This document shows, in pieces, positions 1 through 64,000 of a DNA stretch of 64,000 bases. The notes under the pieces are model-generated. The model was not told where the DNA came from and did not search any database. It worked only from the letters and a program-made list of their open reading frames with translations. The position numbers were made by a program, and so were the translations under genes. The DNA lies in sequence record MW460245.1. One strand, written 5' to 3'. Numbering within the stretch: position 1 is the first letter of the stretch; each line of letters starts with the position of its first letter.

Positions 1-288
1 CCGGAACTTCGATTGCTTGATGAGGTCACGCACGTCGTCAATCGACCGCGTGTCGCTCATATTGATCTCTCGGTAGTCGGTATCCAGACGACCGTTGATC
101 GCCATGGCCACCGCACGACCAAGCGTCGTCTTACCTGCAGACGACGGGCCCAGGAACAGCAGCGCGTTCGGAATCTTGTTCGAGGCGATCATGCCCTTGA
201 GGCGGGTGACTGCCTGCTCGTGCCCGATGATCTTGTCGAGGGTCTTCGGACGATAGCGAAGGTGAAATGGCTGATTATTGTCAGACAT
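1..288 (-). CDS. DnaX-like clamp loader AAA+ ATPase (DNA pol III gamma/tau family), 5' part only; runs off the window
   Basis: Hand translation from ATG at 288: MSDNNQPFHLRYRPKTLDKIIGHEQAVTRLKGMIASNKIPNALLFLGPSSAGKTTLGRA...RSIDDVRDLIKQSKFR. Contains the RYRPxxxxxxxG, Walker A (GPSSAGKT) and IDDVR motifs of DnaX/RFC. Absent from the ORF track. Confidence 0.9.
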   Translation of the reverse strand, partial: MSDNNQPFHLRYRPKTLDKIIGHEQAVTRLKGMIASNKIPNALLFLGPSSAGKTTLGRAVAMAINGRLDTDYREINMSDTRSIDDVRDLIKQSKFR

Positions 289-323
289 GCGTGCATCCTA
301 ATTTGAAGTAACGCCCTAACACT

Positions 324-1259
324 GTGGAGAACGTTATGCTGCTGAAAAAGAAGATTGCAAAAGAGCGGACCCGCCAACTTGCCATTCATAGAAAAGATGG
401 TAGGTCTCTTGATGCAGAACCTATTTACTATACCTACGCTATTCTCGACACAACTAAACCAGGTCCCTGGAAGATTAGGCTCGCCGAAGACAAGCTGGTC
501 TCGTTTGAGTATCAGCCGTTTTACATTGGTAAGGGAACCCGAGGCAGACTTAAAGAGCATCTTCGGAACCATGCCTTGAAAAAGAAAAGTCACAAAGCTC
601 ACACCATTCAGGCAATACGAGACAAAGGTTATGAGCCTATAGTGATTCAGCTAAGTGCCTTAGAGGATGAAGCAACTGCGCTTGCAAAAGAAGTGATCCT
701 TATAGACAGCATAGGCAGACGCATAGAAGGCAAGGGGCCGCTAGCCAATGTGACTGCCGGCGGTGAAGGTCAGAGCAAGGTGAAAGTGACCAACAAGTTT
801 CGAAAAACAGTTAGCAAGAATACGCGAAACACTTGGGCTAACATGACTCCGGAACAGCGTGCAGCCCGGTGTAGAGCTATAGCAGAAGGACGAAAGAACA
901 TGTCGCCTGAAGCCAAGGCTGCACGGGCTGCTAAAGTAGGAGCAAAAACGAAAGCTTACATGGCAGGTCTCTCAGAGAAAGAGAGGAAAGAGCGTTCGAA
1001 GAAGTTAAGTAAAGCGGGAAAAGCGCACCATGCATCCTTGACTGAAAAAGAGAAGGAGGCAATAGCGCGCAAAAAGTTGGATACTATTATGAATAAGTCA
1101 GAAGAAGAGAAGGCGGCTACTGCCGCTAAAACATCTGCGTCTATGAAAGCCATGTATGCGAACATGACTGACAAAGATTGGAAAAAGTTTAGCAAGCTGC
1201 GTTCTCGAGGCAACCGCAAAGCCTGGGCTACCTCGAGAAAACATAAACGCGCATCATAA
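324..1259 (+). CDS. Free-standing GIY-YIG (LEM3-like) homing endonuclease with basic helical repeat C-terminus
   Basis: YYTYAILD...FYIGKGTRGRLKEH, conserved E (ALAKEVILI) and N (LANVTAGGEG); C-terminus has K/A-rich repeats (NMTPEQRAAR, NMSPEAKAAR). Confidence 0.8.
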   Translation: MENVMLLKKKIAKERTRQLAIHRKDGRSLDAEPIYYTYAILDTTKPGPWKIRLAEDKLVSFEYQPFYIGKGTRGRLKEHLRNHALKKKSHKAHTIQAIRDKGYEPIVIQLSALEDEATALAKEVILIDSIGRRIEGKGPLANVTAGGEGQSKVKVTNKFRKTVSKNTRNTWANMTPEQRAARCRAIAEGRKNMSPEAKAARAAKVGAKTKAYMAGLSEKERKERSKKLSKAGKAHHASLTEKEKEAIARKKLDTIMNKSEEEKAATAAKTSASMKAMYANMTDKDWKKFSKLRSRGNRKAWATSRKHKRAS

Positions 1260-1300
1260 GGGGTTGCGTCGCTCATGTCTGTAGCTTTCAGAGTTGTGGG

Positions 1301-1507
1301 TTACCGCTTCTTGTTACGGGGGTTGGACGTCCAGCGCTTCACTTCACCACGCATGCCGTCCATCATAGCTTCACCAAGTTGGCCTACCTTCTTGACCAAC
1401 TTCTCGTTGTTGAGCACCTCATCGTACTCACGCGTAACGTTCAGCACCAGAGGTTCGTACTGCTCTATCTGTATGGTTTTCTGAAGGTTGATGACTGTCT
1501 TTGCCAT
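1301..1507 (-). CDS. Hypothetical protein, 68 aa
   Basis: ORF with GGAG RBS, tightly packed behind the Cas4-like gene. Confidence 0.7.
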   Translation of the reverse strand: MAKTVINLQKTIQIEQYEPLVLNVTREYDEVLNNEKLVKKVGQLGEAMMDGMRGEVKRWTSNPRNKKR

Positions 1508-1519
1508 TGCTTGCTCCTG

Positions 1520-2461
1520 CTATTTACTTTGGTTACGCCGACGAGCGGCACGTTCCTGCTTCTTGATCTCTGTCTCAACCAGCGCGCGAATCGGTAGATG
1601 ATCCTTCGCTTTCCCGAATCGATACGCTGCGAGCAGCTTGGACTTCAACGACTCCTTCGTCTTCGATTTGCTACAGGTCTCACACCAAGGGTTGGTGCAC
1701 TTCTTATACTCAAGAAGTTCCAGCACGTCGCTCTTTGTCTCTATGTCCAGCACCTGCTTGTGCATCTTGTAGTACCGCTTCAGGCGCTGCTGGATCTTCG
1801 GGAAGTCGAAGTCTACGGAGAGCGGCTTGACCCACATCCCAGGCTTCATCGGATTGTCCCGCTCGATGAAACAGAGCATGACACCCTTCACCGTCTTACC
1901 GTATTGCTTCTTGAGCGTGTACGCATAGGCCTCGACCTGCTCGCGGTAGGAGTCACCTGGCTCCTTCAGTTTCTTCGGCAGACCTTTCGCGCTGGTCGTC
2001 TTGAAGTCCAGGATCCACAAGCCGCCCTTAGAATCAACAAAGATCGCATCGATGTGACCAACGATCCACTTGTGACGAATCTGAACCTCGTGGTACTCAG
2101 AGGGGAAGTCACAACAGTTTGGTTGCTTACAGAACCGATGCCACGTACCACACTCCTTACAATGCCAGTCAGCGATGAAGGACTGGGTGCGACCTAGGTG
2201 CGATTGCATCGTCTCATGCACCGCCGTTCCCACAGATGTGTAGAACGTTCCCTTGAGATCAAGGCTGTTCGTCAGACCTTTGGTAGCACGTTGCACGAAG
2301 GTATTGTGTGGACAAAAGGGAAGACCCGATGCGCGCACGGTGAGCACACGCCTCGGATCCATCTTCGAGAAAATCTCGCTATCGCGAAGCACTGAGTTGT
2401 AGACCTTTAGGAAGTCAGCGGCGACGCTGTGCTTCTTCATCGGGGAGAGTACGATAGCCAT
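1520..2461 (-). CDS. Cas4/AddB-like PD-(D/E)XK exonuclease with Cys clusters
   Basis: RASGLPFCP, GTAVHE, GHIDAIF, ILDFKTT, QVEAYAY motifs; one N-terminal Cys plus C-terminal CTNPWCETC; extra CKEC/CKQPNCC insert. Confidence 0.8.
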   Translation of the reverse strand: MAIVLSPMKKHSVAADFLKVYNSVLRDSEIFSKMDPRRVLTVRASGLPFCPHNTFVQRATKGLTNSLDLKGTFYTSVGTAVHETMQSHLGRTQSFIADWHCKECGTWHRFCKQPNCCDFPSEYHEVQIRHKWIVGHIDAIFVDSKGGLWILDFKTTSAKGLPKKLKEPGDSYREQVEAYAYTLKKQYGKTVKGVMLCFIERDNPMKPGMWVKPLSVDFDFPKIQQRLKRYYKMHKQVLDIETKSDVLELLEYKKCTNPWCETCSKSKTKESLKSKLLAAYRFGKAKDHLPIRALVETEIKKQERAARRRNQSK

Positions 2462-2485
2462 GGAGTTATCCTATTTCATCAAGCT

Positions 2486-2492
2486 TATTTAC
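2486..2492 (-). promoter_or_regulatory. GTAAATA motif (putative phage promoter); also at 1521-1527, 12071-12077 and 51771-51777
   Basis: Same heptamer 13-31 nt upstream of four - strand starts; resembles the T4 late TATAAATA element. Confidence 0.45.
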
Positions 2493-2556
2493 TACATTGG
2501 TGTGTCCCTACATCCTCAAAATCGGAACCTAACGCCTAGGTAGAGTATCGCTCACA

Positions 2557-2565
2557 CGAATTTGA
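2557..2565 (+). promoter_or_regulatory. CGAATTTGA motif (putative phage promoter)
   Basis: Exact copies at 2557, 12113, 33937 (+) and 58589-58597 (-), all intergenic and upstream of a start. Confidence 0.6.
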
Positions 2566-2600
2566 CAGCACTAGCAGTAACCATTCCTATTGGAGAAAAC

Positions 2601-4745
2601 ATGCGGAATTTTCAACTGACCGATGCCGGCGTAGCGATGATAAAGGCGGCTACTGGCCCGGTTATCTGCGACACGGCCAAGCTGGGCAGCGGTGTGAACT
2701 ACGTACCGCAAGCTTCTGACACTGACATCCACGGTTTGCTTGTATGGACGGCTCCTGTTGCGCCGCCTGCAATCATCAACGCCAACATCATTCGTTATAC
2801 GGTTGCCCTGGACTACGACCTCGGTGACTTCGACTTCGGTGAGGTTGGCCTGTTCGTTGGTCCGACGCTGTTTGCGCTGGGTTCCAACAACGTCTACTTC
2901 CACAAGTACAAGATCGATTCGCCGAACGGAACCGGCAACGCAATGCGTATCGATATCTACCTGTCGATGGTCGGTCTCAACTACGACATGTGGGGTGACC
3001 TCGCTGAGTCGAACAACCCGTTCCGAGTGGCAGTGCTGGAATCGGTCGACTACCTGCCAATGTCCAAGGACGCGACGCCGAACATGTATGCAGTGCAAGG
3101 CGCCTCCTCCGATCAGAGCGCCTTCCTCGCGTACACGGATCGTCAAGGTCTCTGGCAGTTCGATGCTTACGCGTATGCGAACACGCTGGGCGCTAACATC
3201 ATCAATGCGACCAACAAGTCCATTACGCTGAAGCTTTCGGACTTCAAGGAGGACTTGCGGCCTCTGTACTACGGTATGCTGATCGCAGAGTTCGCTGCTG
3301 GTCCTATCGCGACGACCTGCCGGAATATCGAGAGTGTGGTCATCAGCGGTGGCGTGGTCGTGATGAACTTCCGCACGCCTCTGGCAATGTTGCCGAACAT
3401 CGGTGATCCGGTGATCTTCTTCAACCGGCAAGCGCTGAGTGTGTCCAGTGTCATTCTGCCGATCGCGACGAAGACGAAGCTGGGTGGTGTGATTGTTGGT
3501 GATGGTCTCGATATCACGCCTTCGGGCGTGCTGAGCATCAACAAGATGGCGTTCCCTGTTACGTCGGTTAACGATATGACAGGTGATGTGCATATCGATG
3601 CGTCTAACCTGCCTGGGCTGGCGCGTGTTGCCCAGACTGGCTCGTACAAAGACCTGAAGGACAAACCGCCTACCTATACGCTCCCAGTCGCAACTCAAAC
3701 TCGTCTGGGTGGTGTGAAGGCTCCTCAGACGTTGAATCACCTGGCGATTGCAGGTGATGGTACGATCGACCTGACGTTCGAACCTGTGAAGTCGGTGAAC
3801 GGTGTGTTCCCTGATCCGAACGATGGTAATGTGGTGATCGCAGTCCCTGGTGTACCGACTGGTCTGACGAATGCTAAGGCTATGGCGGCAGGTGATGACC
3901 TGAACACGTACACCACGGTTGGTCTGTACTTTGCTGTAGACCAAGTTGGTCCAACGATTAAGAACCTGCCAGAAACTGGCATGCCGTCAAGTTGGACGCT
4001 GGAAGTGGTTCCGCTCTATCCTGACCAAGGTTCAGGCGATGTCATTCAACGTATCATGACTGCGGTGAAGATGTATTGGCGCCGTCTGACAGGTACGCAG
4101 TGGAGCGCCTGGATTCAGTTCAACCCCGCGCCTCCGGTTGTCGTGTATGCGTCGAAAACGCAAGCTGGTATCATGCAGGTTGGTGACGGTTTGAATGTCA
4201 CTGGCAATGGGTTGGTGTCCACACAAATCCAATCGGTTAACGGGCATAAGGATCAGGATATTGTCCTTACTGCGGATGACGTCCAGGCGATCCCTGCACC
4301 AGAGAAAGATCAAGAAGGTGGTGTAGCTAGCCTGACTGCTCGGAACCCGGATGATCCGACGCAGGCTGACGATGAATACACATTTGGTCGTGTGCCCTTC
4401 CGAGAACTTCCGTTCGGAGCCTGGAACTATACCAACTACTGGGACGCAGCGCAGAACATCATCGGCGATCCGTTCCCTCCGCCTGATCCGAGTGATCCGA
4501 CAAGCCCGGCTATTGCTAATCGAGCTATGCACTCGAATGGACGCGCGGACGTTGACACGAAGCTTGGTGTACAACGTAACGTGCTAGTTACCGGTAATAC
4601 ATATCTGGTGACTGTGGCTGGTGGGACTCCGCTGGACGGAATCAACGATTGGCAAGTCGGCGATATTGCGGTCTCGCTGAATGGCAAGTGGCATCGGATC
4701 ATCACCGACTTCACCAACACTGTATTCAGTGCCGGCACCTTTTAA
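2601..4745 (+). CDS. Tail fibre protein 1 (baseplate-anchor N-domain, fibre repeats, pyocin-knob-like domain)
   Basis: ATG 2601 after GGAGA. N-terminus LTDAG...KLGSGVNYVP..DTDIHG is shared with three other fibres; ATxTxLGGV repeats; GDDLNTYTTVGLY...WSAWIQ knob. Confidence 0.85.
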   Translation: MRNFQLTDAGVAMIKAATGPVICDTAKLGSGVNYVPQASDTDIHGLLVWTAPVAPPAIINANIIRYTVALDYDLGDFDFGEVGLFVGPTLFALGSNNVYFHKYKIDSPNGTGNAMRIDIYLSMVGLNYDMWGDLAESNNPFRVAVLESVDYLPMSKDATPNMYAVQGASSDQSAFLAYTDRQGLWQFDAYAYANTLGANIINATNKSITLKLSDFKEDLRPLYYGMLIAEFAAGPIATTCRNIESVVISGGVVVMNFRTPLAMLPNIGDPVIFFNRQALSVSSVILPIATKTKLGGVIVGDGLDITPSGVLSINKMAFPVTSVNDMTGDVHIDASNLPGLARVAQTGSYKDLKDKPPTYTLPVATQTRLGGVKAPQTLNHLAIAGDGTIDLTFEPVKSVNGVFPDPNDGNVVIAVPGVPTGLTNAKAMAAGDDLNTYTTVGLYFAVDQVGPTIKNLPETGMPSSWTLEVVPLYPDQGSGDVIQRIMTAVKMYWRRLTGTQWSAWIQFNPAPPVVVYASKTQAGIMQVGDGLNVTGNGLVSTQIQSVNGHKDQDIVLTADDVQAIPAPEKDQEGGVASLTARNPDDPTQADDEYTFGRVPFRELPFGAWNYTNYWDAAQNIIGDPFPPPDPSDPTSPAIANRAMHSNGRADVDTKLGVQRNVLVTGNTYLVTVAGGTPLDGINDWQVGDIAVSLNGKWHRIITDFTNTVFSAGTF

Positions 4746-4754
4746 GGATTCAAG

Positions 4755-5426
4755 ATGGCAAAGGTACAACACCTCTTCACAACAACGAAGGGTGCTGTAC
4801 CGCCGGCAGCTAGTCTGCTGCGCGGGCAGCTCTCTATCAATATACCTGACCAGAATGTCCACGCTCTTACGCCTGACCTCAAGGTAGGTGTAGTGTCGTC
4901 AGGCGTTCAGGGTATGCCCAACGCAATGGGCTCTACAGGAGTCCACGTTCCTGTAGACCTGCACCCTGTAGCGCAATTCGCTCCTGGATACACGAACGCA
5001 GAGATTGCGGCGAAGTTTAGAGTGAGTGGTGGTACGGCAACTCTTGATATCGTACCTCTGTTTGCCTTCGGCCGTCTGTGGTACATCCCGAAGAGCAGTT
5101 GCCCTGTGTCGCCGATCGGTTTGTACTACGTGTTCCTGGACGGGATCGCACGCAGCGCTGCGATTGGCTCTCTTGCTGCTGCACCTTCTCACAGCGGAAA
5201 GATCATCCCGAGGCTCCAGCAGGGCAGCTTTGTGTTCCAGTCGGACGGTGCAATTCGTCCTTGGTTCTATATGCAAGGTTCTCGTGGCTTGGCCAACGGA
5301 ACTCCCGGTGAGCAGGATGGTACTGTACTCATCTATCGCGTGTCAGACGTGAAGGTATCTGGAGGTATCCCTGTTTCGCAAGGCTTCGCAGGAGCGGATG
5401 CCACTTCCTATTGGGGTGCGCCATGA
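4755..5426 (+). CDS. Putative fibre-associated protein with Mtd_N-like N-terminus
   Basis: TTTKGAVPPAASLLRGQLSINIPD resembles the N-terminal fibre motif of the 19444 gene; lies in the fibre operon. Confidence 0.55.
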   Translation: MAKVQHLFTTTKGAVPPAASLLRGQLSINIPDQNVHALTPDLKVGVVSSGVQGMPNAMGSTGVHVPVDLHPVAQFAPGYTNAEIAAKFRVSGGTATLDIVPLFAFGRLWYIPKSSCPVSPIGLYYVFLDGIARSAAIGSLAAAPSHSGKIIPRLQQGSFVFQSDGAIRPWFYMQGSRGLANGTPGEQDGTVLIYRVSDVKVSGGIPVSQGFAGADATSYWGAP

Positions 5427-6037
5427 GTATTAGTCCAGTAGTGTTCACCCACTTGGTGCCGTCAAACGTCGTAGGTATAACACCTCCGTTGAATCCCGCA
5501 ACTGGATGTTTCGTGTTCCAGGACGTGCTGCGTGGTCTGTATGTCCAGAAAACAGCAGCACCTGCAACGCCTAAGCTGGTTGGTTACGTGCCTGCCTACA
5601 GCGACACGTTCGGTGGCATCAAGCAGCTTGCACGCGAACTTGATGTGCGGTTCAACCCTCAGGTGACGACAGGCTACACTGTGTCAGGCACAGGTGGTAA
5701 CATCACCGTCAACTATCCAGCCCTGAAGATTCTGTGGGACGGCGTGGTGCAGAACCTTCCTTCGGGCAGCACAACCCAGCAGCTTGCGGACGGGCAGTGG
5801 AGCTTGGTCGTGACCTATGCTTGGGGTCTCTCGAATCCGCAGTTCATTCAGACATCGCAGGCCGACCCTGGTGGTATATACATAGAGTTGTGTCAGGTGA
5901 CAGTAAGCGGCGGTGCAGGAACGGTTAAGAATGGTCAGGTGTCTAGCAAGTGGATGGCTGGTGTGCTGATAGCACCTAGCGCCTCTGTTGCTAACGGTGT
6001 ACCAGTAAGTGACGCCACCGGCAAGATGCCGTGGTGA
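5423..6037 (+). CDS. Hypothetical virion protein
   Basis: ATGA overlap with the previous stop; beta-rich; operon context. Confidence 0.65.
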   Translation: MSISPVVFTHLVPSNVVGITPPLNPATGCFVFQDVLRGLYVQKTAAPATPKLVGYVPAYSDTFGGIKQLARELDVRFNPQVTTGYTVSGTGGNITVNYPALKILWDGVVQNLPSGSTTQQLADGQWSLVVTYAWGLSNPQFIQTSQADPGGIYIELCQVTVSGGAGTVKNGQVSSKWMAGVLIAPSASVANGVPVSDATGKMPW

Positions 6038-6047
6038 AGGAGAATAT

Positions 6048-9000
6048 ATGAGGACCATTAAAGGCGGCCAGTACAAGGTTCAGACCAACACTGGCATCCT
6101 GACGACTGGTGAATTGGGTATCGATGCCCAAGATCATCTTGTGACGAAAGACCTCCAAGGCAACCTCGTCACGGTAGGTAATCCTGATAACAGTACGTCC
6201 ATGACAGACCTCAAGCAGCAATTCGCAGAAGAGGTCATGGACATTAGCAGCGCGAAAACATTGGGTTCCGGCTACGTGTTCCTGAACGGTACGTCCTATG
6301 ACGGTGTAGGGCTTGGCATCTATGAGTTCGAGGAACGCGATGGTCGTGTGTACGGTCTTTATGGGCGCACTGATGGCGTGAGCCAGCAAGTGTTCCTTAG
6401 TGGTGGCTTCAGCAACGCACAGGATCAGCAGTACACCACTGTACCTTACGTGCCACCGTTTCTAGTCGGTAACAGCTGGCAGGCTCAATCGGTTTGCGGT
6501 ACAGGGCTTGCATCGTTCTGCGTCCAGCTGCGCGATACGACTCCCGGAAGCACTGCATCACCTCGGTACATCTATGTCCGCCACAACAATTCGCTCATCA
6601 ATCTTGCAGGCCATTCGTATGTAGAGATCACGGACGCCGTGAACTACTACCTTCAGCAACTCAAAGGGCAAGGTCTTAACATTACTGCAGGTATCATGCC
6701 GACGGTGTCCTTGGTTGGCGAGATCATGCTGATTGCATGGGGCGAATGGTCTGAAACCTCCGCATGGCTCGGTGCATGGAACAGCCCTAGCGCCTCGATG
6801 CCGTGGACGACTAATCCCTTGCCGTCTGTAGCGGCCGCGCCTCCGTATAACCCATCTCGTTTGCAGGTGGCATCTACCAACTGGCCGGGTGGTGAGATAA
6901 CGACAGGAGAACTGCCGTCGATCATGGGTAACCGTGCTCCGGGCGGGATGAGCATCTTCAAGATTTACAACGTAGGCACTGGTCAGGTGACCGACGTCAC
7001 GTACAACAACTTTCCGCAGCCGATTATCTCTGGGTGGAGCTCAAACAACCCAGTGACGATCCTCGGGGATTACGACGACGCAGGTAACTACTTCGTTGCT
7101 CTGGGAACAGCCATGGCGCCCGGTGACGCCTTAGGCAATGGGGCGTCGAATTTCCTGATGTACAGCCTCAATCTAACGTTCAATGGGACCCCGGGCCAGT
7201 CAACCCAGGTGACACTGAACTATCCGAAGGCAGGACAGAGCGGTACGGACCTGCACTATGTTCAGGATGTGCCATTCTTGGTACCATTCAATCCGAACGT
7301 GGCTCAACCTCGGGAAGACCTGGTGTCGGATAACAACAGCCCAGTCTCTAAGTACGGTAAGCTGCCGCTGTGCGCGTACCACACAGGCTACGGGAACAAG
7401 TTCGGTAATCAAGCTACGGCAAGTTGGTACTACTCTGGGGCTATGACCTTCACGGGATTCGGAGGTGGTACGATCCTGCGAGGTGTCGTCAACAACGGGG
7501 CAGAGCGTGGTTCGAAAAATGCTGCGCGCCATAACAAAGTGCGTCAGATATGGCCCATGTTCAATGTAGTACCGCGTAGTGACTTCTCGCCGACCGGTAG
7601 TTCGATGAGCAGGGCGTTGGTAGTGCCGTCTGGCAAGGCATCGTATTACATGCCAGGCCACTTCATTGCACCTGACACTATCCTGAGTCCTTCGTACAAC
7701 AACCTGTCCCAGCTTCAATGGACAGTATCGAAGCTGCCTCCGAATTCGAATATCAACGATGCGTCGTATAACCGATTTGGTACGGCAGTCTCTGGGTTCA
7801 AGAGTCGGGTTGCTGAGTACCTTACCAATCTGCCATCTCCAGGTACGACGTCCAGCACATATGGGTGCCTGTGGTCGACGAACTTCCCGAACGGAGGTGA
7901 TGCAAGCGTATATAAGAACTTCCAATTTCCGGTGCTATCTGACGCAGGTTACAACCCTGCAGAGATCAATGGCGCTAACACGAGATATGGAGACTGGACG
8001 TTCTCGAACGGTGTGTACAACGCCCCGCCAGTGAACGGTAGTTACCACTCCAACATTCTCGGGCAGTTGGCTGCACTCAAGCCTGTCGTAATCAACGCGG
8101 CGAAGGCTGCGTACACTGATACAGGTACGACGTATCACATAGAGGTGGTGCCGGTTATCAATCAGGATGGCACTGGTGTTATAAAGGGTTTCGGTATCCT
8201 GTGGGCCCAGAGTGCTAACAATCCCAAGATTGGATTATGCACTACCTTTACGACGCCCATGGCCTCGCCTGGAGGGATCGTCCAATTTACTGATACGACC
8301 CAGTGCACCATCGTAGGGCAAAACATGGTCGTAACAAATGGCATCGCGGGACCTATACTATCGAGAGATAACTACTCGTATGGTCGTCTCTTTGTAATGT
8401 ACGCGTATGGTATCAGCTATGCAGCGTGGACTTGTCTGTCACCGCTGCATGTGTCAGGCGATGCCCTGCTCAACGTGATGTATTTCAAAGGCCCTGCTGA
8501 TTGGAGCAACGTGACATACGCTGGTTGGTGCGGTTCTCAGAGTCGCGCCATGATATCGATGAGTGCGCAACACAATGGTATGGCGAAGGTTCCGTACCGT
8601 GATGGTTTCACTGTACCTACTGCTGACGTGCCTCTTTCGTTGTATCAGGATACGGATGTAGGTGGAGCCACTTCGTTCATGGCAGGTACGATTGATAAGG
8701 CGATGCAGAATCCGTCGAACCTCATCCCAGGTGGCGATCACTCGTATAACCTGAAAGAGATGCTGACGCTGCAAGCAATCGCAGGGAACTACACGCTTCA
8801 AATCGGTGCAGTGCAAGGGCGGCTTAACCACAAGCAGTACAGCCTGCCCTCCACCTTCATCGATATGAACGACAGCGTTAAGTTCCCGCAAGGTACGTAT
8901 TACCTGTACCTTGTAGATCCGCAGGATGGTACACCTGTTCACTTTGAGGTCGATACGGCACAACGACCTGAATCGAATACCAATATGTACTTTGGTCGCT

Positions 9001-9140
9001 TCACCAAGGACGCGCAGTCGTTCTCGAATCAGGTGTCAGTATCAGAAGTCGTGAGGTTTGGAACAGCACGCCTCGCAAACGACTCATCAAACAAGAAGGT
9101 TCAGGGTTCCAGCATTCGTGTTGGTCCTTATGTAGGTTAG
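6048..9140 (+). CDS. Large (~1030 aa) putative tail fibre/receptor-binding protein
   Basis: ATG 6048 after GAAGGAG; N-terminal LTTGELGIDAQDHLVTKD motif; G/S/T/N/Y-rich beta composition. Confidence 0.65.
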   Translation: MRTIKGGQYKVQTNTGILTTGELGIDAQDHLVTKDLQGNLVTVGNPDNSTSMTDLKQQFAEEVMDISSAKTLGSGYVFLNGTSYDGVGLGIYEFEERDGRVYGLYGRTDGVSQQVFLSGGFSNAQDQQYTTVPYVPPFLVGNSWQAQSVCGTGLASFCVQLRDTTPGSTASPRYIYVRHNNSLINLAGHSYVEITDAVNYYLQQLKGQGLNITAGIMPTVSLVGEIMLIAWGEWSETSAWLGAWNSPSASMPWTTNPLPSVAAAPPYNPSRLQVASTNWPGGEITTGELPSIMGNRAPGGMSIFKIYNVGTGQVTDVTYNNFPQPIISGWSSNNPVTILGDYDDAGNYFVALGTAMAPGDALGNGASNFLMYSLNLTFNGTPGQSTQVTLNYPKAGQSGTDLHYVQDVPFLVPFNPNVAQPREDLVSDNNSPVSKYGKLPLCAYHTGYGNKFGNQATASWYYSGAMTFTGFGGGTILRGVVNNGAERGSKNAARHNKVRQIWPMFNVVPRSDFSPTGSSMSRALVVPSGKASYYMPGHFIAPDTILSPSYNNLSQLQWTVSKLPPNSNINDASYNRFGTAVSGFKSRVAEYLTNLPSPGTTSSTYGCLWSTNFPNGGDASVYKNFQFPVLSDAGYNPAEINGANTRYGDWTFSNGVYNAPPVNGSYHSNILGQLAALKPVVINAAKAAYTDTGTTYHIEVVPVINQDGTGVIKGFGILWAQSANNPKIGLCTTFTTPMASPGGIVQFTDTTQCTIVGQNMVVTNGIAGPILSRDNYSYGRLFVMYAYGISYAAWTCLSPLHVSGDALLNVMYFKGPADWSNVTYAGWCGSQSRAMISMSAQHNGMAKVPYRDGFTVPTADVPLSLYQDTDVGGATSFMAGTIDKAMQNPSNLIPGGDHSYNLKEMLTLQAIAGNYTLQIGAVQGRLNHKQYSLPSTFIDMNDSVKFPQGTYYLYLVDPQDGTPVHFEVDTAQRPESNTNMYFGRFTKDAQSFSNQVSVSEVVRFGTARLANDSSNKKVQGSSIRVGPYVG

Positions 9141-9226
9141 TGTTTGAAGTGGTAGAGAAAGGGTGGGCTGAGTCCCAACTAGGTCCACCCTCCCTTTAGG
9201 AGTTCCCTCTTGTGCCGGAGGTGTAT

Positions 9227-10738
9227 ATGAAAAAGCTGTTGCTCGTGTTGTGCTCTCTCGTTGCTCTAAACGGATGTGGTGGTGGAGGTGGTGATACTCC
9301 TGCCCCAACTCCTCCCGTTAACCCTCCTGTAGTGACACCGCCGCAAACCGTGTACGGTCCGGACGGTTGCACGCCAGCAAATGCCACAACGATGATGGCT
9401 CAAGGTGTTGAGGCCATCAAACCATTGCGACCCAATAAACAGGTCGTGTCCAAGCTGATCGTGAAGTACAAAGATGAGGCACAAGCACCGAACAGCGTGG
9501 CAGCGGCTATGGCCAGGTGGTCTAGCAGCAACGCGAATAGCAACATACGCCCGACAGCTATAACGCAGCAAGGTCGACATGGGGTAGACCTAGGAGATGG
9601 CGTTAGCGTTCAGGATGCAGAGACGTTTGCTCGGGAATTGGAGAAGGATCCCAACGTGGTGTATGCGTCACCTGATTACATCATGAAGTCTCAGGTTCTA
9701 GAGCCTAACTTCACGTCGATGGAATGGCAACTAAGCGACCCGCTCTATGGTGTAAAGGCACTGGATGCGTGGACGTTGTCGAAGGGTGATGGCGTGACGG
9801 TGGCCGTAATCGATACAGGTTACCTTGACGACAGGAACTCGACGAATGATAACACGGTGAACGGTGACGTAACGCCTAACCTGTTGCTTCCAGGCTATTC
9901 GTTCATCTCACGTCCTGAGGTGGCGAATGCTGGAGGCTTCACGCGAGGACCTAACGCGCTGGACACTGGGGATTGGGTGACGAAGGAGGAAGTGACCACG
10001 ACGGGTTCACCGTTCTACGGATGCGAACAGCAGAACAGCATGTGGCATGGCTTCAACATTATGTCCCTGATCGCGTCGGTGGATGACGGGGTGAACATGG
10101 TGGGGATCGCACCGCATTCGAAGGTGCTACCTGTTCGTGTGACGGGGAAGTGTGGGGCGTCGAATAGCGATCTGATCGACGGCATGCGATGGGCAGCGGG
10201 TTTGCCAGTTGCAGGTGCCCCTCTGAACACGCAGCCTGCTAAGGTGCTGAACCTGTCGCTCGGTAACTACTCGCAGTGCAGCAGCGCAATGCAGGCTGCC
10301 GTGAATGATGTGATTGCTGCTGGTGTAACGGTCGTGGTTGCTGCAGGTAACGACAATCAGCCTGTGTCGTCGTTCAGCCCTGCCAACTGCAAAGGGGTTA
10401 TTTCTGTAGGGGCAACGACGAACCGAGGTCTGCGCGCATGGTTCAGCAACACTGGTGCAGACATCATGGCACCGGGCCAAGCTGTAGCATTCCGCAGCAA
10501 TCAGGGTGCTACGACGGCAACGACCTTCTGGAATCGCACTGGTGACGGCACGTCGTATGCTGCACCTCTGGTTGTTGGTACTGCTGCATTGATGCTGTCG
10601 GTGAATCCTAAGCTCACACCTGCACAGGTCAAGGACATTCTGGTGTCCACTTCTGCACCGAAGAGTACGTGCAACGCGAACTTCGGTGGTCAGATGAACT
10701 CGTATGCGGCAGTGCTGAAAGCCATGAACACGCATTAA
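9227..10738 (+). CDS. Lipoprotein subtilisin-like serine protease (S8)
   Basis: GGAGGT RBS; signal MKKLLLVLCSLVALNG-C followed by GGGGG and a Pro-rich linker; I9-like prodomain; catalytic D (VAVIDTG), H (WHGFNIM), S (GTSYAAP); oxyanion N (AAGND); VLNLSLG. Confidence 0.9.
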   Translation: MKKLLLVLCSLVALNGCGGGGGDTPAPTPPVNPPVVTPPQTVYGPDGCTPANATTMMAQGVEAIKPLRPNKQVVSKLIVKYKDEAQAPNSVAAAMARWSSSNANSNIRPTAITQQGRHGVDLGDGVSVQDAETFARELEKDPNVVYASPDYIMKSQVLEPNFTSMEWQLSDPLYGVKALDAWTLSKGDGVTVAVIDTGYLDDRNSTNDNTVNGDVTPNLLLPGYSFISRPEVANAGGFTRGPNALDTGDWVTKEEVTTTGSPFYGCEQQNSMWHGFNIMSLIASVDDGVNMVGIAPHSKVLPVRVTGKCGASNSDLIDGMRWAAGLPVAGAPLNTQPAKVLNLSLGNYSQCSSAMQAAVNDVIAAGVTVVVAAGNDNQPVSSFSPANCKGVISVGATTNRGLRAWFSNTGADIMAPGQAVAFRSNQGATTATTFWNRTGDGTSYAAPLVVGTAALMLSVNPKLTPAQVKDILVSTSAPKSTCNANFGGQMNSYAAVLKAMNTH

Positions 10739-10742
10739 AGGA

Positions 10743-10780
10743 AAAGGCGACGCCTCCAATCAAGGGGACGTCGCCTTTCT
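10743..10780. terminator. Bidirectional intrinsic terminator
   Basis: AAAGGCGACG...CGTCGCCTTT inverted repeat between the convergent protease and exonuclease genes. Confidence 0.8.
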
Positions 10781-10786
10781 TGCCTT

Positions 10787-11725
10787 CTACTTGCCGATGA
10801 GACCAGCAAGACCCTTAGACTTCGGGTACAAGAAGTTCATGTACTCGTGGTACGATGCACTCAGATTCTTCACCTTCGTGACCTTGGATACCTCCGTTTG
10901 CCTCAAATCAAAGGGAGGCAGCACATCGGGTACAAGGCGCACGATCTTCCGATTGCGAACCAGCTTCGCCTGATGCTCAGCCAGAAAGCGCTTATCAGCC
11001 TTCGACGCGCCTTCGTGCCACTTCTTGAGCGATCCCCACTCCTTCAACTTTGCCGCAGCAGTCTTGGGCCCGTATCCAGGGAGACCGTCAAGATTATCGA
11101 TCTTGTCTCCTATGAGTGTCTGGTAGTCGACCATCTGTCGCGGTTTCACACCGAACTTGGCCACCACGTAATCAGCATCGATGTATCGCGGCTTTGGCTT
11201 ACCGTCCTTACCCTTCGCGCTGCTATCGTAGAGACGGACGTGCTTCTTCAATAGGTACTGGAATGCGTCCTTATCCTGCGCACCACCGACGAACGCGTCG
11301 AAGTACGAGGTGTTCATGACCGCATGAGCACATGAACACAGGCAGTCGTCAGCCTCGTACTTTGTAGGTTGGTAGAACGACACACCTACCTTGGCAAGTG
11401 CCTCAAACAACTGAGGATAATACTGGTACAGGTCGTGACCTTCCTCGTCGTCATCCTGCACCACAACGACCTTCCCTCCCTTCTGCTTTGTCTCTCCTCG
11501 GTTCGCCTTGTAGCCCTTGAATACCTTGTGGCGGAACACCTTAGGGCCGTCGAAGGCTACAACGATGTGAGTAGCACGGATTGCTAGAGCGTCTTTGAAC
11601 AGCAAAGACAGGAAGTTCGAGATGAGTTTCTTACCGAAGTCATACTTGGTCTTGGTAGTGTGAGCGCACCTATGCAAGTACCAATTCCCGTCTACAACAA
11701 ATAGGATCTTCTTTCGCTTGACCAT
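10787..11725 (-). CDS. 5'-3' exonuclease / flap endonuclease (PolA N-domain, T4 RNase H-like)
   Basis: LFVVDGN, VAFDG..FRH..F.GYKANR, YEADD, DKD, LIGDKIDNLDGLPGYGPKTA motifs. Confidence 0.92.
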   Translation of the reverse strand: MVKRKKILFVVDGNWYLHRCAHTTKTKYDFGKKLISNFLSLLFKDALAIRATHIVVAFDGPKVFRHKVFKGYKANRGETKQKGGKVVVVQDDDEEGHDLYQYYPQLFEALAKVGVSFYQPTKYEADDCLCSCAHAVMNTSYFDAFVGGAQDKDAFQYLLKKHVRLYDSSAKGKDGKPKPRYIDADYVVAKFGVKPRQMVDYQTLIGDKIDNLDGLPGYGPKTAAAKLKEWGSLKKWHEGASKADKRFLAEHQAKLVRNRKIVRLVPDVLPPFDLRQTEVSKVTKVKNLSASYHEYMNFLYPKSKGLAGLIGK

Positions 11726-12048
11726 CAGTGAAACGCCTTCGAAACATCCAGGAGACGAGAGATACGCAACACGACGGGCCCTATAGTTTCGACATCGACC
11801 GTGCCTTCTATCTCGTCGCCTTCTTCAGCATCGATAAACTCGATCTTGTAGTCGGGACCGTAGCTGCTCTGGATTTGGTGTTGCAGGTTACTGCGGAGTG
11901 CCTCGAAGTCTACTACCTCCGAGCTGCACATGGAGAACTGGATCTTGCATGCCTCGATAGCGAAAGACAGCATACCCTCAGGGTTAGCCACCATCATCGA
12001 GGCAGCACTGCAAATCCGTCCACCCAACAGATGCGGTTTGAGGTTCAT
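11725..12048 (-). CDS. Hypothetical protein, 107 aa
   Basis: ORF with GGAG RBS, translationally coupled to the exonuclease. Confidence 0.7.
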   Translation of the reverse strand: MNLKPHLLGGRICSAASMMVANPEGMLSFAIEACKIQFSMCSSEVVDFEALRSNLQHQIQSSYGPDYKIEFIDAEEGDEIEGTVDVETIGPVVLRISRLLDVSKAFH

Positions 12049-12112
12049 GGTGTGCTCCTTTCCATATATATATTTACGCTACGATCAAACTACACTGAGT
12101 CCTGGCAACTCG

Positions 12113-12121
12113 CGAATTTGA
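12113..12121 (+). promoter_or_regulatory. CGAATTTGA motif upstream of the lysis cassette
   Basis: Exact motif copy in the divergent intergenic region. Confidence 0.55.
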
Positions 12122-12203
12122 ATACGTGGCAGCAACAGAGTCAAAGGTTAGATGGGCGTGCCACCCATCTACCTTCCTTAGGTTCACCAGATCAGGGTTT
12201 ATC

Positions 12204-12596
12204 ATGGACAATCAAGAAGTGTTCACCTATCCTCTGACCACTTACGCTGCCGTGTTGGGGGTGGCCGCACTTGCAGGTATCGTGAGATACATAAACACAA
12301 AGGAGCCTTTCAAGTGGAGTCACTTACTGCGCGATTGCGTAACGTCAGGGTTCAACGGACTCGTTATGTTCTGGGTCTGCGACTACAAAGAGATCACTGG
12401 GTCGCTCCAGATGGTCTTCGTCGCCGTTGCCGCTATGATGGGGGCGCGTGCCTGGGCAGAGATCGAGAACTACCTGCGTATGCGGTATGGGAGCGGAGCC
12501 GTGAAGCAAGTTGATGAGCAGCTTGATAAAGTCGAGCAGACAACAGCAGAAGGTACCGATCAACCGCCGGCGGACTCGAATGAGGCCCAAAAATGA
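12204..12596 (+). CDS. Holin (LydA-like, about 3 TM)
   Basis: Hydrophobic segments YAAVLGVAALAGIVRY, VTSGFNGLVMFWVC and MVFVAVAAMMGARAW; acidic tail; upstream of the endolysin. Confidence 0.75.
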   Translation: MDNQEVFTYPLTTYAAVLGVAALAGIVRYINTKEPFKWSHLLRDCVTSGFNGLVMFWVCDYKEITGSLQMVFVAVAAMMGARAWAEIENYLRMRYGSGAVKQVDEQLDKVEQTTAEGTDQPPADSNEAQK

Positions 12597-13078
12597 CTAA
12601 CACCAATATCAGCAAGCTCACGCACGACGTAACGGCGCACGGTAAGACATTGGCCGCCCGGTTGTATGGGGTCATGTCAATGCTGTCCGTTGTCGTCCTA
12701 TTTGCATTCGTTGTCGTGTGGCTGCTGCAACAGCCTAACTTCTCCTTCGTGAGACAGGGAGTGCAGCACTGGCAGGTCAGTGAAGGACAGACTTCTAAGG
12801 TCGACCCTTCGCTGATCTTAGGAACAGACCTGAACAAGGCAGCCTACTACATATGGATTGGAGACGAACAGGGGCACCAGGTGTATCGGTACCCTACCGT
12901 GATTATCGAGGAACCGCGTAAGCTGGAATTCGGCAATCGACTGGTAGAGCTTCCTGACACTCTCAAGCCAGGTCAGTACACAATGAACGCGCAAGTCTAC
13001 TACCGCCTGAATCCCCTCAAGGTTGCTGAGATGAAGTTGGAGCTCGCAAAGATCACGGTTCAACCTAGAACCCGCTGA
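12593..13078 (+). CDS. Single-TM membrane protein with beta-rich domain (lysis cassette)
   Basis: TM LYGVMSMLSVVVLFAFVVVWLL; C-terminal PGQYTMNAQVYYRLNPLK is shared with the next gene. Confidence 0.7.
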   Translation: MTNTNISKLTHDVTAHGKTLAARLYGVMSMLSVVVLFAFVVVWLLQQPNFSFVRQGVQHWQVSEGQTSKVDPSLILGTDLNKAAYYIWIGDEQGHQVYRYPTVIIEEPRKLEFGNRLVELPDTLKPGQYTMNAQVYYRLNPLKVAEMKLELAKITVQPRTR

Positions 13079-13086
13079 TAGGAGAT

Positions 13087-13512
13087 ATGATGAAGGCGTT
13101 AAAAGCCAAACACGTAATCGGGGTTATCGTCTGGGCGTTGGTGTTCGGTCTAGTGACATCAACCGTCAGAGCGTGGACCACGGAGACCCCAGCTTCACTG
13201 GATGTTAAGAGTGTGGTGATCAACATGAATCGGAACGAAGCTGTCCAGATTCCTGTGCCTGAAATGAACCATGCTTATACAGTAGAGGTCTACAGTGTCG
13301 TTGATCCCATTCCGAAGGATGATCGCGATACAGTGATGTCTACTCCTCGGATTGTGTACAAGCAGGGCTATGCAGAGTTGTCGCAGGTGATGATACCTCC
13401 GCTACTTGCACCCGGTACTTACACGGTGGTCTTGCATGTGTCGTACCGACTCAATCCGATGAAGCTGGTCCAGCAGTCTGCATTGATAGCTGTTTTGATA
13501 GTGAACTCGTAA
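13087..13512 (+). CDS. Membrane/secreted paralog of the preceding gene
   Basis: N-terminal hydrophobic segment; PGTYTVVLHVSYRLNPMK. Confidence 0.7.
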   Translation: MMKALKAKHVIGVIVWALVFGLVTSTVRAWTTETPASLDVKSVVINMNRNEAVQIPVPEMNHAYTVEVYSVVDPIPKDDRDTVMSTPRIVYKQGYAELSQVMIPPLLAPGTYTVVLHVSYRLNPMKLVQQSALIAVLIVNS

Positions 13513-13528
13513 TCTTAGGAGCACCCTC

Positions 13529-14182
13529 ATGGCTTTCCAAATCACCGCTGCGCAACTCGCTGCGTTCGCCCCGTCCCTCAAGCAAATCGAACTGCTGCCG
13601 TATGTTCAAGCCATCAACGCAGCGGCAGCGAAGGTAGGCATCGATCAAAGCGCACGTCGGATGCGCTATTTCATGGCCCAGTCCTTCTTCGAGACGAAGG
13701 GCTACATGAAGTGGGATGAGAACTTGGTCTACACCACGCCGCAGCGTCTCGTGGACGTGTGGCCCTCGCGCTTCACGATGGACAAGAGCATTACGTCCAA
13801 GGCGTATGCGCCTGACTTCGTGAACAACCCAGAGAAGCTGGCGAACCAAGTCTACATGGGACGTTACGGTAACGTAGCCCCTGGCGATGGTTGGAAATTC
13901 CATGGTCGGGGTGCTTTCCACCTGACGTTCCTGAACAACTACAAGACCTATGGTTTGTGGGCGTACAAGGATCCGCAGAAGTTTGTGAATGCGCCTGACG
14001 ACGTGAACCTGATCGAAAACAAGTTCATGAGCGCCGCGTGGTTCTGGCAGAACAACTCGCTGGGTGCTATCGCAGATGCGGACGGCTTCACGAAGATGAC
14101 TGGTATCATCAATGGTTCGACGGACACGGTACCTCAGCGTCTGCCTGTCCTGAAGACCGCTAACACGATCTTCACATGGTGA
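13529..14182 (+). CDS. Endolysin, glycoside hydrolase family 19
   Basis: FMAQSFFET, ENLVY, PEKLANQVY.GRYGN...GDGWKFHGRGAFHLT..NNY, SAAWFW, INGS: typical phage GH19 motifs. Confidence 0.9.
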   Translation: MAFQITAAQLAAFAPSLKQIELLPYVQAINAAAAKVGIDQSARRMRYFMAQSFFETKGYMKWDENLVYTTPQRLVDVWPSRFTMDKSITSKAYAPDFVNNPEKLANQVYMGRYGNVAPGDGWKFHGRGAFHLTFLNNYKTYGLWAYKDPQKFVNAPDDVNLIENKFMSAAWFWQNNSLGAIADADGFTKMTGIINGSTDTVPQRLPVLKTANTIFTW

Positions 14183-14186
14183 TCAC

Positions 14187-14450
14187 ATGGCAACAACTCC
14201 AGACAATCTGGTAGCTAAGTTGGAATGCTTCACGCTTCCTGGCATGCAGATGACTCTGGTGAAGACGGTGGTAGGCGGCAGCACTACAACGAAGGTGTTA
14301 GCCGCCGACTCGCATTCGCGATTTGACGGCTTCTATGCCGCTACCTCCGCTTTCCTAGAGGAATACTCTACGAAGGACGGCATCAAGATGATGCAGGAGA
14401 ACCTGACGCCCGAGCACTATCAGCTCAGTGCTCGGCTTGTACAACCCTAA
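14187..14450 (+). CDS. Hypothetical protein, 87 aa
   Basis: ORF packed between the endolysin and a fibre gene. Confidence 0.65.
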   Translation: MATTPDNLVAKLECFTLPGMQMTLVKTVVGGSTTTKVLAADSHSRFDGFYAATSAFLEEYSTKDGIKMMQENLTPEHYQLSARLVQP

Positions 14451-14465
14451 CGCGAAGGCTTCACG

Positions 14466-17096
14466 ATGCAAATCACCCTGACAACGGCCGGCATTGCATT
14501 GCTGGCCGCACAAACCGGCCCTGTCGTGGTCGATAGAGCAGTATTTGGTGACGGCTATGGTTACACGCCGTCGCCTTCTGATACGAACATTCACGGTAAC
14601 CCAGTGCTGACACTGGTACCGAACGAGCCGCTCGCGCTGCCGAACAACCTGTACGAGTACACGCTGTTGCTTGATGCACAGGCTGGTCCGTTCGGCTTCG
14701 GCGAGATCGGGTACTTCGTCGGCAACACCTTGTTCGCTATTGCTGTCTCCACGCAGCTCATCGAAAAGGAGAGCGCCAACAATTCCTTCATGCGTATTGA
14801 TGCCTACCTGTTGATCCAGGGGCAGAACTACGACATGTGGATCAACAGCGTACCTGCGAACAACGAATTCCGGGTCGCAGTGTTGCAGTCGGTTGACCAA
14901 TTGCCGTTGCCGCGTGATGCGACGCCCAACACGTACATCACGCAGGCTGGTAACTCTTACGAAGCATCGTTCGCGTACACCGATCGTGGGCAGCTCTGGT
15001 CGTTCTCCGAATACAACTTCATGATCGAAACGCCGATCCTTGAGGTTACAGAGAACTCGATCTCGTTCGATCGGAACGTCCTGACGGAAGAGCTCAAGCA
15101 GAAGCTTACTCCTTCCTACTACGGTCAGTCACTGGCCCAGGTGTCACGTGGTGCGCAGGCTGGTTCGTGTCGTCTTATCGATGCGCTAGTGTTCAGCGGT
15201 CCCTACGCTGTCATCTCTTTCCGGACGGAATTCAGTACGCTCCCGAAGGTTGGCGACATGGTGTCGATGTATGGGCGTAACCGTGCACCTGTTGTCCAGC
15301 CGAACTATGTACTGCCTCCGGCAACGAAGACCACACTCGGTGGTGTGATTGTTGGCCTTGGCCTGGACGTCAACGTCGATGGCGTTGTGAATGCCAAGGT
15401 GCGTAGCGTTGCAGGTCGCGACGGCGATGTGGTGCTCACGACTTCGGATATCACCGACATCGCAAAGGTAGCAAAGACGAACAAGTACGGTGACCTGGAT
15501 GATCTGCCTCAGCCGTATGTGCTGCCGAATGCAACGAAGACAACGTTGGGTGGTATCAAGGTAGGCTCCAATCTGACAGTGCAGCCTGACGGTACTCTCA
15601 GCGTTGACACTTCGAACCTCGGTGGCGTTAAAACTGTTGACGGTCAGCAGCCTGATGCAGGTGGTAACGTTGTCGTGAAGCTGACTGATCCGTCGCTACC
15701 TACGACTCAGCCTGGGGCGATGGTGGCCGATAGTGGAGCTACAAGCGGCTTGCTGCAGGTCAAGACGCTCTATGCTCTCGATAACACGCTCGACATTCAG
15801 ACTTCGAACATGAAGCCTGACGGTACTCCTGGTCCCGGTGCACCGAACGTCGTTGGTCTTCGGATCAAACCGGGTGCAGTGGTAACGCGGATCAATACCC
15901 AGACTCCCGATGCTTCTGGGCTGGTGAACCTCAACATCTCTGACGAGAACACGACTAGCGGTGTGTCGATTGTCGGCTCGAAGCCGATGACCGTGAAGCG
16001 TATCGCCCAAGGTGATGGTATCACCATCGGTCCTGACGCTAACGGCAACCTGCAAATTTCTGCCATTCCTATTGCAGGTCTCATAAAGACGGTCAATAGC
16101 CAACCCCCTGACATCCAAGGGAACATAGACGTTTCGATAACGAATAACGTCCGTGACACGCCAGCGGATTCTGTAGGGTTGGCGCTTGGCACGAATCCAA
16201 TGGGGCGTTCAGTCATTGCAAAGATCCGTTCTGCGTCGTCTGCTCTGAAGGTAGGCCTCAATGCCGATTCGAATGTTGAGCTTAGCCTTACAGGTGTGGT
16301 GGCAACCGTTAATGGAACAGCGCCTAACACCAACGGTAATGTCAATGTCCAGCTGAATGACATAGGTGGTACCGGTGCAAAGTCTTGGATTTATCCGGGG
16401 TTGAAAACCACACTGCGGCAATTCAGTGTTGGGCCAGACATGACGGTATCACCTCAAGCAGGCGGTGAGTATCAGATCGCTATTGCCAAGGGAGCATTCG
16501 TAAAGACCATCAACGGTAAGACACCTCTTAGCAGCACAGGAGATTTTGCTGGTGTAGTCACGTCAGTTAATGGCAATGCACCTGACATTAACGGCAACGT
16601 TATAGCAAAGCTTCCTGCAATTCAGTTTGAGTTCGGTAATAACGGCCAAGATCAATCACGAGGCAAGGATATGGGCTCGTGGTTCATGGCAGATTCTAAT
16701 AGAGGTGGTTGGCAGACCTTTAATGGGATGGCTTGGACCCAAAATGCAGACGGAACGTTCCAATTGCTGGACGGCACAGGTCAGTACCTAGTATCCTACG
16801 GGGCTAAGATTCTCACAGATCAAGGCAACGCTGACACATTTGACCTACCTGCTCAGATGGTTGTGTCCTGCATGTCTAACATGGCAGTTCCTTTCCCGAG
16901 CGTGTACCAGTACGCGGTGCAGTATTTCCCCGATTTCAAGATTGCAAGCGGTGTGGCAGTCAATGGTGCTATAGGTTATATGTCGGCTACAGGTATTATG
17001 GCAGCCCCAGTAGCGTTGGGATTCGCGAAGGTCCTTGGAGGTAGTGGCAAGGCTCTTATGCTACAAGGTTACTGTACCATGATTAAGATCGGCTAA
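14466..17096 (+). CDS. Tail fibre protein 2 (paralogous anchor domain plus repeats)
   Basis: N-terminal ~270 aa clearly homologous to the 2601 fibre (FRVAVLQSVDQLP..RDATPN.Y); ATKTTLGG and V.TVNGxxPDxxGNV repeats. Confidence 0.85.
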   Translation: MQITLTTAGIALLAAQTGPVVVDRAVFGDGYGYTPSPSDTNIHGNPVLTLVPNEPLALPNNLYEYTLLLDAQAGPFGFGEIGYFVGNTLFAIAVSTQLIEKESANNSFMRIDAYLLIQGQNYDMWINSVPANNEFRVAVLQSVDQLPLPRDATPNTYITQAGNSYEASFAYTDRGQLWSFSEYNFMIETPILEVTENSISFDRNVLTEELKQKLTPSYYGQSLAQVSRGAQAGSCRLIDALVFSGPYAVISFRTEFSTLPKVGDMVSMYGRNRAPVVQPNYVLPPATKTTLGGVIVGLGLDVNVDGVVNAKVRSVAGRDGDVVLTTSDITDIAKVAKTNKYGDLDDLPQPYVLPNATKTTLGGIKVGSNLTVQPDGTLSVDTSNLGGVKTVDGQQPDAGGNVVVKLTDPSLPTTQPGAMVADSGATSGLLQVKTLYALDNTLDIQTSNMKPDGTPGPGAPNVVGLRIKPGAVVTRINTQTPDASGLVNLNISDENTTSGVSIVGSKPMTVKRIAQGDGITIGPDANGNLQISAIPIAGLIKTVNSQPPDIQGNIDVSITNNVRDTPADSVGLALGTNPMGRSVIAKIRSASSALKVGLNADSNVELSLTGVVATVNGTAPNTNGNVNVQLNDIGGTGAKSWIYPGLKTTLRQFSVGPDMTVSPQAGGEYQIAIAKGAFVKTINGKTPLSSTGDFAGVVTSVNGNAPDINGNVIAKLPAIQFEFGNNGQDQSRGKDMGSWFMADSNRGGWQTFNGMAWTQNADGTFQLLDGTGQYLVSYGAKILTDQGNADTFDLPAQMVVSCMSNMAVPFPSVYQYAVQYFPDFKIASGVAVNGAIGYMSATGIMAAPVALGFAKVLGGSGKALMLQGYCTMIKIG

Positions 17097-17106
17097 GGAG
17101 TAAGAC

Positions 17107-17490
17107 ATGGGAGAACCAATAGGTTCGATCCGCGCAGATGCGTTGGTCAATCGGTTGAACCTGTACCTGAGGGCTACCATCGGGGATCAGGCACGGCAGA
17201 GGATTGCGCAGGACGCTGTAGGTGAATACGCTTACGACGGACCTCACGTCACGCGTACCGTTGTGGTGAAAGCAGGGACAACCCTCAGCATTGGGGATAC
17301 GCAGGTCATCATCTTTGAGACCAATGCGCCTATTGTGGTAGCTTTCACTACGCCTGACCTTGATAGCTGTACGCTGCCCGTCCAAAAGGTAGCTGTCTTG
17401 GATACCTCGGTAACAGGTCTTAGCATCCAGAACAAGGGTCTCAAGGATGCAACGGTGTCGATGGTGTATGTGATTCAACCAACAGAGTAG
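17107..17490 (+). CDS. Small virion protein resembling the N-terminal domain of the 29756 tailspike
   Basis: VIIFETNAPIVVAF...VLDTSVTGLSIQNKGLKDATV aligns by eye with VLVVVTDNPVVLEY...VFDSPVANFRLINNGPETANV. Confidence 0.6.
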   Translation: MGEPIGSIRADALVNRLNLYLRATIGDQARQRIAQDAVGEYAYDGPHVTRTVVVKAGTTLSIGDTQVIIFETNAPIVVAFTTPDLDSCTLPVQKVAVLDTSVTGLSIQNKGLKDATVSMVYVIQPTE

Positions 17491-17498
17491 AGACTGAG

Positions 17499-17530
17499 AG
17501 GCGGCCCTGTCTAAGGATGGGTCCGCCTTT
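17499..17530 (+). terminator. Probable intrinsic terminator
   Basis: AGGCGGCCC...GGGTCCGCCT followed by a short T run. Confidence 0.55.
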
Positions 17531-17595
17531 CCTTGCTTCTGAGACGCGTCAGGATACCCGCTTTCAGAAATTTGATCGTAACCAGTGAGGTGAAT

Positions 17596-19431
17596 ATGGA
17601 TCCACTCTTTTATTACCCGGTGACACTTCACCGTGATATGCAAGCCTCCGATGTGTTGGCTTCCACGACCATCCGTCTTCCTGTCCAGCAAAACATCACC
17701 GACTTGGTGATGACGCTGGTGGATGGTGAAGGTCCGAAGGCTGACCAAGCGATGTACCTGTGGGACAGCTTCAAATGGCAGATGGTTCTCCCGTATATCG
17801 ACGTGTGTGAGTCGGTGGTACGTGGTGACCTCATCCACATCTACTACGCCCTTTCGCAGGACGTATCGTCTCTCCCTGAAGGCAGCCTTGTCTACAAGAA
17901 CGGTATCCCGTATGAGGGGACCGTACTGACTGCATCCTCGAATGCAGTGTGGACAGTTCGGCAGCCTGCTGCGTTGGCATCTGGTACCGTTCAGTCGGTG
18001 AACCACAAACTACCAGATGCTAAGGGCGATGTCGAGATAGGCATCCCTGATATCCCTGGACTCGAACAAGCGTTGATCGATGCAGGGAAGGTCAAGACGG
18101 TCAACATGCAGCAGCCTGACGCTAACGGTAACGTCACGACGGCTGTTGATTCGACTGATGCGACGCTCGGTGTTTCGCTGGTGCTCGACACTGGCGTTAC
18201 GAGCGGTAAGGCAACGATTAAGAAGCTGGTGCCTGGGACTGGCATCCAGCTGACTCAATCAGCGGACAGCAAATCGGTAACCATCGCATCGACTGGGGCT
18301 CTGACTTCGTTGATGTCAGTCGGTACTGGTAACTCATTGGTGAAGGATGACGGCAGCACGTCGCACGTCCCGCAGATCCGTTCGCTGGCTCAAGGTCCTG
18401 GTATCACCATCGTCCTGAACGCTGACCAGAGCACTCTGACGACGTCCTGGGATCCGTACGCTGCTAAGACGAACCAGCTGGGTGCTGTCAAAGTGCCGAA
18501 TGGTGGTGGTCTTGCTATTGCCGTTGATGGTGCCCTGACCTCTGCGCCTCCTACTGCGACCACGATTGGTTCGGTTAAGGCTGGTACAGGGGTGACGATT
18601 GATCCTGATGGTACGCTGAACGTTACGGCACTTGGTGGCGTTACGTCAGTCGATGGTCAGAAGGGTGATGTCATCGTTAAGGCGGTCGATACGTCCACGC
18701 TGAGCGGTAATTCGCTTGTATCTGATAGCGGGGCAACGACTGGTATCATCAAGGTGAAACGCCTTGTAGCTGGTACTGGCGTAACGCTGTCCGACGATCC
18801 GAACGGTAACCTGAAGATCGATACGGCTGCTACTGGCGGCGGTGTGATGTCGCTTACTGGTGGTACAGGTGGGGCAAAGCTGACTGGTGATATCCGACTC
18901 ATCGCTGGTCCTGCTATCAGCATTTCTTCCCTCGGTCAGGACATCCAGATTAGCGGTACTGGTGTCGAGGAAGCTCCGAACGATACGAACACCTACGTTC
19001 GTGGCCAGATGAAGTGGATCGTTGCACCTCCGCTCGACAAGGCCATCACGTCGGTAGATGCTGCTACAGGTACTGGCAGTGTCATACCGTTGGTGATGCC
19101 GAATCCGCCAGCCAACCATGCAGTCATCAAATCGCTGGTTGCTGGTAACAACGTCACCATCACTGACAACAACGCAGGTATTCTGACGATTGCTGCATCG
19201 TTGCCGAACGGTACGGTGGCTACGGTGCAAGGTGTTCCGCCTGACAACACTGGTAACGTGACGCTCACGCCGCAAGTGCTGAATGCTCTCGACAAGCGTG
19301 GTGATGCGATGGCTGGACAACTGGACATGGCAGCGCATGTGCTGACGGGCCTTGTCGATCCTGTGAATCCGACCGACGCCGTGAACCTGCGCTCGATAAG
19401 CTCCATCGTAATCGACAACGGTACCTTCTGA
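17596..19431 (+). CDS. Tail fibre protein (repeat-rich)
   Basis: ATG 17596 after GAGGTG; VxSVNxxxPDAxG and K.LVAGTG(V/I)TL repeats; EEAPNDTNTYVRG; DPVNPTDAVN motif. Confidence 0.8.
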   Translation: MDPLFYYPVTLHRDMQASDVLASTTIRLPVQQNITDLVMTLVDGEGPKADQAMYLWDSFKWQMVLPYIDVCESVVRGDLIHIYYALSQDVSSLPEGSLVYKNGIPYEGTVLTASSNAVWTVRQPAALASGTVQSVNHKLPDAKGDVEIGIPDIPGLEQALIDAGKVKTVNMQQPDANGNVTTAVDSTDATLGVSLVLDTGVTSGKATIKKLVPGTGIQLTQSADSKSVTIASTGALTSLMSVGTGNSLVKDDGSTSHVPQIRSLAQGPGITIVLNADQSTLTTSWDPYAAKTNQLGAVKVPNGGGLAIAVDGALTSAPPTATTIGSVKAGTGVTIDPDGTLNVTALGGVTSVDGQKGDVIVKAVDTSTLSGNSLVSDSGATTGIIKVKRLVAGTGVTLSDDPNGNLKIDTAATGGGVMSLTGGTGGAKLTGDIRLIAGPAISISSLGQDIQISGTGVEEAPNDTNTYVRGQMKWIVAPPLDKAITSVDAATGTGSVIPLVMPNPPANHAVIKSLVAGNNVTITDNNAGILTIAASLPNGTVATVQGVPPDNTGNVTLTPQVLNALDKRGDAMAGQLDMAAHVLTGLVDPVNPTDAVNLRSISSIVIDNGTF

Positions 19432-19443
19432 AGCGAGTAGACC

Positions 19444-20778
19444 ATGCCAACTATCAAGGTTAACATACCAATCCAGCTGTATCGAAGTGCAACACCCGGT
19501 ACGACGCCTCCTGCTGTCAACATGCTCGAAGGCGCGCTCGCCATCAACATGGCAGACAGGAAGCTTTTCTTCAAGGACAACACAGGGGCTGTGAACCAGA
19601 TCGGGGTGGCACGCTCTGAACTGGCGAAGGTCGCGTTCAGCGGCCAGTACGCAGACCTGATCGGTGCTCCGGGTCCTGGTGGTTACACCCTTCCAATTGC
19701 TACGGCCACTACGCTTGGTGGTGTGAAGGCAGGCGGTATGGGGATCGCTATTAGCGGCGCAGACGGCACGATCTCGAATACTGGCATACTGAAGATTCAA
19801 GGTGATACGAAGGTCCCTAAGTCTCCAGATGCAACAGGGCTCGCTACGCTGAGCAGCACCGACTTCAACATTCCTATTGACCTGATGACAGGCCCCTCCG
19901 GGACGATCCTGTCGAAGTACATCCCGCAGGTTGAGTCTGGTCTCCACTGGCAAGGTAATTGGGACGCAACTGCCAACAACCCACAGCTTCTGGATGGCGG
20001 TAAGTTGGGACCTGCGCCAGGCACGCAGCTTGCGAACGGTTCCTACTATATCGTATCGAAGGCTGGTAACACGCCTTTGGACGGCATCACTACATGGACA
20101 GTAGGTGACTGGGCGCTGGTTTCGAACGGTGTATGGACGCGTATCGCCAATGCAGGTTCGACGGTCACGTCGGTGAACAAGAAGACTGGTGACGTAACGT
20201 TGACTGCAACGGATATCACGGGTTTTGCCAAGGTAGCAACGACTGGTCAATACAGCGACCTGCTTGGCATACCGGCAGCCTACGTTCTGCCTGCGGCAAC
20301 GACGACAGCCCTCGGTGGCGTGAAGATCGGCACGAATCCTGCAGGTGACGCACCGTCAGCGACCCTGGCAAAGGTCGCGATAAGCGGCGACTACAACGAC
20401 CTGGCAAATCGCCCCAGTAATCCTGATACGGCTCGCATCGTGTCGAATATCAGGGGCGTGCCAACGATCATAGATGAGGAGTTCTATCTCTTCACTGAGA
20501 CGGTTACGTTCCAAACGAACTTCACCGGATCGCAGGCGCGGTGCAAATACCAAAGTGGTCAGAGCGCAACGGTTACCATTCGTCGGTATACCGATGCTTT
20601 GCCTGCAGGTGAGGACGTAGGGACCATCTTCTTTGATGGTACCGGCAAAGGGACATTCACGTCGATCATCCAGACACCGACGTTCAACGCAGGTGACCAG
20701 CTTTCCTACAAGTTCACGAACGCTACCAACCTGACGCTTGCAAATATCGCGATGCGCGGTCTCTACAGTGCGGTCTAA
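19444..20778 (+). CDS. Tail fibre protein with Mtd_N-like N-terminus
   Basis: IQLYRSATPGTTPP....EGALAINMADRKLFFKD; LAKVAxSGxYxDL repeats; WQGNWDA...NGSYYIVS..G...GDW domain. Confidence 0.8.
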   Translation: MPTIKVNIPIQLYRSATPGTTPPAVNMLEGALAINMADRKLFFKDNTGAVNQIGVARSELAKVAFSGQYADLIGAPGPGGYTLPIATATTLGGVKAGGMGIAISGADGTISNTGILKIQGDTKVPKSPDATGLATLSSTDFNIPIDLMTGPSGTILSKYIPQVESGLHWQGNWDATANNPQLLDGGKLGPAPGTQLANGSYYIVSKAGNTPLDGITTWTVGDWALVSNGVWTRIANAGSTVTSVNKKTGDVTLTATDITGFAKVATTGQYSDLLGIPAAYVLPAATTTALGGVKIGTNPAGDAPSATLAKVAISGDYNDLANRPSNPDTARIVSNIRGVPTIIDEEFYLFTETVTFQTNFTGSQARCKYQSGQSATVTIRRYTDALPAGEDVGTIFFDGTGKGTFTSIIQTPTFNAGDQLSYKFTNATNLTLANIAMRGLYSAV

Positions 20779-20795
20779 GGAGTTAGGAGCAAAAC

Positions 20796-21932
20796 ATGGC
20801 AGCACGACAATTCGTGGTCGCAGCGGAGAGCTTCGACATATATTCGAACGGGAACCTCTCAACAGACTACCCGTGGTTCATAACCAACGCGGCCCTCACG
20901 CCGCAAATCAACATCAACGCCGGTGCGTTCAACCAAGGCGCGCTGACGATGCCGACGGTTGGTGCACCTGCAGCTTTGACGTCAGGTGCTGAGTATCAGT
21001 TCCCAAGCACCATGCAGCTCCTTCGAGGAAGCACGCTGGCTGGTACCAAGTCCCTGTTCGCTTTCAGCGGATGGCTGAACGTCAACAACATGGGCAACGG
21101 CAACGGTACGTTGCTTGGCCTCGGTAGCACGCTGAACAGCGGTGTTGCCTACCCGCTGCTGAACATTAGCCAGAGTGCCACGTCTGGTTTGAACCTGCAA
21201 TTCGTGACGAACATCAACAGTCCGACTAGCACGCCGTTCAACTTCAACCTGGCGCTAAACACGTATTACTGGATCACGCTTGCATTCAGCTTCGAAGGGA
21301 CTGCGGCTGGCAGTGGTAGCCTGAAGGCATCGTACTTCGTCAACGATACGCCGCTGCTACAGAATCAGCAGATTGCATGGACTTCGGATATCTTCATTCA
21401 GGGCCAGCCTGCGAACCGTCTCAAGCTGTACGGTGCGAACTTCATCAACTACTTCTGGGATGACTGGGTTATCCAGTGCGTGAGCAGCGCTGATCCCGAA
21501 TGGCCTGCACCTGCTACCGTTCAGCCTGATGTGCTGCCGCATATCCCGGCGCGACATATCCAGGTCTATTCGGCGGTCGGACCTGGTTCGCACGCTGAAT
21601 GGCAATCAGACGCAGGTGAACCGAACTGGCAAGCCGCAACTGATCCTACCGGATTGAAGTACGTGGTAGCGAATGACCTGGGACTCCGGGATACGTACAA
21701 GTGGAGCGGACCGGCAATGAACGACATCCGAGGCGTGGTGTTGCGCAGCGCGTCGCAACGATACCAGAACGTGATAGGTGTATCCCAGCCTCAGGGCGCC
21801 ACTGACGTAAAGCAGCCGACGAAGGTTGGTAATGGGCCCTCGCACGCTATTAGCGTCCTCGAAGACGACGGCACCAATCAATGGACAAGTGCAACTCTGG
21901 CAGCCGCTGAATTCGGCTTGCTGTCCAAGTAA
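20796..21932 (+). CDS. LamG/concanavalin-like virion protein, paralog A1
   Basis: ESFDIY N-terminus, YYWITL..., WDDW, NWQ, W..A C-terminal pattern shared by four paralogs. Confidence 0.6.
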   Translation: MAARQFVVAAESFDIYSNGNLSTDYPWFITNAALTPQININAGAFNQGALTMPTVGAPAALTSGAEYQFPSTMQLLRGSTLAGTKSLFAFSGWLNVNNMGNGNGTLLGLGSTLNSGVAYPLLNISQSATSGLNLQFVTNINSPTSTPFNFNLALNTYYWITLAFSFEGTAAGSGSLKASYFVNDTPLLQNQQIAWTSDIFIQGQPANRLKLYGANFINYFWDDWVIQCVSSADPEWPAPATVQPDVLPHIPARHIQVYSAVGPGSHAEWQSDAGEPNWQAATDPTGLKYVVANDLGLRDTYKWSGPAMNDIRGVVLRSASQRYQNVIGVSQPQGATDVKQPTKVGNGPSHAISVLEDDGTNQWTSATLAAAEFGLLSK

Positions 21933-21943
21933 TAGGAGAGAAC

Positions 21944-24343
21944 ATGACTATTCCATACATGCAGGGTTTCGAGACTATTCTCGATGACTCTGACTTCCGG
22001 GCCCAAGGCTGGCAAGCGCCTGCAGCATCGACCATGCCTGTCGTAACGCCTCCGTCCATAACGCCTATGCAAGGTCGTTCCTTGAGAACGCTGCCTCCTT
22101 ATAACTCTGACCTCGCAGCAGGGGACGGTGGTAACATATATGTACCTGGGGCATACAACACAGGTATCACTGTTAACCAAGCTTGGAAAGCAGGTGGCTT
22201 CTCTTTCGGTTTCACTGGTAAGTGGAACGACCCCAACAACCGTTATGCATTTGCACAAGGTCAGATCCTTGGGGCGTCCGCGTTTAACAATGGTCAATTC
22301 TGTTTTGACGGCACCCTGTACTGGGCTATCCGAGCTACTATAGTCATAGGTGGTACGCCAGTTCTGACGCTGGCTAATAGCCCGGACCTGATAAACTGGA
22401 CGGTGTTCGCCAATCAGCCTCCGGGAGCTCTGACTGCAAACCATTCGCTTTCTAGCCCAAGTCCGGGCCAGCTTGCTATCGTCCATATTACGTCCGGTAC
22501 GCCTAGCGCTGGGAACATTTCGCCTGTAGTCTATTACCTTGACAGGGCAGGTGGTAACTGGACAACCCTCATGCCGGATGCTGTACCGACTACCACAACG
22601 GGTGCAACAGGCAACGTGGCAGGCTACGTAGGGGCTACGGGGAACCCTGCGTTCCCTCACGTGATGTATTATGGGTACAACTCGTCCAACAATGGATTTT
22701 CTGCCTTGCTGGTAGGGAACCTTGCTACAGGTATGACGAGAGTAGCAACACTGGGTGGTTCGGCAGCCGGTTGGACTGTAGGCGTTAACCAGATCAAGGT
22801 TCAGGACGGTGTCATATGTGTTCTGGCTGGACGCCACGGATCTGCTCCTACCATGTGGTCTGCTAAGGCCAACGATCCTGCGCTCAACACTACTGCTGCC
22901 TGGTCAGTGGCTTTGATGAACATTGCAACGCAAGGGCCTGTTACTGACATAGCGTACCATCAAGCCTCAGGCTTGTGGGTAGCTGGCGCAGTGACAAGCA
23001 CTACGGCAACATCAGGTATCTATACTACACCTGCCGCAGGTGGAGCAGGTTCTGCTATAGCACCTTTGGGTGGTCCTGCGTCAAACAGTTTGACAAGCTT
23101 TCCAGCACCTCCCAATGTACCTATGACCGTGCGGTCCACAGATACAGGGATATCGAACGTCTACGTGGTCAAAAACGTTGTGTATGCGTTCTCTGGAAGC
23201 AACGGCAATAACGCGAACGCGACAGGTGCGATCATGACCTCGACCGACGGCGTAACGTACACTCCGCAGAAGCGCATAATGCCTTTGGGCGCTAACTTCA
23301 AATCGGGGTATGCAGGATCTTGGCGTTCTGTTTATTGGACTGGGTCTCAGTATGTCATGTGTACTGCCAACCCTAACCCAGTTAATAACGTCACGCTCAA
23401 CGCCAACTTCATTATAGTGTCGCCTGACCTTGCCTCAGACTACGAGTGCAAGTACGCGTCTGAAGGGGTCGAAATTGGTGGGATTACCACTAACGGTGGC
23501 AGCACTGGACTTGTTGTAGCGACTGCTGCGCCTACGGCAGGTACGTTTACCCAAGCATCCGCACCTGGAGGTGCCCTTCAGTTCTATTCTGCTTCGCCTG
23601 CGTCGAATCTCAGAAACGTAGGTCTGGTTACCAATGGAGGCGGTTGGTATCTTCAGGCGGCACCGCAGCCTGCAACAGGTTTGATATCTGCGGAGTGGGT
23701 GGCACGGGCTACGGCCACGCCAAATACCTTCGTGGTTGACCTGTACATTAACAACGCGCTTGTCGGTACTGGTACTCCTTTGTTGTTGGGTTCAAGCCAG
23801 GCTGACGTAACCTCGTTGTTCCTGATTCAGGTGGATCGATTCGGTAGATTGACTGCATTCGATGACATTACCTTTACCTTGTTGGATGGTAAAGGGTTGC
23901 AGGGTCCGCTTGGTCCTATCAACCTGATCTCGCGCGCATTCAACCAGGACGTTCAGGATCAGTGGGTACCTAATGGAGCGGCAACGAACGTTCAGGCAGT
24001 GACCCAAAAAGGCCTGTCGTCTCGCAACGACCGCTTTGTGTCATCTACGAACGCAGGTGATGAGGACAAATACGCAAGCACGACGCCTATTCCTGCAGGT
24101 TACACTGCGAAGGCGGTTATGCTGGAGGGATACTTTGCACGTACCTCTACCACCAACCCTGTAGTGCAGCTATCAATTGAGAGTGGCGCGGCTAACGCTC
24201 GAGTCTCCAGCGGTCAGGTCAACATAAACTCTCAGAATCCGACCTACGTGGCAGTGATCTCTGACATCGATCCTGCAACGGGCAAACCGTGGACCAACGC
24301 AGCAATTGCGGCGGCACGGGCAGTACCGACCCACATCTCGTAA
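21944..24343 (+). CDS. LamG-like virion protein paralog A2 with large central insert
   Basis: Same termini as A1/A3/A4 (QGFETI; FDDI; DPATGKPWT); insert with NSPDLINW, TSTDGVTY, VSPDL Asp-box-like motifs. Confidence 0.6.
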   Translation: MTIPYMQGFETILDDSDFRAQGWQAPAASTMPVVTPPSITPMQGRSLRTLPPYNSDLAAGDGGNIYVPGAYNTGITVNQAWKAGGFSFGFTGKWNDPNNRYAFAQGQILGASAFNNGQFCFDGTLYWAIRATIVIGGTPVLTLANSPDLINWTVFANQPPGALTANHSLSSPSPGQLAIVHITSGTPSAGNISPVVYYLDRAGGNWTTLMPDAVPTTTTGATGNVAGYVGATGNPAFPHVMYYGYNSSNNGFSALLVGNLATGMTRVATLGGSAAGWTVGVNQIKVQDGVICVLAGRHGSAPTMWSAKANDPALNTTAAWSVALMNIATQGPVTDIAYHQASGLWVAGAVTSTTATSGIYTTPAAGGAGSAIAPLGGPASNSLTSFPAPPNVPMTVRSTDTGISNVYVVKNVVYAFSGSNGNNANATGAIMTSTDGVTYTPQKRIMPLGANFKSGYAGSWRSVYWTGSQYVMCTANPNPVNNVTLNANFIIVSPDLASDYECKYASEGVEIGGITTNGGSTGLVVATAAPTAGTFTQASAPGGALQFYSASPASNLRNVGLVTNGGGWYLQAAPQPATGLISAEWVARATATPNTFVVDLYINNALVGTGTPLLLGSSQADVTSLFLIQVDRFGRLTAFDDITFTLLDGKGLQGPLGPINLISRAFNQDVQDQWVPNGAATNVQAVTQKGLSSRNDRFVSSTNAGDEDKYASTTPIPAGYTAKAVMLEGYFARTSTTNPVVQLSIESGAANARVSSGQVNINSQNPTYVAVISDIDPATGKPWTNAAIAAARAVPTHIS

Positions 24344-24352
24344 GGAGCAGCT

Positions 24353-24715
24353 ATGGCAGGCAATCCTGTAAAGGGGCAGGCCGTAGCTGAAACCGTCCTT
24401 GTGGTTCAGTCACCAGCGGCAAAGGCTCAGGCCTTAACGGAAGTGCTGCTAGTGGCACAAGGAACGGCTGGTACAGCTAGGGCACTGAATGAAACCGTAT
24501 TGCTCGCCGCACCTCGCAACATCCAGAGCAGAGGTTTGTTCATGGAGGTGTTGGGGAGCGGTAGCATCACAAACAAGGTCCGACAGACGACCATGGAGGT
24601 ATTAGGCGGCGTGGCGTTCGAGACGCGAAGTGCTTCGCTGTTCATGGAAGTGCTAGGCGCTCCAGATACACCTCCGAAACCAATCGGTCAGAAGGTCACG
24701 TGGTTCAACACCTAA
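24353..24715 (+). CDS. Small repeat protein (xxEVL repeats)
   Basis: About six ~12-13 aa repeats: AETVLV, LTEVLL, NETVLL, FMEVLG, TMEVLG, FMEVLG. Confidence 0.7.
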   Translation: MAGNPVKGQAVAETVLVVQSPAAKAQALTEVLLVAQGTAGTARALNETVLLAAPRNIQSRGLFMEVLGSGSITNKVRQTTMEVLGGVAFETRSASLFMEVLGAPDTPPKPIGQKVTWFNT

Positions 24716-24724
24716 GGAGTTGAA

Positions 24725-25015
24725 ATGAGAGTAGAACAGGTGGACGATATCATCGTTGTGCATGAGTTCAATGCCGACGAATGGATGGCGTTGGACCTTT
24801 CGCAGTATCCCAAGGAGTGTACGATAAACTTCGCTGAAAACACCCTGACGGCTTCGCCGGCAGTCATTGCGTTAAACACGGAAGGGCGCATGATGAATAT
24901 GGTGCAGCGAATCGAGTATGTGCAGACCTATTACGAGAACGGTTTCAGCGTCTCTCCGATGCAGAGGTCGTTCGTTCAGCTTCTTCCGGTGCAATCGGTA
25001 ACGCAGGGGGCATAA
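24725..25015 (+). CDS. Hypothetical protein, 96 aa
   Basis: AGGAG RBS; coupled to the next gene. Confidence 0.7.
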   Translation: MRVEQVDDIIVVHEFNADEWMALDLSQYPKECTINFAENTLTASPAVIALNTEGRMMNMVQRIEYVQTYYENGFSVSPMQRSFVQLLPVQSVTQGA

Positions 25016-26034
25016 TGTTCCAGTTCTGCGATTCAATGGATGCCTACGCACGGACAGAAGACATCCTCGGTAAATGGGTCTACAACTCTGGACTGTCCTT
25101 CGAGGCAGGCGCTGGAAAATACGGAGGTGTAGCGCTATCAGGGACGCAAGGCTACGGACGAGTAGGATTGGCAGGCACCTCAATTCCGGCTGGTGTGCCT
25201 ACCTACGTAGCAGGCTGGTGGAAGTTTACGAGTGGTCTCAACGCTCTGACATCCGGCGTAGGGATGGTGGTGATCAACACTAGTATGGTGCTCCATATCA
25301 CCAGCGGTGGTACTATAGGTGTGTACGACACCAATAGAAACCTGAAAGGTCAAGGGTCAAGGTCCATATCTGATAGCGCTTATCACTGGATCGAGGCAGC
25401 CATAACCGTAGACGGGGCTAACTCTAAGGTGACAGTGTATGTCGATGGTCTCAAGGACATAGACGGCACCTTCGACCTGGGGGTAGCTGCTGCACCTCAA
25501 ACGATGGTAGGTCTTGGAGTTGGTACTGTCGTTAGCAAGGCGTACATGGATGACGTGATTGTGTGGGATAACCAATCGGGTGACTCATTCACGTCGTTCC
25601 CGATTGGTATCAAACGGATTGGACTTCTGAATCCGAATGGGCCAGGAGCGTCTACTAAGTTCGTGTCCTCAGATAGCACAAAGGCTAACTGGCAAGTAGC
25701 AAGTCAGCCTTACGTGCCTGTCCTGCCTGCGGTAGTTGCGACCCTGTCGGATGCAGGCATAGACAACATTGATCTGTATACGGCGAATGCCTTAGGCTTC
25801 ACGCCAACAGGTGATCTCAATGTAGTGGTCAGCATCTCTGGATCAAACCCCTCAGGTGACGGTGCACACAAGCTTGGGGCAGTGGTTCAGAGCAATGCAT
25901 TGCAGAACGCAGGTCTTCGACAAAATCTTGGTTCAACGCCGCTGACGAGACAGACCATGTTCATGTACGACCCTGCGACGAACCCCTGGACGCTGGCTTC
26001 AGTCAACAACATTCAAATCGGTATGAAGGACTAA
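25015..26034 (+). CDS. LamG-like virion protein paralog A3
   Basis: FCDSMDAY, YVAGWWK, YHWIE, KVTVYVDG, MDDVIVWD, NWQVASQ, DPATNPWT. Confidence 0.65.
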   Translation: MFQFCDSMDAYARTEDILGKWVYNSGLSFEAGAGKYGGVALSGTQGYGRVGLAGTSIPAGVPTYVAGWWKFTSGLNALTSGVGMVVINTSMVLHITSGGTIGVYDTNRNLKGQGSRSISDSAYHWIEAAITVDGANSKVTVYVDGLKDIDGTFDLGVAAAPQTMVGLGVGTVVSKAYMDDVIVWDNQSGDSFTSFPIGIKRIGLLNPNGPGASTKFVSSDSTKANWQVASQPYVPVLPAVVATLSDAGIDNIDLYTANALGFTPTGDLNVVVSISGSNPSGDGAHKLGAVVQSNALQNAGLRQNLGSTPLTRQTMFMYDPATNPWTLASVNNIQIGMKD

Positions 26035-26036
26035 CC

Positions 26037-27080
26037 ATGGCTCATTTGTTCAGTGAAGGTTGGGACGTATATGGTGCCATCACAGATGTGATTGGTTGTG
26101 GTAAGTACCGTTGGGTTACCACACCTGCCGGTTCCAACCCAGGCTTTGGTCTGACGGCAGGCAAGTTCGGAGGCAGAGCATTGCTGTCTCTGACTGCAGG
26201 TTATGCAGCCACTATACGGTGCGACATGCCGAAACCGATTCCGTCAGGGAGCACCTTTTACGTAGCTGGCTGGTGGAAGCTTGCCTTCGGGGGTGGTAAA
26301 ACCACTGCTTCTCCCTACGCGCTAGTAGGAGTCAACGGCTTCAACATCATCTCGTATGATGGGCAGTACCTGACCTTGCGTAACGGGCAGGTAACAGCCC
26401 CTGTAGCAACTGGTACCACCTTCCTTGCAGATGGTTACCACTGGATCGAGGTATCGATCCAGCTTGCGGGTGCCAATTCCAAGGTCACGGCCTATGTCGA
26501 TGGTATCCAGCAGTTCAGTGGTACCTATAACCTAGGTAACCTGCCGGCTCAGGACATCCCTGTTGTGTATATCGGTACCGATTATGGAGTCGCAAACGGG
26601 TTGAATGCTCTGGATGATTTCATTATATGGGATTCGACGGGCGCCGACTTCAACACGTTCCCTATGGGACCACGTCGTATCGGTCTCATGAATCCTGCAG
26701 GTCCTGGAGACATGACGCAGTTCGTCTCGTCTACTGGAGCAGCTAACTGGCAAGTCGCGAGCCAAGCCTTTGGTAATACGCCGATACTTGCTGATGGTGG
26801 CACAGGCTTGTACGATCTCTACACGTATTCAGCACTGCCGTATGTACCGAAGACGACGGTCAATGCGGTAGTCGTCAACACACAAGCTCAGAACCCTGCA
26901 GCCGACGCGCAGCACTCTGTGATGAGCAGGATAAAGTCAGGAGGCGTGTTGGCCTCTGGGACGCCGAAGGTGTTGGTAGCGACGAACACCATCAATACTG
27001 ACGTTTTCACACGAGACCCCTCTGGCAATCCTTGGACGCTGGCTTCGTTGAACGCATCCCAGATAGGTTTTGGAGATTGA
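26037..27080 (+). CDS. LamG-like virion protein paralog A4
   Basis: Closely similar to A3 (YVAGWWK, YHWIE, KVTAYVDG, LDDFIIWD, NWQVASQ, DPSGNPWT). Confidence 0.65.
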   Translation: MAHLFSEGWDVYGAITDVIGCGKYRWVTTPAGSNPGFGLTAGKFGGRALLSLTAGYAATIRCDMPKPIPSGSTFYVAGWWKLAFGGGKTTASPYALVGVNGFNIISYDGQYLTLRNGQVTAPVATGTTFLADGYHWIEVSIQLAGANSKVTAYVDGIQQFSGTYNLGNLPAQDIPVVYIGTDYGVANGLNALDDFIIWDSTGADFNTFPMGPRRIGLMNPAGPGDMTQFVSSTGAANWQVASQAFGNTPILADGGTGLYDLYTYSALPYVPKTTVNAVVVNTQAQNPAADAQHSVMSRIKSGGVLASGTPKVLVATNTINTDVFTRDPSGNPWTLASLNASQIGFGD

Positions 27081-27081
27081 C

Positions 27082-27408
27082 ATGGCTACCTCAACCTCTC
27101 AGGTACAGAAGGTATATGCTGAGGTGATCGGTGGTGATCCAAACGCGGTGTCTACATCTTACGCGCAGAAGGTGTATGCAGAGGTCATCACTGGCAGCGT
27201 ATCTGTTGCCATAGTGTCAAAGAACTACACTGAGGCTATCACCGACTCGTCTATTGCGCCCAAAACTACCGTGTCAAAGGCGTATGCGGAGGCTACTACG
27301 GGGCTGGACGTATCACCTGCAACCGCGGTAGTGAAGCAATGGGTTGAGGTCATCACGGACCTTCCGAACGCGAAGCAACGGCGCAGCGTCTACGTACACA
27401 TTCATTGA
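27082..27408 (+). CDS. Small repeat protein (KVYAEVI repeats)
   Basis: Five repeats: QKVYAEVI x2, SKNYTEAI, SKAYAEAT, KQWVEVI. Confidence 0.7.
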   Translation: MATSTSQVQKVYAEVIGGDPNAVSTSYAQKVYAEVITGSVSVAIVSKNYTEAITDSSIAPKTTVSKAYAEATTGLDVSPATAVVKQWVEVITDLPNAKQRRSVYVHIH

Positions 27409-27415
27409 GGTCTAT

Positions 27416-36309: not shown

Positions 36310-38040
36310 TTAGAAATAATAGCGATACAGAGTACGGGTGTTCCAGTCCTTCATCTGGAAGTACAGCGTGTCACCTGCGTTAGCCATACCAGTGACCGTA
36401 GCCCATCGACCGTAGCCTGCGCCGCCATAACGACTCGCACGTCCTACTATCTGCCGACCTGGAGGGCTAGTTCGGGTGAAATCACACCGCACGATACAAT
36501 CGCCACCGCCACCGCCGTCGTTAAGGTTCAGAACCCACATACACCGTTGGCCGATACCGACGGCCTGACCAGGATCAGACCAGTTCTGGCCCAGTTGGTC
36601 GATGTTCACACCTGTCATGATGACAGGAGGCATCGGCGGCAGATTGTTGTTCGCATCCGTCCAATAGTAGCGCCACGGCCCCCAACGGTTGTTCGCCCAC
36701 CAGCGCCAGTAGGTCGGAATGTCTGGACGATCCAGAGGATAGAAGACCTGAGTAACACCCCCGCCGTACCAGATGTGCAAAAGATGAGCTGCCACTTGAC
36801 CAACAGGGACTCCAGGTTGGTTCCCGTTAATCATGTAGATGCCTGTCGGGAATAGCTGGCTTATGTCCTCACCGTTAGCGAAGCCGCGACCAGAATTCGG
36901 TACATCATGCAAGAGACCGTGCGTTGCAAGGCGACCAGGTGCCTCAAGCGTGAGACCACCGCTGCCGACTGTCGCAAGGCCAGGTACATCCCAGTTCGCC
37001 AAAGGTGGCGGCGGCGGCGGGTCTACGATGTTGTCGTAGAAGACTGTACCACCTGCCTGGTCGTCACGCCATACCGTAACGAGAGAGCCGATCGGCGGAA
37101 TAGACGGCAACAAACGGTTTTGATAGCGACCATCGTTGGTCACGTTCAGGTTAAAGCGGTAGTTGTTGCCCATTTGGACAACACTCTGCACGCTGCGGAA
37201 ATGACCTTCACTGGTGCGAATCAGAAACTGACGATTCGCCTGCGTGATATCGTTGACATGAAGGCGTGATGCATCTATATCGATCCAGCTTTGGCTCGCG
37301 TTCGCGACAGGGAACTCTCCGTGAGATGCAGTGCGGTCACCCTTCACAGAGCGATACCGGTAGTATGAGGTACTGTTGACTGCCCAGAATTGAGCTGCAT
37401 CTGGCTGGTCCACTGCATTCAGGAAACTGACGTCACCAGAGCCGTTCCATTCTGCGACACGCAGAGACTTTACCTCAGGGTTGGCTTGTTGGTTAGGCGG
37501 AATCACATCCGACCAGCATGCGACATCCAGGATAGCCGGATAATACGTAGCGTCTGAGATTTGGAAGATCGCGACCGACTGTTCCAGCTTGAGCAGACAG
37601 TTGAACGTGTAAGACGAACCGACGTTCGTGCCGAGCGAGCTATACTTCTGCTGGGGTTCATCGAACACTGCCTTCGCGAACAGAATCTTGGCGATGTTCG
37701 GCGGCTCCTCATTTGGATTCAGAGGGTCAGCCGTCCAGTTGTAATTCGGATCGTTCGGATCGTCTATGTATATACCAACTTCGCCGAAGGCGAACGGACC
37801 AGCGTCAGGCGGGATCCGTAGGATGATGTTGATCGTGTTGTCGCCCACGTAGTTATACGTGGTCGGCTTGTCCGAGAACAGCAGGTGGCCGTTGATGTCC
37901 TCATCGGTACGCTGCGGCGCGTAGCCATAGGCGTCACCGATTCGGAACTGCGTGACACGGACGAAAGGACCGTAAGGGGTGGCGTCTGACGCCGCTGCCA
38001 GTCCCTTATCGGTCACAAGTAATTGAGGTGTTTTTGCCAT
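36310..38040 (-). CDS. Tail fibre protein 4 (anchor domain plus pyocin-knob-like domain)
   Basis: VTDKGLAA...FRIGDAYGYAP..DEDING anchor; GEDISQL.PTGIY...QVFYP...YWRW...WGPW knob. Confidence 0.8.
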   Translation of the reverse strand: MAKTPQLLVTDKGLAAASDATPYGPFVRVTQFRIGDAYGYAPQRTDEDINGHLLFSDKPTTYNYVGDNTINIILRIPPDAGPFAFGEVGIYIDDPNDPNYNWTADPLNPNEEPPNIAKILFAKAVFDEPQQKYSSLGTNVGSSYTFNCLLKLEQSVAIFQISDATYYPAILDVACWSDVIPPNQQANPEVKSLRVAEWNGSGDVSFLNAVDQPDAAQFWAVNSTSYYRYRSVKGDRTASHGEFPVANASQSWIDIDASRLHVNDITQANRQFLIRTSEGHFRSVQSVVQMGNNYRFNLNVTNDGRYQNRLLPSIPPIGSLVTVWRDDQAGGTVFYDNIVDPPPPPPLANWDVPGLATVGSGGLTLEAPGRLATHGLLHDVPNSGRGFANGEDISQLFPTGIYMINGNQPGVPVGQVAAHLLHIWYGGGVTQVFYPLDRPDIPTYWRWWANNRWGPWRYYWTDANNNLPPMPPVIMTGVNIDQLGQNWSDPGQAVGIGQRCMWVLNLNDGGGGGDCIVRCDFTRTSPPGRQIVGRASRYGGAGYGRWATVTGMANAGDTLYFQMKDWNTRTLYRYYF

Positions 38041-38055
38041 ATCAGTCAGTGAAGC

Positions 38056-39165
38056 TTAGAAGCGTCGCGAGGACAGGATGTTCATAGGACGGCGCTGCGA
38101 GTCCTCGGTCAGCCCCAGGATGTAGTTCCGGAAGCCGAACGTCGGATCTGCAAGCAACGGGAACGTGCCTATGTTCTGAGTCGTGCTGACGATGGTTTGC
38201 ACAGCCGTGTCAGTGTACGACAGCATCAGGATGCCAGAACCAGGAGACGAGTTCACCGAATCCGGTATGACTGACATCTTGGTGCTTGCTGCCGGAATGT
38301 CTGTGTACATCTTGATGAACCAGCCTCGTGCCAGCAGACGGTCAGGTGAGTTGTTACCTGCGCTGACAGGCAAACCAGCCACGAGCATCTGCGTCGCGAA
38401 TTGCGCCCAGTTCGGCAACCCAGCACGGGCATGCACACCAATGAAACCGAAGGCAGTAACCGTGTCTTGCTTGTTGGCGATCATGCCTACCGTGACAAGC
38501 CGAGCACCGCTCATGCCATTCGTGAACGTCACGAAGTCCGAGTAACCGCCATACGATGCGATGCCAGGAGCAGTACCCGACACACCTGCGATATCGACCT
38601 GGAAACCAGCGAGTCGGAAGTGGCAGGACTCAGCGATGTTGAAACCGCTTAGTACCACCTCCTGACCTTGAACGCCGTAGTGTGTGACGATCACCGGGCG
38701 AGTCAGGTCGCTCATGATCGATGCCTCGACGCTGTTCGGACCTACCGTCGAAGGGTAATCTGCGTACTTCGGATCGCCGTACCAGCCAATCTCGAAACGA
38801 GCACCGTCCACGATGTTATACCGGCCTGCCATATCGAAGCGTTGACCAGCCTTCAGCAGTAGGATGATCTTGGCATTGGCCAAGGTGTTGTTCGTGAAGT
38901 TATGCTGGAGCGCATAGTCGATGGTTTTGTACGGAGAACCTGCAGAGCCACCGCTTGCGGGGTTGTCTGTCCCAGCCTGACCGTCCACATAGATAGTCGG
39001 CTTCGGCGGCGTGTTACCGTAGTACAGACCGTCCGGCAGCCGTTGAATCTGGTTGCCGGGACGAGGTGACAGCGGGACAGTAGACGGAGGGATCGTGTCG
39101 CCTCCATCCAGCGGACGATGGGCTTGCATGCCATCATCGTAGAATAGGGGGTTTCTTTGAACCAT
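38056..39165 (-). CDS. Hypothetical virion protein
   Basis: TIYVDGQAGTDN..GGS...PYKTIDYAL beta-helix entry motif; baseplate operon. Confidence 0.65.
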   Translation of the reverse strand: MVQRNPLFYDDGMQAHRPLDGGDTIPPSTVPLSPRPGNQIQRLPDGLYYGNTPPKPTIYVDGQAGTDNPASGGSAGSPYKTIDYALQHNFTNNTLANAKIILLLKAGQRFDMAGRYNIVDGARFEIGWYGDPKYADYPSTVGPNSVEASIMSDLTRPVIVTHYGVQGQEVVLSGFNIAESCHFRLAGFQVDIAGVSGTAPGIASYGGYSDFVTFTNGMSGARLVTVGMIANKQDTVTAFGFIGVHARAGLPNWAQFATQMLVAGLPVSAGNNSPDRLLARGWFIKMYTDIPAASTKMSVIPDSVNSSPGSGILMLSYTDTAVQTIVSTTQNIGTFPLLADPTFGFRNYILGLTEDSQRRPMNILSSRRF

Positions 39166-39179
39166 TTGAACCTCGTAGG

Positions 39180-40460
39180 TTAGATACGCCAGTACGGCAC
39201 GTAGCCGCCTTGGCCGCCGGGTGCTGGCTTGAACCCGCTTGGATTAGCCAAGACCATGCTTCGAATCGGACCCATGATGCGGGTTGGGATAGTTGGTTGC
39301 TTGACTTGCACAGGCACTTGACCGTACACAGGGATCCTCGCCTTGCTCTTCGTGCTACCTGGGACAGGATTCCATGTGACAGGGCCATACAGCAGGCGAT
39401 AACCAGTCACCACGTCATCAGGGCCGATACCCATCACGCGTGTCGGCAGTTCCATGCCGCTAGAAGGTGTCGTCTGGAATCCCTCTCCGTACACCGGAAT
39501 GAGGTCACCGTCCGAATCAACGATCCACGATGAAGGCGAACCCATCAGATAGTACGAGCTGAACGGCAGGCCAGAAGGCATCCAAGCCCTAGCAGATACG
39601 AACGGCTGCAGGTCATGAATAGGCGGCGGGTTAGCACCGTAAGACATGATGTTCGACATCACCAGGGAGTTATCTCCCAGCAGACCCATCGCCACTACCT
39701 CGAGAGTGTCAGTGCCACTATCAAGGCGATCCACCACAGCCATCTCATACTGCGCTTCGATGGACTCCAACACGAGGTTGTAGTTAGCAATCTCGTAGAA
39801 GAAGGCCACCAGCGTCTGAGGATTCAGGTTACCCAAACCGCCTTTCGAAACGATGGTTACGTGGGTCGTCGGATACCACGTACCTCCCTCCCAAACCTTC
39901 TTTCCGATTACAGGGCTACCGTCAGGGAAGAAATTCTTATAGTCCTGCGTCCACAGCCGCGTGACTTCCAGGCTGTCCTTCATACAGAAGTTCATGAAGT
40001 CAATGAACGCCTGCGTGCCTTTCTCGAACCAGTATTGACCGACGAAACGAGCGATGGTGTGGTAACCATCGTTGGTCAGAACCTGGGCTTGGGCCAGCTT
40101 CATCCCCAGCATGTTCACCTGCTTGACCAGAAGATTCCGTTCAGGCTGGGACCATTCGTGGAAGTCGATCAGGGAGTGCTTTATGAAGTCCTCACCCATC
40201 GCGAAGATTTTCTCTTCCAGCTTCGGGTTGGTCACCCACATGTTTCGGATGTTCGCCAATAGGTCGATCTTCGGATCAATCTGCGATCCGAAGAGATCAT
40301 CTGCCGCGTCCACGTAGTCGATGAAATACTGATTACGACTAATGTAGGGCGGCATGAGGATCGACCGCGGCGTCCGATACCCTAGTCTTTTGTTCCACTT
40401 CGTACTGGTCGTAGGTGGATCATTAGAGTAGGTATACGGAGGAGTTGGGTAATCGCTCAT
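39180..40460 (-). CDS. Baseplate wedge subunit (gp7/P2-I-like, putative)
   Basis: Follows the gp6/J gene; KGTQAFIDFM...L.V..LW pattern. Confidence 0.55.
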   Translation of the reverse strand: MSDYPTPPYTYSNDPPTTSTKWNKRLGYRTPRSILMPPYISRNQYFIDYVDAADDLFGSQIDPKIDLLANIRNMWVTNPKLEEKIFAMGEDFIKHSLIDFHEWSQPERNLLVKQVNMLGMKLAQAQVLTNDGYHTIARFVGQYWFEKGTQAFIDFMNFCMKDSLEVTRLWTQDYKNFFPDGSPVIGKKVWEGGTWYPTTHVTIVSKGGLGNLNPQTLVAFFYEIANYNLVLESIEAQYEMAVVDRLDSGTDTLEVVAMGLLGDNSLVMSNIMSYGANPPPIHDLQPFVSARAWMPSGLPFSSYYLMGSPSSWIVDSDGDLIPVYGEGFQTTPSSGMELPTRVMGIGPDDVVTGYRLLYGPVTWNPVPGSTKSKARIPVYGQVPVQVKQPTIPTRIMGPIRSMVLANPSGFKPAPGGQGGYVPYWRI

Positions 40461-40479
40461 GCTCTCCTCTTAGAAAGGG

Positions 40480-42387
40480 TTACTGCACAATCTTACGGGT
40501 CGGATCGTTCAGCGTCAGGCGCTGTTGACGTTCAGCGTATTTGACCGTTACCTTCAAGCTGCGCAGGAAGTTGTAGCGGATCGGCACCTCAGCGATGGTG
40601 TTCGGCGGGACGGTACTCGGATCAGGCTGTAATGTGCCTTTGTCCTCGAACGACAGCTGAGTCGCAGGGAACTTCGCAAGCAGACCTGCGTTGTCCCCAG
40701 TACGACCCCACAGGTGATACTCCACTGCGTCCTGAACCGGCGGCCATTGAAGCATAATGCTGCGGTCAGGTAGCGTCGTGATAACCTGTGGGAACACCCA
40801 GTTCGAAGGCGGGCCTTCCTCGGTGTAGGTCTCACCTGTTGCAGGATCGAGCAGGCGTTTCACTACCGTGCTTATACTATAGGCGTAAACCTTTTCACCT
40901 AGCATACCACCACCAGGGATGATGGTGTACGTGATCTGCGGACTCTCCGGAGCCGTCACCAACATAGGGCCAGTCGGATTATTTACTTCGACATACGACA
41001 CCATGCCGGGGGCTGCACGCTTAGCCGTGCCGTCCAGGTCAGATGGATAGAAGTTCGTCATCAACAGACCGGGGCGCGGCGAGAACAACTTGATGATGGC
41101 CTGCTCTACAGCAAGCTGCACCTGCAAGGGATCAGCACTGTTGAACACATAAACCGTGAGGTCAACGTCACGAGCGATGGCGATCGGATCCTGCCAGATG
41201 AAGTACGGCGCGTACATCGTCACCGTCTGCATGTAGTCGCAAAAGTCTCGCTTCTGCTGCTGCGTCCAACCAGACGTAACGCCAATGCCTGTGCTAGACG
41301 GTGTGTCAGTCGTCGTCAACCCAGAGACACGGATGATGTTCATCCACTCCAGCTTGCGCGGATTGATCTCGCGCTGTGCCTGCGTAATCGCATCAACGAT
41401 ACCCGGGTAGGTGGCCACCGTCGCCGTGTACTGGGACTTGGTAACTGCCGACTGATACGTGCCAAGCGATCCGCTCGCCACGTTCTTATAGACGATAACG
41501 TCCTTGTCGTTCGCACCGCCCTTCGGATTTATATCGACCACGCCAGTGAGACCGCTGATAGTACCAGCCGTAACCTCACGACCGATGATGGTCATGTTGT
41601 TGGCGTTCGCACCAGTCGTCACTGCATACTTGATGACCACTTTATCGTTCGGCTGCGGCACGCTACCGAACTGTTGGCTACCGAACTGAATCAGCAGGCG
41701 TCCGTCAGCAAGCGTCAGGTCGGAATACGCAGGCAGCTTCTTGTAGTTCCACAGACCGCCAAGAGCCTTCGGCAGTGTTACGTCATTGAGCTGCACCTGC
41801 ACGTCCTGATCAGAGATGACGAAGCCATCCTCCTCAGCCACGTAGGTTTGCAGGTCAGTGCCAGGGATGTCACCATCGATGATGACCGTGTTCACCTGAC
41901 CTTGGTACAGCGGAACATTCGGATTGATACCCTTCTTCAACGACAGCTGGGTGCGGTTGAAGAAGTATTGGCCACCCGCATTGAACTGAGTCAGAGGAGC
42001 GATATCGATATCAGCAGGCATCGTGATGGTTGCCGTGATCTGCGCCGGCAGGTACCGCGTCAAGCGGAGACCTTGCATCTGGGCGATCGAACGGATAGCG
42101 TCATCACCTTGTGCCGTTTCAGCGAACACATCCTCGAATGCACGCAGCAAGCGGCCACTCATGAACGTTGCAATCGACGCATCGAGGTCAACCAACGTAG
42201 TGGACGTCTGGATCGTCAGGTTGCCTTTCCACGTCGGCTTCTTCTCCAGGTACGACTCCATCTGACTTTTGAAGTCATTGAAGTCGGTGGTCAGGTCACT
42301 GAAGATGAGTTGGTTCGGGTTGACTGTAGGGTCTACGGCTGGTGCGCCGACAGCCGGGTCAGCAACCAGTTGGGTTGAATCTGCCAT
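40480..42387 (-). CDS. Baseplate wedge protein (T4 gp6 / P2 J-like)
   Basis: SDLTTDFNDFK, ETAQ...IRSIAQMQG, NPKGGA, AVTKSQY motifs of gp6/J. Confidence 0.8.
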   Translation of the reverse strand: MADSTQLVADPAVGAPAVDPTVNPNQLIFSDLTTDFNDFKSQMESYLEKKPTWKGNLTIQTSTTLVDLDASIATFMSGRLLRAFEDVFAETAQGDDAIRSIAQMQGLRLTRYLPAQITATITMPADIDIAPLTQFNAGGQYFFNRTQLSLKKGINPNVPLYQGQVNTVIIDGDIPGTDLQTYVAEEDGFVISDQDVQVQLNDVTLPKALGGLWNYKKLPAYSDLTLADGRLLIQFGSQQFGSVPQPNDKVVIKYAVTTGANANNMTIIGREVTAGTISGLTGVVDINPKGGANDKDVIVYKNVASGSLGTYQSAVTKSQYTATVATYPGIVDAITQAQREINPRKLEWMNIIRVSGLTTTDTPSSTGIGVTSGWTQQQKRDFCDYMQTVTMYAPYFIWQDPIAIARDVDLTVYVFNSADPLQVQLAVEQAIIKLFSPRPGLLMTNFYPSDLDGTAKRAAPGMVSYVEVNNPTGPMLVTAPESPQITYTIIPGGGMLGEKVYAYSISTVVKRLLDPATGETYTEEGPPSNWVFPQVITTLPDRSIMLQWPPVQDAVEYHLWGRTGDNAGLLAKFPATQLSFEDKGTLQPDPSTVPPNTIAEVPIRYNFLRSLKVTVKYAERQQRLTLNDPTRKIVQ

Positions 42388-42396
42388 AGGAGAACC

Positions 42397-42831
42397 TTAT
42401 TGAGGTTGTTGCTGTTTGACCTTGACCGTGAAGTCTGCGCTTGCTGGCTTGCCAGTGATGACATAGAAGTAAGCTATACGGACACGGTACCCAGGCAGAT
42501 TGTAGTCTGGCTGGACGAAGGTGTTGTTCATATCGAGCTTGATCCGAGGCTCCCAGCGTTGAATGCTCTGGATCATTGCGATACGCATCGAAGCCGCCGT
42601 GATGTCATCAAGCGGCTCCTGAAGAAACTGGTACCACATGCTGCCAAACTCTGGCTCGAAAATTCGACCACGTGCCCCGATAGGGCAGTTCAGCAGATTA
42701 GGCAGACCGCATATCGACACTGCTGCCTCGTCAGGCAATCGGTCAGGCAGCGTCGTTACGGTGAAGCCAGGGTTCTCGTCGATATAGACCGCGCCTAAGA
42801 GCGAGGCCTGCGCTACGGTTAGGCTGGCCAT
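42397..42831 (-). CDS. Baseplate wedge gp25/GPW-like protein
   Basis: G.R.RIFEPEFGS...FLQEP.D....I..SIQRWEPRI. Confidence 0.85.
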   Translation of the reverse strand: MASLTVAQASLLGAVYIDENPGFTVTTLPDRLPDEAAVSICGLPNLLNCPIGARGRIFEPEFGSMWYQFLQEPLDDITAASMRIAMIQSIQRWEPRIKLDMNNTFVQPDYNLPGYRVRIAYFYVITGKPASADFTVKVKQQQPQ

Positions 42832-42840
42832 TTAGGATCC

Positions 42841-43464
42841 TCATACGGGAATGGGAAGATTGATGTTCAGTTGCTGGTACGCCACGCGCCAGTGAAGCTG
42901 GTTGAAGTACACATCGGCCATGCGCGCCTTACCTGCCTTGTCCTTGATGGGCTGCGTCAGGAACAGTTGATCGTACATATGCCGCTGCAAGGTCGAGGTC
43001 GTTGCATCCTGAACGGCCTTCATCTTTTTAGTATCTTCGACTCGACCTGCATCAGTAAGCGCAAGATCCTGAGTCATTTTGTCACTGGTGTATGTGGTCG
43101 CTGGCGGAACAGGCACTACCAAGTCATTGTACCAATTGATCGGACGCGTCTGTGGCTTATCCAAGAAACTGTTGCAGTTGTAGATGCGGAAAGCATCCAT
43201 GTTAGGTTCCTGCGACGTATCCGTACCATACATGATGCCTGTTACTATGTATCCATAGGTTCCAAGCATGAAATTCATTACATCGCCTGTTTTGTCGTAG
43301 CTCTGCCAGCGATTCAGGCTGTCGGCAAGCTGTTGAAACAGAGGGCGCCAACCTGTGGTGCCTTGGTTCGTGTAGCTCCAGTTTTCTTGATCGGTAAGGG
43401 CGTTGTACGTGTCGAGGCGATAGTTCCGCAGCCAGAGCGGAATGACTGATTGAGGATGTACCAT
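42841..43464 (-). CDS. Hypothetical protein (baseplate operon)
   Basis: 207-aa ORF with GAGA RBS in a tightly packed operon. Confidence 0.7.
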   Translation of the reverse strand: MVHPQSVIPLWLRNYRLDTYNALTDQENWSYTNQGTTGWRPLFQQLADSLNRWQSYDKTGDVMNFMLGTYGYIVTGIMYGTDTSQEPNMDAFRIYNCNSFLDKPQTRPINWYNDLVVPVPPATTYTSDKMTQDLALTDAGRVEDTKKMKAVQDATTSTLQRHMYDQLFLTQPIKDKAGKARMADVYFNQLHWRVAYQQLNINLPIPV

Positions 43465-43471
43465 GGTGTTC

Positions 43472-43774
43472 TCAGTTGCAGAAGGTGTCGTCAGAACCAG
43501 TCATCATCTCGTAGTTACCAGGGCCTGACGTTTGCCCCATATCACCTACGCGCGAGACACCAGGGCCCATTGCGAACGTGTTTTCACTACCGATGAGTTG
43601 TTCCGTCGTATGGCCGCACGATGCGATCCCAATCGAAGAAACGAAGCCTGTCGGTTGACCATTCGTTGTCACGGTATCTGCTCCAGTCAGGATCTCTACC
43701 GTAACGTTCTGGGGTGTGTCGTGGCCATAGCAAATGCCAAAGCCAAGGTCACCTACGCGCACGACTGCTGGCAT
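43472..43774 (-). CDS. PAAR-like spike-tip protein
   Basis: AVVRVGD...CYGH...GADTVTTNG...SCGH...GS..V..G..RVGD. Confidence 0.8.
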   Translation of the reverse strand: MPAVVRVGDLGFGICYGHDTPQNVTVEILTGADTVTTNGQPTGFVSSIGIASCGHTTEQLIGSENTFAMGPGVSRVGDMGQTSGPGNYEMMTGSDDTFCN

Positions 43775-43784
43775 CTTAGACTCC

Positions 43785-44285
43785 TTAAGCTGGGTTGAGT
43801 TGAATAGTTGTGCCCTTTATGATGATGTTCCCACCACCATCGAAGGATATGTAGGCACCGCTTGAATGCGTGAATCGGAACGTGCCGCTCGCTAGATCGA
43901 CAACCAGCTTGTTTCCCTTGGGGTCCTTGAAGCCCCACACTGAGGGGCTCTTGAACTCATCAGGCACGTCATCCTTGTTCAGCACGCCACCGATGTACGC
44001 TGGATAGTTCGGGTCACCATCCTGCAGGATGACGGTCACCTTCGCACCCGGTTGTGCGGCTCCGTACATACCGAAGCCTGCACCTACACCGAACAACGAT
44101 TGCTTGAGCTGACCGATCCATGGCACATCGCCTGCGTCCATGTCGAACAGCCCAGGCACATGCGCCTTCACCATCCCTGTTCCGTCAGGAGATACCTGAC
44201 GCACAGTACCTAAGTACCATCGACCTTTTGCTTCATCCCCTTCTTCAGGCTTCAGCAAGTCATTGAGAGCAACGAAGCCACTCAT
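43785..44285 (-). CDS. Central spike (gp5/gpV OB-fold) protein
   Basis: YLGTV....D.TG.VKA.VPG...PW...PG.KV.V..QDGDPNYP.YIG followed by a beta-helix. Confidence 0.8.
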   Translation of the reverse strand: MSGFVALNDLLKPEEGDEAKGRWYLGTVRQVSPDGTGMVKAHVPGLFDMDAGDVPWIGQLKQSLFGVGAGFGMYGAAQPGAKVTVILQDGDPNYPAYIGGVLNKDDVPDEFKSPSVWGFKDPKGNKLVVDLASGTFRFTHSSGAYISFDGGGNIIIKGTTIQLNPA

Positions 44286-44294
44286 ATAGACACC

Positions 44295-45416
44295 TCATGC
44301 GGACACATAGGGCTGGTTTACGCCCATGCGCGAAATGAAAACCTTCTCCGAGTAGGTAGCGCCTTCCACGTAGATTGCCTTACCAGTCACTACGTAGGTA
44401 CCGCTGTACGCTGCGTCCTCAGTCTGCTTCTCTGTCTCCGTGGAGAACGTGATGACATCGAACATGTCCATGTAGGACTGACCGAATATCTGACACGACA
44501 GCTCTAGCGAGTACAGGGATTCGAACCGTGCGTTCTGGTACGCAGCACGCTCGTAATTCGGATGCACTGTCCCGAAGTTGATCGGAGAATGGGTGATGCG
44601 GCCACGCTGCACCTTTTCTTTCATCGTCTTGCTGAACAAGGGACTACGCGAGTCAGCCTTGAACTGCAGGTCTGATAGCACCAACCCCTTACCATCCGCA
44701 GACTGCACGAAGCGGTTGTTACCATAGCCTTCTGAAGCATTCGAGAAGCCAGAGCCGGCCAGAACCTCGTAGTCAACAGCAGACGCTGCACCTTCTACGA
44801 TTTGGTGGGCGATGATCCGCTTCTTGGAGTCCTGTAAGCCAAGGATGTTTCGATACCGCATGTTCCCTTCAAGGTCGATGCCCCAGCGCATGAAGGAATC
44901 ATCGCCTGCGTAGGCGTGCGCCTCAATCTCAGACGCCCAGGCATGTTGCTTACGGTTCCCAGGCATCCACGTCATGCTGTCATTCGTTTTCCAGCCGCTG
45001 TATTTCAAGCCGTTTTGCTGAGCCAGCATAGACAGCGCACCGTCTGACGTGCCAGTGAAACCTGATACTGCGGTGCCTGCCCAGAAACGAGGCGCATCGA
45101 AATAGCCGTCCATCTCGTAGGCGAATGCATCGCCCTCGAACGTCCGCTTATGATTGAACTTACGGAAGTTGTAGACGCGCGTAGGTCCACCACTACCCTT
45201 AACTGCGATCTTGATGGGTATCGCGTCCTGAAGGTTGATCTTATCCAGCGAATGACCTGCATCGGTAACAGCGAAGTGACACGTAGGTACGCGGAACTTC
45301 ACCGACTCCGCCATGTGCAGGAACTTCATGACGTTGAAGGAGTCCAGACCGAGAGGGAACTCCACGCCATTGATGAACAGGGACAGCTCTATCCGGTCTG
45401 TTACGATGTAGCCCAT
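44295..45416 (-). CDS. Baseplate hub protein (gp27/gpD-like, putative)
   Basis: Size and position between the LysM/gpX-like gene and the spike gene. Confidence 0.55.
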   Translation of the reverse strand: MGYIVTDRIELSLFINGVEFPLGLDSFNVMKFLHMAESVKFRVPTCHFAVTDAGHSLDKINLQDAIPIKIAVKGSGGPTRVYNFRKFNHKRTFEGDAFAYEMDGYFDAPRFWAGTAVSGFTGTSDGALSMLAQQNGLKYSGWKTNDSMTWMPGNRKQHAWASEIEAHAYAGDDSFMRWGIDLEGNMRYRNILGLQDSKKRIIAHQIVEGAASAVDYEVLAGSGFSNASEGYGNNRFVQSADGKGLVLSDLQFKADSRSPLFSKTMKEKVQRGRITHSPINFGTVHPNYERAAYQNARFESLYSLELSCQIFGQSYMDMFDVITFSTETEKQTEDAAYSGTYVVTGKAIYVEGATYSEKVFISRMGVNQPYVSA

Positions 45417-45417
45417 G

Positions 45418-45756
45418 TCAGATAGTCATCGTCGGATTGTTGTTGTTCTGCTGACGCGCGATGTACGCCAGCATGTCTGGCTTGGACGGTACCATCAGCT
45501 TCAAGCCTACGTCCACATCGGAGATTGCGTCGTAGATACCGTTGTATGCCAGCAGCGCACGCCACAGAGAGGTGTCCCCGTACAGGTTGTAGGAGAGTCC
45601 AGGAAGATTCGCCATGTCGGCTTGAGTGATCTCGTAAATCTTCGAGGCAGGAACGGAGAACCTCAGATTCTTGTAGGCGCTCTTGAACACGTTCGGAAAC
45701 GTTCCTACGCTGTCAGGAGGCGTGTACCTTGAATAGTTGTAGTCAGAATCAGCCAT
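45418..45756 (-). CDS. LysM/gpX/gp53-like baseplate protein
   Basis: YEI...D..NL..LSYNLYGD..LWRALLAYNGI.D......G..L.VP. Confidence 0.75.
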   Translation of the reverse strand: MADSDYNYSRYTPPDSVGTFPNVFKSAYKNLRFSVPASKIYEITQADMANLPGLSYNLYGDTSLWRALLAYNGIYDAISDVDVGLKLMVPSKPDMLAYIARQQNNNNPTMTI

Positions 45757-45765
45757 GACGCCTCC

Positions 45766-46644
45766 TTATTGGAATAAACCAAGCGCGCCGCTCACCAGTG
45801 CAGAGCCAAGCTTCGCACCAAGTGCGTTCCCTGTCACACCACCACCTGACATGAAGATGGTATCCAGGTCAGCCTGTGTAATCATGAACAGCGGTTTAAA
45901 GCGAACGCTCACCTTCACGTGGTGAGGATACTTGGTGATTGGATCGAGGTTCGATACGTAGGTTTGCTGGACGTTTGTGATGACTACGCTATCAAAGAAC
46001 ATGTAGTTCCCGATCTGGATGCTCACCTGGTTCTTCACCTTCGACTTCCAATATGCTGCGGTACCCAACCCATTCTTCAGGGCGTTGCTCTGCCCTTTAC
46101 CGTCAGCCGTCGATCGGCTACTGTCATTCAGGGAGGCACCCTTCACCTTCTCACCTGCCTTCTCCAGTTGGTCCTTCACCTGGGTCGCCTCACTGGCGAT
46201 CTGGGTAGATGCGTCTGTCAAGATCGACGCTGCATTGGCGAACGACGAATCGAGTTGAGGACCGGGAGACTTCAGGAGGCCAGTAGCCGAATCAGTGAGC
46301 GGAACAATCAGCTTGTTCAGGTCAAGGATCGGCTTCCGAATGTCCATCAACGGATCAGTCTCCGTTTGGAACTCCAGCTCAAGCCCGAGCTCTGTATCGT
46401 TCGTACCTTGCCACAATTGGGCAGTCATGGCTTGAACTGCGGTGCGAAGGCCGATAGCAGCCGTTGCCAAACGCAGCATGTTATTGCTGAACAGACCTTG
46501 GGCGAACGGTGCTTCATAGTTCGAGGACGTGTCGAACACAAAAGACTCCGGCATTGGAGCACGCACCACAATCGATTGCTGCCCTTCTGCCGGATTGTTA
46601 CTCTGAATCAGGACTTGGTAGTCCAGGTTTCGTGTTGAACTCAT
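45766..46644 (-). CDS. Tail tube initiator-like (gp48-like) protein, putative
   Basis: LWQGT...L.L.F, V.IQIG.......VVITNVQ..Y...V.V.F tube-fold pattern. Confidence 0.55.
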   Translation of the reverse strand: MSSTRNLDYQVLIQSNNPAEGQQSIVVRAPMPESFVFDTSSNYEAPFAQGLFSNNMLRLATAAIGLRTAVQAMTAQLWQGTNDTELGLELEFQTETDPLMDIRKPILDLNKLIVPLTDSATGLLKSPGPQLDSSFANAASILTDASTQIASEATQVKDQLEKAGEKVKGASLNDSSRSTADGKGQSNALKNGLGTAAYWKSKVKNQVSIQIGNYMFFDSVVITNVQQTYVSNLDPITKYPHHVKVSVRFKPLFMITQADLDTIFMSGGGVTGNALGAKLGSALVSGALGLFQ

Positions 46645-46654
46645 AACAGCCTCA

Positions 46655-48295
46655 TTACGTTTTCACTGCGTAGAGAGCATTGCCCTTCTTCACGATGGTC
46701 GTGGGTGGACCTTGCGTCTTAGCACCTCCAGGAGCCGTCTGCTGCACCTGCGTTTCCTGTGAAGATGGTTTGCGCGGTCGGTCGACAGCAGTACCTTCCT
46801 TGTACGCTACCTGTTGTGCAGGTAGCGAGGTAGTGGCATCTTGCGAATAGCCCGCCGCCTGTTGCGTTACCGATTCAGCGAGCGCACCTCCGGTAGCGAG
46901 CTGCTCAATAGGAGCGAACTTGCCGAGGAACGTATCGTAGACTTCCTGCGCCGTCTTAGCCCTACCTGTCTTCTTGTCGGTGAACACCCAGTAGTTAGCC
47001 TTCGCTGCCTTCTCATCGACAAGCGACGAGGCCAGTGCATTCGGGTTAGCCTTTAGTCCTGAAAGGAACTGACGACCACCACCAGGCCCCAAGAAGTGGC
47101 CAAAATACAGGTCAGTGGTGTTCGGATTCGGAACTGCCTTGCTAATCGACGGCCATACCTCATGCTTCAGGTACGCCGCACCCATCACCGCGTTGGCAAC
47201 CGGATCATAGATATCAGCGTCAGGCGAAACGTTGTACCGCGGACCGTATGCCTTCAAGGTGCTGTTCCAAGTCCCGCGGGTGAACTGGAAGAGACCTCGT
47301 GCAGAGGACGTTGCCACGCCGGCCTGGGGATCGAATCGGCTTTCAATAGCAGCGAATGCGGTCAGCGTTCCTACGGGCATACCAGTGCGCTGGCTAGCGA
47401 TGTTGATTGCTTGTTCGACCGTTGCGCTACGCTTTGACAGCAACGCCTCAGCATTGCTCATCTGCCCCTTGGTAGCCTGATAGTTCGTTGCGCCTACCGT
47501 AGCGTTCACCACTCCAGTAGACACACCAACTTGCGTGACACCTACAGCAGCGTCATCAACTACCTCGCCAATGATGTCACCGAACCCCATGAACTTCGCT
47601 ATGAGGCGAGTGAAGATATTCGAGACATGCAACGGCTTGGAGGCTTGAGGTGGAGCAGGTTCGTCCTTGTTGAAGAACTTTTTGTACATCCACCAGCCTG
47701 TTGCGGCTATACCCCCGACTGCCAGAGCAGCTAGTGCAGTCAAGGGGTTCATCGCAATGAAGCCGACGACCATCTCAATGATTGGTACGATGACCGCTCG
47801 TATGAGGGTGGAAGCAATGAACCGCAAGGCGTTCCAGATGATGCGAACAGCAAAGCGTCCTACAGTCCGCACTACGGCCTTGGCAATCATCTTGACGCCG
47901 CGAATGACGATCCGTTTACCTACGAACTTCGCCACTTTCATCATCCACTTGCCACCGCGACCTACACCACCAGTTTCTTCCTGATCGCGTTCAATGATTG
48001 CTTGGGTCTGTGCGGCGTCAGCCGCTGCAAGGACGAATTCGTTCTGTTCAAGACCCTCCTGCTTCGCCAGCTTAGCCAGCGCAGCAATGGACAACGCAAT
48101 CGGGTTATTCTGCTTCGCTACCTTCTTCTCTTCCTTGTCGAACTTGCCATCGTCACGCTCCGTGCCAAGATCAACAGCACGAAAGCCAACGTCCTTCTCG
48201 GCGCTGTCTTTCGTGCTCTCCTTCACATCATCATGATGCTTCTGCTTTTCGCCAGGCCGACCAGCGACCCAACGGCGCACGTCGGTTAGCTTCAT
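46655..48295 (-). CDS. Tail-associated lytic transglycosylase (SLT)
   Basis: AAIESRFDP, SSARGLFQF..GTW, LYFGHFLGPGG; hydrophobic stretch NPLTALAALAVGGIAATGWWMY. Confidence 0.85.
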   Translation of the reverse strand: MKLTDVRRWVAGRPGEKQKHHDDVKESTKDSAEKDVGFRAVDLGTERDDGKFDKEEKKVAKQNNPIALSIAALAKLAKQEGLEQNEFVLAAADAAQTQAIIERDQEETGGVGRGGKWMMKVAKFVGKRIVIRGVKMIAKAVVRTVGRFAVRIIWNALRFIASTLIRAVIVPIIEMVVGFIAMNPLTALAALAVGGIAATGWWMYKKFFNKDEPAPPQASKPLHVSNIFTRLIAKFMGFGDIIGEVVDDAAVGVTQVGVSTGVVNATVGATNYQATKGQMSNAEALLSKRSATVEQAINIASQRTGMPVGTLTAFAAIESRFDPQAGVATSSARGLFQFTRGTWNSTLKAYGPRYNVSPDADIYDPVANAVMGAAYLKHEVWPSISKAVPNPNTTDLYFGHFLGPGGGRQFLSGLKANPNALASSLVDEKAAKANYWVFTDKKTGRAKTAQEVYDTFLGKFAPIEQLATGGALAESVTQQAAGYSQDATTSLPAQQVAYKEGTAVDRPRKPSSQETQVQQTAPGGAKTQGPPTTIVKKGNALYAVKT

Positions 48296-48297
48296 AC

Positions 48298-50199
48298 TTA
48301 CGCCCCAATACCGAGGTTGATCACCATCAGGCCATCACCAACACCAGACGTCAGACCATAGGATCCCATACCGATTGCCTTCGCGCTACCACTCGCCTTT
48401 GGCGCAGTTGTTGCCGCTGCTTGTGCTGCCTGCTCGCCAGGTACTTGCGGCACCGTTGCCCCACTCCTGAACACAACAGAGTTCTGGGAGACAGACGACG
48501 TGGTGCTACGTCCCGGTGCGTTGAAGTTGAACGCATTCGTAACGGTGCTCCGGTTCGACCCCATCGGCGCAGTGCTTACAGGCTGCGTGTTGTCGAGGAT
48601 GTCAGTCCCTGATGCCAGCGCTGCGGCAGTGCCTGTAGAACCTGCAGGTTTGTACGGCGTGGTCGCAGCGTTCTGATCACCTACAAGGCCCTTAGTAGCA
48701 GCCCCACCGACTGCGGCAGTAGAAGGCGGACCCATGAATGATGGTGACGACTCAGAGCCTGAGTTGTACTTTCCTGCTGCACGCAGCATTTCATCCGCAG
48801 CAGCATTGTTGGCCGCTTTCTGAGCCATCGGACCGTAGCCGGTTTGCTCAGCACCAGTCTTAGGGGTGAACAGACTCTTACCCCACTCCCATACCGTCTT
48901 ACCTGCACCGACTGCAATCTCCTTCGCCTTGTCCTTTGCCTTCGTAGCAAGGTTGGTGATAGTTTCCCACAAGGAATTGGCAATCCCCTTGTAGTCGATC
49001 TTTTGCAGCTTGTCCCACACCCAACCCAAGGCGTCACCACCTATGTCCTTGGCCTTACCCCACCAATCGACAAAGGTATTCTTGATGTTCTCCCAACTGA
49101 GGGTCTCACCAAGCTTCTTGGCTATGGTCGTGATGAGGCCAGGAGCCATGATCGCCATCATCGCGCCTTTCAGCAGGTTCGTCCACAGACCACCGGACGT
49201 CAGCGCATCCTTTACCTTCCCTGCCTTGCCTTTCAGCCAGTGGCCACCAAGCTTGAGTTTCCGTAACCATCGGTTCTCACGCTTGTCGTCACGTTCGTCC
49301 TCAGTGCTACCTCGTTTGCGGACCCAGTCCAACATAGACTTCAGGCTACCGCTTAATAGCTCTGTGAATGAGGCTTGCTTCTTGCTGTTATCGACAATCG
49401 CGTCCTGGTTCTTTGGACTCATCAGAGCAGTAACAGCAGTCTGCCCTACTTCCTTTGCCTTACCGATGACATTCTTGCCAGCTTCCGCTGTGCCGCTAAT
49501 CATCTTTTTCAGCAAGCCCATCGACGTGTTGACGATACCGCCCGTACCAGGCGCAGTACCTCCGCCACGCAGCTCACGTGCCACGTCAATGATGGTCTTA
49601 CGGAATGCAGTGATTACGCGCTCTTCAATCTGGTCGAGACGCTTATCCCAAATCGCGTTGTCGCGGTCTTCTGCTTCCTGCTTCTCCTTCTCTTGCTGCT
49701 GTACTTCTTTTGCCTTCTGCACGTGTGCATCGGCGTCTTCATGCTCTTTACGGCGTTCGACAGCAGGCTTCATGAACTCGCGGAACTTGTCGAAGTGCGA
49801 GGTCATGCTCTTCTCGGTCCGCTCGTCCTGTGCTTCCAGTTTGCGGTCGAGAATGCTATCGACAGTCTCTACGAGGTCAGGACCAAACTCCTTGAACTGA
49901 CGATCCAGTGCCTGTTCAAAGAGCTTCGCAGTCTGTTCCTCGGTAAGAGGTTCCTTACCCTTCTTCGCCCGATCCGCTGCAATCTTTGCCAGCAGGATGT
50001 CAGCGGCCTCGTTCATTGACTCGAGGCCTTGCTCAAAGATGCGGGCAGCTAGAAGGTCGTACTTCTTAAGGGTCGCACCGAGCCGATCGAAGTCAGCGGG
50101 CTTCCCCTCACCTTTCATGATCTTCTCGAGGGAAGATTCAGAGGCGGCTTCCAGCTGCCGCCACTTCTGTTCCTCCTTCGCGGTTTTGAACTGACCCAT
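48298..50199 (-). CDS. Tape-measure-like helical protein (putative)
   Basis: Coiled-coil N-half, W-spaced amphipathic repeats (W....K...W), G/S/T/A tail; lies between chaperone and SLT. Confidence 0.5.
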   Translation of the reverse strand: MGQFKTAKEEQKWRQLEAASESSLEKIMKGEGKPADFDRLGATLKKYDLLAARIFEQGLESMNEAADILLAKIAADRAKKGKEPLTEEQTAKLFEQALDRQFKEFGPDLVETVDSILDRKLEAQDERTEKSMTSHFDKFREFMKPAVERRKEHEDADAHVQKAKEVQQQEKEKQEAEDRDNAIWDKRLDQIEERVITAFRKTIIDVARELRGGGTAPGTGGIVNTSMGLLKKMISGTAEAGKNVIGKAKEVGQTAVTALMSPKNQDAIVDNSKKQASFTELLSGSLKSMLDWVRKRGSTEDERDDKRENRWLRKLKLGGHWLKGKAGKVKDALTSGGLWTNLLKGAMMAIMAPGLITTIAKKLGETLSWENIKNTFVDWWGKAKDIGGDALGWVWDKLQKIDYKGIANSLWETITNLATKAKDKAKEIAVGAGKTVWEWGKSLFTPKTGAEQTGYGPMAQKAANNAAADEMLRAAGKYNSGSESSPSFMGPPSTAAVGGAATKGLVGDQNAATTPYKPAGSTGTAAALASGTDILDNTQPVSTAPMGSNRSTVTNAFNFNAPGRSTTSSVSQNSVVFRSGATVPQVPGEQAAQAAATTAPKASGSAKAIGMGSYGLTSGVGDGLMVINLGIGA

Positions 50200-50226
50200 G
50201 ACATACTCCAGTTATTCAGTACAGCC

Positions 50227-50457
50227 TCAGCTCACGTAAATCTTGCCTTCCTCCGCTGCCTTCCGCTTGTCCTCTTGAATCTTGAACGCACGGTCAGACA
50301 GGTTCATGAAGTCGAGAACAGGCAGGTCATCGAATGGGGTGCCTACGTGCATCTGCGTTGCGATGACTGCCTTTCGGTCTGCTATCTCAACTCTCGAACT
50401 CAAAGGCAAGAAACGAGTGTGCGTCGAGAGAGAGCTCAGTCTCCCGCGACGCACCAC
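50227..50457 (-). CDS. Overlapping short ORF; candidate frameshift extension of the tail chaperone (T/gp51-like)
   Basis: Open frame overlaps the last codons of the 50387 gene; the internal ATG (50352) lacks a clear RBS. Confidence 0.5.
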   Translation of the reverse strand: MVRRGRLSSLSTHTRFLPLSSRVEIADRKAVIATQMHVGTPFDDLPVLDFMNLSDRAFKIQEDKRKAAEEGKIYVS

Positions 50458-51739
50458 ACTCCTTGCAGCGAACGCGAATGCGCTCCTGAACTCCGTAGTT
50501 GGTAGAGACAGACTCGAAATGCTTCACCTTTTCGATGTCTTCGATTTCGAAGTCACCAAGGGCTTCGACGCGTTCTTCGATGGTTGCATAAACACCATCA
50601 GTGCGACCGATCGAGGACGCAAGCTGGGCGAGGAAGTCGAATTCAGAATCACCAGACTTCTTGCACTCCAGATAATCCAGCGAATCGATCATGCGTGCCG
50701 GTTGCACCTGCCAGCCCTCTGCGCTCAGACTCCAGTCCACGTCCGGAAGCGTTTCCAGTTCCTTGAGGTCAAGGGTAGACTTCGTGATTAGTTCAGAGAT
50801 CAGCAGCGACTCTTCCTTCATCTGACCAGCTTCCACTGCGGCGATGTGGCGCGGATTCGTACACGTCGTCCGATGGATGTACTGACTCTTGGTATAGTAG
50901 TGCTGGCGGATGTAGTACAGCATGAAGTAGAAGTCAGGCAGCGTCAGCAGGTACGCCGGTGCAACCGGACGCATGATACCATCCTGACCTATGAACTGCA
51001 CACCACCACTCGTGCTGTACGTGAGATCAGCCATCACCTCGACCATCGGCTGCAGGCTGCGCTGCTCATGCGCAAGCGCGATCTTCGCCAGGTTTCGCCC
51101 CTTCGGTGACCGCACATACAGGTCGTTGAAGTCATAGAAGAAAAAGCGCGAGGGCAGAGCCACAGAGATGCCTTCACCGTCCGTGACCGGGCCACTGAAC
51201 GCAGGCGGTGCAACAGGGACAGTGCTTTGAACAGCTTGTGCGGCAGCCGTTTGTTGCGGTACTGCTTGCTGGCGCTGCACTTGGTTCGGATGCTGACCAC
51301 GTTGTGCCATCATCGTCGCATACATCGGATGCTCAGGGTTCGGCGAACCGTCTGCCAGCGTCGGCTTGATACCCAGCGCCTTCACACCGTTACCCATCAC
51401 TGCTGCTTCGAGCTGCGGCCCCAACGGCTGCGAGCGATCTACGAAACCTTGAGCCGGTTGATGCGGTTGAGTCGTACCGAGGGGAGGCTGCGCAGCAGGT
51501 TGCTGGTTCGTGGTCGGCGGAACAAAACCACGAGGTGCTTCGTGCTGAGGTGCAGCATGGATCGGACCAGTCGAAGACGAATCGACAGGCTGCATCACTG
51601 GTTGGTCATCACCGACCATGCGTTGCTTTTTCTGCATCATTTGCGCGTACTTGGATGGTGCATTGGGATCATGCTTTGCAGCATGGGCTTCCATTGCCGC
51701 TATTTTCTCGGCAGGGAAGGGGAAGAATTCTGCGGCCAT
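50387..51739 (-). CDS. Tail/baseplate assembly chaperone (T4 gp26-like) with Q/P-rich N-terminus
   Basis: LPSR..FY...L.VR; L.L.DF.F.LYYIR; TC; C-terminal CKECG; low-complexity first ~190 aa. Confidence 0.65.
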   Translation of the reverse strand: MAAEFFPFPAEKIAAMEAHAAKHDPNAPSKYAQMMQKKQRMVGDDQPVMQPVDSSSTGPIHAAPQHEAPRGFVPPTTNQQPAAQPPLGTTQPHQPAQGFVDRSQPLGPQLEAAVMGNGVKALGIKPTLADGSPNPEHPMYATMMAQRGQHPNQVQRQQAVPQQTAAAQAVQSTVPVAPPAFSGPVTDGEGISVALPSRFFFYDFNDLYVRSPKGRNLAKIALAHEQRSLQPMVEVMADLTYSTSGGVQFIGQDGIMRPVAPAYLLTLPDFYFMLYYIRQHYYTKSQYIHRTTCTNPRHIAAVEAGQMKEESLLISELITKSTLDLKELETLPDVDWSLSAEGWQVQPARMIDSLDYLECKKSGDSEFDFLAQLASSIGRTDGVYATIEERVEALGDFEIEDIEKVKHFESVSTNYGVQERIRVRCKECGASRETELSLDAHSFLAFEFES

Positions 51740-51781
51740 GTCTGTAGGCTCCTAGGGTTGTTAACCTATCTATTTACTGCG

Positions 51782-52960
51782 TTAGAAGAAACTGCCGATG
51801 CCTTTGACGAGGTCAAGACCTTTGTCGATAGCAGCCGAACCAAGCTTGTTGATCGCGGCCTGGGCAAAGCTAGGGAAGTCATGCGGGTTATTCACCACAC
51901 CTTGAACCATCGCACCATCAACAGGGAGGATGTTCATGAAGACATCGCCTACACTAAAGTTCACCTGATACGTGAGGCGATCTGACGCGCCGCTATTGAG
52001 ACTCAGGGCATCGATGTTCACCGGCCAGCATTCCGTGTACTGGATGATTGCCAGCTCTTGCCGGATGACTGACAGCAGGTATATGTTGATGCTCTTCTTG
52101 TAGTCGATCGGTCGACCGAAGCCACCACCCATCGTTGCTGCGCTGGAGGCACTGAAAGGCTTCAGCACTTGGTTATGCCACGCCTGAAGATATGACAGCG
52201 CAACGTTATTGCAGTCAGCATAGATACCAAGACGCAGGTTATCAACGCTGTACTTGTCGGCGTAGTGGCGGTCACGACCTTCACGGAAGATCGAACGCGT
52301 ACCGAACTGTCGGAAAGGCATGTTAGCCTCCTCGACGTAGTACCAAGGTAGTTCGACCGCACCTTGCACTGCTGCTACTGAACCACCAAATACAGAACCA
52401 CCAATGGTCGATACGATCTGACCGGGAATGCCAGGGAGACCCGCTGTCAGGGAACCAACTGCGGCATTACCGAGGCCAGCCAAAAGCCCACTAGATGCAT
52501 TTGAGATCGGCGAGGACGAACCGATGACAGGCAGCTGGGCATACCAGCAATAGCTCATCATAGGGTCAGCACGAGCTTGAGCACCTAGGAGAGCGTGACC
52601 AAGCGGTACACCACCGCTACCTGAAGCAGGGCTATCAACACCAATGATCTGGCCTGGGTTGAAGATGGAGTTGCCACCAAGCCCCTGAATAGCAGCGCCG
52701 AAGATGTCTTGAGGTGCGCTAGTTACCTTACCAAGTGCGCCCTGCCAGTCGCCGTTGAGGGCGTCCATGGCTGCGCCAACTGCACTATTGATGCCTTGGT
52801 TAAGGACGTTCGAGACCGTTCCACTAACGCGGTTGTTGATCTCGTTCTTGGCGTTTTGAATCACGCCGTTGACCGCACTCTGAACACCGCGAACCTGGCC
52901 ATCGACCTGACTCTTAACCTGCTGTTTTGCGTTACCGATTATGTCGTTGAGGAAACTCAT
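51782..52960 (-). CDS. Tail tube/initiator (gp19/gp54-fold) protein with Gly-rich N-terminus
   Basis: YVEEANMPF, L.L.IY.D.......YLQAW, Y...WPVNI..L.L......V.F: gp19 fold pattern. Confidence 0.7.
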   Translation of the reverse strand: MSFLNDIIGNAKQQVKSQVDGQVRGVQSAVNGVIQNAKNEINNRVSGTVSNVLNQGINSAVGAAMDALNGDWQGALGKVTSAPQDIFGAAIQGLGGNSIFNPGQIIGVDSPASGSGGVPLGHALLGAQARADPMMSYCWYAQLPVIGSSSPISNASSGLLAGLGNAAVGSLTAGLPGIPGQIVSTIGGSVFGGSVAAVQGAVELPWYYVEEANMPFRQFGTRSIFREGRDRHYADKYSVDNLRLGIYADCNNVALSYLQAWHNQVLKPFSASSAATMGGGFGRPIDYKKSINIYLLSVIRQELAIIQYTECWPVNIDALSLNSGASDRLTYQVNFSVGDVFMNILPVDGAMVQGVVNNPHDFPSFAQAAINKLGSAAIDKGLDLVKGIGSFF

Positions 52961-52976
52961 GACCACCCCTAAGGGC

Positions 52977-53163
52977 GGGAGATACGGCTGAAAGGCGAAC
53001 CTCGGGAATCAGCCATACTCCCGGGTTTATGGAAAGTTACTTAGCCACTTAGTGGTCTAAAAAGCGGCAGGGCTCGGCGATCGGTCACCGTAGTACAACC
53101 CTGCCAATCTATCTGGTGTAGGAGCAACCCTTTCCTATTCGGAGCTACAGACCTCCAACACCA
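52977..53163 (-). ncRNA. Highly structured intergenic RNA candidate (includes a probable terminator at 53060-53105)
   Basis: Three predicted domains: a TGGTG/CACCA-closed multiloop; a GGCAGGG/CCCTGCC stem followed by GCTTTTT; a 14-bp stem capped by AGG-TTCG-CCT. Confidence 0.5.
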
Positions 53164-53179
53164 CACGCCGATTGGGTCC

Positions 53180-53575
53180 TTACTTAACCTGCTTGCTGGT
53201 CAAAGGTGCCGTGATACGATAGTCACCTACAGCCGGCGGGTTGTCCAAGTCCGAATACAACGATTCGTCTCTCGGTTGAATCGGTTGGATAGCAAACCGC
53301 ATGCCTTCCGGATCACGTTGAAAGCATTTCGATCCTGCAGGAAGATGCCAGTTAGCAGGCGGTGCAATTTCCTTCCAGCCTGCACCTTCCAGTTTCCCTA
53401 CAGTTTTCGTCAGTGATGCTTTCGGGATGTGAATGAAGTCTTCGTAAAGGCCGCCACCACCTGTAACGATAGGGCTTTTCAGTAGGGTAGAGATGCCCTT
53501 GAAATACTTTCGATTCACCGGAGCAGCTTCCAGGAGGTTGCTTGCTTTAAGGCGGGCTGCTGCTTGGATTTTCAT
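53180..53575 (-). CDS. Hypothetical protein with MKIQAAARL N-terminus
   Basis: ORF with AAAGG RBS; motif shared with 33011. Confidence 0.7.
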   Translation of the reverse strand: MKIQAAARLKASNLLEAAPVNRKYFKGISTLLKSPIVTGGGGLYEDFIHIPKASLTKTVGKLEGAGWKEIAPPANWHLPAGSKCFQRDPEGMRFAIQPIQPRDESLYSDLDNPPAVGDYRITAPLTSKQVK

Positions 53576-53591
53576 GTTCGACCTTTGTTGG

Positions 53592-54044
53592 TTAGCCCCA
53601 CATCATCGTCAGCATGGGATCGCCATAGTTGAAACCATTCGGCGCCGGACGCAAGAGACTAATGACATCGGGGTTGATCCGCCCCTGCGGTGGGAGGTAA
53701 TAGGCACCCTGTTCAGCAGTGTCCAGATGACCTTCCTTCACGCGCTGGTAAAGATCACGTTGTACCACGGTACAGACCTCGAGAGGAGCCTCAGCCGGAA
53801 TCTGAGGCTGGAGCTCATCAGTCTTGTACTGAAACCACACCTTCGGCAAAGCAGGCAGGTAGGCGCGCCGGGCATTCAACGCGCTCAGCAGACGGTCCAT
53901 GCGAGGATCTTCCGAGACGATAACGATATCCCGGTCACGCATTGCGACCATACCGGATACCATAATCAAGTCTCGGGTCAGCTGGTTCTCTACCTGCGGT
54001 GTGTAGTCATTGTAGACCACACCAATGTAGACCGGCTTTTTCAT
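53592..54044 (-). CDS. Hypothetical protein
   Basis: GAGGTG RBS; packed operon. Confidence 0.7.
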   Translation of the reverse strand: MKKPVYIGVVYNDYTPQVENQLTRDLIMVSGMVAMRDRDIVIVSEDPRMDRLLSALNARRAYLPALPKVWFQYKTDELQPQIPAEAPLEVCTVVQRDLYQRVKEGHLDTAEQGAYYLPPQGRINPDVISLLRPAPNGFNYGDPMLTMMWG

Positions 54045-54056
54045 AGGCTCACCTCG

Positions 54057-54341
54057 TTAGGCTTTCAGGCCTTTGGCAAGTTGTTTCGCCTGGTCAAGGG
54101 TAATTGTGTACACCTTGTTGGGTTCCCGATTCAGGATCAGCCGAATCTTCTTCCCATCCGCCGACTTACGCACACCGAACTCTGTACCCTTGGATACCGT
54201 TACCGGCGTACCTCGGTATGAGAGCTCTACAAGGGCCCGCCCTTTGTAGGTGTAGAAGTCATAGTGCTCAACTGCCTTTGGTGCAGCGAAGACCTTCGAC
54301 TGCGTAAGGCGCGCTGCGGCGTCTGTACAAAACGAATACAT
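54057..54341 (-). CDS. Hypothetical protein (DAAARL motif)
   Basis: Packed behind the probable portal. Confidence 0.7.
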   Translation of the reverse strand: MYSFCTDAAARLTQSKVFAAPKAVEHYDFYTYKGRALVELSYRGTPVTVSKGTEFGVRKSADGKKIRLILNREPNKVYTITLDQAKQLAKGLKA

Positions 54342-54344
54342 TGA

Positions 54345-56342
54345 TTACCCTTTCATGATACCACCAGCCAGCGTGGTAGTGGCACGACCAGTTCGTTCGA
54401 TGTTGCGCTTCTTGAGCTCCATGCGATAGTGAGGATCCTTCTCCGCATCGGCAGCAATCTTCGCAAGCTTGGCATTAAAATCACGTTCCTTAACGCGCGA
54501 ATTCAGCACGTGATGACGACCAGAACCAGACTTATTGGGTCGGCTCATTTCCTGACCGCTGAACGAGCGCGCACCGATACCAACCCGCGTACGGTTGTTC
54601 GCCAGAGAAAGGCTCGTCAGCTCTGCACCGAGCTCTGCACGAACCGAGGCGAAAGCACGGCGAGCACGAGTGCTATCACCACCATTGTTCCGCAAGGCGC
54701 GCAGGTCACGATCAGACAACGAGCTCAGGATACGGTTGAATGCCTTACGCGATGCGTAGACGTCACCACCTTCCTCGTCGTATTCCTCTTCGCCTTCGTG
54801 CGTCGTGTCCTTACCTGTGTACTTCTCCAGCTGCTTACGCAACGGTGCATCGTCCTTCAGGTCTTTCAGCAGAGCATCCGAATCGATACCAGCTGCCGCC
54901 ATCCACATCTTGAGCGGAATCGGAACACCCTTATCGCTGGCTTTTTCCAGCATGTCGAACAGGTTGTCCTCACCCTTTGCCTCAAGACTCTTCGTCCAGT
55001 GCAGCGTCGGCATGCGCAGCATCGCGCGGTTCGAGGCATTGAACAGGAGTTGCTTCGGCGTCAGGCGACCCTTAGCCTTCAGGCGGTCATCCATCAGGCC
55101 ATTCACGACTGCGATCAGCGGGAACAGCTTGCGGTTGAACACTTGATCCGTAAGGTGATTACGGTAGGCGTTCTGGGACTCCAAGAACGTCGAGTACGAT
55201 TGCTCGGCCGACGCATATGACTGCTCGGAGGACAGGAACGATTCCGAGATACCCAAAGCACGCAGCTTGTACGGGCTCAGGACGTCCATCATATCCGTCC
55301 ACTTCAGGAAGTCACCTGCAGGACGAACGTCGACGGTCTGCACTGCGTTACGCGAAGCAACCCAACCACCCAACGGATCAAACTCAGCTGCCTGGAACAT
55401 GCCGACCAGTGCGTTCAGTTCCTCACCCGACGGCGTCCACGTATCGTCACCTGCAGTCAGGTGAGTGATGGCGCGTTGACGGCGTGCCACTTCAACCAGC
55501 GTACCACGGAACAGAGTCTTCTCGATCAAATACATCGGCAGGATGCGATGCAGGTACGACACATAAGCGCGGTCGCTCAGCGTCTTACGACCAACGAACA
55601 GAGTCGTGACGGGGTCCAGCGTGAATGCGCCACTGCGCAGCATGTCCGTGAACTGGTGCGGCATCTGAGCCAGATACTGCTTGGCATATGCCGACGTGTC
55701 GTTGACAAACTGCTGTACCGCCTGCGAAACACGAACGTTGATCGTCGGATCGATGTTGTGGAACGGCGACGGCAGCACGGTACAGGCGAGTGCATCGTGC
55801 TTCAGCGTGTCCAGGAACTGCTTGCTGATAGGATCGAAGACGAGGGAGCCACAGAAGAAACCGTCCGTCAGGTACGCGACAGAGATTTCGCTCATCATCG
55901 TTTCTATGTTCAGCTGGGCGAGAGCGTCATCGAAGTATTGAAGCTCGTGCTCCGGAAGGCCACGAAGGTCCCAATCCGAGAACGTGAAGGTCGACTGGAT
56001 GTCGATTGCCGAGCCTGCCGTGTTATCGAACAGATAGATGTCGCGGAAGAACAGCGCCAAGGACGAGGTGTCGATCAGCGACGGATCAGCCGGCAGAATA
56101 CCAGTCATCATGTACTGATATTGGCTATTCCAGAAGCTATTCACGCTCGTCGAAGCCCCACCTGCGAAGCCTGCAGGTCCGCTAAGGTTGGCCAGCACCT
56201 GCGTGGCCTGATCCATCCCAGCAATACCGCTTAGGATGTTGTTGCTTCGTGCTGCGGACGCGGCGATTCGGTTACCAGCAGAATGATGCGCGATGCGCAC
56301 CTCACCATTGGAAACCCCGGTCACTCGATTTACAGGGAACAT
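54345..56342 (-). CDS. Probable portal protein
   Basis: 665 aa in the packaging cluster; portal-like layout (YL.DGFF.G.L.F; ALGISESFLS...YASA); charged C-terminus. No motif is decisive. Confidence 0.55.
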   Translation of the reverse strand: MFPVNRVTGVSNGEVRIAHHSAGNRIAASAARSNNILSGIAGMDQATQVLANLSGPAGFAGGASTSVNSFWNSQYQYMMTGILPADPSLIDTSSLALFFRDIYLFDNTAGSAIDIQSTFTFSDWDLRGLPEHELQYFDDALAQLNIETMMSEISVAYLTDGFFCGSLVFDPISKQFLDTLKHDALACTVLPSPFHNIDPTINVRVSQAVQQFVNDTSAYAKQYLAQMPHQFTDMLRSGAFTLDPVTTLFVGRKTLSDRAYVSYLHRILPMYLIEKTLFRGTLVEVARRQRAITHLTAGDDTWTPSGEELNALVGMFQAAEFDPLGGWVASRNAVQTVDVRPAGDFLKWTDMMDVLSPYKLRALGISESFLSSEQSYASAEQSYSTFLESQNAYRNHLTDQVFNRKLFPLIAVVNGLMDDRLKAKGRLTPKQLLFNASNRAMLRMPTLHWTKSLEAKGEDNLFDMLEKASDKGVPIPLKMWMAAAGIDSDALLKDLKDDAPLRKQLEKYTGKDTTHEGEEEYDEEGGDVYASRKAFNRILSSLSDRDLRALRNNGGDSTRARRAFASVRAELGAELTSLSLANNRTRVGIGARSFSGQEMSRPNKSGSGRHHVLNSRVKERDFNAKLAKIAADAEKDPHYRMELKKRNIERTGRATTTLAGGIMKG

Positions 56343-56366
56343 GTAGACCTCTTATTCAGTGCAGCG

Positions 56367-56846
56367 TTATTTGTCAGCTTTCCGTTTCTTGCTGTACTTG
56401 GTGTGGTCAGCAGCGCGGAAGGCGCAGCGCATGACCAGATTCGCTTGAACCTCCGGATCGATGCCGCGCACCTTAGCCTTCTTGGCAACCTTTGGCTTAT
56501 TCCGGAGGTCGTCAGTGTCTATGACGAACAAGCCGCAACCTGCAGGAAGATCATCCTTCACCTTCGCGTACACCTTCTTAGGTACAGCAAAGTAGAGCTG
56601 GTTACAGTACGGCAGGTAGTTCTCCCACTTGCCAGTCTTGATGTCGCTCATGAAGTCAGCGCGCGAGGACTTCACTTCAACGATCACCATGTAACCGCTG
56701 AAGCCAAGGACGAACACGTCTGCACGGCTGCGGCCTTTCTTGCACACACCTAGCTCGGTGAACACGGCGCGTTTCTTTTTACCGTAGTAGACCTTGAGCT
56801 TTTGTTTGATGCGGTCTGAGAGCTCTTTACGATCAGTTGCCATCAC
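56367..56846 (-). CDS. mmcB: MmcB-family PD-(D/E)XK endonuclease
   Basis: RADV......IVEVKSSRADF.SD...KWENYLPYCNQLYFAVP. Confidence 0.85.
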   Translation of the reverse strand: MMATDRKELSDRIKQKLKVYYGKKKRAVFTELGVCKKGRSRADVFVLGFSGYMVIVEVKSSRADFMSDIKTGKWENYLPYCNQLYFAVPKKVYAKVKDDLPAGCGLFVIDTDDLRNKPKVAKKAKVRGIDPEVQANLVMRCAFRAADHTKYSKKRKADK

Positions 56847-57673
56847 CGCTCCATGAACCCAATGATGCCGTCACGCACATCCTTGTATCGGCTGTCCAGC
56901 TGCTGACCGATACGAACGCGGGATTCTGACATCACTCGTTGCAAGGCGCGGCGCTCAGTATCAGGAATGAGAGCACGCAGCTCACCCTCCAGAGCCTGGA
57001 ACTCCTTGATGACTGACGTACCGATCTCTAGGAAGGCAGGCTGAACAACCTGCATCACCAGCGAGGAACCCATAGCGGCCCGATCAGCCGTTGCCTGCAT
57101 TGCGGTCAGCAGTTCCTGGATCGACTGCGTAAGGCTCGTCAGCTGGTAAATACCTTTCTGTCCCTTCGTCTTACGGATGTTGTGCTCTGCGAAGGGGATC
57201 AGGTCGATGAAGGTCTGGAGCAATCGCTTGTTGATGAGCGTATTGGCGTTGTCACCTTCGTTCCGCTCCAGCATCTGCTGAATCTCTTCGGCGTCTGCAC
57301 CAACGATCGAGTTCATCCGCTTCTTGAGCCGGGAGATACGGCGTCCTGCCTTCTCTGTCGAAACCTCATCTGGCTTTAAGGTCACCAGCGAAGTGCTCTT
57401 CTTTTTCTTCTTGGTCAGTTCGATGGATTCAGCGTCCTCCCAACCTTCATCCTTCGATTTCTTCTTTCGTGCCTTTTCATCTTCCTCGGCGTACTTCTTC
57501 TTTTTCTTCTTGATGCGATCCTTGTCCTTCAGCTTCTGGCCAAGGAGCTCATCGTCAGTCAAAACCTTCTTCTCGGTCTTGACCTTCTTTTTCTTCTTGG
57601 GCAGTTCGGAGTCCTCTACCGCCTTCTTCTTTTTCTTCACACCACTAGAGCCACCACTGATAGAGAACTCCAT
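56843..57673 (-). CDS. Hypothetical protein with Lys-rich N-terminus and helical C-terminus (terminase small subunit candidate)
   Basis: KKKKK tracts followed by a helical domain; lies in the packaging cluster. Confidence 0.6.
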   Translation of the reverse strand: MEFSISGGSSGVKKKKKAVEDSELPKKKKKVKTEKKVLTDDELLGQKLKDKDRIKKKKKKYAEEDEKARKKKSKDEGWEDAESIELTKKKKKSTSLVTLKPDEVSTEKAGRRISRLKKRMNSIVGADAEEIQQMLERNEGDNANTLINKRLLQTFIDLIPFAEHNIRKTKGQKGIYQLTSLTQSIQELLTAMQATADRAAMGSSLVMQVVQPAFLEIGTSVIKEFQALEGELRALIPDTERRALQRVMSESRVRIGQQLDSRYKDVRDGIIGFMER

Positions 57674-57682
57674 ACTTACCTC

Positions 57683-57967
57683 TTATTGCGGTTGTTGCTT
57701 CGTCTTTGCTTCGATCTCTTCGTCCGAAAGCGGAAGGGCGATACGATGGTCCATGCACACACGGACGTAGTTGCCATCCGCCTGCGACTCGACCATCTCC
57801 TTGCGACACACAGGACACAGGCCCTGACCTGCCACTTCCTCGGACATGTCCACGACACCAGCAGTCGCCACGCCAGCCTCCACCTTCGCTTTGTCACCAC
57901 GCGGGCGAATGTCATCCTTCGCAGCAGCGGCAGTAGTCCATGCGCTAGGTACTTTCATCTTGCTCAT
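57683..57967 (-). CDS. Small zinc-ribbon protein
   Basis: CPVCRKEM...RVCMDHRIALP. Confidence 0.65.
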   Translation of the reverse strand: MSKMKVPSAWTTAAAAKDDIRPRGDKAKVEAGVATAGVVDMSEEVAGQGLCPVCRKEMVESQADGNYVRVCMDHRIALPLSDEEIEAKTKQQPQ

Positions 57968-58566
57968 CGTCGTTTCCTCTTCAACTCAATCAAGCTTGTG
58001 GCCTCGGCTTCACCTGCTATCTGCCAAGGATCATACTTCAACTGGATGCCCATCCCCATCTCAAGACCGTAGCAACCAATCAGGCATGCATCGATCTGGT
58101 GAGGTGCTACCGCCCATTCCTTGTAGAACTCCTTCAGGTCGAAGTCAAACCGCTGTTGAACGGCGTTCTTCCATTGGGACGCAATGATCGGACGGAACGG
58201 TGTCGGGTAGTGAAGACAGAGGCTACCAAGCATGAAGCTGACGCATTCAATGGTCTTACCCATCGATTGGCCACCTCGTGTCTGGAACCGTTCTGCCATC
58301 ATCCCGTTTGGATTGAACAGCACAGCCCACCTGTCCACCTCTTGCAGGAATCGGTTCTGGGCACCTTTCGCATCGATCAGGTCATCAACAGGGTGCTGCA
58401 TAACGGAGTTAGCGAGCACTCTGATACGACCCTTATGCACACCTACCGCCGCGATCCCCATGTTGGAAGTGCCTGGATCGAAGGTCACCAGGCACTTCTC
58501 ATACATCGGAAACCGTGTAGGCATGGCATAGGAGGCACGCTCCCGTTTCTTTCGTTTCTTTGCCAT
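57964..58566 (-). CDS. ruvC: RuvC-like Holliday junction resolvase
   Basis: VTFDPGTSNMG, MAERFQ, WK, HQIDA..IG acidic catalytic motifs. Confidence 0.85.
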   Translation of the reverse strand: MAKKRKKRERASYAMPTRFPMYEKCLVTFDPGTSNMGIAAVGVHKGRIRVLANSVMQHPVDDLIDAKGAQNRFLQEVDRWAVLFNPNGMMAERFQTRGGQSMGKTIECVSFMLGSLCLHYPTPFRPIIASQWKNAVQQRFDFDLKEFYKEWAVAPHQIDACLIGCYGLEMGMGIQLKYDPWQIAGEAEATSLIELKRKRR

Positions 58567-58588
58567 TTCAAGTCCTAAACTGTTTCCG

Positions 58589-58597
58589 TCAAATTCG
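58589..58597 (-). promoter_or_regulatory. CGAATTTGA motif upstream of ruvC
   Basis: Exact reverse-complement copy in the 32-nt terL-ruvC gap. Confidence 0.55.
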
Positions 58598-58598
58598 A

Positions 58599-60854
58599 TT
58601 AACGGAGCCTCGGCAGACCGCCGCCCATGAGGCGACCCGAGCGACCGGCGAAGGCAGGATGCGGCATGGAACGCTGACCAGAGCCGTCGTACTTCCAGGG
58701 ACGTGCCTCCTTGAGACGATCCATCACCTTCTCCTCGTGCATGATGGCAGTGTTCAGAACGAAGGCTCGCCAGATATCATCTGTAAAACCATCGCCCTTC
58801 TCAGGGCATTTGTCGTGGCCAGGATCCTTCACTGTCAGCATCTGGAGCAACAGGTGACCAACAGGTTCACCGATGAGCTCCTGACGCCAGTTACCAATGT
58901 TGAACTCCAGGACATTCTTCATGATCTCTGGTTTGATCGCTGGCAGCAGGATGTTCTTCTGACTCAGCATGGACTTAACCGTGTCAAAGTTCTTCCGACG
59001 TGGTGTCCATTGCTTCGTCAGGCACCTCGGCTTACCAAGAGGATTGAGACCCATGTCCTCCTTAGCGCGGTGCAGAATGTCCAGCGACTGCCATTGGTCG
59101 GCCAGCAACACAACAGCATTCACATGCTTCAGGACAGGCAGGATCATGTGCTGGTACACCAGATTGAAGTTGACCGATCGGCCTTCGATAATCATGAGTT
59201 CCAACACAGTGCTAACCACCGTCTTACCGCTATCGAAGTCATAGTAGCCTGCTGTCAGCGAGAACGAGTTGTTCTTACTGCCTGCATCGATGGCGACCAC
59301 GGACGGATACGGTACGGAACCGATGCGCTCCACACGACCGTAAATCTCACCAGGCTGATCCAGCATCGTTACCAGACGGTGAGTGTCAATCTTCGAGACG
59401 AAGGTACCGTTCTCTATTACCTCACGCTTGATGAAGGTTGAGGCGATTGCAGGCGGGTTGGCCCCATAGTCACGCTCTGCCTTTTCTTTGTCGAGGGCAT
59501 ACGCATCACGAATGACACGCGAGTCCTTGTCGATACCAGGGTTGATGTGCCACGTTGCCTGTTGCACACCAAGAATCGTCTCAGCACCGTCCTCAGTCCG
59601 CGATTGGCGAAGCAACCGCATCACCTTATCGCGCAGCGAAACAGGCGACGACACCGACATACCGATACACGGCGGCACGAAGGAGTAACCCTGCTCCATC
59701 AGCTTGTCACCAGCAATCTGCACGGTGGTCAGGCTGTTCATCAGAGACTTGTGGGCTTCGTCTGCATTCGCGCGTTCGCTCGTGCTGTCTTCCGCATCCT
59801 CCTCGTCACCTTTCGGAACAGGGAACAGACCCAATTCGTCCAGAGCAAAGCCGATTCGCGTATCACCACGAAGCGTACTAGCTTTAGGGCCGCTAGGGTA
59901 GAACCGCATGTTCTTAAAGAAGAAGGACATGTACATGGTCGAGGACCGATACAGTTCCTTCCCAAGCCGCTTGCCTGTGTCGTCCAGGAACGAGAAGTAT
60001 TCCTGCCACCACCGTGATGTCAGGATGATCTGCCTGAACGGAGTCCAGAGAACACCTAGCGCCTTCGACAATGACAGTGACACGAAGGTGAACGTCAACT
60101 CAGTAGAGGCCTGCATCATCGGACTCAGACCTGCCATGCTTGGAAACTTCAGGTACCGATGCGCAATGTACGACGAATAGGATGCAGCACTGCTCGACTT
60201 ACCAGACCGCTGACCCCAAACGTTCAACAACTGCATGTAGTTCTTGAGACCATGATTCTTGATGAGGTCCCACTTCTCCCTTTTGCATTTCGGACACTTA
60301 CCGTACTCAAGGAACACGAGACGGTCCGGCATGTCTACTGCCGGGAAGTCCTTAGGGATGTTGTTGATGTTGAGCCACTTCTTGTCACTACAGACAGGGC
60401 ATACCTCACCGCATGCCATTGCGCCTGTCCACATTTGGCGCGACCACGGCGGGTTAGCGTCCTTGCCAATGATGTTGAAGGCGTAGTCGTAGTAGTTCTT
60501 TGCAGGCTTGAAGTCACGGTCATCAATGGTGATATCGCGCAAGGTCCCGGTCGAAGGGTCCTCAGCGTCCTTCATCATTGCCCACATGTCGAAGGTATCG
60601 TCATCCTGCTCGCCGTGGTAGACGACGTTACCGTTGTCTGACTTCGCACCTATGTATTGGCTGAAGGATGACGCTTCCTCAATCTGCCGTTTGAGCTGCA
60701 TGTCCTCATGGGTCAGCTCTCCCTTCTTTTCCTTCCGGCGTAGGCGATACTTCTGAACCGCCAGGAGTTGATCGTCCGTCAGCATGCTAGGCATCAGGAT
60801 GTCAATGTCACTCTTGTACCACGCCTTGACCTGCTCCTTAGGTATCTTGGTCAT
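58599..60854 (-). CDS. terL: Terminase large subunit
   Basis: Walker A WGQRSGKS, Walker B FALDELG, coupling motif SVSSP, nuclease VVAIDAG and DDIWRA; CPVC/CPKC zinc insert. Confidence 0.9.
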   Translation of the reverse strand: MTKIPKEQVKAWYKSDIDILMPSMLTDDQLLAVQKYRLRRKEKKGELTHEDMQLKRQIEEASSFSQYIGAKSDNGNVVYHGEQDDDTFDMWAMMKDAEDPSTGTLRDITIDDRDFKPAKNYYDYAFNIIGKDANPPWSRQMWTGAMACGEVCPVCSDKKWLNINNIPKDFPAVDMPDRLVFLEYGKCPKCKREKWDLIKNHGLKNYMQLLNVWGQRSGKSSSAASYSSYIAHRYLKFPSMAGLSPMMQASTELTFTFVSLSLSKALGVLWTPFRQIILTSRWWQEYFSFLDDTGKRLGKELYRSSTMYMSFFFKNMRFYPSGPKASTLRGDTRIGFALDELGLFPVPKGDEEDAEDSTSERANADEAHKSLMNSLTTVQIAGDKLMEQGYSFVPPCIGMSVSSPVSLRDKVMRLLRQSRTEDGAETILGVQQATWHINPGIDKDSRVIRDAYALDKEKAERDYGANPPAIASTFIKREVIENGTFVSKIDTHRLVTMLDQPGEIYGRVERIGSVPYPSVVAIDAGSKNNSFSLTAGYYDFDSGKTVVSTVLELMIIEGRSVNFNLVYQHMILPVLKHVNAVVLLADQWQSLDILHRAKEDMGLNPLGKPRCLTKQWTPRRKNFDTVKSMLSQKNILLPAIKPEIMKNVLEFNIGNWRQELIGEPVGHLLLQMLTVKDPGHDKCPEKGDGFTDDIWRAFVLNTAIMHEEKVMDRLKEARPWKYDGSGQRSMPHPAFAGRSGRLMGGGLPRLR

Positions 60855-61692
60855 ACTGCTTCCTCAAATCGTGCAGCTCGCGCTCTAGCTCACGTGTGTA
60901 ATCTCTTGACCGCGTCTCTCTGTTTCGGATATGGCGCGGCTTCCTTTGCTCTGCCATATAATTCGTGTCCGGAACCTGAGGCTGGTTGGGAGGTGACGCC
61001 TTGACATGACCCTCTGGCCGTTCGACAGGAGGGTTGAGGATGGCGTCAACAAGCTCTGAGGAGAATGTCGCACTCGCAGGTTTGATACCGTCAACTAGAG
61101 CCCCAGTAGGCGACTGGGGATTGGCTTTCGGTATCTTCATGTAGTCACTGATGAAGTTCGCCATGTTCAGCTTGGCAGCCACCTTCATCATGTGATCGAA
61201 CTGGATCAACGTCGTCGGTTCTACAGGAGAACCGAGCGCCCGCTGAATGATTTCCTGTGCCTGATCGGCACCAGCCTGAGCTCCCATCGTGCGGAGGCCA
61301 AGCTCTGTCAGCAGGTAATTACGCACCTGCGCGATATACGGATCCAGCCTCTTCGCCAGCTTGCGCTTGTACTTTGCGCTCAGCTTGGTGAGGTCAGCAT
61401 CCTCGTGCACCAGCTCTTTCTTCTTGAGACCCTTCTCACGTATCCGCATTTCCTCTTCAGTAGAGCGCGTCAGCTTGAAGAAGAACCGCGAATGGTACTT
61501 GCTATTCGGATCGTATGCTCGTTGTGCAGCTTTTAGGGCTTGGGCCTTTTTCAGCCGCTTACGCGCACGCTTTTCGTCTTCGTTGAGTTGCTGCAACTGA
61601 GCCTGGGCCGAGGCCCTCACATAGTCACCATCGACCTCACCGAAGTTGGTGAGAGCGACAAGCATATCGTCGCTCATTTCATTCTTACTCAT
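60838..61692 (-). CDS. Hypothetical helical protein
   Basis: 284-aa ORF overlapping the terL start. Confidence 0.7.
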   Translation of the reverse strand: MSKNEMSDDMLVALTNFGEVDGDYVRASAQAQLQQLNEDEKRARKRLKKAQALKAAQRAYDPNSKYHSRFFFKLTRSTEEEMRIREKGLKKKELVHEDADLTKLSAKYKRKLAKRLDPYIAQVRNYLLTELGLRTMGAQAGADQAQEIIQRALGSPVEPTTLIQFDHMMKVAAKLNMANFISDYMKIPKANPQSPTGALVDGIKPASATFSSELVDAILNPPVERPEGHVKASPPNQPQVPDTNYMAEQRKPRHIRNRETRSRDYTRELERELHDLRKQYDQDT

Positions 61693-61726
61693 CGCTCTCG
61701 TTCCTTACTCATTACTGCGTCAGGAC

Positions 61727-63250
61727 TTATTCGTCCTCTTCAACGTCCTTGCCGTTGTTGCGTGCCAGCGCCCACAGCTCGTCCGCCTTGCCAGTACCTA
61801 CTTGGTTGAAGCAGAACTTCCGCAGGTCCATCGGCTTGAAGCCCAGTGCCTTGCTGATCTTGATCTTGTCGTCCTTGTCACCAAGGATCCACATCTTGAG
61901 ACCAGACCAGTCAATCGGCTTCTTGGCTTTCCCGATACCGTGCAGGTCAAGGACGAACTTCTTCCGCTTGCCGCTCAGCTGACCGGTTTCCTTCAGGAAG
62001 TGGATCGTGTCGAACACCGGATCGAAACCGCGTGCGTCACCGTTCTTGTCAGACACCCACAGGCGAATCCAGGTCTTGCGCCCGGCACCACCACCCAGTT
62101 TGTTTTTCTTCGACACAATCTGGATGTATCGGTACATGTCCTTGCCGTCATCCTCCCACGTGCGCTCGACTTCGAGGCGCTCGTCGTTGAACTTCGGATT
62201 GAACGGCATACCGGAGGTGCGGCTGTTCCACCAGACTCGAACGTCCGAGTTGTAGCGCAGTGCCTTACCAGCAGCTTCCTGTTCCTTCGGACCGTACATG
62301 GCCATCGGAATGTCACGCAACTGGTTCGTACCAACAACGGTCACCAGCTTCTGTGCCAGACGACCCTTGATACGCGGCAAGTTGGCTGCGAACATACGCG
62401 CCTGCAAGCCCAGCGATTTGTTTTGTTCCTCATCGTCGTTTGCCGCCGGGTTCATTGCAGCGAACGAGTCGATAATGATGACCGCTTGCGGATTGCCGTC
62501 TTGTGCCTCGACCCAGATACCCTTGCCGTACTTCTTGGGCATGCTGTCGTTGGCGTACTGACCGTACTTGGCCTTATTGACCTTCGTGTCATCGAACACG
62601 AACCACCACTTGTCTGCCACGTACTTCTTATCGGGCAGCGTGCGCAGGATTTCCGACAGCCAGTCAAAGAACTTCTCACCGACAGTGGATGCCGTGTAGC
62701 GCACCAGCGGTTTCTGAATCCACTTGCCAGTCTCCTTGTCCTTCTTACCGAACAGGTCACGCACGGTAACCTTCAGGCCCATCGTCCGCATGATCGATGC
62801 GATGTACGGCTTAGAGGTAGCAGACGAACCTTCGAAGTCCCACAATGCGATGAGCGGAACCTTCTGCTTGACCGCCGAGGCCATGATCTGGAAGCAACCA
62901 GTCGTCTTACAGGTCTGCTCCCAACCAGCGTGAATGTACAGACCCGGACGCAGGCCGCCGTTCTCCAGCAAGTCTAGAGCCAGACAGCCGGTAGACGTAG
63001 GCTTCAGGTTATCCATCAGGTCCGAGTCAACGCCCTGACGTCGGCTGATCTCGTCGATGGAATCCGTGTACAGCGAGCTCGGGTCAAAGCCACTAAACGA
63101 ACTGCTAGCCTTCAATTTGTCCTTCTTGGACTTCTTACCTTTCGGTTCGTCGTCCGCCAACTCTAGGTCACGCTTCTTGCCTTTCTTTGGCTCGTCGTCA
63201 GCGATCTTGAGCTTGGTCTTTTCCTTTACGGGCTTGGCCTTCTTTGCCAT
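61727..63250 (-). CDS. recA: RecA/UvsX-like recombinase
   Basis: STGCLALDLL..GG, GWEQTCKTT, LWDFEGS, IIIDSFAAM, GLQARM, NQLR, G.ALRYNSDVR, KKNK motifs; start at ATG 63250. Confidence 0.88.
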   Translation of the reverse strand: MAKKAKPVKEKTKLKIADDEPKKGKKRDLELADDEPKGKKSKKDKLKASSSFSGFDPSSLYTDSIDEISRRQGVDSDLMDNLKPTSTGCLALDLLENGGLRPGLYIHAGWEQTCKTTGCFQIMASAVKQKVPLIALWDFEGSSATSKPYIASIMRTMGLKVTVRDLFGKKDKETGKWIQKPLVRYTASTVGEKFFDWLSEILRTLPDKKYVADKWWFVFDDTKVNKAKYGQYANDSMPKKYGKGIWVEAQDGNPQAVIIIDSFAAMNPAANDDEEQNKSLGLQARMFAANLPRIKGRLAQKLVTVVGTNQLRDIPMAMYGPKEQEAAGKALRYNSDVRVWWNSRTSGMPFNPKFNDERLEVERTWEDDGKDMYRYIQIVSKKNKLGGGAGRKTWIRLWVSDKNGDARGFDPVFDTIHFLKETGQLSGKRKKFVLDLHGIGKAKKPIDWSGLKMWILGDKDDKIKISKALGFKPMDLRKFCFNQVGTGKADELWALARNNGKDVEEDE

Positions 63251-63278
63251 GTAGATGATCCTAAGTGGTGTAGTAACG

Positions 63279-63315
63279 AAAAGAGCCCGACCAGATTCAA
63301 CATCCGGACGGGCTC
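63279..63315 (-). terminator. Intrinsic terminator upstream of recA
   Basis: - strand GAGCCCG-TCCGGA...TCTGGT-CGGGCTC-TTTT. Confidence 0.75.
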
Positions 63316-63332
63316 GCTTCAAACGTTACCGC

Positions 63333-63587
63333 TTACTTCTTTTTCTTCTTGCCGCCCTTAGCAGCCTTTCCAGCTTTGGCCTTGCCCTTCTTCTTCGACT
63401 TGGTGTCTTCTTCGTCCTCGTCGTCATCGTCGAGATCGTCGTCGTCATCCTCATCGTCGTCATCTTCGTCCTCGTCGTCATCATCCGACTTCTTGGACTT
63501 CTTGCCCTTGCCCTTCACAGCCTTCTTGGACTTGGCACCCTTCTTGCCTTTCTTCGACTTGCGGTCGTCTTCGTCGTCTTCGTCGTC
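63333..63587 (-). pseudogene. 3' end of a phage gene with D/E- and K-rich tail; 5' part missing at the junction
   Basis: DDEDDEDDRKSKKGKK...DDDDEDEDDD...GGKKKKK with phage-like codon use and no start of its own. Confidence 0.6.
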
Positions 63588-64000
63588 GCGTTCGTGCGCA
63601 TCGGGAGCAGGCGCCGCATACGCGCTCGCCTGCTCGAGCAGCCAGCCGCGAAACAGCTCCAGCGGCTTGCTGTGGCTGAACTCCGTCGGATACACGAGGT
63701 AGTACGCCGAATCGCCGACGGTTGCCGCGTCGCACGGCACGACGAGGCCGAGTTGCTGCAACTGTTCCTCGACGAAAAACTTCGGCACGAGCGCGATGCC
63801 GAGCCCGGCCGCGGCCGCGCTGATCAGCATCGTGTGCAGTTCGTAGCGCACGCCCTGCATCGTGCGGATGTCGTCGCCGCCGTGCGTCTCGAACCATTGC
63901 GCCCACGCGCCCGGGCGCGTGGGCGCGTGCCGCCGCGGCTACGCGCGCACGGCCTCGCCCCGCGCGACGGGCCCGTTCAGCCACGCGGGCGCGCAGATCG
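63588..64000 (-). pseudogene. Bacterial LysR-family (GcvA-like) regulator C-terminal fragment, fused in frame to the phage tail, with an in-frame TAG
   Basis: ICAPAWLNG...RA*PRRHAPTRPGAWAQWF...RYELHTMLISAAAAGLGIALVPKFFVEEQL..YYLVYP...FRGWLLEQA; TAG at 63939-63941; sampled GC 72-88%. Confidence 0.8.

Follow-up and report, generated by a model that had tools for sequence, protein, structure and literature searches.

The secreted alkaline serine proteases AprV2, AprB2, BprV and BprB of Dichelobacter nodosus, StmPr1 of Stenotrophomonas maltophilia, Bga1903 (the gliadinase of Burkholderia gladioli), Pro21717 and MprA of B. pseudomallei belong to one subfamily of S8 peptidases. They have an ordinary signal peptide, an N-terminal prodomain and conserved disulfide cysteines, and they are released; MprA is reported to be type II secreted. 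There is also a clade of Burkholderia S8 peptidases with the features of lipoproteins (cluster P0018, for example AJX34916.1 of B. oklahomensis, an 'Extracellular basic protease precursor'). Phages have S8 peptidases too, including PHROG 3677 ('protease'), the Bacillus phage subtilases, the 'extracellular serine proteinase' of Agrobacterium jumbo phage Atu_ph07 and the S8 domains of cyanophages. Phage lipoproteins are known from receptor inactivation. Llp of phage T5 is an outer-membrane lipoprotein that inactivates the receptor, and its gene is 'adjacent and downstream to pb5' (PMC9586334). The Cor lipoproteins inactivate FhuA (PMC11436027).

The DNA analysed here is a window of 64,000 nucleotides from record MW460245.1. 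Its open reading frame at 9227-10738 on the + strand coincides exactly with the GenBank CDS QRE00302.1 of Burkholderia phage BCSR5. The gene is genuine, and an unusual one for a phage to carry. We hold with high confidence that it is an intact accessory gene, that it was acquired long ago from a host of the Burkholderia type, that its product is a lipoprotein pre-pro-subtilase of the AprV2/StmPr1/MprA/Bga1903 subfamily, and that it forms an insertion of ~1.65 kb, confined to the BCSR5 lineage, at the 3' end of the tail-fibre operon. We found no literature on QRE00302.1, on its Burkholderia lipoprotein orthologue, or on BCSR5 biology beyond listings. The features of the gene, all on the + strand, are:

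9218..9222, +: Shine-Dalgarno sequence GGAGG, four bases 5' of the ATG, read off the sequence
9227..10738, +: CDS of the putative 503-aa pre-pro-subtilase lipoprotein (GenBank QRE00302.1, labelled 'hypothetical protein', Burkholderia phage BCSR5)
9227..9277, +: signal peptide with lipobox LNGC, from the sequence and its homologues; the Cys17 codon is at 9275-9277
9278..9439, +: disordered Gly/Pro/Thr tether, residues 18-71, pLDDT <50, holding the single Cys48
9440..9691, +: I9-like N-terminal prodomain, residues 72-155, from AF2, Foldseek and a weak Pfam match
9692..10735, +: S8 catalytic domain, residues 156-503, without a C-terminal extension, from profile, alignment and model
9812-9814, 10046-10048, 10349-10351 and 10553-10555, +: catalytic codons D196, H274, N375 and S443
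9827..9856, +: phage-specific insertion of 10 residues (201-210) right after the catalytic Asp strand, a gap in at least 90% of 120 homologues

Residues 187-487 match Pfam Peptidase_S8 (PF00082) over profile positions 1-286 of 288 (E=8.5e-44; 150.4 bits against a cut-off of 21.8 bits), and the best matches in a sequence search of solved structures range from E=3e-69 to 1e-52. The columns of D196, H274, N375 and S443 are invariant across 112 diverse homologues and invariant or nearly so in the 120 closest (D196 in 119/120). The AF2 model from a diverse alignment, whose figures are used throughout, has a pLDDT of 84.5 and exceeds 90 over most of residues 166-503; a Burkholderia-only alignment gave 65. 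By Foldseek, the target-normalised TM-score (TMt) is 0.85-0.89 to AprB2, AprV2, BprV, BprB, Pro21717, Bga1903 and StmPr1 and 0.84-0.89 to AprB2 and to classical subtilisins, with 36-43% identity to the secreted alkaline proteases in these alignments. Judged from its profile match, catalytic set and predicted subtilisin alpha/beta fold, QRE00302.1 is a member of peptidase family S8. The prodomain is modelled as a beta-alpha-beta-beta-alpha-beta unit (residues 72-155, pLDDT 80-94). Foldseek aligns the pro and catalytic domains together to unprocessed pro-subtilisin E, and the prodomain also to fervidolysin; the Pfam Fervidolysin N-pro match (PF22148) is weak and below its cut-off. The mature N-termini of crystallised homologues map to approximately residues 155-157.

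Two narrower S8 assignments were rejected. The best NCBIfam model is TIGR03921 of the type VII secretion mycosins (E=2e-37, 129 bits), far under the cut-off of 278.75; the protein also lacks a C-terminal transmembrane anchor and a type VII setting. Mycosins retain an N-terminal extension bound to the catalytic domain, which is a loose precedent for the tether proposed here. An anti-phage peptidase of the IetS/IteS type is not indicated either, since NF042956 reaches 14.3 bits where 900 are required and there is no gene for a partner ATPase. The PADLOC IetS match (E=2e-5 over one short stretch) reflects generic S8 similarity.

The N-terminus consists of MKK, an 11-residue hydrophobic core and L(-3) N(-2) G(-1) C(+1), followed by GGGGGD and a Pro-rich stretch. 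Positions -3, -1 and +1 fit the lipoprotein pattern, while N at -2 is atypical. Among the 120 closest homologues, 108 have a lipobox in the equivalent position, 109 have C in the Cys column, and 69 are identical to the phage protein in the six residues after this Cys. Their -2 column contains A (105), S (4), T (3) and V (2). Since N is found there in 0 of the 120, lipidation or cleavage by LspA may be impaired. From homology to a clade with canonical lipoboxes, we infer that QRE00302.1 is a lipoprotein. Gly at +2 to +6 carries no E. coli-type retention signal. However, the E. coli +2 rule may be inapplicable in Burkholderia, where to our knowledge no rules for lipoprotein sorting are established. 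The initial annotation had read the gene as phage-encoded and its product as an exported S8 enzyme of the lipoprotein type with a Gly/Pro tether, a prodomain and a complete D/H/S/N set, unlike a head-maturation protease. Each of these points is supported by the present comparison.

The position of the anchor matters for the mature enzyme. Because it is N-terminal to the prodomain, tethering through the backbone holds for the zymogen only. Cysteines offer another route. The catalytic domain has Cys266, Cys309, Cys351, Cys388 and Cys482, the first four of which are conserved, and the column of Cys48 in the tether is at least 90% Cys in the Burkholderia clade. All 108 anchor-bearing sequences, the phage protein included, have one tether Cys and one C-terminal Cys, whereas 86 of 99 non-lipoprotein family members have no tether Cys and two C-terminal ones. 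The lipobox is absent from these 86 and from the MprA-type clusters P0116 and P0120, which also have two C-terminal cysteines; this comparison with secreted proteases covers those clusters and family members, the PDB chains being mature domains. From the clade-specific swap we predict a C48-C482 disulfide that would hold the mature enzyme on its tether, and the mature enzyme stays tethered only if this bond exists. The prediction is based on a single clade-level event. It is not visible in the AF2 model because the tether is of low confidence there.

The lipoprotein pre-pro-subtilase architecture is, on sequence comparison, no phage invention and appears to be inherited whole from the Burkholderia chromosomal lipoprotein S8 clade. 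The best matches are all chromosomal Burkholderia and Paraburkholderia lipoprotein S8 peptidases (39-49% identity). Among 1.84 billion representatives searched exhaustively, the best single-domain cluster is the Burkholderia cluster P0018 with 303 bits, and all others reach at most 266. The anchor of Cys plus glycine run occurs in 104/120 sequences of the Burkholderia set and in 0/149 other family representatives. The clade shares with the phage protein a lipobox Cys with a glycine run and Asp behind it, a Pro/Ser/Thr tether that is long and disordered and contains one Cys, an I9-like prodomain, an S8 domain with the same four mid-domain cysteines, one C-terminal Cys and no C-terminal extension. 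The phage copy differs in its short MKK n-region, the absence of 17 N-terminal columns, a shorter tether, and deletions of 16 and 12 columns at the start of the first prodomain helix and in the loop after it. It also has the 10-aa insertion after the Asp strand, N instead of A/S/T/V at lipobox -2, and 55% rather than 71% GC. The setting is different as well, as the host genes lie beside a P-type cation ATPase gene and the phage gene follows tail-fibre genes.

The phylogeny called for in the initial annotation agrees only in part. By bit score and raw distance the closest group is the Burkholderia clade, but in neighbour-joining trees the phage protein has the longest branch and pairs outside this clade with the long-branched P0195 (47/50 bootstraps), a chromosomal protein 37% identical to it. 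This pairing is most likely due to long-branch attraction. Close phage relatives were found neither in INPHARED (tblastn) nor in IMG/VR (two scans). One IMG/VR match (41%) lies ~1 kb past a prophage integrase and was set aside as most likely host flank. The phage S8 peptidases mentioned above share the S8 fold but belong to other subfamilies, with at most 35% identity by sequence and at most 22% structurally and no close relative among the listed matches. That all of the best matches are bacteria of the host genus would fit host DNA contamination or an assembly artefact. However, identity is 49% at most, and the gene lies between phage genes in a complete circular record. Its GC of 55.3% and GC3 of 59.3% are like those of its phage neighbours and unlike those of the host orthologues (71% and 90%), which indicates an old capture and excludes contamination. 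The contamination that the initial annotation had named as one way of being refuted is thus ruled out, and an assembly artefact has next to no probability.

The surroundings of the gene comprise the following features:

6048..9140, +: last large gene of the tail-fibre module (1030 aa), directly upstream of the protease gene and conserved in related jumbo phages
9141..10786, +: BCSR5-specific insertion with the protease gene and two flanking intergenic hairpins, from comparison with relatives
9160..9191, +: GC-rich hairpin between the tail-fibre-module and protease genes (folding of 9141-9226: -31.6 kcal/mol, z = -2.2)
10743..10778, no strand assigned: strong hairpin between the convergent protease and exonuclease genes (+ strand -24.5 kcal/mol, z = -4.7; - strand -29.4 kcal/mol, z = -5.5)
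10787..11725, -: 5'-3' exonuclease (FEN/RNase H), the convergent neighbour, with Pfam 5_3_exonuc_N and 5_3_exonuc
12204..14182, +: lysis cassette of a LydA-type holin, two partly paralogous N-terminally anchored proteins and an endolysin, 1.5 kb downstream of the protease gene

Metagenomes contain 28 full-length homologues of the 1030-aa protein (38-45% identity) on contigs of jumbo-phage size. In six uncultivated related jumbo phages (L013-L018), two genes of ~200 aa and a Phage_tail_fib gene always come before its homologue; in L019, which is more distant, a Peptidase_S74 tail-fibre gene comes after it. The protein itself has no Pfam or PDB match and no similarity to the tail fibres of phiRSL1 and BcepSauron. 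The exonuclease gene served as the synteny anchor to other phages (tblastn identities of 46% for phiRSL1, 41% for BcepSauron/Saruman and 35% for Motura). In L013-L018, the convergent exonuclease gene comes directly after the ~1020-aa gene, or in L016 after one intervening 97-aa minus-strand ORF, and the protease gene is absent. The equivalent junction is empty in BcepSauron and holds three small non-S8 ORFs in phiRSL1. Since the protease gene is missing at this place from all of these phages, it is a BCSR5-specific insertion of ~1.65 kb after the tail-fibre operon. The gene is found in a single phage, is dispensable for the lineage and shows no comparative signal of selection. It resembles a moron in lying, in one phage, between neighbours that are adjacent in relatives; as to the other marks of a moron, hairpins flank it, no promoter-like site was found and its composition is indistinguishable from that of its neighbours. 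A sigma-70 scan and two pattern searches found neither a promoter for the protease gene nor a repeated motif upstream of it. The 9160-9191 hairpin, whose sequence occurs once in the window, might stabilise RNA or act as a leaky terminator, and the 10743-10778 hairpin looks like a bidirectional terminator. Both came from reading and folding, and the consensus terminator scan made no call at either.

A gene that adjoins structural genes on the same strand could encode a cytoplasmic protease for prohead or tail-fibre maturation, or a virion component, and S8 domains do occur in large structural proteins of some phages (PHROG 3677; baseplate and tail-fibre matches in BFVD). We consider this very improbable. 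The protein has a Sec/lipoprotein signal peptide, six conserved disulfide cysteines and the full zymogen architecture of secreted enzymes, it shows only the low identities to phage S8 proteins given above, and it is missing from relatives with the same tail-fibre genes.

The lysis cassette raises another explanation, namely that the tethered protease cuts proteins linking the outer membrane and the wall, and so aids or replaces the spanins. A predicted envelope lipoprotein encoded 1.5 kb from a holin-endolysin cassette fits this. No other lipoprotein gene is found in the cassette or the rest of the window, and a preprint on phage Matilda places a 'peptidase' in the lysis locus of that phage. 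A preprint on the envelopes of huge phages does not mention subtilases. The initial annotation had noted no obvious o-spanin nearby. This is right for the window but not for the genome, since an overlapping pair of Rz-like i-spanin and lipoprotein o-spanin genes lies outside the window at record 20969-21741. The six relatives without the protease carry the same cassette. With these two facts, the aid to outer-membrane rupture proposed earlier becomes a weak option. Two oppositely oriented genes and a strong hairpin also separate the protease gene from the cassette, and we judge a lysis role improbable. As an o-spanin itself the protein was rejected: it is a 503-aa enzyme outside the cassette, has no partner gene, and a separate Rz-like pair exists.

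The atypical His and Ser motifs of the initial annotation have to be judged separately. Near the catalytic His, the phage protein has F276 where 120/120 close and 110/112 diverse homologues have T (T or S in the diverse set), and S280 where the residue is G in 120/120 of the first set and 111/112 of the second. The His motif is thus atypical. The GTSY motif is not, because position 444 varies among the 120 close homologues (L 85, F 23, M 7, Y 5). The phage copy departs from 16 of 101 family-wide conserved columns (median 4), which makes it the second most deviant of 113 members, and 8 of these 16 are in residues 276-311, around and just past the catalytic His. Of the 206 columns conserved in the Burkholderia clade it differs at 66 (including F276, S280, N212, T306 and A311). 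The inserted loop at residues 201-210 is of low confidence in the AF2 model. This pattern suggests that the substrate cleft of the phage protease has been re-tooled. Since F276 and S280 flank the catalytic His, proteolytic activity cannot be assumed.

The same deviation could be read as drift in a neutral or decaying passenger, captured by chance and not needed. The gene is in one phage only and absent from all relatives examined, its branch is the longest, its lipobox -2 residue is atypical and it has no recognised promoter. Yet the frame of 503 codons has stayed open, although the amino-acid sequence has diverged by more than 50% and the base composition is fully ameliorated. The four catalytic residues, all six clade-conserved cysteines and 140/206 clade-conserved columns are retained, the ribosome-binding site is strong, and the predicted fold is of high confidence. 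We therefore regard a passenger as rather unlikely.

We tentatively favor a tethered protease that cuts one or more host envelope proteins, possibly a receptor or another surface structure, though we hold even this general reading with less than even confidence. Its steps would be as follows. Transcription of the gene probably coincides with that of the tail-fibre genes or closely follows it, given the shared strand, the strong ribosome-binding site and the lack of a separate promoter in our searches. The lipobox and homology to the clade point to Sec export and acylation at Cys17. By family behaviour and alignment to mature crystallised enzymes, the protein would fold on its I9-like prodomain, form its disulfides and cleave itself near residues 154-157. 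Since the prodomain lies between the anchor and the active domain, this cut would set the latter free, but the C48-C482 disulfide would stop its release and leave it on a Pro-rich leash of ~30 residues at the membrane. There it might cleave host envelope proteins, with a proteinaceous receptor or surface structure used by BCSR5 or competing phages as the speculative preferred target. This target class is preferred because the gene adjoins the receptor-binding module and the cleft seems re-tooled. Receptor cleavage could exclude superinfecting phage and reduce the loss of progeny on debris.

In its most specific form, the lipid-anchored, disulfide-leashed subtilase of this lytic jumbo phage would be a receptor-destroying enzyme, clearing the infected cell and its debris of the protein receptor of the phage or its rivals, or of some other surface structure. 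This is a doubtful proposal and is drawn by analogy. Llp of T5 and Cor of T1, phi80 and N15 are likewise phage lipoproteins, with the host outer membrane as their site of action, and the position of llp after the receptor-binding gene resembles that of the protease gene after the tail-fibre module. However, they are small, non-enzymatic receptor binders without sequence or fold similarity to the protease, and the analogy is one of position and lipoprotein nature. We know of no described enzymatic counterpart of these exclusion lipoproteins.

Alternatively, the gene could be a nutrient-scavenging auxiliary gene that retains the general envelope or extracellular proteolysis of the host enzyme and boosts it during infection, so that amino acids feed the replication of the 227-kb genome. 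The closest characterised relatives (Bga1903, StmPr1, AprV2 and MprA) are broad-specificity secreted proteases. Moreover, the B. cenocepacia orthologue adjoins an amino-acid ABC transporter with two SBP_bac_3 genes, and BCSR5 also encodes an amino-acid-type periplasmic binding protein of the SBP_bac_3 family (record 43467-44273). But this protein shares just 27% identity with the single B. cenocepacia neighbour to which it was compared, a value typical of the family in general, and a link to the neighbours of the host protease was rejected; the B. cenocepacia neighbourhood is not kept in B. pseudomallei. Bulk digestion is also ill-suited to a lipid-tethered enzyme in a short lytic cycle, and the numerous changes at conserved cleft positions speak against an unchanged function. 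We find scavenging unlikely.

Beyond the initial annotation, the comparison adds the anchor N-terminal to the prodomain, the predicted C48-C482 leash, the deviation near the catalytic His and the spanin pair elsewhere in the genome. If the gene is a drifting passenger, it represents an ordinary capture of a host gene. Should the protease be produced in active form, it would be a case of a phage reshaping the host envelope by proteolysis, not by binding or glycan modification. Burkholderia jumbo phages include candidates for therapy against the B. cepacia complex, and such an enzyme could account for exclusion or anti-readsorption in this group of phages. The finding also draws attention to a widely conserved clade of Burkholderia lipoprotein subtilases in which the anchor lies before the prodomain and a rewired cysteine pair may hold the mature enzyme at the membrane.

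The open reading frame at 9227-10738 (+), which the initial annotation had assigned to the phage, coincides exactly with the GenBank CDS QRE00302.1, labelled 'hypothetical protein'. The record is that of Burkholderia phage BCSR5 (MW460245.1), a myovirus from sewage in Israel with a complete circular sequence of 227,351 bp. The window is its final 64 kb, so that window position = record position - 163,351. Residues 187-487 of the 503-aa product match Pfam Peptidase_S8 (E=8.5e-44), and solved secreted Gram-negative subtilase structures match it by sequence with E=3e-69 to 1e-52. D196, H274, N375 and S443 fall in invariant columns of a 113-sequence alignment of diverse family members. Sequence and predicted fold thus place the protein in family S8, in the subfamily of AprV2, StmPr1, MprA and Bga1903. 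The gene is a real, intact, host-derived accessory gene and not an ordinary structural or replication gene; its enzyme family is known and its location is unusual.

At the N-terminus, MKK precedes a hydrophobic core; then come LNGC (Cys at 17), GGGGGD and a segment rich in Pro. AlphaFold2 modelling with a diverse alignment (mean pLDDT 84.5, pTM 0.84) divides the protein as follows:

Residues 1-17: signal/lipobox segment
Residues 18-71: disordered tether
Residues 72-155: prodomain, beta-alpha-beta-beta-alpha-beta
Residues 156-503: catalytic domain, confident fold

Foldseek neighbours of the catalytic domain are AprB2/AprV2/BprV/BprB, Pro21717, the B. gladioli gliadinase Bga1903 and StmPr1 (target-normalised TM-score 0.85-0.89, identity 36-43%), and unprocessed pro-subtilisin E aligns to the pro and catalytic domains together. 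Self-cleavage would be expected near residues 155-157, since crystallised enzymes have their mature N-termini at about this position of the alignment. The tether, prodomain and D/H/S/N set described initially are therefore borne out by Pfam, the alignment and the model, and a putative lipobox stands at the N-terminus.

The predicted lipid anchor lies N-terminal to the prodomain, a point overlooked in the initial annotation. Subtilases normally cleave off and then destroy the prodomain. After its removal, the peptide backbone would hold only the zymogen at the membrane. How the mature enzyme may nevertheless be kept anchored is suggested by the distribution of cysteines. Every anchor-bearing sequence (108/108, the phage protein included) has one Cys in the tether and one in the C-terminal segment, Cys48 and Cys482 in the phage. 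Among non-lipoprotein family members the arrangement is 0 + 2 in 86 of 99, with both cysteines in the C-terminal segment and none in the N-terminal region. The 0 + 2 arrangement is also kept by two independent representatives that have a lipobox but lack the glycine run. A Cys48-Cys482 disulfide would leash the mature domain to the acylated tether; it is a prediction based on a single clade-level event, with the tether modelled at low confidence. In the phage copy both swap cysteines are still present, as are the four at mid-domain and the complete catalytic set. AprV2, StmPr1, MprA and Bga1903 are released enzymes, and the phage protein differs from them by its lipobox and cysteine pattern.

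Where did the gene come from? The best 120 matches among 5.8 billion proteins are nearly all chromosomal Burkholderia/Paraburkholderia S8 peptidases of about 545 aa, 39-49% identical, with a lipobox in 108 and an identical GGGGGD after the Cys in 69. A Cys plus glycine-run anchor, present in the phage protein, occurs in 104/120 of this Burkholderia-type set and in 0/149 other representatives. On these counts the anchor marks a Burkholderia lipoprotein S8 clade, uncharacterised so far, and the architecture of the phage protein assigns it there. HMMER, run exhaustively over 1.84 billion cluster representatives, gave 68,140 family members, the top single-domain cluster being P0018, from this clade, at 303 bits above a flat plateau of at most 266 bits. 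The overall top match, P0121 (metagenomic, 1033 aa), has two tandem prodomain-plus-S8 units; its score sums over several matched stretches and does not speak for closer kinship. Distance trees do not confirm a Burkholderia origin: no terminal branch is longer than that of the phage protein (0.50, median 0.25), and neighbour-joining places it in most bootstraps with another long branch, P0195, a chromosomal homologue only 37% identical to it. We read this grouping as long-branch attraction. In B. cenocepacia and B. pseudomallei alike, the host orthologue is an unremarkable gene of the chromosome that adjoins a P-type cation ATPase. The phage gene has a GC content of 55.3% (GC3 59.3%), like its phage neighbours and unlike the host genes (71% and 90%). 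Thus, the capture is old, and contamination by host DNA, raised initially as a possibility, is excluded.

The phage copy has diverged considerably. Of 206 columns with a conservation of 90% or more among the 120 close homologues, it retains 140, and it deviates at 16 of 101 family-wide conserved columns (median 4, 95th percentile 10), ranking 2/113. Half of these deviations (276, 278, 280, 284, 287, 290, 306, 311) lie within 276-311, around the catalytic His and shortly past it. The His motif is truly atypical, as the initial annotation noted: F276 stands where 120/120 close homologues have T (T/S in 110/112 diverse members), and S280 where 120/120 and 111/112, respectively, have G. The GTSY motif, also called unusual there, is not; the residue after the catalytic Ser varies within the clade (L 85, F 23, M 7, Y 5), and Y444 falls inside this range. 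The lipobox -2 residue is N, which occurs at this position in 0/120 homologues. Relative to close homologues, the tether and n-region are shortened, the prodomain has two deletions (one where its first helix begins, the other in the loop that follows this helix), and the alignment shows an insertion:

Residues 201-210: insertion of 10 residues, just past the Asp strand

A re-tooled substrate cleft would be consistent with these changes, and so would relaxed constraint. The 503-codon frame has stayed open despite more than 50% divergence and complete amelioration, which argues for continued selection.

In INPHARED and IMG/VR we found no close relative of the protease in other phages, and the gene is known from BCSR5 only. 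The one IMG/VR match at 41% identity (L007, UViG 2675903129_000001; positions 5694-6818 and about 7677-9386), is probably bacterial flank within a prophage call, since the S8 gene lies about 1 kb past a lambda-type integrase at the contig end. Known phage S8 proteins (PHROG 3677; BFVD matches) share at most 35% sequence identity with the protein and at most 22% in structural alignments. By profile comparison it is a member neither of the IetS/IteS defence peptidases nor of the mycosins, for which it scores 129 bits against a cut-off of 278.75.

phiRSL1, BcepSauron/Saruman, Motura and BCSR5 share the order holin-endolysin cassette, divergent small gene and 5'-3' exonuclease, convergent tail-fibre gene; the exonuclease is 46% identical in phiRSL1, 41% in BcepSauron/Saruman and 35% in Motura. 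At the junction, BcepSauron has no gene and phiRSL1 three small non-lipoprotein ORFs. The 1030-aa tail-fibre-module protein upstream of the protease gene (6048-9140 +) has no match in isolated phages and 28 full-length homologues (33-45% identity) on uncultivated jumbo-phage contigs, several of 216-284 kb. These reveal an uncultivated jumbo-phage family akin to BCSR5, in which the local order of genes is conserved. Six of seven contigs examined have, in identical sequence, Phage_tail_fib, ~215-aa, ~200-aa and ~1020-aa genes and a convergent exonuclease; the last two genes abut in five of the six, with a 97-aa minus-strand ORF between them in L016. The seventh, more distant contig (L019) has a Peptidase_S74 tail-fibre gene after the ~1020-aa gene. 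None of the six (L013-L018) has a protease gene at this junction. Since it is also missing from BcepSauron and phiRSL1 there, comparative gene order identifies 9141-10786, the protease gene with its flanks, as a BCSR5-lineage insertion at the 3' end of the tail-fibre module. The gene is bracketed as follows:

9160-9191: hairpin, 5' bracket (folding)
Four bases 5' of the protease ATG, +: ribosome-binding site GGAGG
10743-10778: strong two-way hairpin, 3' bracket (-24.5 and -29.4 kcal/mol; z = -4.7 and -5.5)

Promoter scans and pattern searches found no promoter-like site or repeated motif ahead of the gene; co-transcription with the tail-fibre genes would be the simplest guess. Elsewhere in the window, cumulative GC skew reaches its maximum near 44 kb and declines from there (about 42,000-46,000), probably a switch of predominant coding strand.

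A cytoplasmic maturation protease or virion component is unlikely, given the predicted export signal, the disulfide cysteines, and the relatives that carry the same structural genes without the protease. Within the structural region, close to the tail sheath gene, a second 'endolysin'-annotated gene (record 139231-140223, L011) possibly encodes a virion-associated lysin.

The protein is not itself a spanin, and a role as spanin substitute is also unlikely. The initial remark that no o-spanin lies nearby holds for the window, which has no other lipoprotein ORF, but not for the genome: record 20969-21741 (-) carries an overlapping pair, both annotated 'hypothetical'. The first product, a 128-aa protein of coiled-coil type with an N-terminal anchor, matches four Rz-like spanin PHROGs; the second is a 126-aa lipoprotein matching phrog_456 (Rz-like spanin). 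The two genes probably encode a two-component spanin, and on the circular map the holin-endolysin cassette is some 73 kb away (~155 kb in record coordinates). Relatives also keep the same lysis cassette without the protease. Between holin and endolysin, BCSR5 has two N-terminally membrane-anchored proteins (12593-13078 and 13087-13512, +) without PHROG or Pfam match; they share a 40-residue C-terminal stretch (40% identity, E=2e-7) and are thus partial paralogues. In most related contigs one gene of ~140-155 aa occupies this place, and none was seen in L018. For the lysis locus of Matilda, a related Burkholderia jumbo phage, a 'peptidase' has been mentioned, and the flagellum is reported as the receptor of that phage (preprint 10.64898/2026.10.21.760668).

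No computational evidence identifies a substrate. We favor a putative tethered envelope enzyme that would cut one or more host envelope proteins. Among its functions we rank receptor or surface-structure inactivation first, with modest confidence, by analogy of gene position: the protease gene comes right after the tail-fibre module, much as T5 llp follows pb5 (PMC9586334). The protein is not a homologue of the Llp/Cor lipoproteins. Nutrient scavenging comes next; BCSR5 does encode an SBP_bac_3 periplasmic amino-acid-binding protein (record 43467-44273 +), but this adds little, since its identity to the binding protein encoded next to the protease gene of the host is only 27%. A neutral passenger follows, and then a lysis aid. 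Besides SBP_bac_3, other genes of host-like or envelope-directed type in the separately scanned pieces of the record (L009, L010) encode an H-NS-like protein (42846-43184 +), a 264-aa lipoprotein with an SPFH/Band 7 domain (41862-42656 +; phrog_200) and an 86-aa lipoprotein (73359-73619 +; phrog_902). GTP cyclohydrolase I and 7-carboxy-7-deazaguanine synthase genes (L009, record 7783-8454 and 10018-10881) suggest a 7-deazaguanine DNA-modification pathway. As a putative envelope enzyme, the protease might mark a new route for phages to alter the cell surface.

Follow-up and report, generated by a model that had tools for sequence, protein, structure and literature searches.

Jelly-roll proteins paired with small tandem-repeat proteins beside the fibre genes of Burkholderia jumbo phage BCSR5: a candidate two-component tail cassette

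The window analysed here is a stretch of 64,000 nucleotides from record MW460245.1 of the Burkholderia jumbo phage BCSR5. An earlier note, made from the sequence alone, had described seven consecutive genes in the order A1-A2-R1-x-A3-A4-R2, and both this order and the coordinates were correct (Table 1). All seven genes are annotated as hypothetical. The intergenic gaps within the module are 11 nt or less, and one gene pair overlaps by 1 nt.

Table 1. Genes of the BCSR5 module and the two fibre genes that flank it.
Feature	Position	Strand	Length (aa)	Description
Fibre protein directly upstream of A1 (context)	19444-20778	+	444	Fibre-family matches
A1	20796-21932	+	378	Divergent full-length A-family member with two jelly rolls
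A2	21944-24343	+	799	A-family module at the C-terminus plus about 500 extra residues
R1	24353-24715	+	120	Six strand-like repeats; aromatic C-terminal tail
x	24725-25015	+	96	Position after R1 conserved
A3	25015-26034	+	339	Full-length A-family member; paralogue of A4
A4	26037-27080	+	347	Full-length A-family member
R2	27082-27408	+	108	Five repeats at a spacing of 17-20 residues
Collagen-like fibre (context)	27416-29203	+		Pfam Collagen, E 2e-16

A PHROG profile search matched phrog_2448 to all four A proteins, and, as judged from sequence comparison, A1, A3, and A4 are full-length members of this one family, while A2 carries the same module. A3 and A4 were 38% identical (BLASTP, E 3e-59), and A1 was 23% identical to A4 over 370 aa (BLASTP, E 6e-7). 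Against a family profile built from 50 sequences (about 340 positions), A4 (E 7.3e-103) and A3 (E 4.6e-90; phrog_2448 E 7.6e-16) aligned end to end, as did A1 (E 3.6e-18), in which profile positions 6-345 corresponded to residues 10-375; hhalign aligned 301 columns of A1. BcepSauron_280 is the orthologue of A1 and has kept its position, and BcepSauron_273 shared 61% identity with A4. The four A proteins had been considered alike; their family membership was confirmed, but A2 is not a plain A protein because of its extra residues. Residues 589-792 of A2 matched the family profile at 40.6 bits over positions 140-342 only, residues 594-792 matched phrog_2448 (E 4.4e-16), and the full length matched phrog_30887 (E 1.5e-106). 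The A2 homologues in Sauron and RSL1 matched profile positions 42/70-343. Asp-box-like motifs were seen in the extra region of A2 and in the Sauron and RSL1 homologues, and the extra region had no Pfam BNR match.

The motifs previously pointed out as common to the A proteins correspond to invariant or near-invariant columns of the family (D10, D193-D194, N237, and W333-T334). The claim that A3 and A4 remain similar at the DNA level hardly held, as the two genes shared four short collinear patches and 49% nucleotide identity over the aligned codons.

At 50% identity, the A family fell into 11,228 clusters, nearly all of them 320-375 aa in length, from myo-, sipho-, and podophages and prophages of Burkholderiales, Caulobacterales, and others. 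The cassette is not specific to BCSR5 and represents a single case of a family that is very large and widely distributed. Neither a Pfam or NCBIfam model nor a PDB relative was found for the A family, and the sources call such proteins 'hypothetical' or 'LamG-like jellyroll', which agrees with the remark in the earlier note that the system was not recognised as described. Pfam Laminin_G_3 remained below its gathering threshold for A4 (20.2 bits vs. a cut-off of 27.6) and gave nothing for A1, A2, and A3. Neither A1-A4 nor R1 and R2 matched tail-fibre families in PHROG or Pfam.

In the AlphaFold2 model of A4 (pLDDT 88.5, pTM 0.88), a concanavalin-A/LamG-like jelly roll was predicted from residue 1 to approximately 200 and a second beta domain at approximately 205-347. 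The LamG fold anticipated for the A proteins was recovered by Foldseek for the first domain (probability 1.0), while the second domain had no PDB match. The first domain matched calreticulin, Cip1, the AbnA CBM, and the sialidase lectin domain of V. cholerae with target TM values of 0.5-0.6, and N-subdomains of toxin Hc were matched as well; TM values were at most 0.61 on the target and at most 0.40 on the query. Full-length matches to A4 in BFVD had TM values of 0.7-0.84. The model of P0089, a natural A::R fusion described below, shared with that of A4 two beta-sandwich domains, the invariant Asp-Asp strand, and an Arg-Arg-Ile...Pro-x-Gly-x-Gly segment between the domains; both models are compact two-domain globules, unlike a fibre shaft or beta-helix. 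No sugar-binding residue pattern was recognised in the A family, and the invariant LamG residues occupy core positions. The A proteins may have lectin activity and bind a glycan or another receptor.

The second component is the small repeat protein that had been noted after each A pair, and it was present as R1 and R2. A repeat protein was defined by at least two tandem units of 16-21 residues with a core of Glu/Gln, then Val/Ala/Thr, then Ile/Val/Leu. The units of R1 are spaced by 17, 17, 18, 17, and 17 residues and fall into two subtypes of three each, and a chain of six units was reached in none of 20,000 shuffles. Across 71 Glu/Gln-anchored units, Glu occupied 89% of the anchor positions, Val 73% of the +1 positions, and Ile/Val/Leu 97% of the +2 positions. 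R1 and R2 did not match each other by BLAST, and the shared repeat type is their sole link. BcepSauron_278 was 37% identical to R1 with the same 3+3 layout, and RSL1 ORF185 is also related to R1. The repeat protein of locus L021 combines R1-like and R2-like units, and its R1-like part matched phrog_13560 (E 1e-5); R1 and R2 of BCSR5 had no significant PHROG match. The R repeat family takes in phrog_13560. Small ORFs related to R2 were located directly after A4-like genes in BcepSauron and Saruman, where they are unannotated, and in L006, L008, L010, L012-L019, and L040-L041.

The locus had been described as a duplicated three-gene module. Two A-R sets are indeed present; however, BcepSauron carries a fibre gene in place of A3, and the description therefore overstates the symmetry. 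The two sets of BCSR5 are two old instances of a widespread cassette and not a recent duplication. The product of x was 33% identical to BcepSauron_277 (95 aa; E 3e-5), and a Pfam search with x retrieved no family except a sub-threshold helix-turn-helix match; it is uncertain that x is part of the module.

The linkage of A and R was examined through the genome-neighbourhood search proposed earlier. An R-type ORF was located no more than a few bases from the A gene in approximately 26 of 36 non-redundant loci, comprising 23 credible automated calls and three recognised by eye (RSL1 ORF185, L022, and the fusion in L038). These loci span jumbo myophages, phiCbK (with R upstream), and contigs and prophages of GTA-like temperate siphophages. 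An R ORF was not found in approximately 10 of the 36 A loci, including those of T7-like podophages, Brevundimonas phage Gurke, and AchV4, and R is therefore not obligatory for A. The conservation of the A-R neighbourhood in very different phages, together with natural A::R fusions, supports the idea of a dedicated small partner protein, which may act as the scaffold put forward in the earlier note.

Two such fusions, P0089 and P0161, carry one repeat and a Cys-x-Cys-Thr tail after a complete A module; they share 84% identity, and the samples behind them are independent. Modelling of P0089 (pLDDT 86.6) predicted a 13-residue strand for the repeat (residues 379-391; mean pLDDT of 89 for block 381-390), the tail was disordered, and the conserved segment at 226-240 formed a 15-residue strand, an extension that could instead reflect the deeper alignment behind this model. 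Beside other A genes, the repeat block was fused N-terminally with a 491-aa fibre-like protein (L026) and C-terminally with a 497-aa protein (L020), and in L025 and L029, it was part of proteins of approximately 245 aa, the N-terminal part of which is CBM-like by eye only. The repeat block behaves as a portable docking module. Its repeat number tracks the number of A genes: single-A loci had two to four repeats, most commonly three, while two-A loci had six (set 1 of BCSR5 and Sauron, 3+3), five (set 2 of BCSR5), seven of two subtypes (L021), or 3+4 (L030). The exceptions were RSL1, with two A2-like genes and four repeats, and L023, with two A genes and three repeats.

Two members of the A family, AchV4_0025 and AchV4_0026 (profile E 1.7e-19 and 1e-27), were detected in purified virions by LC-MS/MS with 22 and 14 peptides and coverages of 75% and 35.5%, respectively (PMC7996906, Table 1). 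In the phiCbK record, neighbouring tail proteins are flagged as virion-associated, and gp315 (A) and gp316 (R) are without the flag. The distal end of the tail module was always the site of the cassette, which follows a host-specificity or fibre gene and in many cases immediately precedes the lysis genes; the BCSR5 proteins would also belong to the tail.

The C-terminal region (approximately 100 aa) of the collagen-like fibre following R2 is a domain of fibres that adjoin A-R cassettes elsewhere. Residues 471-589 of this fibre matched phrog_7049 and phrog_11585, and it was 40% identical (E 2e-6) to the C-terminus of the fibre that precedes A-R in L008. Both this L008 fibre and that of L038 matched the same two PHROGs and the C-terminal end of phrog_11660 (annotated as a tail protein; 1412 profile positions). 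The fibre preceding A1 matched phrog_9625, phrog_1699 (long tail fibre distal subunit, N-terminal part), and Pfam Phage_head_fibr, and showed weak C-terminal similarity to the collagen-like fibre (E 0.01); its orthologue BcepSauron_281 is annotated as 'long tail fiber'. As the cassette habitually lies beside fibre genes sharing one C-terminal domain, it more likely operates together with fibres than in their place, in contrast to the earlier view of a system distinct from classical fibres.

The closest known systems each share part of this arrangement. AchV4_0025 and AchV4_0026 of Achromobacter phage vB_AchrS_AchV4 (Casjensviridae) belong to the A family by profile and fold (BFVD TM 0.72 for the 352-aa protein), and genes 0025-0027 form a tandem paralogue array that follows the fibre gene where the tail module ends. 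Beyond the label 'virion structural protein' given to them from LC-MS/MS (PMC7996906), they have neither a structure nor a function assigned, and they differ from the BCSR5 proteins in that no R-type repeat ORF was found beside them. In phiCbK, the A-family protein gp315 (profile E 1.2e-62) adjoins the 69-aa gp316 (phrog_13560), which has three repeats with a period of approximately 17 residues like R1. This pair follows gp317, a virion tail protein, precedes the endolysin, and has homologues in Caulobacter and Brevundimonas phages; unlike in BCSR5, R precedes A, there is a single A gene, and both genes are annotated as hypothetical. In the gp37/gp38/gp57A system of T-even phages, small accessory genes beside the fibre gene add or assemble the receptor-binding tip, with a separate adhesin on the fibre end. 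Its likeness to A-R is by analogy only, without a relation in sequence or fold. Searches of Pfam, PHROGs, PDB, and Foldseek retrieved no such families; gp38 does not consist of two jelly rolls, and gp57A is built of helices and not of strand repeats. Siphophage baseplates are decorated with jelly-roll or CBM domains at the tail tip for glycans (lactococcal accessory baseplate proteins and TM4 gp23), and the C-terminal receptor-binding domain of mycobacteriophage TM4 gp23 (PDB 9n6a) was among the Foldseek matches of A4 (E 1.8e-7), with a low TM of 0.28-0.31 that indicates no more than a likeness of fold. Such modules occur as domains within larger baseplate proteins, whereas A is a free protein of approximately 340 aa with a repeat adaptor. 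A mechanistic parallel without homology is donor-strand complementation in chaperone-usher pili, in which a short strand completes or extends the beta sheet of a partner; unlike in pili, the proposed donor would be a tandem strand array on a separate small protein.

We consider it somewhat probable that the A proteins are accessory tail adhesins joined by R, a strand-donating repeat adaptor, in a two-component phage cassette. A would most likely be a virion protein of approximately 340 residues and two jelly-roll domains, located at the distal tail beside the fibres, where it would serve as an accessory host-surface-binding (adhesin) subunit. R consists of tandem units of approximately 17-20 residues, each with a conserved strand core and an almost invariant Glu, and each unit would add as a beta strand to one A subunit, probably at the conserved Arg-Arg-Ile...Pro-x-Gly-x-Gly segment opening the second domain. 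Such strand addition is read from the secondary-structure and confidence summary of the single fusion model. As a presumed stoichiometry, one R chain would tie several A subunits and, in two-gene sets, two A paralogues, while its short hydrophobic C-terminal tail would stay unbound and could fasten the assembly to a further part of the tail. Only tentatively do we extend this to R as a 'strand-array staple', the units of which, typically three per A type, would insert as edge strands of A. An R of 70-120 residues would then template a defined hetero-oligomeric cluster of lectin-fold adhesins tethered through the C-terminal tail to a fibre or the baseplate, the repeat subtypes (3+3 in R1) would specify which A paralogue binds where, and in other phages this portable array of strands would serve to attach fibre or CBM cargo to A.

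A and R could alternatively be assembly factors for the adjoining fibres, in the manner of T4 gp38 and gp57A or lambda Tfa, and be absent from the virion or substoichiometric. Their genes occupy the usual place of fibre chaperones directly beside fibre genes, R is small and repetitive like some oligomeric chaperones, and the missing flags of the phiCbK homologues would fit. We regard this as unlikely, since the AchV4 members were recovered from purified virions at the coverages given above, and neither A nor R matched a chaperone family (Tfa, gp38, or gp57A type) in Pfam, PHROGs, or NCBIfam. Moreover, the repeat fusions to fibre-like and CBM-like domains suit a structural docking module better, and arrays of diverging paralogues are typical of receptor-binding proteins. 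It is quite unlikely that R does not bind A and forms a beta-solenoid or trimeric beta-spiral mini-fibre of its own, the adjacency reflecting that both are tail accessory genes. Functional-looking forms with no more than two repeats (L008, 54 aa) or a single repeat fused to A (P0089 and P0161) are too short for a solenoid or shaft, the single repeat is predicted as a confident strand within the A fold in the fusion model, and the adjacency is kept across myo- and siphophage lineages in both gene orders. These points stand against the regular periods of 17-20 residues with alternating hydrophobic positions, which resemble fibre-shaft repeats, the variable repeat number, which could set a length, and the repeats at the N-terminus of the fibre-like protein in L026.

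The A proteins might also be enzymes (polysaccharide lyases or glucanases) that act as depolymerases and strip away capsule or exopolysaccharide. Glucuronan lyase (2zzj), alginate lyase Aly36B, GH131, beta-1,3-glucanase, and the Crh5 transglycosylase were among the top structural neighbours, and the Asp-box-like motifs of A2 recall sialidase-type propellers. However, the TM values were modest, the non-catalytic calreticulin, sialidase lectin domain, and toxin Hc matched equally well, the family-invariant residues are the usual LamG core strands, and no glycoside hydrolase, lyase, or BNR match was found in Pfam, which makes an enzymatic role improbable. Least probable in our assessment is a cassette decorating the capsid or neck (head fibres or whiskers) and not the tail tip. 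The upstream fibre passes the threshold of Pfam Phage_head_fibr, PHROG 'head fiber' families match weakly, and the BCSR5 block is on the opposite strand from the baseplate genes; yet the head-fibre match is confined to a short repeat of a kind common in tail fibres as well, and the siphophage cassettes directly follow host-specificity (Phage-tail_3) and tail-tip genes and precede lysis genes.

Receptor-binding and accessory tail proteins decide host recognition by phages, and much of this apparatus is unannotated. The present analysis links the A family to another one, hitherto unnamed, whose members are tiny proteins of tandem strands, and A and R together provide a two-gene signature for annotating the distal tail module. 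Their pairing points to many missed small ORFs, such as those in BcepSauron and Saruman. The adhesin-adaptor reading would add a testable assembly principle, namely strand addition from a repeat adaptor in which repeat number and subtype may be matched to the number of A paralogues.

The window was 100% identical to MW460245.1, and the genome of this Burkholderia jumbo phage, BCSR5, is 227 kb. The module in question comprises seven genes in the order A1-A2-R1-x-A3-A4-R2, where A1 to A4 are jelly-roll "lectin-like" proteins of one family (phrog_2448), R1 and R2 are small proteins of tandem strand-like repeats, and x is a 96-aa protein; the gene order and coordinates in the earlier note were correct. 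All seven genes are annotated as "hypothetical protein". They belong to a long block of genes on one strand, where no spacer exceeds 11 nt and two genes overlap by 1 nt, and a promoter and terminator scan found internal signals no more commonly than in shuffled sequence. For R2, the GenBank start was favored over that of the mechanical ORF because relatives begin at the equivalent Met-Ala-Thr.

Upstream of the module are three fiber-type proteins matching phrog_9625, one of which also matched long-tail-fiber and head-fiber repeat models. The three are apparently a paralogous fiber set, and short repeats in them also occur in head-fiber and tail-fiber models. A collagen-repeat fiber and a 994-aa protein follow downstream, and the baseplate and sheath genes are on the opposite strand, further along. 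Small DUF3175-like proteins recur among the fiber genes of BCSR5, BcepSauron, and RSL1, and those of BCSR5 and RSL1 have a long tail that is either Lys/Pro-rich or acidic; the RSL1 gene sits just 3' of the R-type gene.

Coordinates of the module, its neighbors, and related features in the compared loci (L-numbers)
Sequence	Position	Feature	Remark
MW460245.1, record	184147-190759	Seven-gene module	
BCSR5, window	14466-17096, 17596-19431, 19444-20778	Three consecutive fiber proteins	phrog_9625 segments common to all
BCSR5, window	21944-23700	A2 extra region	Residues 1 to about 585
BCSR5, window	27082	R2 start, GenBank	ATG, one base past A4 stop
BCSR5, window	27070	R2 start, mechanical ORF	TTG
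BCSR5, window	29212-29739, 33011-33298	DUF3175-like proteins	Two copies
BcepSauron (L002)	5797-6309	DUF3175-like protein	
BcepSauron (L002)	10041-10259	72-aa ORF	Unannotated, directly 3' of BcepSauron_273
RSL1 (L005)	9144-9914	DUF3175-like protein	
Gurke (L004)	4916-6001	GURKE_03410	"lectin-like domain protein"
L003	7995-8984	A-family gene	T7-like (Autographiviridae)
L009	6001-6990	A-family gene	T7-like (Autographiviridae)
L025	7048-7779	~245-aa protein	Right after A gene
L029	7025-7783	~245-aa protein	Right after A gene

No family in Pfam or NCBIfam covered any of the seven proteins, and the PHROGs families that they matched are all of unknown function; A4 alone reached a sub-threshold match to Laminin_G_3 (Pfam). 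Sequence and profile searches of the PDB with A4, A2, R1, and the family alignment returned nothing meaningful. With 13 homologues as input, AlphaFold2 gave a confident model of A4 (pLDDT 88.5, pTM 0.88), with two beta domains. The PDB partners of this model covered only the first domain and were all concanavalin-A-like jelly rolls (query TM of at most 0.40), namely calreticulin, Cip1, polysaccharide lyases, a sialidase lectin domain, and the N-subdomains of clostridial toxin Hc. The LamG fold proposed in the earlier note thus stood for the first domain of A4 but not for the second, which had no PDB partner.

Full-length matches to A4 (TM 0.7-0.84) were found among predicted viral structures, including those of phiCbK-like phages, Achromobacter phages AchV4 and Motura, VpV262, Serratia phage JS26, Casjensviridae of Providencia, Proteus, and Hafnia, and roseophages. 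Consecutive accessions among these matches suggest tandem paralogue arrays; one was seen directly in AchV4, where AchV4_0025, AchV4_0026, and AchV4_0027 are all A-family members by profile. LC-MS/MS of purified virions identified AchV4_0025 and AchV4_0026 (PMC7996906 Table 1). The 7-kDa virion protein AchV4_0021 was considered as an R-like candidate and rejected, as it is not R-like. A scan of the genome collection with the 13-sequence alignment found three loci. Among 1.84 billion representative proteins searched with a profile, 11,228 clusters matched at E<=1e-3, of which 7,380 reached E<=1e-10. All but a handful of the 150 best hits were 320-375 aa long, and the source names, where any, were "hypothetical" or "LamG-like jellyroll fold domain-containing protein". 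In the Brevundimonas phage Gurke, GURKE_03410 is glycine-rich and unrelated to the A family, and the true member is the neighboring "hypothetical" GURKE_03400. In two T7-like phages (L003 and L009), the A-family gene is close to the end of the genome, past the terminase and lysis genes, an unusual position for a tail accessory gene, and no R-type ORF was found beside it.

The sequence motifs that the earlier note saw in all four A proteins correspond to invariant or nearly invariant columns of the family. A3 and A4 are plainly paralogous (38% identity, E 3e-59). A1 is only remotely related, yet along its full length, with a BLASTP match to A4 at E 6e-7, 301 columns aligned by hhalign, and a match to the 50-sequence family profile over its whole length (E 3.6e-18). 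A separate PHROG (30887) covers A2 (799 aa), whose C-terminal end is a family module (phrog_2448, E 4.4e-16 at 594-792; family profile, 40.6 bits at 589-792). In the A2 homologues of BcepSauron and RSL1, the profile was matched from position 42/70 onward and the first ~25 residues weakly matched the profile start; the extra ~500 residues of A2 therefore look like an insertion into, or extension of, the A module. The extra region contains about three Asp-box-like motifs, as do the BcepSauron and RSL1 homologues; these motifs hint at a sialidase-type propeller, and no Pfam BNR match to this region was found.

The two sets, A1-A2-R1 and A3-A4-R2, had been described as a duplicated three-gene module with A3 and A4 still similar at the DNA level. 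This similarity amounted to four short collinear patches, with 49% nucleotide identity over the aligned codons, and R1 and R2 had no mutual BLAST match. BcepSauron retains A1-A2-R1-x and has a 668-aa fiber gene where BCSR5 has A3, followed by A4 and a 72-aa R2-type ORF. From the low A3/A4 identity, the difference between R1 and R2, and the BcepSauron layout, the sets are not mutual copies, and recent duplication of three genes as a unit was rejected.

The repeat proteins reported after each A pair were confirmed by counting. R1 has six units with spacings of 17, 17, 18, 17, and 17 residues, a chain length reached in none of 20,000 shuffles, and R2 has five with spacings of 17-20 residues. A homologue search with R1 retrieved no protein, R1 itself included; relatives of R were found by tblastn and by reading the ORFs adjoining A genes. 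The extraction pattern for the repeat-core table (71 units) demanded Glu or Gln at the anchor and small residue sets at the next two columns, and the values for columns 0 (Glu 89%, Gln 11%), +1 (Val 73%), and +2 (Ile, Val, or Leu 97%) are thus not free measurements; the unconstrained column -2 was Tyr or Phe in 62% of the units. One locus (L021) encodes R2-like and R1-like units in a single chain, the R1-like part of which matches phrog_13560, which places R1 and R2 in one repeat family. R2-type proteins mostly end with a short hydrophobic tail whose last residues are Cys-Thr, although the tail of BCSR5 R2 is atypical in having no Cys, and R1-type proteins have an aromatic C-terminal tail. The BcepSauron 72-aa ORF, present in the same region of BcepSaruman, is of the R2 type: it has three repeats and ends in Cys-x-Cys-Thr. 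Its tblastn match falls under "none" in both GenBank records.

A small ORF of the same repeat kind usually lies 3' of A genes in close and distant relatives alike. Such ORFs follow A in a 356-kb jumbo contig (L006), in GTA-like tail modules with DUF2460, BR0599, NlpC/P60, and Phage-tail_3 (L008 and L038), in contigs of roughly 5-45 kb, of which several come from isolate genomes (L010 and L012-L019), and in L040-L041. RSL1 has an 85-aa four-unit protein after two A2-like genes, and phiCbK has a 69-aa protein with three units ~17 residues apart just upstream of its A homologue. The automated scan flagged an R-type neighbor in 24 of 36 non-redundant A loci. Without L033, where the flag came only from two motifs paired by chance in an ORF of 1309 aa, and with three loci recognized by eye (RSL1, L022, and the L038 fusion), the count was about 26 of 36. 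We are highly confident of a functional link between A and R.

Single-A loci have 2-4 repeat units, most commonly three, and two-A loci have more, except RSL1 (four) and L023 (three). Set 1 has six units in two subtypes of three in both BCSR5 and BcepSauron, set 2 of BCSR5 has five, L021 has seven in two subtypes, and L030 has 3+4 in two R-type ORFs. These counts suggest, without proving it, a ratio of about three repeat units per A type.

The repeats also occur fused to other proteins, which points to a physical link with A. In P0089 and P0161, which are 84% identical and from independent samples, a complete A module is followed by one repeat and a Cys-x-Cys-Thr tail. P0089 was modeled as a natural stand-in for the A+R complex (pLDDT 86.6). 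The repeat formed a 13-residue strand (379-391; mean pLDDT 89 for block 381-390), the tail was below pLDDT 50, and the conserved segment opening domain 2 was a 15-residue strand, whereas the A4 model, which has no R, shows it largely as coil; from the P0089 model we infer the likely pairing partners of the strands. Beside A genes, the repeat block forms the N-terminus of a 491-aa fiber-like protein (L026) or the C-terminus of a 497-aa protein (L020), and it precedes proline-rich tails in L030 and L036. The ~245-aa proteins of L025 and L029 have three C-terminal R-type repeats with a Cys-containing hydrophobic end, and their N-terminal domain has, by eye only, a carbohydrate-binding (CBM-like) jelly-roll look. 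P0049 (351 aa), in which an A-family C-terminal part and an R-type end are bridged by an out-of-frame-like stretch, probably reflects an artefact of gene calling or sequencing, not a genuine fusion, and was left out of the evidence.

The collagen-like fiber just 3' of R2 has a C-terminal domain of ~100 aa matched by phrog_7049 and phrog_11585, with 40% identity to the C-terminus of the fiber preceding A-R in L008. The L008 and L038 fibers matched both families and the C-terminal end of phrog_11660, a "tail protein" PHROG of 1412 positions; 1412 aa is also the length of gp317, the virion tail protein of phiCbK. These matches define a recurring set of a fiber with this end domain, at least one A, and R.

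Several roles could be considered for these proteins. That A and R serve as fiber assembly chaperones is doubtful, and R as an independent mini-fiber is unlikely; a free-standing solenoid or shaft is countered by the single repeat fused to A and by 54-aa proteins of two repeats. We regard a depolymerase role for A as quite improbable and decoration of the capsid or neck as very improbable.

Literature on BCSR5, BcepSauron, RSL1, phiCbK cryo-EM, and LamG with tail fiber did not describe them. Phage tails are already known to bear jelly-roll receptor-binding modules; the two-domain A family, the small tandem-strand protein that accompanies it, and the pairing of the two are absent from the family libraries, solved structures, and literature searched, which agrees with the earlier note not having recognized the system as described. 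According to the Matilda preprint, a related jumbo phage depends on an active flagellum. We infer a strand-addition mechanism, a tail location in BCSR5, and glycan binding. On balance, we lean towards an accessory tail adhesin system, with R acting as a strand-donating repeat adaptor that would join and anchor lectin-fold A subunits.

Follow-up and report, generated by a model that had tools for sequence, protein, structure and literature searches.

Gene neighbourhood and relatives of the gap

The window, i.e., the whole stretch of 64,000 nucleotides that was analysed, is the last 64 kb of the genome of Burkholderia phage BCSR5 (MW460245.1), a jumbo myovirus of 227 kb, and adding 163351 to a window position gives the position in the record. 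A block of structural genes lies on the minus strand between 34 and 64 kb. Read along this strand, the genes for a UvsX-like recombinase, the large terminase, a Holliday-junction resolvase and the portal protein (54345-56342, minus strand) are followed by three small ORFs and then by a non-coding gap of 219 nt (52961-53179, minus strand). No other gap in the block exceeds 42 nt, so the earlier note was right in calling this one the largest intergenic gap among the structural genes; it is the sole sizeable non-coding stretch in about 30 kb of them. Past the gap, the same strand encodes a tail-tube-initiator-like protein of 392 aa (51782-52960, minus strand; phrog_45 "tail tube", 5e-18), the first gene of the baseplate/tail block, and then the baseplate hub, the baseplate wedge and tail proteins. 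Homologues of the 392-aa protein are annotated as "tail tube initiator" in BcepSauron and as "baseplate protein" in Motura, and sequence searches of the PDB with the two proteins flanking the gap gave no match. The block upstream of the gap contains recombination, terminase and portal genes and no capsid gene, and the downstream block consists of baseplate and tail-fibre genes. The gap had been described as lying between the head and tail operons. Since the tail sheath gene lies elsewhere in the BCSR5 genome, a transition from the packaging/portal block to the baseplate block is the more exact description.

A search for relatives at the DNA level matched BCSR5 alone. Homologues of the downstream protein, with 35-50% identity, were found in BcepSauron, BcepSaruman, phiRSL1 and Motura, and in a further 23 metagenome and 35 IMG/VR loci. 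The comparison set comprised 29 distinct upstream regions (RSL1, Saruman, Motura, and contigs from IMG/VR and metagenomes). All relatives compared had a comparable gap upstream of the orthologous gene. Placed side by side, the regions shared one order of modules: a box (A1), a hairpin (A2), a terminator (A3), a segment designated B, and a hairpin (C) before the start codon. This layout is kept across phages whose neighbouring proteins share just 35-50% identity, and conservation reaches well past the terminator stem. The single multi-domain RNA of about 190 nt that had been proposed is instead a chain of modules, each able to occur independently. Indeed, two lineages (L054 and L063) have the terminator and B without A1 and A2, one (L009) has A2 and A3 without B, and in another (L040) a GIY-YIG gene is inserted between A3 and B. 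BcepSauron carries a GIY-YIG/NUMOD3 gene between the leader and the tail gene, and module B is divergent in Motura-like phages. Module A always adjoins the tail gene, although the gene upstream of it varies. The region is also a hot spot for the insertion of homing-endonuclease-type genes.

Fold energies were scored against dinucleotide shuffles. The whole gap folded with -90.3 kcal/mol (z = -2.98) on the gene strand and with -76.5 kcal/mol (z = -1.89) on the opposite strand. All stems quoted in the earlier note were recovered on the minus strand at the positions given there, and its impression of a region far more structured than a terminator needs was borne out, as the gap holds a conserved structured element at the RNA level on the gene strand. 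Covariance models of Rfam 15 gave no matches in the window at the gathering threshold, only chance matches in the gap at a permissive threshold (E = 2.3 and 7.6), and no matches in six relatives. ARAGORN reported no tRNA or tmRNA; a mimic of the tRNA T-arm, considered for a GGTTC in the linker of module B, was rejected, as it had no closing stem and no ARAGORN match. BCSR5 has a 41-aa ORF with a GTG start at 53041-53166. We looked for a conserved small ORF that might explain the region and rejected it, since no frame ran uninterrupted across the conserved anchors in more than 11 of 25 or 12 of 23 sequences. In the literature searched, no description of the gap region was found.

Conserved modules of the gap

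In the relatives, A1 is an AT-rich, promoter-like box of 10-12 nt directly after the upstream stop codon (RSL1: CCAATTTTACAG), which belongs to an ORF209-like gene. It occurs exactly once per 6-kb locus, at constant position and strand. BCSR5 retains just the first 6 letters of the box, in the remnant CCCAATCGGCG (53166-53176, minus strand). Its orthologue of RSL1 ORF209 is a gene of 150 aa (53592-54044, minus strand; BLASTP 40% identity, E = 1e-34), and between this gene and the conserved non-coding region there is a BCSR5-specific ORF of 131 aa (53180-53575, minus strand). The latter occupies the exact site where A1 is expected, with CCAA at both junctions. It had no tblastn match outside BCSR5, no PHROG, Pfam or PDB match, and no similarity to RSL1 ORF209. 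In BCSR5, insertion of this ORF has reduced A1 to CCCAATCGGCG. Intact boxes are present elsewhere in BCSR5, GAATTTGACAG at 2558-2568 (plus strand) and GAATTTGACGG at 58586-58596 (minus strand), both 30-40 nt upstream of start codons, and one of them precedes the resolvase gene. A third, intergenic copy has one mismatch, which brings the number of intergenic sites to about three in 227 kb. In RSL1, near-matches follow terminators and lie 20-45 nt upstream of ORF188, ORF215 (resolvase) and ORF221; the box upstream of the resolvase gene is common to both phages. A general late promoter was rejected, given that the box showed no overall over-representation and only those three or so intergenic sites in BCSR5. 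The distribution fits a promoter- or operator-like element for a few operon starts and, because it is so rare, A1 could be an operator rather than a promoter.

A2 (53114-53163, minus strand) was seen in MFE folds as a long hairpin, TGGTGT.GGAG / CTCC.ACACCA. In BCSR5 alone it reached -18.7 kcal/mol with z = -1.64, which is below significance. Across the family its outer stem is kept despite differing sequences: the duplex with the sequence's own partner had -14.1 kcal/mol, against -8.75 kcal/mol for cross-sequence duplexes, none of 5000 permutations was as low, and the own strand was the best partner in 10 of 19 cases. The earlier note had drawn two hairpins closed by TGGTG/CACCA. The stem bases are real, but the conserved fold is one long stem, and the inner TAGGA/TCCTA hairpin is not conserved in the family. 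The loop of A2 carries a purine motif, GGAAAGGGT (53135-53127, minus strand), which is unique within the window and near-invariant across 21 lineages (by column: G 19, G 16, A 15, A 21, G 16, G 19, G 21, T 13). Complementarity between this motif and the downstream leader was not enriched (mean z = +0.29), and pairing of the two in cis was rejected on this value.

A3 (53059-53105, minus strand) consists of the stem GGCAGGG...CCCTGCC with the inner stem CGGTGA/TCGCCG (53105-53066), followed by GC and TTTTT (53063-53059). Its fold had -23.7 kcal/mol (z = -3.75), and a GC-rich hairpin with a T-run was found at the same position in all relatives. The terminator that had been read here is thereby confirmed, and judged by its sequence A3 is an intrinsic terminator, at which transcripts are predicted to end. 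The spacer between the T-run and module B is 33 nt in BCSR5 only and contains a small hairpin, CCAC-TAA-GTGG (53045-53055, minus strand; z = -1.96). In the relatives, a median of 3 nt separates the last base of the T-run from the CCC of B, and a median of 80 nt separates it from the start codon; in L009, which lacks B, the start codon follows 23 nt from the T-run. A family scan for promoter-like boxes between the T-run and the start codon found none in 23 of 23 sequences, nor did a sigma-70 scan of the stretch from terminator to start codon in BCSR5. As the T-run and the leader are nearly contiguous and have no box between them, transcription of the baseplate genes would have to come from read-through of the terminator, barring another type of promoter hidden in A2/A3.

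A conserved helix competing with the terminator stem was absent: duplexes of the terminator 5' strand with the A2 region had -8.9 kcal/mol for own and -9.2 kcal/mol for other sequences, a difference without significance. In the positive control, the terminator 3' strand against its 5' strand, 0 of 5000 permutations were as low. This cross-sequence comparison led us to reject both a conserved antiterminator helix and an alternative partner for the terminator 3' strand in module A. Because there is neither a conserved competing helix nor enriched complementarity between the purine motif and the leader, module A is not an attenuator of the riboswitch type; without an alternative helix in cis, regulated termination, if any, would need a trans-acting factor. 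The earlier suggestion of an attenuator can thus be kept in part. The box/hairpin/terminator layout of the relatives and the T-run close to the leader are in line with it, but no RNA antiterminator helix is conserved. The best reading of the arrangement is an attenuator-like terminator ahead of a baseplate operon that appears to be promoter-less.

Module B (52975-53028, minus strand) is a leader segment of 54 nt that scored 45.9 bits (E = 7e-14) with the covariance model described below and is predicted to form an H-type pseudoknot of two crossing helices, each with compensatory changes. In the relatives the segment opens with ACCC and includes GAGGTT. The first helix, S1, pairs CCC GGGAG (53025-53018) with TTCCC G-[A]-GG (53008-53000) in BCSR5, with A53002 bulged; across the family, CCC and the next 5-6 nt pair with bases before and within G-A-GG, again with the A bulged. 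The second helix, P2, pairs the loop TATGGCTGA (53017-53009) with TCAGCCGTA (52991-52983). The linker is TTCGCCTT in BCSR5 and 9-11 nt long in the family. Folded as a nested hairpin, B had -27.2 kcal/mol (z = -5.63).

Covariation among the relatives strongly supports both helices. RNAalifold, given an unguided MAFFT alignment of 23 sequences, predicted S1 unaided, with 7 of its 9 pairs compensatory. A covariance model built from S1 only was then used to align 28 sequences. In this alignment S1 was paired in 97% and had both-side changes in 6 of 8 pairs, while P2, which lay outside the model, was paired in 84% and had both-side changes in 5 of 7, i.e., 11 of 15 pairs for the two helices together. 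Of all cells, 91% were paired, as compared with 29-47% when the 3' partners were slid by 1-3 columns; the covariation score was 0.563 against at most 0.133 for the slid alignments, and none of 500 shuffles was as high. The count of covarying pairs from MAFFT only agreed with that from the model-aligned set. The family contains at least 15 distinct S1 sequences. Pairs of G and U are frequent in B and would become C-A mismatches on the opposite strand; because of these many G-U pairs and the strand asymmetry, we assign the structure to the RNA of the gene strand. About 10 positions are invariant, some of them unpaired. Among them are the two C-G pairs beside the bulge, each present in 28 of 28 sequences, as well as the bulged A and the linker U. 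The earlier fold of this segment had joined TATGGCTGA to TCAGCCGTA, which is real and covaries, but it missed the pseudoknot that the covariation supports. Its AGG/CCT cap is not conserved, and its pairing of GGGAG with CTCCC is possible as a weaker alternative, GGGAG preferring the proximal TTCCC.

Module B is a single-copy element. The next match in the window had 12.2 bits, nothing in the remaining 163 kb of BCSR5 exceeded 13.2 bits, and there was one copy in the 100 kb of RSL1 that were examined. Every relative locus carrying B had one copy, always upstream of the tail gene and on the gene strand, and the module is common to at least 25 lineages of related jumbo phages. Two pattern scans of IMG/VR for the signature of B listed chance matches. 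Among the matches listed, only two contigs scored with the covariance model, both of them known members of the family, and no other genomic context for B was seen. Two weak matches (L195 and L233) had no homologue of the tail gene downstream. The pseudoknot is an undescribed motif with no Rfam match.

The 5' strand of S1 (CGGGAG) has an alternative partner, CTCCCG, at 52976-52981 (minus strand), the distal strand of a pairing designated P1. Across the family P1 had -9.35 kcal/mol for own and -6.71 kcal/mol for cross-sequence duplexes (0 of 5000 permutations as low), and S1 was stronger in the same comparison, with -10.77 and -5.14 kcal/mol. P1 was weak or absent in about a quarter of the lineages (L006, L008, L010, L020 and L028), and in L006 there is a spacer of 124 nt between B and the start codon and no P1. 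Part of the P1 signal could come from SD/anti-SD-like composition. Module C (52963-52978, minus strand) is a hairpin at the ribosome binding site, CCGCCC-TTAG-GGGTGG, with -11.3 kcal/mol and z = -2.40. Its 3' strand contains the Shine-Dalgarno-like (SD) sequence GGGGTGG (52969-52963), 2 nt before the ATG at 52960. Hairpins at ribosome binding sites are common in phage mRNAs. The one noticed earlier is real and longer than was written (CCGCCC/GGGTGG, 52978-52963). Hairpin C pairs two-thirds or more of the SD in 21 of 25 relatives, and the z-scores across relatives were modest (mean -1.25). Of 22 lineages, 19 have a distal segment that overlaps the anti-SD strand of C, and among the 16 whose distal pairing is stable, 15 do; the overlap in BCSR5 is 3 nt. 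Because the distal P1 strand shares nucleotides with the anti-SD strand of C, the pairing layout of B, P1 and C has the topology of a putative translational switch.

Expression of the baseplate operon

Taken as a whole, the gap is most likely a composite region that controls the baseplate/tail operon in cis at the level of minus-strand RNA, and not a single RNA gene. The original observation of a structured region is hereby confirmed and turned out to be understated, as the regulatory region is family-wide and supported by covariation. We give somewhat more credence than doubt to a reading in which RNA for the operon arises by read-through of the terminator, and translation of its first gene is subject to control linked to the pseudoknot. 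Transcripts arriving from the resolvase-portal genes upstream would cross A2 and then meet the strong terminator A3; in the relatives, transcripts starting from the promoter-like box after the upstream stop codon would follow the same path. In BCSR5, with the local box destroyed, upstream read-through alone would feed the system. A3 might then act as an attenuator or insulator, reducing the transcription of the baseplate genes, or setting its timing, with respect to the packaging genes. Because no alternative RNA antiterminator is conserved, read-through would be either a constitutive leak or dependent on a trans-acting factor, and the A2 hairpin with its invariant purine loop is a candidate recognition site for such a factor. 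The read-through RNA would have a leader that opens with module B, whose 5' strand has the anti-SD strand of C as a possible second partner. In the pseudoknot state, the anti-SD strand would be free and would sequester the SD of the first tail gene, and translation would be low; in the P1 state, the SD would become accessible. A bound factor (a protein or a small ligand) or folding kinetics may select between these leader states, as the invariant unpaired nucleotides of B suggest. Module B may also protect the 5' end of the operon mRNA. The leader probably meters the amount of baseplate protein made. A further and rather unlikely proposal is that B and the SD hairpin are the sensor of a translational switch of a new class, which responds to an effector and couples synthesis of the first baseplate/tube-initiator protein to the state of assembly or infection, with module A as the RNA recognised by a processive antitermination system that opens the baseplate operon of RSL1-like jumbo phages; a possible effector is unassembled baseplate protein that binds its own leader.

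Several other explanations deserve weighing against read-through with pseudoknot-linked control. Module A might be an independent sRNA gene of about 100-130 nt, whose exposed purine motif acts in trans on an mRNA of phage or host or titrates an RNA-binding protein, with B as an unrelated leader. An sRNA gene would be laid out in this way, with a promoter-like box ahead of a structured body that exposes an invariant single-stranded motif and ends in a terminator and its U-run, and A and B are separable, as L054 and L063 without A, L009 without B, and L040 with its GIY-YIG gene in between demonstrate. Yet in BCSR5 the box is destroyed by the inserted ORF and no dedicated promoter is left, which makes an independent sRNA, as suggested in the earlier note, unlikely in this phage; for the relatives, in which the box is kept, it is possible. 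Moreover, module A stays beside the tail gene while the upstream gene varies, complementarity of its purine motif to the neighbouring leader is not above expectation (mean z = +0.29), and the downstream operon has no other visible promoter, so that A3 would be read through anyway. We therefore regard the sRNA gene as rather unlikely overall. Slightly more weight, still well on the unlikely side, goes to module B as a passive 5' stabiliser or processing barrier that would guard the baseplate mRNA against 5'-end-dependent decay after read-through or cleavage in the U-run, neither switching nor being connected to the ribosome binding site. The pseudoknot starts a median of 3 nt past the T-run, the place expected for a 5' end made by processing, covariation is far stronger in S1 and P2 than in P1, and L006 does without P1 across its 124-nt spacer. 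On the other hand, the invariant unpaired bulged A and the linker U and C exceed what a stabiliser would need, and 19 of 22 lineages show the overlap between distal complement and anti-SD strand.

The compact size of B (54 nt), its H-type pseudoknot, its roughly 10 invariant positions, its presence in at least 25 lineages and the lack of an Rfam match would all suit a new class of small self-cleaving ribozyme or metabolite riboswitch. We find this improbable, as the gene controlled is a structural one, for which metabolite sensing has no obvious rationale, and B resembled no ribozyme or riboswitch model at E up to 10. Least probable of all, and hardly to be expected, is that the conservation reflects signals at the DNA level (a promoter/operator, a packaging or a recombination site) or a small protein gene. 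The A1 box is probably a DNA signal, the region attracts homing-endonuclease-type genes, and the 41-aa GTG ORF is present at 53041-53166. Compensatory changes, many G-U pairs, crossing topology and strand asymmetry are however signatures of RNA, and no frame is kept from anchor to anchor (open in no more than 11 of 25 and 12 of 23 sequences). For A2, B and C this explanation is largely refuted.

Comparison with known regulatory systems

To our knowledge, next to nothing has been described of how RSL1-like jumbo phages regulate their late genes. The gap offers a testable point at which baseplate transcription (by the terminator) and translation (by the pseudoknot and the SD hairpin) may be set against the packaging genes. 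With its pseudoknot, a motif that covaries well and is undescribed, it extends the range of cis-regulatory RNAs in phages and, if an effector exists, it would be a rare RNA switch on a gene for virion assembly.

Late-operon control in phage lambda involves the pR' promoter, the 6S leader RNA, the tR' terminator and antitermination by Q; in HK022 antitermination uses put RNA. The region resembles lambda pR'/tR' in its promoter-like box, a strong intrinsic terminator within 100-150 nt and a long late structural operon without other promoter, and HK022 put in the conserved stem-loop between the promoter-like box and the terminator. Unlike in these phages, no Q-, N- or put-like component is known here, and sequence or Rfam similarity was not found. 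Antitermination is a conjecture for this region, and the box is not sigma-70-like and is lost in BCSR5. A3 itself carries all sequence features of the intrinsic (Rho-independent) terminators at operon boundaries, but differs from ordinary ones in that it stands between two conserved structured modules and ahead of an operon without its own promoter.

Module B is comparable to the SAM-II and preQ1-II riboswitches, as it is an H-type pseudoknot of about 50 nt located in a 5' leader. Its third loop is A-rich, some of its unpaired nucleotides are conserved, as in those riboswitches, and access to the Shine-Dalgarno sequence is predicted to be governed here, as it is there, by a competing pairing. 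It departs from them in having the SD in a separate downstream hairpin, in the structural gene it would regulate, and in the lack of an Rfam match at E up to 10. The leader pseudoknot of T4 gene 32 is an autogenous translational operator, bound by the single-stranded-DNA-binding protein and followed by an unstructured A/U-rich tract. In both cases a phage mRNA leader opens with an H-type pseudoknot about 45-60 nt upstream of the start codon, the role in translational control being a prediction for B. The differences are that a hairpin follows the pseudoknot here and that the product is a baseplate/tube-initiator protein without known RNA binding. The late genes soc, e and I-TevI of T4 have hairpins that sequester the ribosome binding site, with relief coming from a late promoter inside the hairpin. 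As in those genes, transcripts derived from upstream have the SD of a late or structural gene hidden in a hairpin, which is predicted to limit translation; unlike in T4, no internal promoter box was seen, and the anti-anti-SD strand in the pseudoknot is instead the candidate means of relief.

Insertions and spacing in the portal-baseplate region

Insertions seem to favour the intergenic region between the portal and baseplate genes, as in a hot spot. Two relatives, L040 and BcepSauron, carry genes of the GIY-YIG homing-endonuclease type inside the intergenic region that matches the BCSR5 gap. The former gene is LEM-3-like and is placed between the terminator and the pseudoknot (L040:1687-2394), and the latter, BcepSauron gene 254 (L002:2267-3004), is of the NUMOD3 kind and sits at the tail-gene start codon; Saruman is without a GIY-YIG insert in the same intergenic region. 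The region in BCSR5 is the only one in which a 33-nt spacer (window 53026-53058, minus strand) separates the T-run from the pseudoknot, and a small hairpin, CCAC-TAA-GTGG (53055-53045, minus strand), is contained within it. The corresponding distance in the relatives was 0-7 nt, with the exception of L010, where it was 18 nt.

A 131-aa ORF in BCSR5 (window 53180-53575, minus strand) was inserted at the exact position of the promoter-like box of the relatives. CCAA occurs at each junction of the insert, at 53588-53585 and 53175-53172. Searches of the phage collection and of PHROGs, Pfam and PDB yielded no homologue of this ORF.

In the Motura-like loci (L004/L056 and L019; the site approximately 100 nt upstream of the tail gene), the promoter-like box A1, the hairpin A2 and the terminator A3 are retained. 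The purine motif of A2 is duplicated in these phages, GGGAAGGGAAGGGT, and a different sequence, which was undetected by the covariance model, stands in place of the canonical pseudoknot leader, module B.

A rare box and other genes of BCSR5

The rare box GAATTTGAC(A/G)G was located at window 2558-2568 (+), window 58586-58596 (-) and position 144850 (+) of record MW460245.1. Start codons, including that of the resolvase gene, follow 30-40 nt downstream, and a related box is present at the orthologous resolvase position in RSL1. The box could serve as a specialised type of promoter, or of operator, that has only about three sites per genome. A box copy with one mismatch (34069-34080, minus strand) and a terminator-like hairpin, GGCCCAAGT...ACTTGGGCC (around 34290-34260, minus strand), are located in a non-coding stretch of 410 nt (window 33916-34325), where the plus-strand gene block gives way to the minus-strand block.

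BCSR5 also encodes GTP cyclohydrolase I and 7-carboxy-7-deazaguanine synthase (MW460245.1 7783-8454 and 10018-10881), which suggests a 7-deazaguanine DNA modification pathway. Directly after the portal gene, a 94-aa protein (window 54057-54341, minus strand) contains a KMPT-N domain (PF20294, E = 4.5e-15); this domain usually forms the N-terminal part of KTSC/metallopeptidase fusions.
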